Below, piece by piece: positions 1 to 64,000 of a stretch of 64,000 bases of DNA. The position numbers and the translations under genes are program-made. The notes beneath the pieces were generated by a model. The model was not told the DNA's origin, did not search any database, and saw nothing but the letters and a program-made list of their open reading frames with translations. The DNA lies in NCBI GenBank assembly GCA_009103225.1, contig RHPI01002823.1:443104-507103 (forward strand), given 5' to 3'. Numbering within the stretch: the first letter of the stretch is position 1; each line of letters begins with the position of its first letter. The stretch comes from Chlorokybus atmophyticus (taxonomy: Eukaryota > Plantae > Mesostigma and Chlorokybus algae).

Positions 1-223
1 CAGTGTGAATCGATGCAACGTCCATGAGCCTGGCGCTCAGGTGGTAGCACAAGTCCAACCCCGACAATGCAACGCAAGCAGCGTGTACGGGCAGCATGTG
101 CCAACTTATTAAGTCATGCAAGGTGAGCGCAACCCACATGCTAAGTGACCCTCTGTAAGCTGCTGTTTGCTATGTCAAGATATCAGTAGTTGCTTTGAAC
201 CGTATCGCAAGCCAGCAACTTAC

Positions 224-1897
224 TTTGGACAGTGCATAGCCATCGTGGACAGCCTGCACAATGGTTTGCCCGCCACCACTGCGCATTGCATACACGTGTC
301 ACCTACTGAAATTCAGGTCATGACACACCACAACACCACACGCATTTCGTTTTCGCGCACTGGCACAGACTGTGTGCTATGATGGAGTGAGAGCAGCCGC
401 TTCACCTGTCCACGACGAGCGAGGTGGCGCGGCCGGCGGCAAAGGAAGTCAACACGGGGTTGCGTGCCATGAACAGTGCGGGCACGCCGTACGTCTCAAA
501 CATCACTTGGCAAACCCTGCGCATTGTTGCAACCTACTCTTATATATCCTTCAACGCCTTCATCACAACTTTATGAAGCTGCCCACACTCCAAGTTTCAA
601 CGTGCGCTCTACCTCTCTCGCTGCTCGCGCGGAGCAAAGCCGGGTTCTGCCAGCAACACGGGATGCTCTTTCGGATCAACCATCAACCGCTCCCTGCGCG
701 TCGTCAAGACAGTTACAAAGCAGCAACTCGCATTGCTTGCGCACACGCGCGAGAGCATGCGCCCTAGTAGGCGGTGATGTGTTAAGGTGTGTTGTTGTTC
801 CCGCTTACTTGAACGCGTGATCCCATATGGCCTCCATCATATCCCAATCGGCAATCAGCCCATCCTTCAGCACCGGAGACACCTACACCACACCATGACA
901 AACATGTCTGAGCAGTGGTGCCCCAACATACACCACACAACGACCTCTCACCTCCATGTGGTCTCGCCTGTACGTGACGCCCGTGGTGTTGCCAACATAA
1001 TAGCGCTTGGACGGGCCGGGCTTCGACGCCGACGCCGCCCCGTTCGCGTCCGCTGTCGTGGCCGCGTCCGCCATGACGGTGTCGCCCGTGCCGTCCACCG
1101 CTCCCCCTCCCTCCCGCTTCTCCAACACGCCAGCCCACTGCGTCACGCGCGAACACGATGTCTTGATCAAGTTGTGATCAATGATGGTGGGTGGCTTGGT
1201 TTGTTGACATGCTGGGTGCTTACTGATGGGAATACGGCTTTGGGCGTGTCTTCTCCTGCGTAGCCCGCTTTGCACGACACGCCGCCGCAGTCCACAACAA
1301 GCGCAGACACCTCGTCTACAACAGAAGACGATGATGATCAGACCAAACACCTCTCTTCCAGACACACATTGCACAAGAGCACGGTTGTAGAGTGCGCATG
1401 CTACGTGTTGGCATTGACACTCTTGAACGAAGAAGCAGTGGCATCCGGAAACTGTGTAGCTGCCGCGAGCGGACACGAGTGAGATAGGGTCAGACAGTGG
1501 TGCAGCGCATGTTGCGACAATGTGCGTGTGACTTGACTTCCGCAGACAATACAACAACACAATCAGTCGCAAGGGCCTGTCAAAACACGTTCCCTTGTGT
1601 GCAAGTCTTGAACGCGAATCAGCACAAGCCAGTGCAGCGCAGGTGGGGCATACGTGCATGCGGCTCTAAGTGACACCCGCGCAACGACCATGTGCAGAAC
1701 GGACGCTCACACACAAGCGCTCCGCCTGTAACGTCTTTGCATGCTCACTCTTGCGACTTCAAACACACGAGCCATGTCGTGCTTGAATCACAGGTCCTTC
1801 TGGCTTGCATGCACAGACTGAAGGACCCCCAAGAACTCAATTCCAAACTAAGGTTGCACAAAACACCTTGCTTGATCCACTTACCGCCTCCATACAT
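224..1897 (-). CDS. ARP4: Actin-related protein 4 (nuclear ARP), 5' part; the gene continues off the left edge of the window
   Basis: GT-AG exons 1897-1885, 1315-1224, 1137-952, 882-809, 693-613, 516-406 and 278-224 splice to [35 protein letters not shown]...RYYVG...[21 protein letters not shown]...EHPVLLAEP...[29 protein letters not shown]...VHDGY. This matches the plant ARP4 N-terminus ([17 protein letters not shown]). Confidence 0.88.
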
Positions 1898-2510
1898 GGT
1901 CGCCTCCGCCTCCTCGCCCAAGCTGTCTCCCCGTCTTGTCTAACCTAAACCTACCGCCGCCGTGGCCGAGGTGTCCGGCGCGCTTGCAGTGGCAACGACG
2001 GAATAGAAGGCATGGCAGCAACAAAGCAGTACACCCCTAGAGACACCTGCACCGCCGTCGCCACGGCTGCTAGCAACGCCTCCTCCACGTGGCAGGCTAG
2101 GGTTGTCCCGCCCCCCCATCGGAAGCCAAAGAACTGGCGAGATTAGCGAGATTGGTAGCTAGAAGCCCACACTTAGCGACGCGCTAGAAGCCAGCTTCAT
2201 CGGATCGGCTTCTGCTGGCGCAAGCGTGTGCATGTCGCTGCGTGGCGGCGGCGAGGAGGCTTGGTCTCGGCATAGGCCAACTTGTCCGACAGCTTGCCTT
2301 CCTTCATTCGCTTCGTGGTTCGTTACACACAACAGCTGTCTGAGCCACAGCGCCTCCAAAGACATGGAGATGGAGTAGTGGCAGTAGTCAAGGCAGGCAG
2401 TCGCTCTCGCTCTCGCTCTCTGGCCCGGCCTGACCTGGTTCTCCTCCTCCTCCTCTATCTCTAGCGGTGGTTGGCCTTGACTACTACTGCTAGGATTGAG
2501 GAGGGGTTTG

Positions 2511-3972
2511 ATGCCGATCCTGTACAGCGCTGTTGCGCGTGGCAGGGACGTCGTGCTTGCCGAGTACGCCGCGGCAGCAGGAAACGCCAACGACGTCGCG
2601 AGGAAGATACTACAGAACACAGCAGCGCAGGTGGGCACCGGGTCTGAGGGCAAACAAGTTGCCACACATGTGCGTGCGCGTGTCGTCTCGCTCACCTCTC
2701 TGCTGCTTGCCAGAGCGTGAGATCGGGCTGTTCGTGTCAGCGCAATTGTCTGCCTTAGTGCTGAGCTGGTTGTAGTACGCACGTGCCACAGCAGCTTGCG
2801 GATGTGCGCCTCGTGCACTTTGCCAAACAACATAGTTGCCTCAAAGATCACTACAACTCAGTACACAGTCTTCTTCTTTGCTTTGTGGTGAGTTGGTGAG
2901 GTACTCGTCATCTGTGGGCCACCAAGCTCGCATGCGTGTCGCATGCGAGCAGCAGTCGTTACCAAGCTTGGAGAGAAGTCACAACTCTTAGCACTATTAG
3001 CACCCAATGTCGCGTTGCACACCAGCAACACAAGTAGTAGTAACACTCCGTGTATGTGCGTGTGCACGTGCCGGTCTGACATGCTGTTGTTGTTGTTGTC
3101 GTCGCTGCAGAATGGCGACACGCGGCAGTCGTACTCGATCGAGCGCCACATCTTCCACGTGCTCGAGAGCGATGGCCTCATCTTCATCGCCATGGCCGAC
3201 GACACATTCGGCAGTAAGCCCCCAAACACTGCATCCACAATCCCCACCCCAACATGATGTTCATGCGATCACACGTCCACGCAGGACGAATACCCTACGC
3301 CTTCCTCGAGGAGATCCGCGGCCGCTTCACTGCGATGTACGGTTCGGGTGCGCAGACGGCCTTAGCATACGCGATGAACGACGAGTTCTCCCGCATCCTC
3401 GCGCAGCAGATGGACTACTTTTCCACCAACCCCAACGCGGACACGATCAACCGCGTGCGCGGGGAGATATCTGAGGTGAAGAACGTCCTCGTGCAGAGCA
3501 TCGACAAGGTGCTCGATCGCGGGGAGAAGATATCGCTCCTCGTGGACAAGACGGACTCGCTGCAGAGCGAGGCGTTCCGGTTCAAGAGACAGGCGCGACA
3601 GATGAAACACCGCATGTGGATACGCAACCTGCGCATGATGTACGTGTGAGGTTGAGCTCATCACATGGAGTGCATGTGCACGCACGCGGGTGGGTGTGGC
3701 CACGAGTGTGTGTGGGCGTGCGCGCCCGTGCGCAGGTGCATGCATGCACACGCACACGCACACGCGCAACAGCTGTATGTGTGCTTGGGTGGGCGTCGGG
3801 GGTGGGCATGCACAAGTCGTTGCTAGTCAGGCATTGATGCTTATGCACAGCACACTCACTCCTTTGGTGATGCGCTGTTTGCAGGGCACTGCTGGCTATC
3901 ATAGTGCTGGTGATCGTGCTGGGCATCAGCGCCTTCGCCTGTGGCGGCATCACATTTCCAAACTGCCGCTAA
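2511..3972 (+). CDS. VAMP7: Longin-domain R-SNARE, VAMP7/VAMP71 type (221 aa)
   Basis: Exons 2511-2630, 3111-3213, 3285-3639 and 3885-3972 (666 nt, in frame) give MPILYSAVARG..VVLAEY (longin), RRIPYAFLEEI, the SNARE motif RVRGEISEVKNVLVQSIDKVLDRGEKISLLVDKT, and a C-terminal TM helix ending ACGGITFPNCR*. Confidence 0.93.
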
Positions 3973-5271
3973 CCTCAAGTTTTGAGTAATAAGCTCTGTC
4001 AACGCACGCGTGTGTTTGTATATAGGTGAGCACTAGTGAGCACTCTCAGTTTGATCGTGTCTTTGAGCTGTGCAGCGTACTGCAGGGGGGCTGCCGCTCT
4101 GCACAGGTTGGGGGAGGAGGAATGCAATGCCTGGTGGGTACTAGAGTTTGCGTGAGAGTCTCAAGTGTGTGCAGTAGTATGATGCACATATTTTGGTAGA
4201 ACAGTTGGTGTCAGTGCAGCAGCTGCTGAGGCGGTTGCTGTGCTCGCTCATTGTGTTGTATACGGGGTGCTGCATCACACATGTTGACATGGATGCGCAC
4301 TCTGTTGCTGCACATGTAACAATCACATGCATGCGCCCAAAGCATTCACCATCATCATCATATTTTCACCACCACCGCCAGGCTATGTGCTCCACCTACT
4401 CAGTCCAGCTACATGCGCAGCCCCAAACAAGCATAGGGTCATTGGCATACCTGCCCACATGGGCCGGGGTTGGTCGTGGAATATTTGTGGATGCCTGGAT
4501 TGCGGTTTGGCGAGGGCATGTCTGCGCAAAGTGGCTACTTGCTGCGGAGTCGACCTGAGTGTGGTGCAGTTGATGTGCAAATGTCATGAACAGGGCTACA
4601 CCTAGTCAAACCATGTAACAAATAATATGGGTACCATGTAGCGACTTTTTCTTTGGTACTACCGTACACTATGCTTGTACTTCAGTGACTCCATGTGCGA
4701 GTGTCCAAGCACTCACATGCGTGCCGCACACATGTGTTGTCTCCATACATAACTTGCAATAGAGCTGCTAGAAAGCGTGCTCAAGCGAAAAGGGGCCAGA
4801 TGTGTTGCACACCAATACAATCAATGCATGCAAGCACACGTGAGCACACCCAAGCATGCACCAATATCCTCTTGTCATAAGTAGATGCACATGGCACAGT
4901 GCAGCACAGTGGTTGCCCCAAATGACAACACTAAGTGATTAGAACAACCGAGCGGCTGCACATTGAATGGCATTACAGAGACAGTCATCTCTGCGCCAGT
5001 GCATGCCCAACCGTCCCATGCTCTTCGTTAAGTTCAAACATACTCCCCTAGTCACGCCCTGAAGGGAGAGGACAACTGCCAGCAAGAGCACATGTTGTAC
5101 ACCGTATGCTTCAGGGCAATAGACACCAACATCATATTAACACTACATCAGTAACAATGTGTTTATCATATCGCTGCACGCAGCAACGCGGACAACATGT
5201 CATGTATCGTCAACTAGCCCTAAGCTGCTCTATCTCTGTAAGACGGCTATGGACTCAAACGCTTCACACGT

Positions 5272-8200
5272 CTACTTCACTCCCTCCAGCTCGTCTTCCA
5301 CATCCTCGTACATCGACCTCAAACGCTCAACGACCGCTTCATCAGCCTGCCAGAACCCGCGGCCGTTCGCCTCCAGCATGCGACGCACAATGTTCTGAAA
5401 AGCCTGCGGATACAGCACGGGCAACTTCAAGCACTGCTTGCATCATATGCATGTCACAAGAAAAGTTTAGTGACAAGAGCGCATACCTGCGGGTTGTTCT
5501 TTCTCAACTTTGCAGCCATCTCTTCATCCAAAGCATACGTACTCGCTGCCTGGTCATACACCCAATCCTCCTACAATAACACAACACATCAAGCGGAGTC
5601 TTCCAACTATGTGTTGTAACTCATCTCCTGTGCGCTGCTGATATGAGGCTCAGTGCACGCCACAAACACACAGCATCTGACCTGAAAGCCAGCGGTGCTG
5701 CCCCAACCAACCATTGCCGTCATGCGCTGGGAGATCTCATACGCACCGCCAGAACCCTGCGCCACCATCGCATTCGCCCACTTCGGGTTCAAGAGCTTCG
5801 ATCGGTACTGCCACATACGGGTTAAGCAAGATGGTCCATACGCTTGACATGGGACTCGGTAAGTACAGACGACACTCACCTCAAGGCGAAGCGTGGCCTC
5901 CAGATCCCGCGGCTTCGCATCTTTGGAGAAGCTTTCAACGATACTGCACGCCACTTTGCGCCCGCCACGCGCGGTCTCCGCAGCATTTTTCATGGCTCCG
6001 GTGTTGGCATAATACTCCTGCCAACAGGCCAAAAGAGTGTCACAACACCACAAACAAGCTTATGACCATCCAACATACCCACCTGTATGTCTGTCAGGCC
6101 ATACTCGACGCTGTCGATCTCCTGCACGATGCGGTCTGTTGATTGCAAAAGCGTGCGCAGGACTTCGGGTCGCGCAACGCCCTTCTCGCCGTCTCCGCGG
6201 CCGTAGCTGAAGGCGTTGCGTGACCGCCACGTGTCGCCGAGCTCCTCCGTGTTCTCCCAGCTGCCCGCGCCGATGCGCTCGTTCACCATCGAGCCGTAGT
6301 CGCCGGCGGGGTTGGAGAAGATGCGAGCGGCGGCGTTGTCAACACCCGATTCCTGCGCAAAGGAGGCATGATTGTGCTGAAGTGAGTACATGGTAACCTT
6401 TGTCAATGTGCATAAATGTGTGTCTGGGTACAAGTCTGTACACATGCGCATGTACTTTCATGCCTGTGCACGCACAATGCGCCCCGCGTGAATGCGTATG
6501 CAGATGCGTGCGTGCGTGTCACAACGGCTGACCTTGAGTAACAGTGCGTGCTTCCGGATGAAGTTCGAGTCTGTCGGTTCATCCAACTCAGAAGCGCGCT
6601 GGAACATGTCATCCAGCAGGTCCACCACATTGGCAAAGCTGTCGCGGAAGATGCCGGACAGGTTCGCCAGCACATCAATGCGCGGGCGCTTCAGCTCTTC
6701 CAGCGGTACCAACTCAAAGCGCACAATACGCCCTGCAAACACAGGGTGCGTGTCACAGCGCACACGACGCATGTAGCACTTGTTTCAATGGTAACTCAAC
6801 CTGTGCCTTCCTTGACAGGGCGGGCGCCTGTGAGATGCAAAGCAATGGCGAGAGACTCTCCGCGTGTCTTGATGGCGTCAAGTCCCCACAGCATCACAGC
6901 AACTGTTTCTGGATACGCGCCACCATTCTTGCTGCGGTGCTCCTAGTTAAGACAAGCATGATGCATCGTTATTCAGCTTGCAGCCACATGGTTATGCACG
7001 CACGCACACACGCAAACACACACGTGCACACGCATGCACGCACATGCTTGCACCTGTGAATCCACAAGCACATACATGTGCGCGCAACCATGTAGCATGT
7101 ACCCTGGACTCAACATGAGCAAGCACAGAAGCTTACTTCGATGATGTTGTTTGCAATGGCGCACCCACGCTTCCACGCAGCTGCAGAGGGCATGCGATAG
7201 GGGTCGAGCGCGTGGATATTGCGCCCCGTAGGGAGAACGCCTGGGCCGTCCCGCAACAGGTCGCCTCCCACACCCGCAGGCACGTACTCGCCGTTGAGAC
7301 CGCGAATGATGCTGAGAACCTCGTCGGTGTTGCTCGCCAGCAACTGCGATATCTGAACAGCCTCCTCCACCTAGAAAGAGCATCACAACCACCATCAGAG
7401 CGCTATAAACAAACTTCACATGTGAGCCAACTAGATCTCTTCATGTGTACCTTTGCAGCAATTTCCTTGCTGGCATCATTGCGTAGCAAAGCTTCCAGCC
7501 TGGCCTTTATTGCACCCAAGTCTTCCGGTGCTTGAGATATGGTGTTGATGGCTTCTTCAGGCAGCGCGTTGTCGAAATACGCCGACAGGTACTGCGCGGT
7601 CTGCCCCGCGGTTGGCGGCTGCCCCAACACGTGCAAGCCTTCAGAGAACAAGCGGTTCTCCACAAGCTGCAGGTACTCGTTAAGAGAGGCCACGTATGCG
7701 TCAAATGCACTTGACGACACACCTGCACACAAGGTGAGCTTTATGTTTGCTGCATACGCGCACGCAAGCACTCTCAATCCTTGCATAGACAATAGAGAGA
7801 TGCATAACAATTGCATAGACAAAAAAGATATACATACAAACATACCTTCCACTGTGTCTCCTGATAGATGTTGGACTTGGCCACTCTCATCAACATATGG
7901 GCAGTCCTCATGGAGGCCCGTCGCGTTCAGCATGTCGACGATTGTCGGCCGCAAGGCCACATTGACTGCAGGATTCTCGCGATACTCCGCAACGAGCTCG
8001 CGGAGGTTTGCCAACTCTTTGTACAGGCCGGCTCTGCCATATGGAGGAACATTGTGCGACACGATTGTCCCGTACCCTCTCCGCTTGGCAATTATGCTCT
8101 CACTTGGATTGTTGGCTGCATACACATAACTGCACAAACATTGATTGGGCTGGTCAGACCGCGCAATCTGGACATCGCCAAACGTAGTTGTATGTGCATA

Positions 8201-11200
8201 TACACACGCGCGCACACATGTTGAAGCCAGCGGGTGTACTGCGAATGAGTGTTACTACTCACATGTTGGGGAGGGAGCCCATCAGCGCATCTGACCACGA
8301 TAGTCCCGTGTTGCCGAGGGGGCTTCCCGGCAGCCACTCAACAGTGCCGTGCATGCCAAAGTGCAGCACGGCGTCTGCGCCAAAGTCGTTCTCCAGCCAC
8401 TTGTAGAACGCCGCGTACTGCGGGTGGGGCGTGAGGTCCCTCTCGAACAGCAGACGCATGGGGTCGCCCTCAACACCCAGCAAAGGCTGCACGCCAATCC
8501 TGAACATATACATGACACAGCAACAGGCCGGATGTGCATCGGTGAACAACAACTCCAGCTGCTTGTATAATACAAACTTTGCTCTCTCCCTTACCACACG
8601 TTGCCAAACTGCAAGCCGCTGACCACAGATGCGCCCTCGGCAGATGTTTTTATGCCTCGATAAGACTCAAGCCGGCCCCAGTTACGCTCCATGCGGCCCG
8701 CAAGAGTGCGACCGAGCCACGACTTCAACAGCTTGGCATCAATCTCCGCGGCCACTGGCATCGCATCCACAGGCATTTCGTCGTCTGCCATAACATCTAC
8801 CAGCGTCTGTTCACACCACCAGCTCAGTGCAATTGTTGCAGACAATGCGCTTGATTGCTCAGTGAATATGACTTCTGGTAAAGCACAAACACACAATCAA
8901 GCTATGCACCTTCGGTCCTTGCTGTCCAGCAGCGATTACGCGGCCGTCATCGAGTTTAGACAGCGTGCGCACGATTGCTTCACCATCAACAGCACCATCT
9001 TGCGCATCACCAAGGTCATAGCCCTCATCTCGCAGCGCCTTGAGCACATGTTCCAGTGACTTGGGCACGTTTAGCAGAGCGGCCGTGCCGGTTGCGCCCA
9101 CACCGGGCGGGAACCCATACAGCATGACCGCGATGCGGCGCTCGGCGGGTGCCTTGCGCTTGAGGGCAATCCACTTGTTCAGGCGTGCGGTAAGCTTGCG
9201 CGCCCGCTCGGGCACCAAGTGAATCCCGTCACCAACCAAGCCGCCGAGTGGGACGGTGTCGATGGCGCCGTCGAGCTCTGGTAATGCATATAGTACGACG
9301 GACTGCAAGCCTTGGATTCCAACTTGCTTCCAACTCTTTATATCCTGCAAAGACCAAGTCTGCAAGGCCGCAAACACACGCATGCACTCACACACCCACA
9401 CCCACATGCGCATGAACGTGTGCGCGCATGCACGGGCGCGCGCACACAGTAACAAAAGGACAAGGTGCTAAGCACTGTGATGTAGAAAGTACTGACCTGT
9501 ATCAACAGGGGGGCTGCAACCACATATGGCACGTTCTTGGCAGCGAGGATGGACTTGGCGATGTCGGCCTGCCGCCCGCCCTCCATTGAGCCTGCAGGAC
9601 CACCAACAAGCGGGAACCCAATCGTGCTCACAATTGCGTCCACAACAACAGCGTCACTGGTCAGAGATGGCGTGTTGATAACGCCCTGTCTTCTTTGCTC
9701 CTGCATACACACGCATGTGGTTGTCACATGGTTAACTAATATCTGTGTAGTACATGTCCACAACAGACGCGGCATGTGACTCTGACCTGCTCATATGTGG
9801 TTGTGAGAAGGTCGCGCACGATCGTGTGGCTTTCAACACCGTTGATGAAAATTGGAAGGGGTAGGAGGCCGTCCGCTTCGAAGGTGCGAATCAATTGCGG
9901 TATGTACTTTTGTTGGGTGATGACGTGCTTCCTGTACAGCAGCACCGCGACGACAGGAGCAGACTGCAGCATGGGATTGTGGGTGGTGCGATGCCAGCGG
10001 AGGTAGTCGGATGCGGATGTGAAGTAGGCATCTGTGGATCGCAAGCATGTACAAGAGTCAGTCACTGTCAGTTCAAGCAGCTGCAAACCCATGCTGCAAT
10101 GCACATCCACGTGGCATCAGGTGTTACATAAACTGCATAACAATAAGCAGCAGCTCCGAACTGCAGCAATTTACTGTGTTGCAACAGTCACAACACCTCA
10201 TGTGATATGTCCTGCGGTCCACTGTTGTCCATGCTTATGCACAACGTCAAAGTCTCGCCTTGCTGATGCACAATGGCATACTCCTGATGCCGTATGCAAA
10301 ACGCGGGGAAAAAAGCAGCTGTGTGACTGCACAAGCATTTGCCTTCCAAATCCTGATCATAACGTGCCTGGCACTTACCATAGCTGGGGTGGTAAAGCCC
10401 AACAGCAGGAGTCTCCTTCACTGCCGGTGGCGTGTAGTCCACCGGCAGCAAATACTCCTTGGCAAGATACATGAACATAGTCTCCACATTGTCATACCCG
10501 CCCTGCAACGCAATGCTTGGTCAGGACTCTTCACACAGCAATAGCACAAACGACATCTCCAACAGCATGTTGCATGCAGTTTGCGAAGGAAGCAAGCGCA
10601 TCACCTGATTCCAATAACCGTAGATGGTGAGCCAGTTGCGCAAATCGCGAACCTTCTTGCCGGGTATGAACTTGAGAAGTTTTGGCCCAATCTTCAGGAA
10701 GCTAAGATAACCCACCTAACAAAAGAGAGAGGCAGACTATGGTGTAAGTTAACCCTGCAGTAATCCGACATGCACACAAATGCTCGGATGCCTACCATCT
10801 TGTCCTCTTCCTTTCCTCCTCCAAACTTGCTCAACACGGCCTTGACAGGACCCGGCATTCCTTTCGATTTGCCCATGACAAAGCTGCCAACATGCAGTCA
10901 ACGTTGACACTGAGGCAACACGTCAACCCGCTGTGCAATATTCTCAACACTTGAACACGCACCTGCCTATCTGTGTAAGCTTCATCAACTCCAACGACGA
11001 CTCGAACACGAGGCGGATGGGGATGTTTTGTACACGTTGAATGAGCCACTCACACTGCGCCACAACATAACGTCACACCACTAAGTGCAAAAACGCCAAT
11101 GCTATGGATATCTATGCAGCCATGTGAAAGCAGTCATACTTGATCGTAGTCGAACACCAGGCTTGCAAAGAAGGCATCCGCTGTCTTCAGTGCCGCCTCC

Positions 11201-13329
11201 ACCTGGGCAAAGTTGTGACATGTTATAAGTAGCCTTGCAAGTGTAAAACAGAATGGCGCGAAGCGCAAACCACAACTTGCCACCAACCTTGTCCGGCTTG
11301 TTGAGAATGTCACGATCGGAGAAAACTGATACCCGGAACCCTGATGTCAACAGAAGTTTAGCATATAGTTTAGCATATACACGCATACACACGCGCGCAC
11401 ACGAGCATATTCGTACACCCACGCATGCACGCACGAGCATGCGCACACAAGGTACGCCACTTACACAAGGTACGCCACTTACAGTCAACACTGCTGACAA
11501 CTTGCTGTTAACTCACCTGGTAGCTTATCCGCAACACCAGCAGCCACCTTGTTGTAGAGAGCCAAATTGAAAGACTCGAACCCGGCAATCATGACAACAT
11601 GAGCCGCAGTGCCAGTTGGCAGACGCCATTCAACATCAGCGCCCGCACCGGCAGTGTTTGCTTTCTGTTGATGGATGCCAGATTAAGCGAAAGAGCACAT
11701 GCATGTTCACTTGCAAAGTACATATGACAGAATCACCGTCGCTGAAATACCTCTGCTTCAGCAGCCTGGCGTGCAACCACTATCTGCGCCTTGAGTGACT
11801 GAACTTCCTGTAAGAATAAAAGCACAACAGATTGGCCAACCTTGTGTGGCTATGCAACCCATATTCAGCATTGCAAACATAGCACCACCGCTGTGTGGGT
11901 GTTGCTGCCATAGTGTTGTCGTGCTCACCTGGCGTACTCTGTTTCGCACAAGGGTGAGCTCGTGCATGTCCCGCTGAAACTCTGTCCACCTCTTCCCGTC
12001 TTGCTCGACAGTATCTACACACAGTTGTACATGCGTTCACCGTCATGGCATACGTAGTTGCACACGATTGTGTGCTTTCTTGGCAGTGCTCTATGCTCAG
12101 CGACTGCATATGGCCTCAAATGTTATGGCAAATCCTTGGTCTGCTGTGATCCTGGATAGACTCTGGCTATGTAGACTCTTGGTTTCCTGTCGCTCTTGCC
12201 TTTTCTTATTATTGTTGAAAACAAACCAAGTTATCATTGTGCTTACTGATAAGTGCTTGCAGCAAAGCGGGTTGTGATCGCCCAAGCTCCCGCCACATTG
12301 CTTCGTCCATGCGCTCATACGTGTGAGATGTTGATGATGATGTGCTGGGCTGTTCTGCGTCTGCCTCAACTGCTTCAGTCTGATGAGGCCTGAGCCCGTG
12401 CCGCCTGACAACATCTTCGCCCTCCACAGCCGCCACGCCAGCGAACGTGCTGTTGTACAAGTCATCAATCTGTTGCTGCAACGTCGCGAGCTTGTCGTTC
12501 TTGACCTGCAACTGCAAATGGAACGAGTTATACATCAGAAGCACAGACATCGCCACCCTGGCATGTGACCAGACGTGGTCCACCTATCTCAGCATGTGTA
12601 TTGCTCTGGTAATCTGCCTGCATGCATGCAAAGCGACAAGGTGATGCTGAGCCTATGCTGGGGTAGAGATTTTTGCTCGCCTTTTGCAACGCCACGCACA
12701 ATAGTCACCACTGCTCAGTACGCACTACTACTGTGATGCGTTATGCGATACCTTCGCATGCATGCATGCAGATGTGCGTCAGTTGATTGAGTGTCATGGG
12801 AACGCGTGGGTACACACTCGCCTCAGTGTGCACTTATAACATGCTGTGTGTCTATGTTGGCCATATGTTGCTAATGGTGATTACTATTTAACATGTATAC
12901 GCCTGCTTGCATTGAGGTGAGGCACGCCAACCGCATGGTAACTTCTGCAAGTGATCAGCATGCAGGCACCTTCGATTGAAGGTCCGCCAGGGCTGTCGCA
13001 CCGCCTGCGATGGCAGCAGCGAACTCTTCCGCCCTGCTGGCCTGCTGCTGCTGCTGCTGCTGCTCAGGCGCCTTGGGAGACGTGGCAGTAGCCTGCACCT
13101 GCAGTGCGCCATGCTGCCGCAGCTTGCGCCTGTTGCGCCGTCCTCCACCACATGGCAGCTGGACTAAGCCACTCAGTGAGCTGCTGCTGCCTCCAGCTGG
13201 CCGCAGCTGCTGCCCCGCATGCTGCTGCTGCTGCAGCTGTGGCCTAGCAGCAGCAGTGCGCAGCCTAGCGCCGCTGCATGACGCAGTCACCAGCAAGCTC
13301 GCTATCCCGGCTGCAGTCATGCTCCGCAT
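5272..13329 (-). CDS. CHLH2: Magnesium chelatase H subunit, CHLH2/BchH-like paralog (CobN/Mg-chelatase family), about 26 exons, with a predicted plastid transit peptide
   Basis: Exons traced with GT-AG boundaries from ATG 13329 (or 13320) to TAG 5272: 13329-12970, 12505-12247, 12014-11929, 11807-11751, 11664-11517 (VVMIAGFESFN), 11340-11288 (VFSDRDI), 11202-11140 (FFASLVFDYDQ), continuing to 5403-5272 (RRMLEANGRGFW...DELEGVK*). Internal motifs: YGFPPGVGATGTAALLNVP, HFGMHGTVEWLPG, LPTGRNIHALDPYR, RPRIDVLANLSGIFRD, DSVEYGLTDIQEYYANTG. The acceptor of the exon ending at 8595 is uncertain. Confidence 0.93.
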
Positions 13330-14644
13330 GCACACCCCGACAGAAGCCAAGGTCCCCGACGTCCCTGTCCCTGGCGCCACCGCCGCTGCCAACAATGCGC
13401 CTCAACATACACGGCAAAAAGGCAATTGTACGGCAGTTGCACTTGGCAGCTGCTCAGGCTGCAGTTCAGTGCAGTCCAGTTCAGTTCAGTTCAACTGTTG
13501 GCTGGGCGACGTGGCGCACATTCTGGTCTGGGCAGGCTCTTAGAGCAAACAAGGGGCCCAACAAACCGCAAACCCAACAACATGCACATAGATTGACATA
13601 GCAGCAGCAAAACTTCAACATTAGACAAAGCTATGCTATGCTATGCGCATGTGAACATGGCAATCACTTTGCTTGCCGTGGCATTACATGGTCAAGTTGG
13701 GCTCTTCACGTGGCGTTGAGCTGTTGCACCAACTTGCATTATCGTGATGGTGTTATTTGTCTGCAACCTTCTTCCATAAATACATGTTGCAGCCAAACCA
13801 TATGCTTGTAAGCATCATTCGGCATTTGGGATTGTGAATGTCGTGCACGCATATTACATTGTTTTTATATGATACCACATGCACACAAGGAGCATGCGTA
13901 CAAAAAAAGTACGGTGTGTCTTGAAGTCAACATGCATCTGGTCTATACCACAATCCTCATGTCATACATCGTCACTCGCATCGCACATGCTACATCCGCA
14001 GACTATTAGCGCGTGCTTAATAACTCGCTGTGCAGCAACTAGCCAAAACGCGAAACGTGACACTTCGACACGAGGTGCATGCTGTTTGGTAATAATAGAG
14101 CATGCACACCCGTGCGCACCATCAAGGCAATATAGGCTATTATATAGCCCACCCCTGCACCAGCACCACGTGCCACGGTGGGTTGGCCTATAGCAACCAT
14201 TGCGGTGGCCTTAAAAGGAACCTTGCCGAGGGATGCGGGCGGGACCCTGGCATTAATGGGCCACGCGTAGCGCAGCGGAGGTAAAGGGAGGAAGGTGGCA
14301 GGGAGAGGGAGAGCGTGCACGTGCTGCATTGCGTGCTGCTGATTGTCACAAGTGTGCCGTGCTGTAGACACAAAAAAGCCAAGTGTTTTGCAGGTAATGA
14401 CTACGCTTAACATCAAATGATGCATGCATGATTGATGACCACTGTGATGCATGCATAACTGAGGGCGTGGAGCCTCAACTCCATCAGTCATTACTAAGCA
14501 TATAGCTACAACAACTGCCCCGGCTATATACTAAGGGATGCAAAAATGACGGCAATAGTATTGTAGCTCGATTGTGGGTTGTGTTGGTGTTAAGTCACAT
14601 GTACGTATCATATGTGGCTAGAACATATGTTACACGTTGCCAAC

Positions 14645-14807
14645 TTGTGACATATATTCCTTATGCAACCCATGTGGCATGTGTTGCATAAGCACATTAA
14701 TGACTTTGCATGCAGCAAATGGCTAATTTGTGACATACATTCTTTGTGCAACCCATGCGGCATGTGTTGCATAAGCACAATGATGACTTTGAATGCAGCA
14801 AATGGCT
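14645..14807. repeat. Two tandem ~83-bp units, each containing a stem-loop
   Basis: Units start at 14645 and 14728. Unit 1 contains TTATGCAAC-C-CATG-TGG-CATG-T-GTTGCATAA; unit 2 has a near-identical version. Confidence 0.75.
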
Positions 14808-15949
14808 GCAACCCGATTGTACATTGTGACCTCAATCCGTATAATTGATATATAATGTCTCTTTCGCATGAATGACAAAGAGACATTACATATAAACTTA
14901 AGTGTATAACGTATCACAATGGCACACCGCACAAAGTGCTCTGTAGCACACCACATAATGGGCTGAGCATAGTTACATCACATGGTTACGCCTTGCATAC
15001 ATTGCATAATACACCTTGGTGCTCAAGCCATACAGTCGCCACATGCGGTCTTATCAGCACTCCATCTTTTGTACACCCACACATGCATTACCAACCATAA
15101 TTGCCAAAACACATATCATGTGGCAGACCCGTCCCCGCTCTCAAACACGCTCATGCGCCCACCACACCCATGCATACTTTAACACACACGCTGCCACGGA
15201 AAGCCACCCATATTTATGCATTTGAGTATGACCAATGCAAAGATGCTACTCACACAGCAGTCACACACATCACACACAGCACTCATTGCGAAAGATACAA
15301 GCACAAGCTCTATTAGCATAGATTGGGGCAGTTGGCTAAGCGACATAAATGCTGCTAAGCGCAATGCAAGACGGGTGGGCAAGGCGAGTAGGGTGCGAGG
15401 CAGCCAGATAGATTACCAACGTGAGCACACAGACTACTGTTTGCAAGGATTATGAAGCAACCCGCCCGGGCAAAGACAAGTTCCAAAATAATAATAACCA
15501 AGAGCAACACCAGCAGCAAGGCTGTGCCAATGCGCAGTTCAATAACATGTCTTGGCACTCTTGGCGTGTAGCAACATCCGGGGTTACATTATTTGCAAAT
15601 GGCTTGGGTGCTTCAGAGTTGTGAAAACGAGCTTAAGATAGGCCAAAAACAGCTGTCATTGCATGTTTCACGATATGTTTACTCTGAGATGGGATTCATG
15701 TTTATCATAACCAAAGTGATTCCTACATGAAAACATGGCCATTGTTACCCTATCTGCAGCAACGCAAGATGTATGAAGCGACATCTACAAAACATCATGC
15801 AGCATCCACTACAGCAACTTAACTTTCGTAAACAATTTACACTTAGCTAAGGAATGTATAACCCTAACTAATCTGCTTCACAACACCTCAAGGGTGGCTT
15901 CATGCAGCTCATCCCGTATGCGAAATATTGACTCTCCAATGCCTTTCTA

Positions 15950-17189
15950 TGCATATGTCTTTAGCTTGAACTTATTTTGGGTAAGCCGTTTACTCTCAAA
16001 CTCCCGCTCCAACGTAACCTTGGGTGCGCATCGCGGTAAGTAAGCCGGAACTTTTGCCTTTATGTGTTGTTGAAACGGTATGAACCACGAAGACCGCTTT
16101 AACAAGTCTTGGATAGGTACATTTTGTTGCGTGAGTCGGCGGAAGTAAACTCCGGTAACGTGGAGGGTGTCCGGCAGCACCCTGTTGCCATAGCTGTTCG
16201 CACGAGTTGTGGAGTTACCACTGCGCTCTGCCTCCTCTACGCATTGAAGCACTCAATAAGGTGCATCTATGTCGTGGTCTTCACCGCTTTTGTCAGAACT
16301 GTCAACGAATATATCCCTTTTTTTCAGGGTCAATGCCAGCATCTTTTGGTTTAGCATTAGCGTCTGCATAACAGCAAGCACCCAAGGGTACTACAGCTGC
16401 AGCACCCTAATGGTCTTGGCAAGCACTGTAAGATGCTAGACGTTCATTAACTTGCAAGTTTAACACAAGGGTCTTACATTGAAGTATAACTACATGGGCA
16501 GCAAGCACTGCAGGTTATTGAGTGTTCAACAACTTGAAACTCGACAGTGTCTCACATGACGACCAGCTACGTGCGCTGGTAGCTACAAAATCTTGACAAT
16601 TTATGCAAAGCTGAATGTTGAGTTACTGCATTTCTAAGATCTGATACTTGCTTACCTCTTGCTCGGCCTCTTCCGCTTCTTCGTCTCCGGCAACGACCAC
16701 CTGCCCGCATGCTCCTTATTGACGCAGCTGGAATACAGCTCCTCGACACATGGTGCAAAAGCAAGAGAGCGCACGAGACATGAAGCGGTCCGCTTCACCG
16801 GTCGCTCGCACGGCCTGGAACTTCATAATGCTTGACATTGTCCGGTTATCCCTTCGTTCCGGTTTATGCACAACATCGTCTATGTTTAAAAGATGGAAAA
16901 AGCGCTTCTGCACACACGCCTCACCTTCTCGAGATACATACATGGACACAGCTCCTCCGCCGAGGTGCTCATTAGCGTAATGTGCTGCGGACTCAGCATT
17001 CACTATGTGTTCTCCCCGCAGCACTGCCCTATCGAGAAGGTGCTTCAATGTTCCTCCCTGGCCGTCGTGTTCTTTTTCACCGTGCCGAGGGCAAGGACAT
17101 TGCCACTCCAGCTTCATGACAATATGACAATAAGCTGCTAGGTCATCCTCGCATTTAGCAGCCGTTGCAGAGGTCATCGGAACAGGCGC
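15950..17189 (-). pseudogene. C-terminal half of a degenerate DDE transposase (HGK-x3-DG-xG motif type; superfamily tentative, possibly Sola-like)
   Basis: ORF 16716-17231 contains LEWQ...RHGEKEHDGQGGTLK and RALSCFCTMC. It is cut at 17189 by retroelement copy B; the N-terminal half lies at 51303-52300. The 3' boundary is approximate. Confidence 0.6.
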
Positions 17190-17773
17190 TCTCATGCCCA
17201 TTGCCCTCCCATGCCAGCCTTCATCGAGCATGCTTACATCAAGACCCTCGCCCTATCGGCATACCGACCCACGCGTGGCACTGATCAGTAGCTAGGACAT
17301 GACTGTAGACTAGCTCATGACCGTAGCCTACATAGGCACACCGCGTAGCTGATCAGCTGTAAGTTCGGTTGTAAGTTATGTTTTATATCAAGTGGGAACT
17401 GCTTGAAAATAGCTTCGATATGGCCGTTAGCTTATGTTTAAACCATAGTCATGATTTCAAATGTATAAATAGTTGCAGTGTCCACCGAATCAGCTAGTGA
17501 CACTGTGAGTGAGAAAGCTAAGCTTGTGAAGCAACTTGAACTATATAAAACAAGCAGTCCGGCTCTCAAGCATCCACTCACCGTGTGAGAGCCTGCGCAT
17601 GCTCTTGTGCACTATGCTTGTCATTGCTGTGGACTTGGTGTGCTTGTTGGCATCATTCACGGCATAGTATCCACGTGTTGCTTGCTCATTCACCTTTGTT
17701 AACAGTGTAACACATTTTCCACTCATGCAAAGAAACTGTGTAAACAGCGCTACCCATAGTACTGGCTGGTTGA
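17190..17773 (+). repeat. Repeat A1 of copy B (5' terminal repeat)
   Basis: Direct repeat of 50514-51090 and homologous to the A repeats of copy A. Ends in CTGGCTGGTTGA. Confidence 0.88.
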
Positions 17774-17984
17774 CTCGCAGTGCCACCCTCTTTGCTCAAG
17801 TGAGTGTGGTTGCAATCTGCATATCTTAAGTGCAGCTTGTAGTTGGATACATCTTAGTGCATTGTTATCACCATCATCGCATATTGCACACAAGCACTAG
17901 TGTGTTGAGTGATGCCAGTGTTTAGACAGCCTCGTAGAGCACAAACACTCTACGTTCACACACTTTCACCATCGCATCAGCTGC

Positions 17985-20900
17985 ATGAGCAGGTCCACCC
18001 CGTTTTCGCTAATAGACGATGGGAACTTCAGCAGCTGGAGCCCAAACTCCAATCTTATCTACGAGCGAGCAAGTGAAAGAAGCAATTACCTTTGGACAGT
18101 GACAATGAAGAGATGGAGCCTCTCAGCTCAACCAACTCCCTGCGCTTCTCCAAACGTCCAGGGACAACACCATTTAATGAGTTCATCATCCAGTTTCACT
18201 CAAAAATGCGACAACAGGCCCTCAAGAACAAAGACTGGTCAGATGAGGTGTTGTTCCATATCGTGGCTCAGTATCTTGATCATGAGGCACATGATGTGTG
18301 GAAGTCCATTGCTAAGTTGCATAGTGTTGACGGCTATGGCGAGCTTGCCAGCACCATAACATCCATGTCGATGCAAAGCCCAGCAGCTGTCGCCCCTGCA
18401 GCCGTGCTTCCTCAACCTGCAATTACTGGCCAGGCGCTAGCTGCAGCTATGCCAAAGGCAGAGGACGAAGAGCCAAAGATGGTGGTGGCCACCTTGACTC
18501 TTGCAGAGATCGAGACCTAGAGGGCCGACCGTCCTTCTAAAGTGCTGATCGCGTCGCTGTCACCATTAAGGTGTAGCAAGCTGAGCAACAAGCTGCCGCG
18601 GCGGAGATGGGTGCATTGCCACTGCCTACACCGGGGTCGCGTGCTCCAATAGGAGGCAGCACCTTCACCCTCGGTTCGGTGGCACCGTGCGCACCAGTCA
18701 TTACTGCTGGTGCTGCCATGTCCAACTCTCCTCTCAAGGACCTATACGCGGCATTGCGGCGCACATTCCTACCTCAAACCAATAGCAAGGAGGAGCTGAG
18801 ACGCTTCCAACGGAAGCCCAATGAGGACCCTTTCCGGCTGTATTCGTGACCAGACGGATTGCTGAAGGACGCTGACGACAAGATTGTCAGCGAGGAGGCA
18901 GCCGCAGTGGTGTACGTGGTTGAGTTTGACCACACCTTATGATGAACTGCAGCAGGCCCTCGGCTACACGCTCAAAGAAGCTTTTGAGACTGCTTAAGCC
19001 ATTCACAAGCGTGCGCGGTGTATGAGAAAGCAGTGTTGGACACCAACGGAAGCGTATCACGGCCCATGGCAACCACAAGTGCAGAGCCCCTTCAGCGAGA
19101 CCGCAATCGGGATGCTCCCATCAATCTCAACAAGGAGAAACGGTCAGCACATTCTGCCTTTATTACTCCAGTGCTGTGCCACCGGTGCGGTCGGCATGGA
19201 CACTACTAACAAAAGTGCACCGAAGACTATGACAACCTTGTGTGCAACTTCTGCCACAAGATATGACATTTGAAGGCAGTATGCTGGCTCAAGTTCCTTG
19301 AGCTGCGCCCCATGATTAGATACAACAACAGTAACAACGCTAGTGGCTGCCGCTGTAATGGAGTGCTACTGCTATACGGTTCGCCGCCCTTATCTAATTA
19401 GAAATCAGGGTCTCAAAGGGTAATAAACAGCCAATTGAGCCGTATTAGGGCCTTTATGGCCTTGATGTAGTGTTAGCTCATCGTTAACACTGATATCTTT
19501 GTGAGACTCATGTCTCACATCGATATCAGCCGCATGGCGGCGCTGTCAAACGCAGCGGCCGCCATAGCCAGAGCATCTTTTGCTCTGGCAGCTGCCCCGG
19601 CAGTGGCGGCGGCGGTGTGGGCCGGCGGCGTGGCTTGTGGTGGTGGTGGGGTAGGGGATTAAACATGGCGGTAGNNNNNNNNNNNNNNNNNNNNNNNNNN
19701 NNNNNNNNNNNNNNNNNNNNNNNNNNNNNNNNNNNNNNNNNNNNNNNNNNNNNNNNNNNNNNNNNNNNNNNNNNNNNNNNNNNNNNNNNNNNNNNNNNNN
19801 NNNNNNNNNNNNNNNNNNNNNNNNNNNNNNNCCCCCCCCTTACAGCCGCAGCAACAACAATAACAACAAGAGGGGCAACACCAACAGCAATAACGCTGGT
19901 GGCTACAACAACAACAGCGACGCTGGCGGTCGCAACAACGGCAACAATGCTGGTGGTTACAACCCCAACAACAACAACAACACCGGCGCTCGCAAGGACG
20001 AGCCGAGTTACAAAGGGAAGAACCGCCTCCCGCAGCGCAAGAAGCCTGAGGGACGTCCTCATGCTGGAGCTGCTGCTGTCAAGGCACCAGCCAACCCACC
20101 AGCTGTTGACCAAGTGGCAGCCCTCATGGCGCGTGTGGCACAGTTGGAAGAAATCAAGGAGCGGGACTGTCAGGCCTGCTACTTTGCCCGCTAAGCAATA
20201 ATGGCACCAACACCAAAGAGGGACACTCCCATGCCATCACGTGTGCAGCCGACAAGACGTGCGCCCAAACAAGATAATGAATCTTTACTAGCGGCATCAT
20301 AAAAAGCCACAAGTGGTGCCTCCGCTGCTACAACCATTGCTGGGACCGCGTTGTCAATGACGCCGTCGACATCCACACCAACCGCGGCAGCAGGTGCAGG
20401 CACATCAGGCACCATGTTGTCCTCGGTGATGGAAAACATCGACACCGCCGCAGCCATGGTGACCGAGCCCGTGGGTGGTGAAGACATCTCCCCTGCTTCC
20501 ATTGAAGCCACAACATTAGCCACGATTGCGGCCACGCTCACTGCTACGACCTCAGTTACAACAACAGCTGCCGGTGCCACAACCATTACTGCCAGCGACG
20601 TTGCCGCACCCTCTGCAGTACCACCGGAGGTCGTTCGGGCAGCCCCTCCATCAGCACTTGATGTCACTCATTAGCTGCCACGCGGATAGCAAGCACATCG
20701 AGCTTGGGCATCCATCCTATGCAATATCGCACCCACCAACATTGCGTGCGGATTGAAGGGGCAACGCATCACACGAGTGGCAAGGAATAATCGCATCTTA
20801 CCGTTTCCACCACTAGAGTATCACACCCTACCAGAGCCTACAGAGCAACAGCTTGAGGATGAGATACTCGCAGGCACTGCTCCAACCATGCAAGACCAGC

Positions 20901-21573
20901 ACTTCAGGGTCACATACCGGCGACGTGCTGCATTGGTATTGGCAATTAAGCTATTCTTGGCATTACACGCAAGGCTGCATGAGGCGCCGACGAGGGTCTC
21001 GATAGTCAATGCCCGCTCAGCAAATTAATTTTAAGCTTTCACTATTGGACCCGCTTAAACTGCAACGCCGCCAACAGCAAAACCTCATGGTAACCACGCC
21101 GAACTCGCCATTAGAAACTGACCCCATGATTCGTAGGCTTGTGCAAGGGAGCCGTCAAGAGCGATTTCATTTCACCCCTTAAACAAGCATACCACTATCG
21201 GCGGGATTAAGCAGCACAGGTGGATGCGCGTCGTCAAGCGTATGAAGCAGCTCGCGCAGTTCCGCTCAACATGCCGAAGCATCTGATGTCGCCGGTCCTT
21301 CAGTGCACTCGCGTATGTGCCATTATTAGCAACCGCAGTTGTTCCGCAGGGGCAAGCAACTGCTTATCAAGCAAGGGCGCAACAATTGAGGGGGATAATC
21401 GCCCTGCTGCTGCCTTCCTAATCGAGGATATGCCCGAAGATCAGCATGATGCAGGGCGAGGCTACCTCACCCTACAAGGGGACACCACACAGAGAGGAGG
21501 AGCTGGCATGGTAAAAGAGCAACAGCTTCATACCGCTCCCATACAACAAGCAGTCATGCTGCACAGATCCGAG
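17985..21573 (+). pseudogene. gag region of copy B, 5' part
   Basis: MSRSTPFS...EFIIQFHSKMRQQ..., EELRRFQRKPNEDPFRLYS, and CCHC knuckle CHRCGRHGHY. Colinear with copy A ORFs in 36400-33300. Confidence 0.85.
19354..19844. mobile_element. Nested LTR retroelement or solo LTR, mostly collapsed into an N gap
   Basis: Begins TGTAA (19354) and ends TTACA (19844). Flanked by a 5-bp duplication GCCGC (19349-19353 and 19845-19849), inside the Asn-rich gag tract of copy B. Confidence 0.7.
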
Positions 21574-21693
21574 CACTGGGCAATTGCCATGCGGACCATT
21601 GTTCCACGAGGCCAGTCCATTATTTGAGCAATCGAGACCCAGTCGCACGGTTTTGGTGAAAGTACAGCGGCGCAATTGGGCAGGGCGAGGAGG

Positions 21694-21892
21694 GCGAAGT
21701 TTCGGCCGTCGGCGGCGTTGGCAGCAACGCCGCCGTCGAGGTGACGGCCGCAACTACATTCACTGCTTGACACGTGTGCTACCTCAATTCTAACTATTAA
21801 CTATTAGCATGAACTATTAATGTAAATGTAATGTAAATTTTTTTTTATAAGCAACTCCCCGGCTAATAGTTGGCGCCGACGAGTATTACCCA
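21694..21892 (+). repeat. Diverged direct repeat R1, bounding the DIRS-like element
   Basis: Shares the blocks GCGAA.TTTCGGCC.TCGGCG...CGCCGCCGTCGAG and TTGACACGTGTGCTAC with R2, plus a 48-bp block (21845-21892) with 3 mismatches. Confidence 0.8.
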
Positions 21893-22175
21893 TTATATTA
21901 CTTTACACCCGATGAGCGATTTACATTCTTTTTGTCACAAACAATATTCCTACCTACAGTTCAACTTTGGCAAGAACACCCAAGCCCTACGATGCAACGC
22001 GTTCATCGTTATATATAACTATGGTTTGCACGATAAACGGCTGTGAATGCATTGAACATTCTACCTCACCCTCCCAAACATATATTGGTAGGGAAGAGTT
22101 GTAGATACAGAGCCCGGTGCACTGTATCGCCAAAGTTGCAAATCACAATGGTTGTGTTATGTTGTATGACAATGT

Positions 22176-23367
22176 TTGATCCCTTTACAGATGGACTTCG
22201 CACAACGCTTGCAACACTTTGCTGATGCTCAACACATCGCATGCGCAACGGTGCGTCTTCAACGAGTAGTCAGTTGCAGTTTGCGAGAGCGAGCAGCGGC
22301 AGCGCTGTTGAAATTGGAGCGCATCAGCCGAGAATCTGTATCTGATAACACTCGCAATCAACGCGATTGCGTCTGACAAGAGTTTGCCAACTACCTGCAA
22401 CATCCCGAGCTCAACATTGCCGTTGCCAATGGTACCCAAGCTATCGTCACAAGCTACCTTGCTGGGCACTGGACCAACACACACATTGGCAAAGCTTGCA
22501 AACTTGACCGTCAAGGCCATCGCATAATCGCTAGCACTACACTGGACAATGTGATCTCACATCTCACATGCTCGTTTAGACTGCTAGGCCGCATCAGCCC
22601 TTGGGACAGCGACATGTCTACAGGAAACCCGCTTCTGTCTATAGACGTGAGCGAGTTTCGTCAAGGGTATGCCAAGATTGCTGCTCGGCAAGGCGTTCAA
22701 CCTATTGATGCCGTGCCATTGGCAATTGACGACATGCGCGCGCTGATCTAATACTTCCAGCTGCAGCTGTGTACCATACCTCCGCCATTGATAGTCACAT
22801 GTGACAAGACTCCGGCGCGTCCATGCACTTTTTGTATACCTATGGTGCACATGGCAACGGGGTGGTGAAGGTGCGCGTTGACAAATGCACGAGATACAAG
22901 GGGTAGGTTCCGGGCTGATGGCCATTGTCACACATCTGAATAACTACAGCACCGGAGGTGCACCAAGCATACAAGTGCGCAGCAGTGGTTTGCCTGTGGA
23001 GTTCTCTGAAGTGCTTTATGCCTATGTAACCTACTGTCGCGGAAGCTGCTTTGCCATCACCGTTGGTCCTCTATTTCGGCCTGTTGCCAAGAATAGGTCA
23101 AAGTGGGAAGAGCATAACATGTCTAGCAATTGTGCATACCATGCGGTTGTGCGCTGTTGCAAGGCATGTGGCATATATAGGCCGCACCTAGGGTTGCACT
23201 CTTTCAGGCGTGGTGCCGCTCAGAGCGCCTTCCATGCTGGTGTTACTTTGGAAGAAATAGAAGCTCAAGGCACATGGAGAAGTTCTGCCATCATGCACCG
23301 TTATCTACATGAAAGGCGCTTACCCAATGCACAAAAGCATAAATGTATGGGTAGCGTCCAGGGTTGA
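22176..23367 (+). pseudogene. Tyrosine recombinase of the DIRS/PAT-like element
   Basis: TLDNVISHLTCSFRLLGR...GNPLLS..VSEFRQGY (SAM-like/core-binding region), LWCTWQRGGEG (catalytic Arg), LHSFRRGAAQ (HxxR), GTWRSSAIMHRYL (W and catalytic Tyr). Contains internal stops and one frameshift. Confidence 0.88.
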
Positions 23368-23429
23368 TGCTGTTTTCGGGAACTCGCGCACCCCATTCAA
23401 ACCATTCAGGCCGTGGGCCTAATCTTCAG

Positions 23430-25150
23430 TATATGTGAACTGCCAATTGCGGAACACTAGCCACCACACAGCAGAGTGCCATTCAGGCACAAACACCACA
23501 GCTGGCATCTAGTAATACTACAGTGACACTACGGCTTCATGCTCGAGAGCCAATGGCGGATGACACTATACAAAGCCACCTCCCAAGCGTTCAAGAACAT
23601 CACGCCAATTTGTTGTCTAAGCATTTCCCAACCTTCCAGGCATGTGCATGTAGCTGAAACAATCAGCCGCTTTACTATTCCAATCAGCCGCAAAACAATC
23701 CAATGTAGGGCGTCCAACATGCTGCTGTACAAGCGCAACTGCGTCCGCGGTCAGTGCCCAATCCCCTCTATTGATGAACTTGGACAATGCGTCCGCATCG
23801 CGCAGCGCATCACACGAGCGCCACACGCAAGTCAGCACAATATCACGCTCCTAGCACAAAGACCATAATTGATGTAAAGCCTGCAGCATGTGAGGCTCAG
23901 AAGCAGACAACTTGTTTAGCATTTGAATCGGTGGTTGACAATCGCTAACAATGCGCACTGTACAATGCTGGAGATCATGCGTGCACGCCACTTTAGTGAA
24001 CGCTTGCACATAAGCTAGTGCCTCCTTCACGGCCGAAGGCAGTGACATATGCTCAGGCTTAAAGTTGCCTGCCATGCGAGGCCAAGGCCCTGTCGCCCCC
24101 CAACCAATTGTACCCGAAGCATTAACATGCAGCTCTGCATGTTAATGCTTCGCTCAAGCAGCACCGGGAACTTCCACCAAGCATTGCCATTATAAGTTTG
24201 CAAGCCAGCATCAGTCCAGTCACAGAATTGTCGAAAGGTGTTCATATTACTCACAATGTCATCTCATGCATCCGTGGCCAAAGCCAGACGCATCAATTGG
24301 CGAGCATAAATGCTTGCACGTGCAAATGCTAGCTTCAACGCAATTAGTTTGCCAGCAATGCGTGCCAGGTGACGCTTCGTTAATGTAGGAGCCTTTGCCA
24401 ATTCTTACATCAGCTGCAACAGCTTGGCCAGCTTTCTTGAGGGAATGGCAAAAGAGCCGGTCACTGTGTCAACCAGCAGACCCAACAACTGCACCACTTG
24501 CTCCGGCCACAATTGGCTTCACAAAATTTTATATGCCAAGCGTCTTGAACAGACGCAGTACGCGGCAAAGGCGCCAGCACAAATGCCAACGATTGGAATG
24601 GCTAAAGTGCATGTCGTCAATATAGGCAAGGCAGGAAAATCCCATTGCCCGCGAAGGTGTGAAGACAGTCGACATCAAGGTTGTAAACAACCAGCATGCT
24701 TGATTCAGGCCGAATGGCAGTACATTCCATCTGTATGTAACTCCAGCAAATCGCAAAGCCAAATAAGGCTTGCTGTCCTCATGAATGGGCACATGATGAT
24801 AACCCGACTTTAGATCTGCTGTCACTTGCCAAAAATGGCGCTTGGTGTACAATAAAACATCTCGCAACTACTCATAGCTGAAGGGAATGTGGCGCAAAAA
24901 GAGGTTGTCATACCTTAAATCCATAATGAGCCTCAAACGTTTTTCCTGCTCGACCACACCTATGCCAGTGACTACCGCCACGCCATGCGCTTCCACAATC
25001 GAGATTACTACTGTTTTTATTAAATTTGCTAATTTGTCGATTAAGTAATCGCGATGTATTGTGGCGGACTTGCGCGATTTCGAAACATACCTAGTGTTGA
25101 GGTATTGCGTGACAGCATAGCTGTGATACCACTAACACCGAAGCCTTCGG
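23430..25150 (-). pseudogene. DIRS-type pol: reverse transcriptase, RNase H and Dam-like N6-adenine methyltransferase domain
   Basis: RT: LRLIMDLRY, TADLKSGYHHV, WNVLPFGLNQAC, LAYIDDM. RH: WTDAG, VRIVSDCQ, ADALSK. MT: GDWAL...PTLDCFAADWNSK...CHPP...FVPEWHSAVWW. Multiple stops. Boundaries approximate. Confidence 0.87.
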
Positions 25151-25391
25151 CCTTCAACAGCGAATGTACTTCGTCCCATTTGCGTCAATCCGATTCCTGA
25201 GTGCCCACCCATTGTAGGCGATACCCGTAATGCAACCAATCAAGCACAAATGTCTTCTTGCTTTGCATAGTCAATTGAAACCAAGTGGTCCATACTGTTA
25301 GCCGTTGCTGCAAAGAGGCTGCCATAAAGTTCTCCGCATCAAGAGTATCAGTGCGTAGTTGCTCTGCCCATTGGCTTGCAGAGCCAATACA

Positions 25392-25736
25392 CTATTTCAA
25401 GCCATTTGACGCTTGTGACAACTCCGCATATATGGAACGAATGTCGTCTTGTTGCTGAGCAGCAGGTACGCTCGCAGCAATGTGTTGCACTTGTGTAATC
25501 ACATCAATGAGCTCCTCTAGTGGGGATATCGATAAAGGGTCCACTGCCATCGTTGGCATTACAGGTGCCCACTCTTCTTGCATGAAGTCATCGTCACATA
25601 TGTCCCTAATGGCGACCAATTCTGTAGATGTGCCATGTCTGCGCACATGCAGGTCAATGATACCATGCTTGAATTCACTATTAGCTTCAGCTATGCGAAA
25701 TGAGCCCGTCTGGTTACATACAGCTGTGCATCATGC
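25392..25736 (-). pseudogene. 3' remnant of DIRS ORF1 (gag-like), separated from its 5' part by copy A
   Basis: After removing copy A and one ATGC duplicate, the frame runs from ...QLTDDDMLCA (37240-37211) into *CTAVCNQTGSFRIAEANSEFKHGIIDLHVRRHGTSTELVAIRD... Confidence 0.55.
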
Positions 25737-25980
25737 TGTCGGGTCGAAGGGAGTCGAGGGTCACGCTGTCTCGGACAGCTGCATGGACAGCCATGTTGTG
25801 CTGGACATGCTGCTGCGCCACCTGTGTAACGCGTAGCAAAAACAGAAAGATGACCTCAACCCTCATGGTGACAAGTGCTTCGTGCAGCTGGTGTACTGCT
25901 GCTGGGTAGTACGGGCAGATGGAGTCGGTGTTCTCCCTGCAGAACATGCTGTGCTGTAGCATACAACATCAACAAGCCAC
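25737..25980 (-). repeat. Repeat B2 of copy A (3' terminal repeat)
   Basis: Near-identical to 26574-26819 (about 3 substitutions and a 2-nt indel by eye). Confidence 0.95.
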
Positions 25981-26571
25981 TACGATAGGTAGTGCTGTTT
26001 ACACAATTCTTTGCGTGAGTGGAAGAGGAATTACACTGTTAAGTGAGGTGAATGAGCAAGCAACACGTGGATGCTATGCCCTGACTGATGCCAACAAGCA
26101 CACCGCAACCAAGTACATAAAGCTCACAGCGAGGACAAGCACAGTGCACAAGAACATGCACAGGCTCTCACACGGTGAGGATATTCTTGGGAACCAGGAC
26201 GGTGTGTTTCGTAGTTCAAGTCGCTTCACAAGCTCTTAGCTTTCTCACTTACAGTGTCACCAGCTGATCCGGTGAACACTGTGCCTACTTATACAAGTCA
26301 ACTCATGACTGTCCAGAACATAAGCTAATGGTCATATCGAGGCTATTTTCACAGGAAATTACCACTTGATATAGAACCCAACTTATAACTGAACTCACAA
26401 CTGAACAGCTACGCGCGGTGCCTATGTAGGCTATGGTCATGAGCTACTCTAGAGACATGACCTAGCAACTGGTCAGAGGCGCGCGCGAGTTGCCATGCTG
26501 ATAAGCCGGGCGAGGGTCTCGCTGTAGGCATGCCTGATGATGACTGGCATGCTTGGGCGATAGGCATGACA
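25969..26571 (-). repeat. Repeat A2 of copy A (internal copy of the 5' terminus)
   Basis: Near-identical (roughly 95% by eye) to 36608-37210. Confidence 0.95.
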
Positions 26572-26573
26572 GC

Positions 26574-26819
26574 TGTCGGGTCGAGGGGAGTCGAGGGTCA
26601 CGCTGTCTCGGACAGCTGCATGGACAGCCATGTGTTGTGCTGGACATGCTGCTGCGCCACCTGTGTAACGCGTAGCAAAAACAGAAAGATGACCTCAACC
26701 CTCATGGTGACAAGTGCTTTGTGCAGCTGGTGTACTGCTGCTGGGTAGTATGGGCAGATGGAGTCGGTGTTCTCCCTGCAGAACATGCTGTGCTGTAGCA
26801 TACAACATCAACAAGCCAC
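26574..26819 (-). repeat. Repeat B1 of copy A, preceded on the sense strand by a G-run (PPT-like)
   Basis: Copy of B2. The sense strand reads ...CAGGGGGGG-TGGCTTGTTGA. It joins A2 through the palindrome GACAGCTGTC (26568-26577). Confidence 0.95.
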
Positions 26820-26863
26820 CCCCCCTGGGCTCTGGGGGAGGTTCCAGCTCCAGAGCTCAGCTG

Positions 26864-28396
26864 CTAACGCAAGTGAGGAGGGCCATTGGTACGGCAATCG
26901 TCGCACCAATACTCCTCCATAGGTATCGTGTCCAACGGTGGCTCCAGGCAGTAGCAATGTAGGCCCTTGTTGCAGCCATCGCAGAGCATCATGAGTGCGT
27001 CGTTGCCGGCGCTGCCGCAGTGTTCACAGCGTGTGCTGCGCGCGGGACGAGGGTGCTGGATACGCCCGAAGCCGGCTACATAAGGAAGGTGACATGGCGC
27101 ACAGTTCAGCATGTTGTCTTTCAACCTTTCTCCGTTTTGACCAAGGAGGTCCAGCACCCCTGTAGGGTACACTTTGAGTACCTTGTAGACGGTGCGGCAT
27201 ACGGAGGTGTCAAGCGTGTCTTTGGTGGCTGCCATGCGATAGGCAAAGTCCCCCGCTTGGAACCGCCGTTGGCGCTCCTTGTAGAAGCCGCTGCGTACGC
27301 GCTCGTAGCGCAGCGTGTCGCGATGCTGCGCGATGCGCAGGTTGTTGAAGGCCATGGGGACGGTGCGCTCGAAAAGCGCGGCGCGCGCGGTGATGTCGTG
27401 GTGCATCCAGTCAGGGTCGTCGAGGTTGTCCACGACGCGATCCACCTCCTGCTGCGCACGGAAGGGGAGCAATGGTGGTCGCCCGAACAGCAGGTAGTAC
27501 GGGCTGTACTCCCGCAGAGCCGCCTGCTTTGACAATCGATATCCAAGGGCCACCCACGGGAGGTGGTCATCCCAAGTGTTCTTCTCGTACTCCAGCACGT
27601 ATTTGCGGAGTGCCTTCTTGATGGTCTGTACCGTACGCTCGGCGAGGTCGTCGGCTTGAGGGTGATCACGCGAGGTACGGCGGTGGTCGATGTAACATTT
27701 GTCCAAGAGGGTGTCGAATTCCCCTCTGAACTCAGTACCTTGGTCAGTGATGACCTCGGCGCAGCTGCGAAAGCGGCTAAGAACGTGAGAGAGGAAGGCT
27801 TGAGACACCCCCCTGCTGCTCTTGTCGGGTAATGGCACCAGCTCCACCCACTTGGAGAAGTGCTCGGTCATGACCAGGATGTAACGGTTGCCACGCGCTG
27901 AGGGTGCCAAGTCCCCAAAGATGTCGAGTCCCCATCGATAAAAGAGACCGGAGATGGGAAGTGGGTGCAGCTCGGCGCTACGCGTGTTGAGGCTGGCGCG
28001 CACCATGTCACACTGCTGGCAGTGGCTGACGAACCTTTGCACCTGTTTTGTTAATCCATACCACCACTATTGTGCCCTCACTAGGCTGACGGTACGCTTG
28101 ACACCGAAGTGTCCAAGCTCAGTGTGGAGGGAAGTGATGATGCCCTCGCGCGCGACTGGTGTCGGCACTTCCTTGTCTTCGTCGTGGAAGCGGCGATACA
28201 GCTTGTTACCCGCCCATCGATAGTGACGGGTGCGTTGGTTGACCCAGTCCTTCTCTCGAGCGCTCATGCTGTAGGGAAGCTGGCCACTTTGAAGAAATGA
28301 GAGTGATGGCTTGTCCTGCCATATGTCCTGCCTAGTGTCAGTGGGCGCCAGCTCTGTGTCATCGATGTCGATGTCGGCTGCATGGGCGTCTCCCAA
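26864..28396 (-). pseudogene. Integrase (HHCC + DD35E) with C-terminal PHD finger, copy A
   Basis: HTELGH...CQQC zinc domain (one in-frame stop near 28067), WGLD / VITDQG / LAERTVQTIK catalytic core, and C4HC3 PHD CEHC...CDGC...HCYC...WCDDC. Confidence 0.93.
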
Positions 28397-28423
28397 GGGT
28401 GTGGTTGCCGCAGGGTCGGTAGA

Positions 28424-30345
28424 CTAAAGGGCAGGAATCTCCTCTACCACTGCTAAGGCCGTGGTGTTGGTCTTGCGCCCTGAGCGCAACGCGTCAGCAG
28501 CAAACATGGCTGCCATGGTGGGGACTGTTGCTGCAGGGGTGAGCTCATGCCGCGCTCCAGTTGCGTCGTTGGTGCTGAGGTGAGGGTTGCGATTGAGGCC
28601 ATCAGCGTCTTGATTGGTGAGGCCAGCGCGGTGGTCAATCTCAAAGTCGTATTCCTGCAACAGCAGGGCCCATCGAGCAAGTTTCCCTGTCAGATGTTGG
28701 TTGGTCATCAGCCACTTGAGGGGCTGATGATCGGTGATCAGTTGGAACTGTCGACCAAAGAGGAAAGGTCGGAAGAAGGAGATGGCCCACACTGCAGCGA
28801 GGCACTCCCCTTCGTAGCTGCTGTAGTTGGCCTCGGCGCTGTTGTTGCTTCGGCTGGCGTATGACACCACCCGCTCCTTCTTGTTCTCATCGTGCTGCAC
28901 CAGCACCGCTCCCATCCCCAGCTTGCTCCAGATGGTGTGAAGGATGAAAGGCTTGGCGTAGTCCGGACGTTGAAGGATGGGAGCGCTGGTGAGTCTGCTC
29001 TTCAGCTCCTCGAAGGCCTTCTGTTGCGGCTCCTTCCACGCGAACTCCACCTCCTTCTTCAGTAGCTCGTTGAGGGGCCTTGCGATCTTTGCGAAGTTCT
29101 TCACGAACCGGCGATAGTAGTTGGCCAGTCCCAAGAAAGCGCGCAGGCGTGTGAGGTTGGTCGGGGCAGGGATAGCTGCCAGAGCCTCTATTTTTGCCTG
29201 CTGCACATACACACCATGGGGCACAATCATGTGCCCTAAGTACGGCACCTTGTGGGTGAAGAAGGTACACTTGTCAGGGTGTACGGTCATCCCCACTCCC
29301 TTGAGTCGTTCCAGCACCGCTTCGATGTGCTGAAGATGCTCCTCGTTGCTGCGGCTGAAGATGAGGATGTCATCGATGTAGCACCGCGCGCAGTCCAGCC
29401 CCTTCAAGGCTTTGTCCATGACGCGTTGAAACTTGGCGGGGGCATTCTTCAGCCCGAACGGCATTACCTTCCATTGGTACAACTGTCGGTTGCCCCAGAA
29501 GGAGGTCTTGTGCTTGTCCTCGTCCTTGATGGCGATTTGGTTGTACCCCTGACGCATGTCCAGGATGCTGAAGACTGTGCAGTCTCCCACATCATCAAAA
29601 ATACCCTCTGCTGTGGGCATGGGGTACCGGTCTTGCTTGGTCTTGTTGTTGAGGGCGCGATAGTCGCCGCACATGCGTCGCTCTGTCCAGTTGCCGACTG
29701 AATCCTTCTTCAGTGGCATGACGGTTGCTGCTGCGAAGTCCGATGTGGACTCTTCGATAAGGCCTGCATCCAGCAGCGCCTTACATCTCTGTTCCACCAA
29801 GTCTTCTTCCAACTTGGAGAGCCTATATTGTCGTCGGAACACCGGCTCAGTGTCCACCAGCTCGATGTCCATCTGGTACACTGAGCATGTACCCAATTCC
29901 TTCACATTGAAGCTGAATTGGCTCCTCCATTTGTTGAGGAGAGCCTCCAGCTTCTCTCGAGTGTCTTCCGTGGCCCCTCTGCTGTGGGCATGGGGTACCG
30001 GTCTCGCTTGGTCTTGTTGTTGAGAGGGCGATAGTCGCCGCACATGCGTCGCTCTGTCCAGTTGCCGACTGAATCCTTCTTCAGTGGCATGACGGTTGCT
30101 GCTGCGAAGTCCGATGTGGACTCTTCGATAAGGCCTGCATCCAGCAGCGCCTTACATCTCTGTTCCACCAAGTCTTCTTCCAACTTGGAGAGCCTGTATT
30201 GTCGTCGGAACACCGGCTCAGTGTCCACCAGCTCGATGTCCATTTGGTACACTGAGCATGTATCCAATTCCTTCACATTGAAGCTGAATTGGCTCCTCCA
30301 TTTGTTGAGGAGAGCCTCCAGCTTCTCTCGAGTGTCTTTCGTGGC
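28424..30345 (-). pseudogene. Ty3/Gypsy reverse transcriptase and RNase H, copy A (5' part tandemly duplicated)
   Basis: RRMCGDYRALN, FSILDMRQGYNQI, VMPFGLKNAP, CYIDDILIFS, LRAFLGLANYYRRFV, YASRS, YEGECLAAVWA, LITDHQPL, NQDADGL. Confidence 0.95.
29604..30345. repeat. 371-bp tandem duplication within the start of RT in copy A
   Basis: 29604-29974 and 29975-30345 are offset by exactly 371 nt, with a few substitutions. The duplication shifts the frame. Confidence 0.92.
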
Positions 30346-30554
30346 CAACGGGCCAACGGCATGGTCCCAGGAGGTTGCATTGGCAACCACATGAATGTTC
30401 TCCACTGTCACTGCTGCTTGCTCCTCCATGTGGATCACCTCTAGGGCTGTGTGAGCTGCCTTGGTGTCGGCCACGCGATCAGCCCACCCCCCAGCTACGT
30501 GTTCGAGATCCTCGAAGGACACGTGGCGGTCCTGCAACGCGAAGCTCAGCTCCA

Positions 30555-31510
30555 GCAGCCATACCATGCTGTTTTGGTCCATGGCGCGACCAAGCAGCTG
30601 GCATTGCTGACTGTCCGTCAGCGATGAGCCCGTGATGCTGTTGGGGAAGAAATCCCATGGCGCGTTTGCGTTCGCGTGCGTTGGGTTCTTCCAGCCTGTT
30701 GGTGGTCGCAACGAACACCATCCCGTCACCACCGTTTCGAAATGCGTAGGAGCCCGGGTAGGACACCAATGTGGGGAGTGCGCGACGGGGCTGACCGGGC
30801 TGATTGCACGGGTAGAAGTGGTTGTGGTCATGACGCAGGACAGGTTGTGCTGTGCGGCCGGGGTCAAGGATGTCGTCGACCAGCAGGTTGCGCGGCCGAG
30901 CGCTGCGTGTGTATTCGGCGGTCATGAGTTCCTTTACGGTGGCCAAGTTTGTCCATTTGGCACGTACACGATGTGCGCGCGAGCCATGTCATGCCGCGTT
31001 CACCTTGAGTGGGTGCCCCAAGATGGAGCAAACTTGGCGGTAGCTGGAGGGCACGTGCGGACGCTTGTCGTCCTCTGAATGCACATTTTCGATGACGTAC
31101 CCCAGGGGTCTGGAGATCTGGTGGTGTTGAAGGAGGTGGATGATCCTCATCAGCTCCCAGAATAGCCTGGAGCGAGGGTTTTCGAGGCCTTGCCCCTTGC
31201 CTGCCCTGGAGTGCCCTTGACATTCCCATCCAGCTATTAACAGGTCGACGTTGCCGAGGGACAGTAGGTGATCTTCAGTGATCAGCCGGACGTCCTGTGG
31301 CAACGCTTTGAGGCTGCCTTGCAACGCCGAGAGGGGTAGTTGACGTGGATACCTGGCGTGCAGTTGGCGTAAGTGGTGCTTGAGGACCGTTTGCGTGTGT
31401 GGGTCTGGGTCACAGTAATAGTATTTGACAACCTTCACGCCCGTGGTGAGGACCGCAGCAAGACCACTGCCAATGCCTCCAAACAGCTCCAACACTGTGA
31501 TGCCCTGTTG
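30555..31510 (-). pseudogene. C5 cytosine DNA methyltransferase domain between protease and RT, copy A
   Basis: Motif I VLELFGGIG, motif IV LLIAGWECQGHS, motif VI YVIENV, motif VIII AA*HGSRAHRVRAKWTNL, motif IX ERKRAMGF, motif X LLGRAMDQNSM. One stop and frameshifts in the TRD/C-terminal part. Confidence 0.92.
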
Positions 31511-31738
31511 CCTGCGAAAGGTGTGGAACTCCACCACTCCGGTGGCCACCATATGGTGGTCCTGCACCTTGACGTGGCTTCGGTAGTTGGGGAAGCGCGT
31601 GGTGATCTGTGGATGGCTGAGCAAGATGTGTGCGTCCACCTGTGCGCGCCAGCGCCGTTCAGCTGGGTCTTGTAATGCTACTTCCACGGTGGCATCCTCC
31701 TGCTCCTCGTTGTACGGGATGGGAGAGGAGTCGCCGGT

Positions 31739-32391
31739 TTAACACGGGGCCGTGGCACCCGCAGCGACTTGCGTCCGAGCGCCGTCGTTTGTGGCCATTA
31801 CAGCCTTCCGGGTGCGGGCGTGGCTGCGTGTGGCCATGGCAGCCATTTTGCGTTGGACTCGCGTGCGCGAGACCAACTCGAGAGGTAGGAAACCCTGTAC
31901 CTCTCCGTCATCCTCATCCCAATGTGGCCGAAACCACGCTCGCTCTATCCAGCAGTCGAGGCCCATGCCCACAGGGAAGTTGAAGTCCTGCCCAAGCAGA
32001 AAGTCGAAGGAGCCGGCATTGGTGACCACACATTGCTGGACGATCTCGGTAGTGTGGGTTGGGTCCAGCCCTGTCAACCGAATGCAAAAGGCCTCCCTGG
32101 TGACTCCCATCACCTTATCTCGGCTACCTGGGCAGTGTCCAACACGTACGGGCAAGGCACCAAGTCGGAGCTGGTTATGTCTAGGGACCGCGCGAGGAAG
32201 CGCCCGATGATGACAGGCTGTGCTCCGGTGTCCAACATTACTCGCTTGGGTGCCAGACCGTTGATGGTAACGTGCTTGCCTTGGTTGGCCACCATGGCAG
32301 CATTGGCGTCGATGCGCAGCCTCTTTATACGAGGTGTCTGTACCTCTGACTCAGTTGTCTCAGTTGGCGGTGCTGAGCGCATGGCAGCCAA
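31739..32391 (-). pseudogene. Retroviral-type aspartic protease, copy A
   Basis: RVMLDTGAQPVIIG, followed after a frameshift by FDFLLGQDF. Confidence 0.85.
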
Positions 32392-32457
32392 AGCTCCTCT
32401 GCCTGCTGGGTCCGGAGAACCCCCTCCTTGCCCTCTCCCTCTGCCGAACCGACCTTG

Positions 32458-35400
32458 TCATGGTGGTTGGTAGACACGGGGGGGCCTCAGTGCTGGAGGT
32501 TCCGGCGCTGGTTGTGGTGGCGGAGCAGGTGGATGACCCCTCTGCGAAGCTAGAATCATGCCCGCGGGTGTACCCAATGGCTGTGGAGGAAACCCCGGCG
32601 GACCCGGTGTTTGTGGGCCTGCCTCGCGTTCAGCTTGCTCCGCGGCGTACGTCCATCGAACAGCATGAGCCGCTTCTTGGACCAATGTCCCTTCCCACGT
32701 GGCCGTGGGCTCGGTGTCCGTGTCGGTCCAATGATGATATTGAGGCATAGGCTGCAGGTATACGGCGCGTAGTAGCTGTCGCCGCATGTCGTGAGTAATG
32801 GTGGGGACTCGCAAGATCCCTGCCACGTAGGCATCCCACCTTCCTTGTACCACTCCCACATCGAGCACGGTCATGGCGCGAGCGCGTAGGGTGCGCTGGA
32901 GTTCAGTCTGCTGTGCGTGTAGCTCATGAGCAATGGCGATGCGCCGCCGTTGCCGTGCGGCTTCCACCCCTGACAGCCGCAGCATTGCCTCTTGCACCCC
33001 CTCCAGCGTGTCCGGGGCTGTGGTGGCAGCCTCGTCGTATGCTTGTCGCAGCGAACCAACGAATGCCCCCAACCATGATGCTCGGTTGTCAAAGGCAAAC
33101 AGGGGGACAGCAGGGTGATTGGCAACGAGCCATGTCACGAGACGGGCTCGAGCGGCGCTGCCTTCTTGCATCCCCATCATCTGTCTTAATGTGTTGCCCT
33201 CAGGCCTGTGCAACATGACTGCTTGCCGGATGAGTGCGGTACGGAGTTGTTGCTCCCCCACCATACCAGCTCCTCCTCGTTGTGTGGTGTCCCCTTGCGG
33301 GGTGAGGTATCCTCGCCCTGCGTCGCGTTGATCCTCAGGCATGTCTTCGACCAAAGGAGGCAGCAGCGGGGCAATTACCCCCCTCAATTGTTGCGCCAAC
33401 GCCCTCACTTGGTCTGCAACAGTTGCGTGTCCTGGCTGCTTGATGGCGATTGCCGTGGAGTACGCTGTGGTCAGCGCTGTAGAGGCGCTGGCAACATTTG
33501 CTGGCGCTCCGATCGGTACGATAACGGTGTGTGCTGCTTCGTACGCTTGTCGGCGCATGTCCACTTGGGCAGCTTGGTCCATTCGACAACGATGGGCCTG
33601 TTCAAGTGCAGAGAAACGCTCTTGACGACTGGAGTGAGCCCCCGGAGAGCGGGATCAGCGCCCAGCGCGATGTCAGACATGGTGACCACGAGGTTTTGCA
33701 TTTTGTGTCGCTGGAGACCGAGCGGGTCCAGTGGTGAGGGCTCGAAGTCGATCTGTTGAGCGGGCATGGGTTGCTGCGTTTGACTGGGTGCGCCCTGCAA
33801 TCGTGCGTGTAATGCCAGGAACAACTGGATGGCCAGCTCCAATACCGCAGGTCGTCGGTAGGTGACCCCGAACAGACGATCGCTCATCTCTGGTGCAGTG
33901 CCGGCGAGGATTTCATCCTCCAGCTGTTGTTGTGTGGGTTCCGGCAGCGTGTGGTACTCTGGAGGTGGCAGGGGCAAGATACGATCATCGCGTGCCACGC
34001 GCGTGGTGCGTTGCCCCCCTGGTCCGTACGCAATGGTGGTGGGTTCCACGTTGTGTAGAACCGACACCCAGGCGCGCTCTGCTTGTGGCCCGCGTGGCAC
34101 TTGCTGTGTGACGTCCAACGCTGGTGGCGGTGCCATTCGTCCCTTAAAAAGTGGTGCAGTGGGTATGGCAGCACTACTGGAGGCGATGGTGGTGGCACCT
34201 GCAGCAGTCGTCGAGACTGAGGTGGCGGCTGTGAGGGTGGCAGCAGTTGCGGTTGATGTGGCCGCTTCGATGAAGGCAGGAGTGGTGGATTCACCACTTA
34301 CGAACGCAACGACCATGGTTGTTGCGGCGTGGGTGCTCTCCATCACCGGGGACAGCGTGGTGCCAAGAGTGCTGACACCTGCTGTCGTGGTCGGTGTGGA
34401 TGCCGACGGTGTCGTCGACGGCGTCGTCCCAGCGGTGGTTGTGGCTGCCGAGGCAGCACCACTTGCGGCGTCCGACGATGCCGCTGTTGACGACGCGCCA
34501 GCTTCCCTGCGCGCACGTCTGGATGGTTGTACGCGTGACGGCGTGGGAGTGTCCCTATCCCGTTTCGGTGCCATCAGTGCCCACCTAGCAGCATAGCAGG
34601 CTTGATAGTCCTGCTTCTTGTTCTCCTCCAGCTGTGCCACGCGCGCCATCAGAACTGCCACTTGGTCAATAGCCGGTGGATTGGTTGGTGCCTTTACAGC
34701 AGCAGCTCCAGCGCTAGGACGTCCCTAAAGTCCTTTGTGCTGTGGAGGGCGGTTTTTCCCTCTATAGCCAGCTTCTTCCTTGCGGGCGCTAGCGTTGTTG
34801 TTGTTGTTGTTGGGGTTGTGGCCACCAGCGTTGTTGCCGTTGTTGCGACCACCAGCGTTGTTGCTGTTGTTGTAGCCGCCAGCGTGGTTGCTGTTGTTGT
34901 AGCCCCCGTTGTTGTTGTTGTTGTTGTTGTTGCCGCGGTAGCTAACAGTGTTTTTGCCGTTGTTGTAGCCAATAGAGGGCCGCAGCTCAGGGAACTTGAG
35001 TCAGCATACTGTCTCCAAATGTCCCGTCTTGTGGCAGTGGTCGCACACAAGGTTGCCGTAATCTTCGGTGCACTCTTTTTGGTAGTGGCCATGTCGACCA
35101 CACCAGTGGCACAGCACTGGAGCCACAAGGGCAGCATGAGCTGACCGTTTATCCTTGTAATGGATGCCTTGCGGCTCGCGGCTGCGGTCCCGCCGAAGAG
35201 GCTCCGCACTTGTGCCTGCCATAGGCCGTGAGGCACTGCGGTTGGTGTTCAGCACCGCTTTCTCATACACTGCACGCTTATGGATGGCTTGTGTAGTCTC
35301 GAAAGCTTCCTTGAGGGTGTAGCCGAGGGGCCTGCTGTAGTTCAGCGTCAGGCGCGTTGACTCACTTAGGGTGGGATCCAACTCGGCCACATACACCACT

Positions 35401-36400
35401 GCTGCCGCCTCCTCACTGACGATCTTGTAGTCAGTGTCTTTAAGCAACCCTTCCAACCGTGAATACAGTCGGAGAGGGTCCTCGTGGGGCTTCCGTCGAA
35501 AACGCCTCAACTCCTCCACCTTGCTGTTGGTTTGAGGTGGGAAGGTGCGCCGAAGTGCGGCGTAGAGGTCCTTCAACGGGGAGTCCGACATGGCCGCGCC
35601 CACCGTAAGCGCGGGTGCACGCAATGCCACTGAGCCAAGGGTGAAAACACTGGCTCCTGCTGGAGCACGCGAGTTCGGTGTTGGTAGCAAGGGCATACCC
35701 ATCTCCAATGCTGCAGCTTGCTGCTCCTCTTGTTGCTCCCTGATGATGGCAGCGGTGCGGTTGAGTATCCTGATCCGGCGCTCGGCCTTCTTGCTTTTGA
35801 TCTCTGCAGGAGTCAATGAGGCCACTACCACCTCAACTTCTTCATTCTCTGCCTTCTCCATGGCTGCAGCTAGAGTGAGACCCGTGACTGAGGCGGGCGG
35901 GGCCGCTGCTACAGGGACCGTAACCGATGGGCTGTGCATTGATGTGGCGGCTATTGTGCTGGCCAACTCGCCATAGCCATCTTGTGTAACTCAGCGATGG
36001 ACTTCCACACATCATGTGCTTCGTGAACAAGGTATTGGGCGGACACATGAAACGATACCTCGTCTGTCCAGTCCTTGCTCTTGAGGGCTTGCTGCCGCAT
36101 CTTGGAGTGGAACTTGATGATGAACTCGTCAAGTGAGGTGGTGCCAGGGCGTCCGGAGAAGCGTAGGGAGTTGGTTGAGCTGAAAGGCTCCATCTCTTCG
36201 TCGTCACTGTCCGATGGTGGTGGAGATGCTCGTTGACGAGGAGTGGAGTGAGAGGAGGTGAAGCCGGAGACGGGGCGTGAGCCTCTGCTGCTACGGTAAT
36301 CGCTCCCTTCACTTGCGCGCTCGTAGGTAAGGTTGGAGGTTGGGCTCCAGCTGTTGAGGTCCCCTGCTTCCATTGGCGAGAAAGGGGTGGGCCTGCTCAT
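32458..36400 (-). pseudogene. Unusually long gag region of copy A, with two CCHC zinc knuckles and low-complexity tracts
   Basis: ORFs 35951-36400, 35001-35966 (CHWCGRHGHYQKEC; CDHCHKTGHLETVC), an Asn/Gly tract at ~34790-34960, 33471-34661 (Thr/Ala/Ser-rich) and 32458-33582. Colinear with copy B. Confidence 0.85.
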
Positions 36401-36607
36401 ACAGCTGATGCGATGGTGAAAGTGGATGAAGGGTAGAGTGTTTGTGCTCTACAATGGGATCTCCAGTGCTGCTATCACCCAACACACTAGCGCTTGTGCG
36501 CGCTATGCGATGACAACACTGCACTGTGATGTGTACAACTACAGATTGCGATGCTTATGTACAGCCTGCAACTACACTCACTTGAGCAAAGAGGGTGACA
36601 CTGTAAG

Positions 36608-37210
36608 TCAACAAGCCACTACGATAGGTAGTGCTGTTTACACAGTTCTTTGCGTGAGTGGAAGAGAAATTACACTGTTAAGTGAGGTGAATGAGCAAGC
36701 AACACGTGGATGCTATGCCCTGACTGATGCCAACAAGCACACCGCGACCAAGTACACAAAGCTCACAGCAAGGACAAGCACAGTGCACAAGAACATGCAC
36801 AGGCTCTCACACGGTGAGGGGATTCTTGGGAACCAGGACGGTGTGTTTCGTAGTTCAAGTCGCTTCACAAGCTCTTAGCATTCTCACTTACAGTGTCACC
36901 AGCTGATCCGGTGAACACTGTGCCTACTTATACAAGTCAACTCATAATTGTCCAGAACGTAAGCTAACGGTCATACCGAGGCTATTTCCACAGGAAATTA
37001 CCACTCGATATAGAACCCGACTTATAACTGAACTCACAACTGAACAGCTACGCGCGGTGCCTATGTAGGCTATGGTCATGAGCTACTCTAGAGACATGAC
37101 CTAGCTACTGGTCAGAGGCGCGCGCGAGTTGCCATGCTGGTAAGCCGGGCGAAGGTCTCGCTGTAGGCATGCCCGATGATGACTGGCATGCTTGGGCGAT
37201 AGGCATGACA
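36608..37210 (-). repeat. Repeat A1 of copy A (5' terminal repeat)
   Basis: Starts TGTCATGCC on the sense strand and ends with the 12-nt GTGGCTTGTTGA shared with the start of B. Copy of A2. Confidence 0.95.
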
Positions 37211-39029
37211 ATGCACATAGCATATCGTCATCTGTGAGCTGCACTTATGGCACGCTATAGTACATGGTTCAGACATGCATACATGTGCAGCTGCGCGCAT
37301 CCATGCATACACGCGCGCTTGCGCATTACCATGATACACACCAGCACCTGCATCTCTCGACATGCACTACCACAGGACTATAGCTACTCAGCAGCTGTAC
37401 TACCAGCATCACTCACTGCTGCAATGCTAGGCGTGGCTGCTCTTGCACGGGGACATAGTATGCTTCCTGTGGAGCGGGTGCAGCCTGCTGATGGTAATAG
37501 CCACCTCCGCGACCGTAACCGCCACGACCACCACGGCCGTAGCCACCACGACCGCGGCCACGCTGGAATTGGGTATTGCCCGCTTCTGCGACTGAGCGCC
37601 TGCACGCGCACAATGTGTCATGTGCAACATAGATCACGTGAGGCTTATAAGCATGCCATGCTGCAGTGCTGCATACACATTGTGTGCAGCCTGCAGAGGC
37701 ATCGATGCGCACTCTGCCCTTTCATGTTCAACAAGATGAGAATTGCCAACAATGAGCACTGCATGCGTAACTTGTAGCTCAACCAACAAAGGGCTGAATG
37801 CATATTGTGTGCAGCCTTGCGTAACTTGTAGCTTAAACAACCAAGGGCCACATGCACATTGTGTGCAGCCTTGCGAGTCGACGCTATATGCGATGCATGC
37901 GCACATTGTGCGGCTTTATGACTAACCAAGGGCTGCATGCACATTGTGTGCAGCCATAAGAACAGGTGATGCGCACATTGTGTGACTTAATGATTGCACA
38001 TTGTGCACTTTCAGCGTATTGTGTGCATTGCACATGGTCTATAGTTGCTGCGCTTCGCAGTGCTTACTGTGCACTTACGACAGTGCCAATACTTGCAACG
38101 AATGTGGTGATTGACCAAGTTGACAACATCAGCTTGCAACCAACAAGTAGACTTACAGAGGAGCGGATGTCTTTGCCTTCTGCATAGCCGCTTTGCCTTA
38201 AAGGTGTCGGCGAGCTTGGTGAGACGGCGGATGATCTTGTCATCCTTGTCGCGATTAATGCGGGCATCATTGATGATACCACGCGCCCCCGACGCAAAGG
38301 CTGTCGCAAAGTCCAAGCTACCGTGCATGCGTGAGCAGCATGTGGTAGAGAAGTGCTACCATCTGCGACACTGGCGGACCTGTGAAAAGGGCGACCGATT
38401 GCCTCGAAGCAGGCTTGCACGCAAGGTGAGAGCTTGCGCGAGCGGTGCTCTTCCCACAATGCATATGTCTCCGAGTTTTTGGACAGGCGCTTGGTGAAGC
38501 CAGTCTTCTTAAAGCATGTTGAATGGGCAGAAGATTCGGAGCTGTCATCATCTGAGGATGAGCTCGATGACGATGACGGAGTCAATGGCGAAGAGGATGT
38601 GCGTTTCTTTTTGTGTGTAGAAGCCTTCTTCTTCTTCTTCTTCTTCTTCTTGTTCTTGTTCTTCTTGTGTTTGTGCTTCTTCTTCATCACCTCCTCTTCC
38701 CCCTCAGATGACAATGCCTCCCCTCTCCTGCGGCGACGGCGTGGCACCTTGGGCAACTTCACAATGAGCTCTGAGGGCTGTGCAGCGTCTTCCAGGGTCA
38801 CGCCCTGCGCCCGCGTCACAGCGTCACGCCCTGCGCCAGCTTTTGCACATGACTTCGGCAGCGGCACCAGCTGCGTAGCTATAGGGGCAGGCTGCGTAGG
38901 CCTAGCCTTCGGAGCACTCCTCTTGTCGGCCGCGCTGTTTTGCCCCTCATCGGCCGGACCTCCAGCGGCCTGCTCCGGTTGCGCGGCTCCAGCGGCCGCA
39001 GGCCGCTTCTTCATTGTCTTTGGCGGCAT
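37211..39029 (-). pseudogene. DIRS ORF1 (gag-like), 5' part, with Lys-rich, Ser-rich and RGG-rich segments
   Basis: ORF 38064-39029 (MPPKTMKKRP..., poly-K, poly-S), then frameshifted HGSLDFATAF... and RGRGRGGYGRGGRGGYGRGGG at ~37500-37590. It lies just downstream of R2 on the minus strand. Identity is inferred from position only. Confidence 0.45.
37674..38010. repeat. Array of about 7 copies of the quasi-palindromic motif GCACATTGTGTGCAGCC
   Basis: Full or partial copies near 37674, 37800, 37853, 37901, 37938, 37972 and 37996, irregularly spaced. Confidence 0.7.
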
Positions 39030-39054
39030 CGTTCCTTGCTCCCCAAAATTTCCT

Positions 39055-39209
39055 GCGAACTTTCGGCCATCGGCGACATCGCCAGTAGCGCCGCCGTCGA
39101 GTTGACACGTGTGCTACTTTAAACCCAACTATTATCATTAACTACTGATGTTAACTGTTTGTTATAAGCAACTCGCCGGCTAATAGTTGGCGCCGACAAG
39201 TATTGCCCA
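39055..39209 (+). repeat. Diverged direct repeat R2, bounding the DIRS-like element
   Basis: Partner of R1. Conserved 48-bp block at 39162-39209. Confidence 0.8.
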
Positions 39210-41669
39210 CAACCGTGGCATACCGTTCTTGTGTTCACGATTAATTGTGCACGGCCAACCGATGCTTTCAGCATAATATGCTTATGCTTATCCGGTTACA
39301 CCTACTAGCAAGCACGGTCAGCTAAACCAATGTGAACAGCGATACTTTAACCAATGTAGCAACGGAACCGTGGGTGCTAATGTACGCTACATTGACCAAA
39401 ACCTATAAGATGCATGCAATTGCAGCGTCACACGCCTACAACGATTAAATATACCGTTCGGCCTACATGTTTCAAGCGTTTGCGTATGCGCGGGCTGCGG
39501 CAAAAGTGCCGGCTTGCCATCTGTTGCAGCATTGTAGTTGTGTTGGTTGTGTCGGCGGCGATGGTATGCAGCGACGGCGATGGTAGTAATGCCAGGGTTT
39601 CGTCGTTGGGATTGCCAGAAGCGTCAGCCTGTTACTCACAATTCCTGCAATGCTCTGCAGGCCGGCGATCGCAATCGCTCCAGTGATGTACGCCTGCATC
39701 TCGTTGTGGCACCTGTGGCATTTGTGCTGCCACTTGTGCTGCAGTCGCGCAGGTTTGTAATCTGTAACAGCTGTTGTCTTGCTTGCGTTCTAACAACTAA
39801 AGCCTCTGCATGTAACTTGCGATGTTTTGGTTGTTGTACTCATCGTGTATGCTTGGAGGCCGAAATGCCATGACGTACGTCGACCACAAATGATGCGTTG
39901 CTGTCAGTGTTCGGTTGCTCCGCTTAGCCCTGGCCTAAAATCATGCCCAACAATGAACATGAGAGGTGAGCTCCAAGTTTCCGTCCTTGCCAAGCACATC
40001 AATTTCATGCGTTGCAAGCTACTATTGTCTTGCGCACGTGTTTTTCACATGTAGTTCGACGAGCAGCTTCCCTACTTGCCATGGCCAAGCTGTGACTACA
40101 TGCAGGCAACAGCGTAGTGTTCAACCTGGTCTATGCCTGTTACACGCCTGCTCCTTCACGCCCGCTCATGCCTGCCTAATGCTCCGTGCTTGCTCGCCCC
40201 CGCTTGCATGCCTGCTCCTTCACACCTTCTGCTTGCAGTCTAACTTCTGGGCAATGCCTGCAGGTATTACTGCTAGCTGTGCTCGTCGCTGCTGTTGCAT
40301 TTGCTGCGTTTGTGCTGGTGCCGTTGTTGTTGTTGCTGCTGTTGAGCTCATATGTTTGCTGTTGCTAGTAGGTTGAAGCCATCCACCTGCAGCCTACTAT
40401 ATTCAGCATTTAATTCAAGGAAAGTTATGTGGTCGTTTGCACTGCTGCTGCCACTATGCTAAAAACTGTCTTAGCATTAAGCTGATGTGTTGTAAGTACT
40501 GACAGCTGTAGGCTGTTAGGCCTGCGGGTTACATTTGCAAAGACAAGGTGAGAGGAATGTCGCTTATCGGTACGAGTATGTTGTGTGCTGATTGTGTTCA
40601 ATCTGGTTGAGTGTAACCCTCACCTTGCCATGGATCCACGATGTACTCTCTGCCAGAGAGCTATTAGTGATGCAGCTGCTGGCTATTCAAAAGCAAAGTT
40701 GCAAGCAAGCATAGTTGCATGTGGTCAGTCCAGCGCAGAGTTTTAGGTAACAAGGGCGCTCGTGCTCACTTACATAAGCATAATCCATCTTGCACACACA
40801 TGTGCATTCGACTGCACTCATGCTTGCGCATACACACGCATGCATGCGCACTTACACACAAGCTTCCTTCACGCCTGCAGGTGTGCAAAAATCTAGCTCA
40901 TGCGCATGCGCGTGGGATTGTATGTGTCGTGTGTAGTTGTATGTATAGGTATTGCATGTGTTGTGCTACATGTTCTCGCTTGCAGGTGTGCAGAATTCTA
41001 GCTCATGAGCAATGCGCGTGGGATTGTATGTGTAGTGTGTAGTTGTGTGTGTTGGTATTGTACGCGTTATGCTACAGGTGTTCAAGCTTTCTGCATGTGT
41101 GTGGCACAAATAAAGCTGTTCAGGCGTGTTGAGCTGGCGTTCAGGCATCTGGCGTAAAAAAACATGCAGTAGTGTAAGTAGATGGATTTGTTGAGAACTT
41201 GAAAGTAATAAGGATTGTTCTATCGTGTTATGTATGCATATTAAGTTATCATGTCTGATGTTCGCCCTTGCAACAATACAGAATAGCATTTGTTCAAGCA
41301 ATTTTACAGCACTAGCATAGGTCCCTGCAGTGGGTCAAAAATAAACTATCAAGCGCAAACTAGTCGGGCCCAGCATTGGGATGTACATAACCACCAAAGC
41401 AGCCCATTATTGGACCGTCCATGAACACTGCGAAAACAGGAATGGTCCTTTTCTTGGACCAGTATTAGACATCTTTGAATTGGCGGGCAGACCAATATTT
41501 TCGCCGTAAATCGCCGCGGCCCACAACGACAGTTCTAGGAGCGAGGACTAGTATCGGTCCCCGCCGATTTAGGCCAGTCTCAAGACTGGTCCGACCTTCG
41601 TGGACCTGCTAAAGAACATTGGTCCGGTACGTCGGGCCCAATATTGGTCCGTCGAAAAAATGCCTTGTA

Positions 41670-44600
41670 GAGGGCAGAGCGTTACGACAGGTAGTGGGGT
41701 TGCGAGAGGGCAGCGCAACGCGAGCACGGCTCGCCGCTGCTCGCCGCTAACCACCCCGCTATTCCCATGTTTGCATTTGACAACAAAGCATCGTGGTTGG
41801 GGGCATTCATATGTTCACTGCGGCAAGCATACAATAAAGCTGCCACCACTGCTCCAAACACTTTTGAGAGAGTGCAAAAGGCAATGCTGCGGCTGTCAGG
41901 AGTGGAAGCCGCACGACAATAAGAGCGCATTGCCATCGCTCATGAGCTACACGCGCAGCAGACCAACCTCCAACGCACCATATGGGCACGCGCCACGACG
42001 GTGCTCGATGTGGATGTGGTACAAGGAAGGTGGGATGCTTGCATGGCAGGGATCTTGCGGGTCCCCACCATTACCCACGACATGCGGCGACAGCTACTAC
42101 GCGCAGTGTATCTGCAGCCTATGCCCCAATACCACCAGTAGATCATCAACGTGGTTGCAGCGCCCACGGCCATGTGGAAGGGGACATTGGTCAGAGAGGC
42201 GTATCATGCTGACAATGAGCCTACGCGGCAGAGCAAGCAAAACGCGAGGCAGGCCCACAACACCATGCCCACCAGGCTTTCCACCACAGCCGTTGGGGAC
42301 ATCAGCAGGCATGATCCCCTCCTCGCAAAGCCGGCATCCACCACAGCCAGCACCAAAATCTCCAGCTAAAAGGCCTCCTCGCATCTACCAGCCACCACGA
42401 CAAGGCCGATTTGGCAGAGGGAGAGGCCAAGAAGGGGGTCCTCAAGATCCAGCAGGTAGAGGAGCTCTGGCTGCAATGCGCTTAGCACCCTCAGTTGCGA
42501 AATGTCAGGCACCGATGTCAGCAGCCCGCACAAAAAGGCTGCGCATCAATGTCAACACTATCTTGATTGCCAACGCAGGCAAACATATGACAATAAAAGG
42601 CCTGGCACCCAAGCAAGTGATATTGAACATCAGTGCATAGCCTGTCATCATCGAGCGCTTCCTCGCGCACCCTTGGCATCACCAGCTCGGACTTGTTGCC
42701 CTGCCCACATGTGCTTGACACTGCGACATGCAGCCGCAACAAGGTGATGGGGGTCAACAGGGAGGTCTTTTGCATTCAGTTGACGGGGCTAGACCACCCC
42801 CACACAGAAATCACGCAGTTGTGCGTGGTCACCAATGCCGGTTCCTTCGCCTTTCTGCTTGGGTCGGACTTCACTTCTTGGTGGGCATGGGCCTTTGCTG
42901 CTGGATAGAGCAGGCTTGGTTCCAACCACATTGAGATGAAGATGACAGGCAGGTACAAGGTTTCCCGGCTCACACGAGTTGGTGTCACAGGTGCCCAACG
43001 CAAAGTGCCTGCCGCAGCCACTCGCAACCATGGAGAGGCTGCCTCAGCCACATACGACAGCGCTCGCACTAGAGTCGCTACCGTTGTAGCTGTCCCTTGC
43101 CGCCGATGACTCCGCTCCCATTCCCTACCGTGAAGAGCAGGAGGATGCCACTGTGCAGGTGGCATTACAAGATCCGGCCGCACGCCGTTGGTGGGCACAG
43201 GTGGATGCACACCTTCTGCTGACATAGCCATTGATCAACTCGCGCTTCCACAAGTATAGAAGCAAAGGCCAATAGCAAAATCAACATATGGTGGCCACCG
43301 GGGTGGTGGAATTCCACATCTTCCGGCGTCAACAGGGCATTACAATGTTACAGTCAACAGGGCATTACAGTTCAGAGGCATTGGCAGTGGTCTTGCCGCT
43401 GTCCTCAACACAGGAGTCAAGGTAACCTAGTCCAACGATTGTGACTCCAACCCACACGTGCAAACAGCCCTCAAGCACCACTTGCTTCAGCTCCACGAGC
43501 GTTACCCACAGCAATTGCCGTTGTCGGCATTGCAAGGCAGCTCAAAGGTATTGTCACAAGACATCCGGCTGATCATCAAAGACCATCTGCTGTTCCTCGG
43601 CAACATAAACTTGTTAATAGCTGGCTGGGAGTGCCAAGGACACTTCAGAGCAGGACAACCCTGAGCGGGGGTCTTCAGGGCCTTAGCCTTCAAACTTCAG
43701 GGCTAAGGCCCTGAAGACCCCCGCTCAGGGTTGTCCTGCTCTGAAGTGTCCTTGGCACTCCCAGCCCTGAAGTGTGAAGGCTAAGGCCCTGAGGACCCCG
43801 GCTCAGGGTTGTCCTAAAAGTTGATGAGAGTTATCCATCTCCTTCAGCAGCACCATACCTTCAGGCCACTTGGGTATACCATTAAGTGTTCACTCGGAGG
43901 ACAATAAGCATCCTCATATGGCCTCCAGCTACTGGCAGGTGTGCTCCATTCTTCGCACCCACTCAAGATGAACGCAGCACAACATGGCTCGCGTGCACAT
44001 TGCGTACGCGTCACGTGGACAGGCTTGGCCACCACGGAGGGGCTGATGACAGCTGAATACACGCGCAGCACACGGCCACCTGGTCAACACATCCTTGACC
44101 CTGGCCGCAAGGCCCAATCTATCACGCGTCACAATTACAACCACTTCCCGCGCAACCAACCAGAACAACCACGCCGAGCACTTCCCACGTTGGTGTCTTA
44201 TGAGGGCTTTTATGCCTTTCGCAATTGAGGGGAGGGCACGGTGTTCGATAAGACAACGGACAAGCTGAAAGAATCCAACGCGCGCGAAGGCAAACGCATC
44301 AGGAGCTTCTTCTTACACAGCATCAGAGGTTGACCACTAATTGACAGCCAGCAGTGTCAGCTGCTCGGCCGCACTATGGACAAAACAGCATCGTGTAGCT
44401 GCTAGAGCTCAGCTTTGCAATGCTAGACGGCCATGTGTCCTTTGAGGATCTCAAACACCTGGCCTAGGGGGTGGGCTGATCGCATTGCCGACACCAAAGC
44501 AGCTCACACAGTCCTCGAGGTGGCGCACATGGCGCAGCAGGCAGCCGTGACAGTGGAAGACATTCCCGTGGTTGCCAACACAGCATCATGGGACCACGCC

Positions 44601-46406
44601 ATTGGTCCTCTTGCTATAGAGGACACACGAGAGAAGCTGAAGGCTCTCCTCAACAAGTGGAGGAGCCAACTCAGCTTTTATGTGAAGGAGTTAGGCACGT
44701 GCTCAGTGTATAAGATGGACATCGAGCTAGTGGACACCGAGCCGGTGTTCCGACGGCAATACATGTCCTTCAAATTAGAGAAAGACCTGGTGGAACACAA
44801 ATGCACGGCGCTGCTTAACGCAGGCCTCATTCAGAAGTTCACATCGGACTTTGCAACTGCGACCATTACGCCACTAAGGAAGGATTTAGCAGGCAATTAG
44901 CGAACAAACGGGCGCATATGCGGCGACTACGGCCCCCGAAACAATAAGACCAAACAAGACAAGTACCTAATGCCTACAACAGAGGGTATCTTTGATGATC
45001 ATCATGATGTAGGAGACTGCACAATCTTCGGCATCCTCAACATGCGTCAAGGGTACAACCAAATCGCCATCAGGGACGAGAACAAGCACAAGACTTCCTT
45101 CTGAGGCAACCGACAATTGTATCACTGGAAGGTGATGCCGTTCGGGTCAAAAAGTGCCCCCGTCAAATTCTAGCACGTTATGGGCAAAGCCTTCACGGGG
45201 GTGAATATTGCGCGGTTATGCATTGACAATATCCTCATCTTCAGCCGCAGTAACGAAAAAGCACCTTCAGCACATCGAGGCGTTGCTGGAGCACTCAAGG
45301 GAGGGGATGACTGTGCACCTCGACAAGTGCACCTTCTTACCCACAAGGTGCCATACTTAAGGCACATAATTGTGACATATGGTGTGTATGTAAAGCAGGC
45401 AAAGGTGGAGGCCTTGGCAGCTATCCCTGCCCCCACAGACCTCACGCATTTGCGCGCCAATAGTAGGGGCCTTGCCAAAATCTATTGGCGGTTCGTAATT
45501 ACGCTATGATCGCGCGGCCCTTTAACGAGCTACTGAAGAAGGAAATGGAGTTCGCATGGAAGGAGCCACAGCAACAGGCCTTTAAGGAGGTAAGGAGCAG
45601 GCTCACCACTGCTCCATCCTTCAACGCACTGACTACACCAAGCCTTTCATCCTTCACACCAATGAGAGCAAGCTCGGGATGGGAGCCGTGCTGGTACAAC
45701 ACGACAAGAAGCGGGTGGTGTCGTAAGCCAGCGGAAGCAACAACAGCGCCGAGGCCAACTACAGCAGCAACGGGGGCGAGTGCTTCGCTGCAGTGTAGGC
45801 TATCTCCTTCTTTTGGCCCTTCCTCTTCGGTCAACGGTTTCAGTTGATCATTGACCATCAGGCACTCAAATGGTTAATGACCAACCAACACTTAACAGGC
45901 AAACATGCCCAATGGGCATTGTTGCTACTGGACTACGATTTAAGATCGACCGCTGCGCTGGCCTTGCCAGCCAAGACGCTGGTGGGCTCAGCCCAAAACC
46001 CCACCTTAGCACAAACAACGCAACTGGAGCTTGACATAAGCTTGGTCCTGCAGCTGCAGCCCCTATGATGGCTGCCATGTTTGTCATCGCCGCGCTACGC
46101 TCGGGGCGCAAGACCAACACAGCTGCAACAGTCGCTGCTAAGGAGATGCCCGCTCTTGAGCCAACCAACGCTGCAGCAAACACATAGAACACTCGTGCTG
46201 TCGACACCGAGATCGATAACATAGAGCTGGCACCCACCGACATCAAGCAGAACATATGGCTGGACAAGCCATCCCTTTCCTTCCTTTAAAAGTGGCCAGC
46301 TCCCCGCCGGCATGAGTGCGCGCCAGAAGGTCCGCGCCAATCAACACACTCAGCATTTTCGGTGGGCAGATGTGGGCAGATGACAAACTTTACCGTCGTC
46401 TTCATG
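41670..46406 (+). pseudogene. Copy B: gag end, protease, C5-DNMT, RT and RNase H (degenerate)
   Basis: NINLLIAGWECQGH (~43600-43645), YAEPVFRRQY-like segment (44730-44760), CGDY, VMPFG, CIDNILIF and DHQALKWL, with many stops. Confidence 0.88.
43623..43766. repeat. Perfect 66-bp inverted repeat with a 12-nt spacer, in the DNMT region of copy B
   Basis: 43623-43688 is the exact reverse complement of 43701-43766. Confidence 0.92.
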
Positions 46407-48866
46407 GACCGGTAATTCTGAGCCCCCCCGATTCCTGGATTTTCAGACTGTTTGGTCTGAATAGTCAACAAAAACAAGGGTGAATAGCCTAGGATACGGC
46501 GTCCCTGACTCCTGCATGTCGAGGTGAACATTCAGGCCGTTTGGTCTGAAAGGTGTTAAGGTCTGTTCGATTTAATTGTCGGTGTGTATCCCTGTGGCAA
46601 TTAGATTGCATACTAGTCCTATATGTGGAGCATTTATTCACTTGCAGTGGAGCTGTACATTCAACTTGTATGGTGTAGTGCTGCAACTGTACTACACCAC
46701 CACTTATAGTCACCCAAAACTTTCACTTGCAGTAGAGTTGAATATTCACCCTGTATGGTGTGATGCTGCAACTGTACTACACTACTGAATATGCACGCAT
46801 GTATTGTTTGAATACTCATAGTAATCTAGCCTGCACACTAAGTCCTACATGTGAGTAGTTATTCAATGGCAATAAAGTTGAACAATGGTAAGCTGCTGTT
46901 TTACGACCGTCAATGTTACTATGAATGTTCAAGTGATATTGAGTAGAACAAGACCGATATATGCAGTGCTACTGATAATATTCACAGCAGTCTGTCCAGC
47001 CAGCCCAGCAATGTCAGCTGAATGGCAGCCGACTTACATCAACACATTCAATACTGTCTACAATGTATGTCTGCTACCCAAAGCTGCACTTGCAGGTGAA
47101 AATCTCCTGCAGCAATATCTACTTCCTGCTGCTTCGCCCCCGACCACCCCGACCACCCCGACTCCCCTTCCCACGCGGTGTGGATGTGCCTTCCTTCGCT
47201 GGCAGCTCCCTCACCTTGATGGTCTTCATCAACCGAGTAGGCTAAAGTAGCAACAACCCCGCCTCGCACTCTTCACATGCATCAACCACACATGAATACG
47301 TCAGACGCAGTGTGTTGTCATAACGCACGCACAGTCAGCACGCAATCGTCGTTCACCTCTCAAGTGGGTCACTTGCACTCCAACCCCATCACGCTTGACG
47401 CTGATTGGCAAAGGCACAACCTCTTCTTCCCCTGCACCTGGACGTCTGGTCCTAGTGATGTGAAGAATGCGGCTGAACTGGACCACCATGTTACCCTCTC
47501 CAATCTTCTTGCCATAAAACTTGTTGACGGGCTTGATGTCGCTTACGTGTGCCTCCCCTACTGGCTCCTTGCGCCCATCGATGAACAACTTGACTTCATC
47601 ACCAACCTTCATCGTCGGTGCAGTGTCATCCTTGTCGCTCAGGTCTTCCTGCGCATGCAAGTGACTAACACATCAACTAGCAGACACATACACAGATGCA
47701 CTCTCCTATATAGCGCTTGCAAAAAAACCTGCCTTTTGGGAGTCGTTGTCGCTGTGGTTGGGGCTGTTCGCATCGTCCTTGGCGCGATCTTCATCGTTGT
47801 CCTCGTTTTTGTCTGTCTCGGATACTTTTGAATGTGATGGCTCATCTTGTGCAACTAGGTGGCACGCCGTGTTATCAAGCTTACAATTGATAGGCATGCA
47901 TGCGAGTCTGCTGCAGTGACAGTTTTTCTGCAACCAGAAGGACCCAAGAAGCCTATAAGCGTACATAGATGGTCCTTCATACCTCCTTTTGCTTGCCCCT
48001 CTTTTGATCCAACATCTTCTCCTGCTAGCCAGTCGAGGGGCCTGCCTCCTTAGACTTGTAGGGAGCTGAAATTGAGCGAACAGTCTTTGCTTTCTCTTGG
48101 GGGCTTGACACCTCAGTCTCCTGCCAACAGCATACACATCAGATTGTGAGCCACAACGTAATGCTATGCCATTCGTTGTGAAGCAGAGTGGTGCGTATAT
48201 CACCAGACACTTTGCGCTTCCCTTGCCCTTTGCCTTCCTTTTCTTTCATGAGCTCCATGACATTCGCGGCGTCCTGTGCCTACATGTGGTGCGGTTTCTG
48301 TTGCAAAAACTGATATGCTTGTTAGATACTTGCTCAGTCGTTGCATACCTTGAGAGCTAAGCTGGTATCACGCACACTTGGTGTAATTTCACAGCGGCAG
48401 TTTTGCCAAGTGGTGTTGAACATTCAATGGCACTTGGCAATTGGTGTATTTCATGCTATATGTTCCCTGAATATGACGGTGACTATGCAATGGTATTGGG
48501 GACTCAGGGTTTTCGCGGCAAGCCGTAGCCAGCACCACACACGTTGGGTGATTATTCTGCTGTTTGGGCACTGACAATTCATTGTACCATATCGTTCATC
48601 AAGTACAACTTGACTGACCTTGAATATGCACGAAATACTCAGTTTGAAATTCAAAGTGTACGGGTTGAAACGAGGTTCAATGGTATGTACGTTGGGTATG
48701 AATGCGTCTTGCGGGGTGAAGAACGCTGTTCCTTTTAGCAGGGATGGGACAGAAAGTACAGTAACCATTGGATATTCACGGACAAAAGGCGTGAAAATCA
48801 AGTCATTAATATTCAGACGAAATGGCGTGAATAATCAGGACTCGGGGGGTCCAAAAATTACCAGTG
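46407..48866. mobile_element. CACTG/CACTA-like non-autonomous DNA transposon inserted in copy B pol
   Basis: 3-bp duplication ATG (46404-06 and 48867-69). Imperfect ~55-bp TIRs: GACCGGTAATTCTGAGCCCCCCCGATTCCTG... versus rc CACTGGTAATTTTTGGACCCCCCGAGTCCTG.... Minus-strand ORF 47301-47660 resembles the C-terminal domain of CACTA accessory (TnpA/TNP1-like) proteins (tentative). Confidence 0.78.
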
Positions 48867-50179
48867 ATGGTGAAGACAAAGAAGTGCCGACGCGGACGCC
48901 AGCCGCACGCGAAGGCACCATCGCTGCCCTTTACAGTGAGCTGGGACACTTCGGTGTCAAGCGGACAGTCCGCCTGGTGCAAGCACAACATTGATGGCAT
49001 AGGTTGTACAAGCAGATGCAGGAGTTCGTGAATCACAGCCAGCAATGTGACATGGTGCGCGCCAGCCTCAACATGTGAAGCGCCACCCTGCACCCTCTTC
49101 CCATCTCCGGCCTCTTTTATCCATGAGGGCTCACATCTTAGGAGACTTGTCATCCTAGGCATGCGGCAATCGTTACATCCTTGTAATGATCGAGCACCTC
49201 TCCAAGTGGGTAGAGCTAGTGCCACTGCCCACCAAAAGCAGTAGGGGGGTGTCTCAAGCCTTCCTCTCTCACGTCCTCAGCCGGTTTGGCAGTTGTGCTG
49301 AAGTCATCACCGACCAAGGCAGCGAGTTCAAAGGAGAGTTCGACACCCTGTTAGACAGGTGCTACATCAACCAACGCCATACCTCGCGTGACCACCCTCA
49401 AGCCGATGGTGTCGCCGAGCGCACAGTGCAGACCATTAAGAAGGCACTTCGTATATATGTGCTGGAGTATGAGAAGAACACCTGGGACGACCACCTCATA
49501 TGGGTGGCCCTCGGATATCGGCTGTCAAAGCAAGCAGCTCTGCGCGAGCATTCCTTATTGCTTGCTGTTCAGGCGACCGCTCTGCTTCCCTTTCGTGCAC
49601 GACAAGAAGTGGATCGGGTGGTGAACAATCTTAACGATCCTAACAAGCTGCACAACAACATTACCATGCGCGCAGCACTGTTTGAGCGCACTGTCCCCAT
49701 GGCCCTCAACAACATGCGCATCGCGACATGCTACGCTACGAGCGCAGGCACAGTGGCTTATACAATGAGCGTCAACGTCGGTTCCAAGCAGGGACTTTGC
49801 TTACCGCATGGAGGCCACCAAAGACACGCTCGACACCTACGTTAGCCGCACTGTCTACAAGGTATTAAACGTGTACCTCACAAGGCTGCTGGACCTCCTC
49901 GGCCAGAACGGCGAGAGGTTGAAGGACAACATGGTGAACTGCGCACCATGTCACCTCCCATACGTAGCTGGCTTTGACCGCATCAAGCACCCTCACCCCG
50001 CCCGCAGCGCGCGTTGCGAGCGCTGCGGCAGCGCCGACGACACCTCGCTCATGATGCATTGCGATGGATGTAATAAAGGGCTGCACTGCTACTGTTTGAA
50101 CCCCCCCTTAAATGAGGTATCAATGGAAGAGTATTCATGCAATGACTGCTGCGCCAACGGACCTCCACACTTGCATTAG
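48867..50179 (+). pseudogene. Copy B integrase and PHD finger
   Basis: MIEHLSKWVELVPLP...VITDQGSEF...VAERTVQTIKK, then CERC...CDGC...HCYC...CNDC ending NGPPHLH*. Confidence 0.9.
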
Positions 50180-50240
50180 AAGCTGAGCTCTGAAGCTGAA
50201 ACCTTCTCAGAAGCTAGGGGGGGGGGGGGGGGGGGGGCTN

Positions 50241-50278
<38 letters not shown>

Positions 50279-50283
<5 letters not shown>

Positions 50284-51302
50284 TGTTGACTGTGTGTCCT
50301 ACAGTACAGCATGTATACTATGGTGGAGCACGACACCGCAAGGCTGTATCACTCAGCCGTGGACAAGCTCTAAGCACTTATTTCATGAGCGCTGGGTTAT
50401 CTTTTGCTTTTGCCATTATGCTATAATATGCTGTAGTAGCATGTATAGCAAGCATGTCCTTCCCTTCAACTATCCGAGACAGCGTCACCCTCAACTCTCC
50501 TCGGCCCGACAGCTGTCATGCCCATTGCCCTCACATGCCAGCCTTCATCAAAAATGCTGACATCAAGACCCTCGCTCGGCCTATCGGCATACCGACCCAC
50601 GCGCGTCACCAGTAGCTAAGACATGACACTAGACTAGCTGACCGTAGCCTACATAGGCACCGCTCGTAGCTTTTTAATTGTGAGTTCAGGTATAGGTTTC
50701 TATATCGAGTGGGGATTTCTTGAAAAATAGCCTCGATATAACCATTAGCTTATGCTGAACAGTCATGATTTCACTTGTATAAGTAGTCGCAGTGTTCACC
50801 GGATCAGCTAGTGACACTATGAATGAGAAAGCTAAGAGCTTGCGAAGCGACTTTAACTACGAAACATGCCGTCCCGTTTCCCAAACATCCTCTCACCGTG
50901 TGAGAGACTGTGCATGCTCTTGTGCACTGTGCTTGTCATTGATGTGAGCTTGGTGTGCTTGTTGGCATCGGTTGGGGCGTAGCATCCAAGTGTTGCTTGC
51001 TCATTCATCTCACTTATAACTATTAGTGTAACACATGTTCGACTCATGCAAAAAACTGTGTAAACAATCCTACCTGTAGTGGCTTGTTGATTGTGTGCCT
51101 TACAGTACAGCATGTATACCATGGTGGAGCACAACTCCCTAAGGCTGTATCACTTAGCAGTGGACAAGCTCCACCAAGCACTTGTCCTATGAGAGTTGTG
51201 TTATCTTTTGCTTTTGCCAACATGCTATAATATGCTGCAGTAGCATGTTCTTCCCTTCACCTATCCCAGACAGCGTGACCCTCAACTCTCCTCGGCCCGT
51301 CA
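50279..51302 (+). repeat. B1-A2-B2 repeat block of copy B (B1 ~50279-50511, A2 50514-51090, B2 51079-51302)
   Basis: Follows a G-run. The B1|A2 junction is again GACAGCTGTC (50508-50517). A2 repeats 17190-17773 and B2 repeats B1. Confidence 0.92.
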
Positions 51303-52300
51303 GCTGCAGACTTTGCTATCTGTCCCAATTGTTTTGCACACTTGAACTGTACGCTACAATTATCCTTCCAGTTGACGATATTGTGCACCTTACGTCCCTG
51401 CGCCGATACCCACCCAGACGCAATGATGCACTATGAAGCTATCTTTGATGGTGTCATCTGTACTGGAGAAGTGCACCTGCATACAATACGGCTGAGTCAA
51501 ATCCGGTCACTGGGCAAGTCAGCTATGAAAGAATTATTAATGTATCACATGCTACTTTACCTCTTTCATGCGCACAGGCTCCTCTTCTATAGACTCGATG
51601 CCATCCACCTCAACTTGCGCGTCCCGATGCACCATTATGACATGGATTACCACAGGTGCGGATTGAAAGTGCTGCTGCATCAGCTTATTGTTGGGGCGAA
51701 TGTTATGATTCTTCAAAAAGTCACTAATCATCATAATGGTACCGCAACTGAACGTCTGTAAGCGCTGTTGTTGATGAGAAGCTTCCCATGAACCAAAAAA
51801 TGCAAACTCTACCTCATCTGCATGTAGCTTGCACACAGTGTCAACTAATATAGTATATCTTGAAAGCGATAGTGCGGTTGATTACATTGAAAGCATAATG
51901 TTGCACTAAAGTGTCCTCCCGGCCTTTGCTACACACCTCACCGCCCCGGAGTGGAAGCCGCACGACAATAAGAGCGCATTGCCATCGCTCATGAGCTACA
52001 CGCGCAGCAGACCAACCTCCAACGCACCATATGGGCACGCGCCACGACGGTGCTCGATGTGGATGTGGTACAAGGAAGGTGGGATGCTTGCATGGCAGGG
52101 ATCTTGCGGGTCCCCACCATTACCCACGACATGCGGCGACAGCTNCATATCATCATTGGAATAGTTAAGAACCAGCGCAAGCTCTATAAGCGACTGAATC
52201 TGTACATAATGAAGGCGTTTATGTAAAATGTTACTAGGCACAAAAGCATGGATCACTACAACTAGTATGCAAAATATCAACATTTAAAGCAACATCGACT
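51303..52300 (-). pseudogene. N-terminal half of the DDE transposase split by copy B
   Basis: MISDFLKNH...QQHFQSAPVVIHVIMVHR (DFxENY-type first Asp) and IVNWKDNCSVQFKCAK (SDGCxxQFK-type second Asp), continuing into 17189. The 5' boundary is approximate. Confidence 0.6.
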
Positions 52301-52435
52301 CAACAAGCAAGCTTTCTGGAGCGGGAGAATCTTTGCAAGCTTGTTGTTTCCATCAGACATACCAATGACATGCGGCTGCCGATGTGGTGCAATTAACATG
52401 ACTGGCATGCAAATGAGTGCACAATTGAAGTTGTC

Positions 52436-53878
52436 TCATGATATCGTGCACGCACACTTCGTGGTCTTTGGCTTCATCAACTTGGGCTCTACCACGACAG
52501 GGCAAGTTGAGAAAGTCATGCATACAAATGCGTCAACCAAGATAGTTAACGCCCCCCACCATCTACAAGCACCATGCAGACCAGTAGCTCACCACTGTCC
52601 TTTGGACTGGCAGGCGGGCGGACAACCAGATGCATGGTGGTGACAACACCTGCTCCGGCAGCCCCAAAAGGCACCTTCGCATCGTTGACAGTTTTGTTGT
52701 TCTCCAACACCTGCAGCAAGGAATGACGTTGATAACTAAGGATTGCCAGGAAAGCTCTCCATATTGACCGCCATGAGTGCCACTACACCCTGCTGAGAGA
52801 TGCAGATTCACCTTGCCCGCCAATATGAGCTTCACGTCCTGAGTGGACTTGGGAGCCTCCTTGTCTGCTCCACAACAATGTGTGATATGTGTCATGTCTC
52901 AACACGGAAGATGAAATAACAACTGCTCAGCCAACCGACATGCATAGACCATGATGTCACAATAAGGGTCTCCAGCAACAATGAACACACTACGCACAAT
53001 CAACGACGAGTAGGTGCTCTCGCAACAGCTGCCACACAAATGGCTATTGATTGACATGCTCCAGCTGTGTTGTATGTGCGAAAACTTGCACCCTACCTTT
53101 TGGCCAGTTGGCAACGGCCGACTCCTTCAACTGCAACACGGTGATGTTCTGCGCATACTTGATTGGCCCGATGTCTGTGCCATCTGGCATACGAAATCTG
53201 CGTGCCAGGCCAGGCATGGTAAACACAAGACACAAGTCTCAAGCGTTACTGAGAGCGGTGCAATGTCAAAAGCACCTAATGGTGGCCTGGCCGTCATCAA
53301 CTGGCAACGTGGCAATCGGCGAAGGCGCAGGCGAGGGCTCAGGTTCAGCCATGCCAGCTCCTGCAATTTTGTCCATTGGTGAGCAACAACGGTGCCCAGA
53401 CAAAGCATGCTCTGGGAATACAGGACAGCAGTACCCCAGCATCACCAAAAAATCTGAGTGCGACAGTTACTGACGCACGGCTAAAAGGCTGTGCACATGC
53501 AGCACAGAAGCAACATGTCAATGACACGCAAGTGGCGCAATCTGCTGGATCAAACATTGCTAAAGGCCGCAGTCCGGTGTCAATAAACTCAACCGGAATG
53601 AGTCTGTTGCTACGCCCATGATGTCTATGTCTGACTCGTGAAACCAATTGCGTGCTTCACTTTGTTGATCTCTCAGAACAATTGAGCACACACATGCACT
53701 GCACAATCACTGCAAGCAAAGTCTACATTGAAGATCGTGCGAATTGACCCACACTTGCCTGAATTTCCTGCTGCATGCATAACGTCAATTGCTGTCACCT
53801 CAGTTTCATGAACTGCTCTTCAGCGTTAAGAGACTTGAACCCACACAACAGCACACACGACACTTCAGATCCAAGCAT
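52436..53878 (-). CDS. MUB: Membrane-anchored ubiquitin-fold protein (MUB) with C-terminal CaaX; start uncertain
   Basis: Exons ?53878-53799, 53197-53097, 52864-52812, 52710-52593 and 52488-52436 give EEQFMKLRFRMPDGTDIGPIKY...LKESAVANWPKDKEAPKSTQDVKLILAGKVLENNKT...TTMHLVVRPP...KCACTIS*. Confidence 0.88.
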
Positions 53879-54586
53879 GCTGCTGCTTGCCTGCCTGCAA
53901 GAACACGCACCACAGCAACCAACAGAGCCTGCTTATTCACTGCGGCGGCGCCACACTGCACTTCAAAGCATACCTTAAGGTGGGCTTGCAAGGCCAAAGC
54001 GCTCCTTCCGTTCAAGACATGTTCCGCTCACAGCTGCCAGCCACCCCGGAGCGAGCAGCCAAGCGACACAAACGACTCTCCGCGACGACGACGACGACGC
54101 ACAGCTGGCAAGCGCTAGATGAGCCCTCCCTTTGTTTTACAGCCACTCTGTAACGCCGCTCCGCAATAACCGACCCAGCCACTACAACACAAGGCAGACC
54201 ACAGCTTGGTTTGCGCCTTACGCCCCAAGCTTAGTACCTTCAAGCAGCACTGAAGGCCGCTTCCACAGCAGAAGAGCAGTCAAACTCTGAAACCCTGTTT
54301 GCTACTCCTGACCTAAGCCCTGCGACGACGACACTGACACCGACACCGACACCGACAACAACGCCCACAACGACGCCACGGACGCCTGTTGAGACACTCA
54401 AGTGCATATGTAAGAGTGTGTGCGTGTGTAAGCGTGTGTCACAGCTGGAAAGGGGCTGCCAATCGCAATGGCGATGCCCGCCCGCGCACAGTCCTGCAAG
54501 CCGCAGTGCGCGACACCGGACCAGTCAGGTATTGTGTGCTCATCAGCTTCGCTATAGCCATTTTATGCCTGATCGAAGGGGGAAAG

Positions 54587-54595
54587 TTAGGGTTT
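54587..54595 (-). promoter_or_regulatory. Telo-box (AAACCCTAA) upstream of the small AROS-like gene
   Basis: TTAGGGTTT lies 36 nt upstream of ATG 54631. Telo-boxes are established elements near the TSS of plant translation and ribosome-biogenesis genes; function here is inferred. Confidence 0.4.
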
Positions 54596-54630
54596 TGGAA
54601 ACGTGGCAGGCGGCGGCGGCGGCGGCGGCC

Positions 54631-55291
54631 ATGTCCGCGAGGTTGGCGAGGAGGCAGCTGGAGCTGCTGAGGAGGCCGGTTGCTGGAGTAGGGAGTGAGG
54701 CGGGAGGCAAGAGGAAGCGGGTAAGGCGGGGTCGGCGGAAGCTTGAGGAAACCGGCCAGGAGCAGCGCAGCCTTGAGGAGGGGCCCAAGTCCTCCACTTT
54801 GCGGCAACGCAATGTGGTACGTCTTGAAGTTTCAATGTTGCACACCGTCCGCATTATTGATGATTGGATTGATGGAATTATATCACGATCAACATTCATG
54901 ATTTGTCAACTGCATCATAAGTCAGGGTACTCCTGGTTTGCACAAGCCAGAATACTAGTGCACGCCTGTGCATGAGCAGCATACTCTTTCCGTTTATTTT
55001 GGTCTGCTGTGCAGCCAACCAGTTCAATATGCATTCCTGTTCTTGCAGGAATATCTGTTGAAAATGCAGAGGCTGGAGTCCGAAGCAAACCAACTGCTGA
55101 AGCAGGTGAGGATGGGACTGTGGTAAACAGCTTTTTTGTGAAGCCAGAAATGTGCAGCAAATCACTGCAACAATCAGGAAGCAATTACAGCGTTGTGGCA
55201 TGCCTTCTATTATCCCCGTTCCTTGTAGGTGCTTCAGGTCGGTGTACAGAGCAAGCAGACGTTGCGCGATGACGATGAAGACTTCTTATGA
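54631..55291 (+). CDS. Small basic protein (101 aa), possibly AROS/RPS19BP1-like
   Basis: Exons 54631-54816, 55049-55105 and 55229-55291, all phase 0 with GT-AG, give MSARLARRQLELL...KRKRVRRGRRK...STLRQRNVEYLLKMQ...DDDEDFL*, followed by AATAAA. The N-terminus resembles AROS MSAALLRRGLELL. Confidence 0.6.
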
Positions 55292-56279
55292 ATAAAGCTT
55301 GTTATCACCTTTAATGCTGTCACCACCACCTTGTCTGTTCAGTTGGGCTGAACAAAGCAGTAGCAGCGCAAACATAGTGTGTATGCTAGTCGGTATACAA
55401 TAGGTATGTAATATATTTCCTGGGTGTGCTGCTGCGAGCCTGGATTGTACCATTGCGTGCACATTATCTAACCCTTGTACGTTTTACAGGATATGTGAGG
55501 TGCAACTGCGCATGCATAGCACATGTGATGTCAATACACCTAGTGTCTGAGCCAACGGCAGTTACATTATTATTTTTTTGGGGTAGTGTAGCGTGTGAGG
55601 TAGTGAATGAACATGGTCAACCTGACAATGTTGTTGGTGTGCGCTATGTCACTCTGCATGCTACTGACTGTGCATGCCACTATGCATGTGCATTGCCGTT
55701 TCGCATTGCGTGTACATTGCCATTAGTGGAGCCAATGTGTGCAGGTTTTGCTTTGTATGAGCCAACACTGGAACCTGTTGCCACATGGGTGGCCCCTGTG
55801 AAACCCGTGAAACTATTGCTGCGAGCCAGTACTCGCGCGAATTGATCATGAGTTCAGCACCCACATCCTGTTGGGGTGGCCAATTGCTCCAATGCTCTCA
55901 CTCGAATACAGCTATTGTCCTTCCAGTGCGGACCTCTAGCCAACTAGAGGCTGAAGCCAAAGCCGGTGAGCTGCTTTTGTCATGCTGCATCTACAGGTAT
56001 AAGTGACCAGTTGACTGTATGGGGCCAGGCAGCACGATCTACATGTGCTCCTGAAAAACATATCTCAAGACACAAGCTGCACTGAAACACAATGAAGCAG
56101 CAAGACTGCATGGCACGCTCCTTGACACGCAGTGCCAACTACCGGTGGCTTGCCTCGACCGCAGCGGTTATGATATTATGCGCAAAATTCCGCAATACCT
56201 ACAGATCAATGCAAGCAACACTACTCATTTCTGTGTACCAAACAACTGTACACTGCTCTACAGCGCCAGCATCGTCATG

Positions 56280-59200
56280 TCATCGCGTCTCCGTTCCCGC
56301 AGGCACTGCATTGACCGGCGCTTGTCCTCGTCCTCGGCTGCTTTTTGCGTCCATGTGATAACCGCCTCGTCCTTGCCCGCCGTCATTGAAATAGCCACCT
56401 CTCCCTCCCCTTCCTTGACCCCTGTTGCCGCCGCCACCCCCGCCATACCCTCTGCCACTATATCCCCTCATTCCACTCCCACCCCTAGGCATGGCATTCT
56501 GTGGTGCCGGTCCACGCATCATCTCAGGACGTGCACCATCGATGCCTAGCTGTCACACAAAGATATGAGCCGTTGAAGAACTCTGCCTGATTCAACCCTA
56601 ACAGTCACACTCTGACTCACCTTGGACTCGCCCAAAAAATTGAACATAGGCATGCCGGCTTCATGTCCGGGGGGTGGCATGACAGGTGCGGGACCAGGAA
56701 CTTGCATGTACGGCTGCTGGAAGTAATGCGGAGGCAATCCCATCTGCACATGGTTGCCTTATTGAGAAAGACGACAGTAATGCAAGGCTCAACCTCTGAG
56801 AGAACACCAGCAGACCTGAGGTGCATAAAATGGCTGCATCTGCTCCATATCGCGCCCGAGCTGATGGTGCATGGGCAAACCTTGCGGATCGTGTGTGAAC
56901 GGTGGCAACATGCCGGCAGGTGGAAGAGCAGGTGTATGCGGAGGTGAAATGGATGGTATCAAAGGCACAGGTGGTGCCATGGGCACCATAGGAGGCGAGG
57001 GTGCATGTACAGGCTGCTGTTGCATGTCACAAGTGTTCAGTTCACTAATATACATGCTGCAATGGCTTTCACAGCAGATTCACGGCAGGATGCTAGTCAC
57101 CGGTGCAGGAGCTGGTGCAGGAGATTGTTCTCTGGAAGGTCGTGAGGCCGGTTGAACATGGTTGGCAACGGGCGCCTCAGCCACTGAAGGCTGTGGCTCA
57201 TTGTGAACGTCATCAAGAGAGTGGACGTCTTGAACAAGATCTGGCGTCATCGTGAAGTAGGCCGAAGACACAACACGTGCCAGACACTCATGGATTCGCT
57301 TATCTGTGACTGGAGTCAAGGTGAAGCGTGCAGGCTTCTGCGTAGACACATTCAGCAGGACTCAGCTAGCACAGCATAACAAGCATCGCTCAGGGGATAC
57401 AAGTGACATCTCCAAGGACAGCGCTGTCGACAGGTGACGCATCTGCGCTCATGAACTTCTTTGCGTGCTCCATGCAGCCAGCAAGAGTCTCATCATGGGA
57501 GATAGCGACCCCAGCAGGGCGAGAAGTCAACATGCGCCCAAACTGTTTGCATGCTCAAAAACCATCAGAATTATGACGTGCAAGGTACAAAGCAAGCGGA
57601 CCATGCTCAGAAACCAACGACAGAGTTCATACTGACCACCTCTAATTACCTTCGCAATCAAATCAAGATCCACTTCCTGCAACTGGGCAGTGGGTTCGGT
57701 GCTGCCATCAGCCTCCTCGCCCTGGTCATAGCTGAGGCAAGCCTTCCGCTCAACCTGCTGAACTTTCTGCCAGGTTGCTATATACTCTGCTGGTTGCACA
57801 TCAAATAGGCGGGCAAAGTACAGCAGACGAGCGAGCACGTGAAGATCTTCAACTGAAACAGTGTCAGCTGGCGCCGGTGCTTCTTCCACAACTTCTGGAT
57901 GCGGATTTGCAGCAGTTTCAACCGGCTCTGCAGCCTGCGTTTCTGCTGGCGGTGTGGTGATGGCAGCCTGCATAGCCATGTCATGTCAAGGTAATTTCCC
58001 CTATTTTCATCACCAGTGCCAGTAGTGATGCAAATGTACAGTACTCGCGCAGCTGCTGCGCGATCAGCAGCCTCCTCAGCCAGTGCAGCTTGGATTGGTG
58101 CTCGTAGGCGCTCATACTCCTCAAGTAGCGTCTCCACAGCAATGCGGCTCCTGAGAACAAGGAACTGCTCGATGCCAACACCGGTGCATACTCGTGGTCA
58201 CCAACACAACAATATGGTTCATAGAATTCATGGAATCCACATGGGTCAGTGCCATCATTCAGCCGCACCTGAGGACGGCTTGTTGCTCTTCGTTTAGGGT
58301 CTTGCCTTCTGACACTGAAACCTCCAACCTCTTTATACGTTCTAACTTCTTACGCAGTGCACGGGATTTGTTGGATAATATCTGCGAGCAGATCACAAGT
58401 CCGTCATGCTACGTGCATGCAAGTACTACAGAACCTTGTCGCAGTGAAGGTAGTTGTCAGCACTTTGCACAACAGAGCATGGCTGCATGGTAATCAAAAT
58501 GCATACATTGTGGGACAACCATCATGTGCACTGATTGACACGAAGACCCTGAGTCCGCAAAGCTTACACGCAGCACTGGGCTGTCTGACTTGTTCTCCTT
58601 GTCCTCCTCCTTCTCCTCTTCTTTGACCACAGCTTCAGCTGCCTTGGACTTCTTCTGCCTGGGTGGCCGCTTTGCCTTCGGCTTCTCAACCTGCATGAAT
58701 GCCATTAGTTCTGCTGCATGCATGTGATTGAGCAACATGCATCCTCAACATCCAACTACACTACTCTTCGCTACTTGCTTTTACAATGGAAACTTCTCCA
58801 TTGCATGGCACTCTTACTCTAGGAACGGTAACAGCAGGCAATGCAGCATGCAAAGGCATACAATCGCTTACGGCCACATTGTGAGCCTCAAGCAGCTTAC
58901 GCTCGCAATGTGCAATGCAAAAGCTAAAGGGACAACCAAAAAGTCCGAAGCACCGACTACTGACAACATGCATGCAACTACTTGGTGCGATGCACCTCAC
59001 CGTGCTAAGCCGAACACGTGGTGAATGACTTCATGTGCACTGACCTTGTCGCTGCCTCCTTCCTGCACAGAAGAGATCACCGCTGCCGCCGGCTCAGCAT
59101 GCACAGCTTCGGGCGAAACAGCGCGTTCATCTCCACCCGTGGCTTCAGCTGCTGCTGTTTCTGCTTCTGCTTCTGCTTCTGCTTCACCTCCGGCTTCGGC

Positions 59201-59350
59201 CTCAGCAGCAGGAGCTGCTGCTGACTCCGCAGAAGCCGAGGGGCTGTCGCCGCTCACGGGCTGCTCCTCAACGACCCGCTCAACCTGCACAGCCTCCGTA
59301 ACGCCGCCGGGATCGCCGGCGGCGGCGTCGGCCGCCGCCTCGGCCTCCAT
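56280..59350 (-). CDS. Caprin-like, glycine/RGG-rich RNA-binding protein (similar to Arabidopsis At1g27090)
   Basis: Exons 59350-59045, 58690-58568, 58381-58269 (NKSRALRKKLERIKRLE...GKTLNEEQQAVLR), 58150-58045, 57967-57650 (LLYFARLFDV, ERKACLSYD), 57542-57401 (CMEHAKKF), and one from 57303 (VVSSAYFTMTP), then Pro/Gln-rich and RGG-rich 3' exons to TGA 56280. The 3' exon boundaries are approximate. Confidence 0.85.
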
Positions 59351-59381
59351 GGCAACAACACAGAGAGCAATGTTGCTTTCA

Positions 59382-59390
59382 AAACCCTAA
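59382..59390 (+). promoter_or_regulatory. Telo-box (AAACCCTAA) in the bidirectional promoter between the Caprin-like gene and UNC-50
   Basis: Exact motif 32 nt upstream of the Caprin-like ATG; function is inferred. Confidence 0.4.
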
Positions 59391-59746
59391 TTCAAAGCCT
59401 GCAAGGTCAGTACCAACAACGCCATCTGCAACGCTGTTTGCACAGGGAGTTTCCCGGCTATTGTGCGGAAGTAACGCCTTCTGCAACACTGCCTGCAACG
59501 CTACAATTGTGCAGCTCTGGTAGTTGACGACTACGTGGCAGGCGGCGGCGACGGTGGCGGCGTCGTTGGCGACGGCGAGGGTGCGTGGAGCCGCGTAGGG
59601 AATCCACTTGGATTGAGAGAGCATGGAGCTCAGGTGGTGGAGGGGCTGCATGTCAAGGTGCTGAGTAGGGCAGCTGCCAACGGGCCGAGATCTGGTTGCC
59701 GTAGCTGGCTGGTGTGGCCTCAGCCAGCAGCCAGCTGGCACTGACC

Positions 59747-61705
59747 ATGCTGCCCACCACTACGTCTCGAGCTGCCGGCGGGAGCGGGGGACGCGCGCCT
59801 TATCGGAGCTACTCCTTCTTGCCACAGTACTTTCGCCGCATTGTGAAAGTAAGCGAGCGTGTCTCAGCCGCATGCGCCCTCGGGGCATGCAGTTGACAAC
59901 CAATTGCGCATGTATGCATTTGTCAATAACTATCCAATCGACTACAGCGATATGTCAAGGGCTCTGGTGTCTGCTAAGCGACAGACACGCATAGCTTACT
60001 GTTGCATGTGACGGCAATGGCCACAATCGGGTAGCAAAACGTCTGCAGCTGAGTTAAGGGCAAGGGAAGCGTTCAAAGACAGTTTTGAGAAAGAAAGTCT
60101 GTTAACTGCACGACTTTTGTCAGATTGGCTGGCATATCATGTCTTTGACCAGCGTTGTTCTTGCATGGCAGTGGCGGCAGATGGATATCGAGTATACGTT
60201 CTGGCAAATGCTGTACCTATGCTTATCTCCAAAGACTGTGTAAGCCTGCACTGCATGCGAAAGGGTTATAATTCTGTTCGCAATACATCGGTCATGCAAC
60301 TGCATGATACGGGACAGTAAGCGTGATTGTTATTGATAAAACTTTTGCGTATGTTGGCAGCTACCGACACACCACTTATCGCAAGCGTAAGTCAGATGGT
60401 ATTCTGGCCGAATTTAGTGGCCGATTGGCATTGTTTTGGTATGCAATCAGGTGGCCCTGGCAATGCCACATACTGCTGACAGCACTGCTAGTGCAGAGAC
60501 CAAGAATCATTGGGCTCGAGATGATCCTGCATTTGTCGTGATCTGTAGCGTTTTCATTGCAGTATCAGCAACCGCCTTTTGTTTAGCGTAAGTTTCTAAT
60601 CAGCTTGCTGCTTCCGAAAGGGTTGTCATGGTTGCACTGCTCATCAACTGTGATGCGCACCGCTATGAACTCAGTGTGAGCGAGTCAGTACTGCCTTCAA
60701 CGGTTAATGTTGTGCGTTGCAGGTTTGGCGACAGTTTTGCACACTCTGTGCTCACCATAATCTCCGCGGTTTGCGTAGACTTCCTGTTAATAGGAATATT
60801 GTTGGCTACGGCATGTTGGTAAGTTGCCAGGACATGCGCTATGTTCGTCGCAGTCACAACCAGGAAAGTTTATCACTACATCTACTGCAGGGCGCTTGCC
60901 AATTGGTATCTTCGAGCGCTGCCGGCTGCCAGCAGTCACGCTGTTGAGCAGCGAGTGGAATGGTGAGTTCACTGAGCGCTTGCTCTGTGCCACTTGTGGC
61001 GAGATGTGTTGGACTATTGTAAGCATGCCGCCTGCATCCATCATGTTGAGATGCTGCAATGCTCCTGCTTGCTCTCATTCGTATCTCGTCCTGAGCCCCA
61101 AACTAATGCATGCTGGACAGGCTGTACGCGTTTGATGTCCACTGCAACTCTTACTTCCCCTTGTTTATAGCCCTTTACGGTACGAAGCTGTCGAACTGAG
61201 GTAGCACACTCTGTTGAGGCTGACAACTGTTGTGCTTCGCTTGCAGTTGTCCAGTACTTCTTCGTACCGCTTCTGCTGTCTCCTGGCTTTCTGCCAGCGT
61301 TGCTATCCGTGCTGTTATATGTCACCTCGTTCAGTTACTACCACTACCTCAATTTCCTTGGTTACAACGGTATGTGCATCATTGCTTGGCAATTGGCTCA
61401 CATTAAAACTTTGTACGTGTTGCTGATGCACTGCTGTTGGTGTGCAGCACTGCCGTTCTTGGAAAGGACTGAGTACTTTCTTTACCCTATTGGCGCCATC
61501 ATCCTCACGACCCCAATCGGTACGCTTTGCTGTCATCAACACTGGTTGCTGTCGGCATTCAATGAGAGGGCATGTTTGTTATCACTCGCATACTGGTTGC
61601 GAGATATAAGAATGGCTAACTTGTTATCGCTGTGCAGCTGTTCTTAGTGGCTTCAACCCAACAAGGTTTGCACTGAGCTTCTATTTTGGCCACCATCATG
61701 CTTAG
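59747..61705 (+). CDS. UNC50: UNC-50/GMH1 family Golgi membrane protein (258 aa)
   Basis: Ten exons (59747-59848, 60172-60239, 60361-60386, 60497-60587, 60723-60818, 60891-60962, 61121-61179, 61247-61369, 61448-61519, 61638-61705; 777 nt) give MLPTT...YFRRIVKWRQMDIEYTFWQML...QTKNHWARDDPAF...EQRVEWLYAFDVHCNS...YYHYLNFLGYNALPFLERT...SGFNPTR. Confidence 0.95.
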
Positions 61706-62633
61706 CACAAAAGCAAAGCAAAGAGGGTCGCAAGTTGGGCAGCCCACAGCACACACGAGTCGCCCCATGGCACTGATAAAGCCAACACCTTTGTGCAGCC
61801 GCATTTGGGCGCCTTGACTGTCTTTATGGCACGGGTGAATAGTCTCCCATCATGCTGCTGCGTTGCAAGTAAAGGCAGAACGGTGGTGCAATGTCACATT
61901 CAAAGCATACTGTGTGAAAAAAAAAAAAAACGTAGCGCTCAACCCAATGGCAATGGCTAAGTGCATGCAAGGGAAGCAGAAAGGTTGACTAGCAAAGCTT
62001 ACAAGCACATTTGCTTAGCTTGGAAGCACATGCCACATCACATGCAAAGCACACATTCACACAGCTGTGGTTAACACCCCATGCATGCGACAATTGCAGC
62101 ATGGTATCTCGTGTATGCCATTATCGACACAACACTAGCTTTGTTAAGGTGGGTTAAACACATTTTGTAGGTAGATGCACATGATGCGGAGGTGAGAATC
62201 TGACGGCAGCAGCAGTACTAGTGCCTCGTGGTGCTACAATCCATGGCAGGATCTGCAGATGCGAAAGCAATTACAGTAAGGGGTGGGTTGATTGCTTTTC
62301 CTATGCCATGTTGCAAGTGGCCCAGGTGCCTTGCCAAGTTGATGCGGTCTGACTTGCATTTGATAAATCATTTTCTATCCTCCTTACAACTGCAAGCATA
62401 AGGGCAAAGTCGAGGCACGTAGTACAAGCACACAGCATACCACAACGTGTAGTGCATTGGATTCAAGCCCTGTAGGCTAGTGGTGGTGGTGTTGTTTAAA
62501 TAAAGTGTCATTATGTGGGTGTTTTGTTTTGTTTGTGCGCTTGGCATAGAGTGTTGCAATATGGATTCATATGCCCCAAGCAGGCAGGACATGACAACCG
62601 ACATATACACATAAACCACTGCACGAGCTCCAC

Positions 62634-62662
62634 TAGGCTAGGCTAGGCTAGGCTAGGCTAGG
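62634..62662. repeat. (CTAGG)n microsatellite
   Basis: About 6 tandem CTAGG units. Confidence 0.85.
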
Positions 62663-64000
62663 GGGGCTGGTTTTCATTCAATGCACATTAATATGTGTAA
62701 GGCAGGACATGTGAGCAGGGTAGGAATGACGCAAACTACCGGCAGGCAGTACTCAGTTTACCTGCATTGTGCCACGAGGATGTTCAACATTATTAATGTC
62801 AACAACATTGATCAATCATATTCTTTGATCAGTTTAATAGGTATTGGTAGCAACAATGGTAGGCCTGTATAGTGTAAACTTCTGTATTCATATTTGCCCG
62901 AATACCCCCCCCNNNNNNNNNNNNNNNNNNNNNNNNNNNNNNNNNNNNNNNNNNNNNNNNNNNNNNNNNNNNNNNNNNNNNNNNNNNNNNNNNNNNNNNN
63001 NNNNNNNNNNNNNNNNNNNNNNNNNNNNNGGGGGGCTTTGTTTGACAGGCCCCTTTTAAGGACGCAATAGTGCCCTAATACACCCCCCTTCGTTGATTTT
63101 GCCGGGGGGGCTTTGTTTGTAGGGGGGGGGCATTCGGGCACATACGGTAGTGGTCGTGCTGAAGTATGCATAAAGTCAACCCCCTTCTTTGCACCTACTT
63201 GCCTAGCTGTGACGGGAGCAATAATAATAGGGGTATTATTGCGACCTAAATAACACATTTTGTATGAATAAGTATTTAAATATGCTTATTTATACCTCTT
63301 TTCTGCGGTTCCTCGCTTATTAAAGGCTATGATGCTTTATCATAGCTTAAATAAGTCCCAATGGGTGTAGAACCGCTTATTCAAGCCTATTTAGTGTCAC
63401 ATTTGATATAATGTGATCACTATCTCGTTAGGTACCTTACGATAGGTATCTTTGGATAGGTACCTTATCGATAGGTACCTTATTTAAGCTGTGATTGGCT
63501 CACGCTAGATTTCCTAACTACCCTATCTGTAGGGTCGATGTCTAGTTGTGAGTTAATTATCGAGAGGTATATAGTTGATACTCTTGATATAAAAGGTCAC
63601 ATTAATCTGATGTGGGGACTTTCAGTTCTCTGCTCAGTGGCGGCCACGCCGTTGAAAGGCTTGTCATAGGCGGTGTGGGTGTTGGGGTAGAGGATTGAAG
63701 GGGCATCACCGGCGACGGTGGTGCTGTTACACTAGCACTATCAGAGCAACGCTTTTGGATGAGCGTGTACATCCATTGTTTAAACACGAATTGAAGCCAT
63801 TTGCTTGGCCACAACTTTTAAAAAGTTTGGCTCGCAATGCGGGTATAATGTAGCCATAAAATTGTATTGCAACCGTTAGCATGTTAGTCACCAAGTGTTT
63901 ATGCCGTATGCAAACGAATGTGCCAAGCGCACTCACCATAACACGACTACCTTAATCTTAGCAAACGCTGAGATGTGACTATTCAGATATGATTCGAAGC

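Follow-up and report, generated by a model that had tools for sequence, protein, structure and literature searches.

A Ty3/Gypsy retroelement of Chlorokybus atmophyticus with split direct repeats and a putative integrase site inside its LTR

The window analysed here is a stretch of 64,000 nucleotides from the alga Chlorokybus atmophyticus (assembly GCA_009103225.1, contig RHPI01002823.1, positions 443,104 to 507,103 of the forward strand). Its minus strand carries, at 25737..37210, a Ty3/Gypsy element with the sense-strand order A1-gag-pol-B1-A2-B2, i.e. its repeats are split and arranged as A...B-A-B. The features, in sense order, are as follows.

37211..37214, minus strand: left copy of the 4-bp target-site duplication (GCAT), from the sequence and the empty-site contig
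36608..37210, minus strand: A1, 603 bp, starting TGTC; promoter and 3' part of the proposed LTR (B+A)
34697..36448, minus strand: gag-like region in several broken frames, with Cys/His knuckle-like motifs by eye
32113..32457, minus strand: aspartic protease piece (PF13650, E 6.5e-06)
30482..31738, minus strand: C5 cytosine methyltransferase domain in two pieces (PF00145, E 6.9e-11)
29604..30346, no strand assigned: 371-bp tandem duplication at the start of the reverse transcriptase, 98% alike
28427..30151, minus strand: reverse transcriptase and RNase H
26867..28423, minus strand: integrase (zinc finger, core) with a C-terminal PHD finger
26574..26819, minus strand: B1, 246 bp, ending GACA; 5' part of the proposed LTR (B+A)
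26568..26577, no strand assigned: palindrome GACA-GC-TGTC at B1|A2, putative internal integrase attachment site, bridged in run X2
25969..26571, minus strand: A2, 603 bp
25969..25980, minus strand: A2|B2 joint, 12 nt common to A's end and B's start; putative joining place of the cDNA ends
25737..25980, minus strand: B2, 244 bp, ending GACA
25733..25736, minus strand: right copy of the 4-bp target-site duplication (GCAT)

The A repeats (37210-36608 and 26571-25969) are identical at 583 of 603 columns and the B repeats (26819-26574 and 25980-25737) at 241 of 246, and A's end overlaps B's start by 12 nt. The termini are TGTC...GACA, reading GCAT|TGTCAT...CCGACA|GCAT on the sense strand, and the 4-bp target-site duplication, GCAT on that strand, is exact. 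The empty site is represented by a contig in public run X1, which joins 25732 to 37211 and thus skips 11478 bases, viz. 11474 plus 4, its four letters fitting either flank; this fixes the element's boundaries independently of the window's assembly. The B1|A2 joint is bridged (26492-26606) by a contig of run X2, from a separate study, and holds the palindrome GACA-GC-TGTC, i.e. GACAGCTGTC, found at 26568 in this element and at 50508 in an older copy. Repeat coordinates and order, ends, duplication and junction had all been set out in an initial annotation of this DNA, and every one was confirmed on the sequence; to these we add a methyltransferase domain, a site for self-priming, a G-run just ahead of B1 and an A/B overlap of 12 nt. 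No further host duplications came from contigs of run X2, which among the matches listed gave no flanks at element ends. Contig depths hint at many copies carrying B|A; depth is not copy number and was not used as evidence.

The coding region is that of a Ty3/Gypsy element, with the pol order protease-RT-RNase H-integrase. The gag-like region (34697..36448) gave no Pfam match. By sequence similarity, the closest solved structure to the reverse transcriptase is that of Ty3 (E 5e-77), the next standing at 1e-51 and retroviral enzymes no stronger than 1e-28; the 371-bp duplication breaks its frame and is missing from the older copy. The DDE integrase, which had also been claimed initially, has the triad D48-D108-E143 (numbered in the 28066-26867 frame) with 34 residues from D to E, one fewer than in foamy-virus integrase. 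Among 27 aligned integrases the triad is present in 25-26 and the 34-residue interval in all 27. Pfam found no tyrosine recombinase in the longer stop-free frames of the element on either strand, nor in the relatives' long intact frames. The similarity of the RT, the DDE integrase with its zinc finger, TG...CA ends with a duplication of 4-6 bp, and a primer site after the 5' repeat with a purine tract before the 3' repeat, the function of both being predicted from sequence, are all as in Ty3/Gypsy elements, whereas two whole flanking LTRs are lacking. The element is therefore Ty3/Gypsy by its proteins and non-canonical by its structure (A...B-A-B or, in some relatives, A...B).

The layout has a precedent. 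De Mendoza et al. (2018; PMC5890265, legend to Fig. 4c) described the repeats of KnitGypsy-Dnmt3 of Klebsormidium nitens as ‘the same as that of a DIRS retrotransposon’, defined as A-coding-B-A-B, so that the novelty suggested by the initial annotation does not extend to the layout. Compared by description, KnitGypsy-Dnmt3 resembles the present element in its Gypsy domains, the cytosine methyltransferase in pol and the repeat order; the text of PMC5890265 is silent on its ends, target duplication, palindrome, priming and mechanism. In the text of open papers and some supplements the layout was found only in PMC5890265 and the mechanism proposed below nowhere, and it is the mechanism that would be new. 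The best protein matches include K. nitens integrase-PHD proteins at 45-48% identity; a search with the methyltransferase returned nine longer relatives, no K. nitens protein among them. Related proteins extend to liverworts and chlorophytes; the named ones, as proteins only, are from Klebsormidium, Calypogeia, Haematococcus, Tetrabaena and Closterium. In viral contigs there were 28 pattern matches, none of which was confirmed.

The order A1-internal-B1-A2-B2, with an internal B|A joint that equals two element ends, is shared with the split-direct-repeat elements PAT, TOC1, Ngaro, VIPER and TATE, which as described in the text of PMC8969392 and PMC6681497 use a tyrosine recombinase and make no target duplications. 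The present element differs from these in its DDE integrase, 4-bp duplication, LTR-type priming signals and Ty3-like RT, and the likeness is probably convergent.

The window also holds the older copy, in two parts.

17190..21566, plus strand: 5' part (A1, primer site, gag)
41670..51302, plus strand: 3' part (pol, B1, palindrome 50508-50517, A2, B2)

In element coordinates the break between them falls at 4005/4010, and about 20 kb of DNA, including the focal element, lies in the gap. The second copy with an identical junction that was initially reported does carry GACAGCTGTC at 50508, but it is only the 3' part of this older element, the 5' part of which lies at 17190-21566. Its flanks read GCGC and GCTG, leaving a 4-bp duplication unconfirmed. 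The assembly of the window is gapped: it contains runs of N, a stretch of poly-G at 50217-50280 and, adjoining an N, a perfect duplicate of 197 bp.

Relatives' loci were searched over 863,309 bases, and 41 distinct sites could be classed. The initial annotation expected A...BAB in most copies, which is half true of the relatives: 21 sites end in B-A-B and 20 in a single B. The form A-B-A...B occurs at none of the 41, and B stands upstream of A1 at none of the 16 5' ends in the loci and neither of the two in the window. Exact 4-bp duplications flank four of six one-B sites, and of eight distinct complete A...B-A-B copies in other hosts four have exact duplications and three have duplications one transition off. 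B-A-B was seen in three families only; the contigs of L001, L018, L037 and L045 read pol-B-A-primer site(-gag), which is layout-neutral. The split layout had been taken for a family trait, and these loci bear this out and make it a trait of a clade.

A gapped window such as this one could suggest that the layout comes from misassembly, or from a chance event in one or two copies of an element with two ordinary LTRs. Given the empty site in X1, the junction bridged in X2, the eight complete copies just mentioned, eight sites that were assembled twice with the same form each time, and the report on KnitGypsy-Dnmt3 (text of PMC5890265), that explanation is largely refuted and barely credible.

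The two joints of the B-A-B block behave differently. Exact GACAGCTGTC gives 10 matches (8 distinct sites) in the 863,309 bases, every one at B|A, and the spacer between B1 and A2 is 2 nt at all 21 distinct sites, being GC, or its decay by C>T/G>A, at 19. The A and B repeats of six families show no cross-family blastn match. No clear palindrome was seen in 5 of 12 distinct divergent loci. The A2|B2 joint, judged by eye at 19 sites, is blunt at 7, two nt shorter at 5 and otherwise altered at 7, and it differs even between the sister copies L036 and L042; a low-GC family has just 0-2 nt common to A's end and B's start, with blunt joints, deletions and extra bases. Constancy of the B|A palindrome across families with unrelated repeats, set against variability of A|B, makes A|B rather than B|A the likely circle junction. 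The two-nt-shorter form could be slippage in ATAT.

What the ends of the cDNA should be is indicated by a further set of sequence features.

36926..36932, minus strand: TATA-like box of A1, with the self-primer 32 nt downstream; equal spacing in relatives' unrelated A repeats
36886..36900, minus strand: predicted RNA 5' end and self-primer, which could pair over 15 nt with the site after A1; start placed by TATA spacing
36594..36608, minus strand: putative primer-binding site directly after A1 (Tf1-type self-priming)
26820..26826, minus strand: purine/G-run directly before B1, polypurine-tract-like; same position in relatives

The self-primer's complement is perfect over 15, 15 and 17 nt in three families (0 of 500 shuffles each), the self-primer lies at TATA+31/32 in 11 of 15 relatives' A1 repeats and is also present in L001, L037 and L045, and the G-run precedes B in relatives too. 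In a 333-nt fold, starting 2 nt earlier and running past the primer site, the best structure is without the primer helix; its probability rises to 0.98-1.0 once the RNA is cut to the primer start and the site end, a trimming which favours the helix by construction. A tRNA primer was considered and set aside, the sequence after A1 being by eye unlike a tRNA 3' end. Tf1/sushi elements and Tcn1, according to the text of PMC7175516 and PMC6317226, likewise have RNA whose first bases are the complement of a site that directly follows the upstream LTR, and no tRNA site; in the present element the RNA start is a predicted one. Those elements have, however, two whole LTRs, integrase sites at the outer edges and mostly a chromodomain (same sources), whereas here a PHD finger follows the integrase, a methyltransferase is added and the integrase site appears to be internal.

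With the self-priming site after A1 and the G-run before B1, reverse transcription should give ordinary BA-internal-BA DNA. The cDNA ends would then be B's start and A's end, with B|A internal and copied intact within the LTR; the LTR is thus likely B+A, and the integrase site would lie inside it. Our main reading, to which we give a probability of roughly 0.55, is that RT makes such ordinary DNA and that integrase cuts not the DNA ends but GACA-GC-TGTC inside the LTR, the cDNA ends being joined. RNA would start in A1, 32 nt past the TATA box, and its first 12-15 nt would pair with the site after A1, priming the minus strand as in Tf1; the plus strand would be primed from the G-run before B1, giving a product with the LTR B-GC-A at both ends. 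Integrase would cleave after CA on both strands of the upstream LTR's palindrome, leaving two ends with 2-nt 5' overhangs that would be inserted 4 bp apart in the target. The true cDNA ends would be joined either in a 2-LTR circle ahead of integration or by later repair. If they are joined end to end, the product would be A...B-A-B, in which one B-GC-A LTR is preserved whole and which should be replication-competent, while joining through LTR homology (a 1-LTR circle or B-B annealing) would produce A...B, a dead end with no B-GC-A LTR. Since both palindromes of a plain 2-LTR circle are equal, A-B-A...B would be expected as well; that form is never seen, so that an asymmetry has to be assumed, which could arise if the upstream LTR were finished, and hence engaged, first.

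The initial annotation had proposed that the DDE integrase cleaves both strands of the palindrome after CA. This proposal is supported: it fits the precise termini and the target duplications of 4 bp, and it fits a palindrome that is conserved between families although blastn finds no similarity between their repeats. The same annotation, by analogy with PAT, TOC1 and Ngaro, had cDNA running from A1 to B2 circularised on B1-A2 as a template, with integrase opening the junction. Such a route yields A...B-A-B directly and never A-B-A...B, has the layout of the split-direct-repeat elements as the text of PMC8969392 and PMC6681497 describes it, and fits a junction made of two element ends plus 2 nt. 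It is nonetheless improbable: it has no role for the self-priming site and G-run, yet both are kept across families with unrelated repeats; it predicts that A|B is inherited unchanged, but A|B varies, L036 and L042 included; and the priming signals place the cDNA ends elsewhere than at this supposed end-to-end junction.

Very improbable, in our estimate, is that an odd priming scheme gives linear DNA ending GC-TGTC and GACA-GC, trimmed by two bases as usual, the palindrome being merely the template of the ends. A standard integrase reaction would then suffice and the 2-nt spacer would equal the usual 2-nt overhang, but primer signals are found at B's start and A's end and none at the palindrome, and a single shared GC would need to define both ends.

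The likeliest alternative concerns B2. Priming and internal cut could be as in our main reading, with B2 made by RT, either because the enzyme switches template at A's end and resumes at B's start or because it copies RNA running into B2, and one-B copies could have formed later through chromosomal recombination between B1 and B2. We consider this unlikely, although the 12 nt common to A's end and B's start in the focal family would suffice for a switch, the absence of A-B-A...B would follow from a directional RT step, and B1 and B2, about 470 bp apart in relatives, are easily recombined with the duplication preserved. Against it, the low-GC family has just 0-2 nt in common at A|B and shows blunt joints, deletions and extra bases, and one-B copies are no older than B-A-B copies (terminal branches 0.056 vs 0.054, p = 0.99). 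Later recombination may still be the source of one-B copies. In favour of our main reading, private variants are common to B1 and B2 of one copy, with a transversion and indel distance of 0.024 within against 0.053 between copies; against it, the nearest sequence to B2 is its own B1 in just 8 of 15 copies, and that to A2 its own A1 in 3 of 7. In a tree test of whether A|B forms arise anew, junction forms did not cluster (5 changes against a shuffle mean of 4.1), a test of low power in which a control trait reached only p = 0.079.

Whether LTR circles are integration precursors has been debated for decades in retroviruses, where junction cleavage is at most a side path. The precedent in foamy virus to which the initial annotation pointed is real: as reported in the text of PMC1180852, the LTR-LTR palindrome is cut there after CA on both strands to give 2-nt 5' overhangs, and PMC1905944 and PMC4372172 supply further precedents for cleavage by foamy-virus and HIV-1 integrase. 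In those viruses the palindrome forms by joining of cDNA ends, as a side path (same sources), whereas here it is encoded within the LTR and is the sole place where integrated copies end. Against the proposed palindrome cut, circle junctions of MLV have been reported as poor integration substrates, judging from titles cited in PMC1180852.

For the clade of green algal and bryophyte Ty3/Gypsy elements as a whole, we rate slightly above even the wider claim that the integrase site has moved from the LTR edges to a mid-LTR palindrome, and that integration always proceeds by internal, restriction-like cleavage and joining of the cDNA ends. These would be the first DDE-integrase retroelements with LTR-circle-type DNA as an obligatory precursor, live copies coming from joining of the 2-LTR type and dead ones from joining of the 1-LTR type. 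If true, DNA in joined or circular form, which ordinarily leads nowhere, becomes the element's route into the genome, and DIRS-like split repeats are seen to arise from an ordinary LTR through a relocated attachment site. As natural integrated copies end only at the internal palindrome, the reaction is directly testable with a short oligonucleotide and the natural integrase. LTR finders that seek two flanking repeats will miss or mis-bound such elements, above all the half without a terminal repeat.

PHD fingers are also known from Gypsy elements of Chlamydomonas, REM1 being one. Another PHD-bearing Gypsy element there, Gypsy-7a_cRei, has a legend mentioning ‘LTR subparts’ (PMC9940879), although its left and right LTRs are described in the same source as differing by 8 bp.

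On the sense strand, the split repeats A and B of the focal element run as A1, gag-pol, B1, A2 and B2, and this odd structure, claimed in the initial annotation, has proved real. The window holds two members of the family:

37210-25737, minus strand: focal element, 11,474 bp
41670-51302: older copy, 3' part
17190-21566: older copy, 5' part

In the focal element A1 and A2 agree in 583/603 columns and B1 and B2 in 241/246, the final 12 nt of A serve also as the initial 12 nt of B, and B1 meets A2 through the palindrome GACA-GC-TGTC. Its sense-strand termini read GCAT/TGTCAT...CCGACA/GCAT. Parts of the window are contained in four of seven public sequencing runs, which were compared with it. One contig from run X1 carries an empty site, where 25732 is fused to 37211, 11,478 bases are missing and four letters fit both sides, which establishes both the boundaries and the 4-bp duplication as genuine; the B1-A2 joint is spanned by a contig from X2, a separate study. 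Given both contigs, an artefactual layout is scarcely credible. The copy itself is disrupted by stops, frameshifts and an apparent 371-bp tandem duplication in its reverse transcriptase (RT) (29604-30346, 98% alike), which the older copy does not have.

The element is Ty3/Gypsy by its proteins, not by its structure. A gag-like region, with no Pfam match, is followed by protease, a C5 cytosine methyltransferase (Pfam, E 6.9e-11), RT, RNase H, integrase and a PHD finger. The nearest solved structure to the RT is that of Ty3 (E 5e-77), and the integrase has the triad D48-D108-E143, whose residues are conserved in 25, 26 and 25, respectively, of the 27 sequences aligned. The second D and the E lie 34 residues apart in 27/27 aligned clade integrases (window 26867-28066), one residue below foamy-virus integrase. 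A scan of stop-free frames from both strands revealed no tyrosine recombinase; with the Ty3-like RT and DDE triad, this led us to reject a DIRS/PAT identity. The layout had been thought new, but de Mendoza et al. 2018 (PMC5890265) describe KnitGypsy-Dnmt3, which the Fig. 4c legend credits with a DIRS-element repeat structure and Gypsy domains, the former defined in Fig. 1e as A-coding-B-A-B; the combination of split repeats with a Gypsy pol was thus already known. We assign the focal element to this type on the published description. The literature covered, which lay outside most subscription papers, theses and Repbase, yielded nothing on the ends, the duplications or the mechanism.

Relatives were sought in metagenome contigs, where 522/600 stretches were confirmed and the best 80, at 42-56% identity, were analysed. 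These comprise 15 with too little DNA after the integrase, two without a B match (L013, L077), 14 from divergent families and 49 from two low-GC families; eight of the 49 were sites already counted, with the same form each time, leaving 41. Named integrase relatives, among 120 of 152 matches listed, come from Klebsormidium, Calypogeia, Closterium, Haematococcus, Tetrabaena and Chromochloris. A methyltransferase match is present in 41/44 listed loci having >2,500 upstream bases, so DNMT-bearing Gypsy elements reach well beyond Klebsormidium. Its position in pol differs by family, either before RT or between RNase H and integrase; L019, L024, L030, L037, L045/L047 and L052 differ in this from the window, L001 and the low-GC families. 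L024 and L039 additionally carry a G-patch domain, and L019 has a further 794-aa open frame (11450-13831) between pol and the G-run, B and palindrome. The active Chlamydomonas element Gypsy-7a_cRei is shown with a PHD finger and 'LTR subparts' (PMC9940879, Fig. 6A legend); if it belongs to the same clade, it would be a ready experimental system.

Where the cDNA ends can be judged from the priming signals. In retroviral logic these ends are set by a primer site and purine-tract-type signals. Immediately after A1 lies a 15-nt site perfectly complementary to a sequence starting 32 nt past the TATA box of A, and the same arrangement, in other letters, is found in 11 of the 15 A1 copies inspected among relatives, as well as in L001, L037 and L045; the complement length was reached by 0/500 shuffles in each of three families. 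A primer helix is predicted for RNA cut to the primer and site limits and is missing from the optimal structure of a longer stretch. A G-run stands immediately 5' of B1 in the focal element and relatives. The signals would place the cDNA ends at the start of B and the end of A, and the LTR would therefore be B-GC-A. That a linear DNA, primed in some unspecified way, is trimmed normally appears very improbable beside these signals. Within a copy, B1 and B2 have private variants in common, with distances of 0.024 within and 0.053 between copies (0.035 and 0.097 for A), own partners being the nearest sequence in just 8/15 (B) and 3/7 (A) cases.

The two junctions behave differently. The B1-A2 spacer is 2 nt at 21/21 sites, reading GC, or GC decayed by C>T/G>A, at 19. 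Across 863,309 bases the exact 10-mer has 10 matches (8 distinct sites), all at the B-A position behind the G-run. Exactly or as a palindromic variant it recurs in 7/12 distinct divergent loci (none clear in L024, L030, L032, L052 and L057) and on either side of an unrooted integrase tree of 42 rows. Cross-family blastn of A and B among six families gave no match; the palindrome alone is thus held constant. The A2-B2 joint, classified by eye at 19 main-family sites, is blunt at seven, two nt shorter at five and otherwise altered at seven (L010 has lost a large piece, L012 carries a filler base at its deletion, and extra bases also occur); its forms show no clustering across the tree, in a weak test (control trait p = 0.079). 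A 12-nt primer in the low-GC family would yield exactly the commonest, blunt form. Given the priming signals and this variability, the circle junction is probably A-B, not B-A as first suggested, and DIRS-like closure on a B1-A2 template seems unlikely.

Since integrated copies have their termini at the palindrome and not where the cDNA ends are inferred to lie, the integrase must act internally, a step very likely right and common to our preferred model, the DIRS-like closure and the template switch considered below. Cleavage of the palindrome, as the initial annotation proposed, is likely correct; foamy-virus integrase has been shown in vitro to cut its LTR-LTR palindrome after CA on both strands, leaving 2-nt 5' overhangs (PMC1180852), and HIV-1 integrase acts alike, as a tetramer, with 2-LTR circles reported to feed integration (PMC1905944, PMC4372172). 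Here the integrase would likewise cut after CA on both strands, with 2-nt 5' overhangs. Cutting the upstream palindrome and joining the true cDNA ends end to end would give A...B-A-B with a variable A-B joint, and homology joining, a 1-LTR circle or doubly cut DNA integrating would give A...B. We put the probability that upstream cleavage and end joining explain the copies at roughly 55%; the mechanism is relevant to the question of whether integration can proceed from joined LTR DNA as a precursor.

Both products are about equally frequent: 21 of the 41 low-GC sites end in B-A-B and 20 in a single B followed by flank, so that the expectation of mostly A...B-A-B copies with duplications held only in part. 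Among eight distinct complete A...B-A-B copies the target duplication is exact in four, one transition off in three and absent in one; among six one-B copies with a visible 5' end it is exact in four and absent in two. It is doubtful that an RT template switch makes B2 and later recombination the one-B copies, the two classes being intermingled on the tree and equally diverged (terminal branches 0.054 vs 0.056, p = 0.99; 37 main-family sites). The upstream-cleavage model has its own gap, the missing A-B-A...B form: B lies upstream in 0/16 locus 5' ends (one with just 158 upstream bases) and 0/2 in the window, and complete single-cut forms at 8 vs 0 have a chance of 0.004 if the process is symmetrical. 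Two loci resemble imprecise end events: L070 (2615-2713) starts with a partial duplicate of the initial ~99 bases of A, and in L010 (2477-2552) only ~76 bases of A2 remain, fused to B2 at a TACAT common to both.

The older copy had been credited with the same layout and junction; B1-A2-B2 is present, but what was described is just the 3' part, the 5' part lying apart at 17190-21566 and the two meeting at element positions 4005/4010. Its repeats are 80-82% alike, with candidate flanking duplications GCGC vs GCTG. The ~20 kb of other DNA that splits it (21567-41669) contains the focal element and two segments (21767-21892 and 39102-39209, 73% alike) that may mark the termini of a further mobile element. 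Inserted in its methyltransferase region is a near-perfect inverted repeat (43623-43815; 144 bp, 96%), which might be a small inverted-repeat element. Two features resemble assembly or sequencing artefacts: a 197-bp stretch duplicated exactly (41899-42095 and 51948-52144), with a lone N at its end, and a long poly-G with an N at the older copy's G-run (50217-50280). Elsewhere, 7406-8251, whose magnesium-chelatase domain indicates a photosynthetic host, is a piece of a host CobN/magnesium-chelatase gene (E 9.9e-34).
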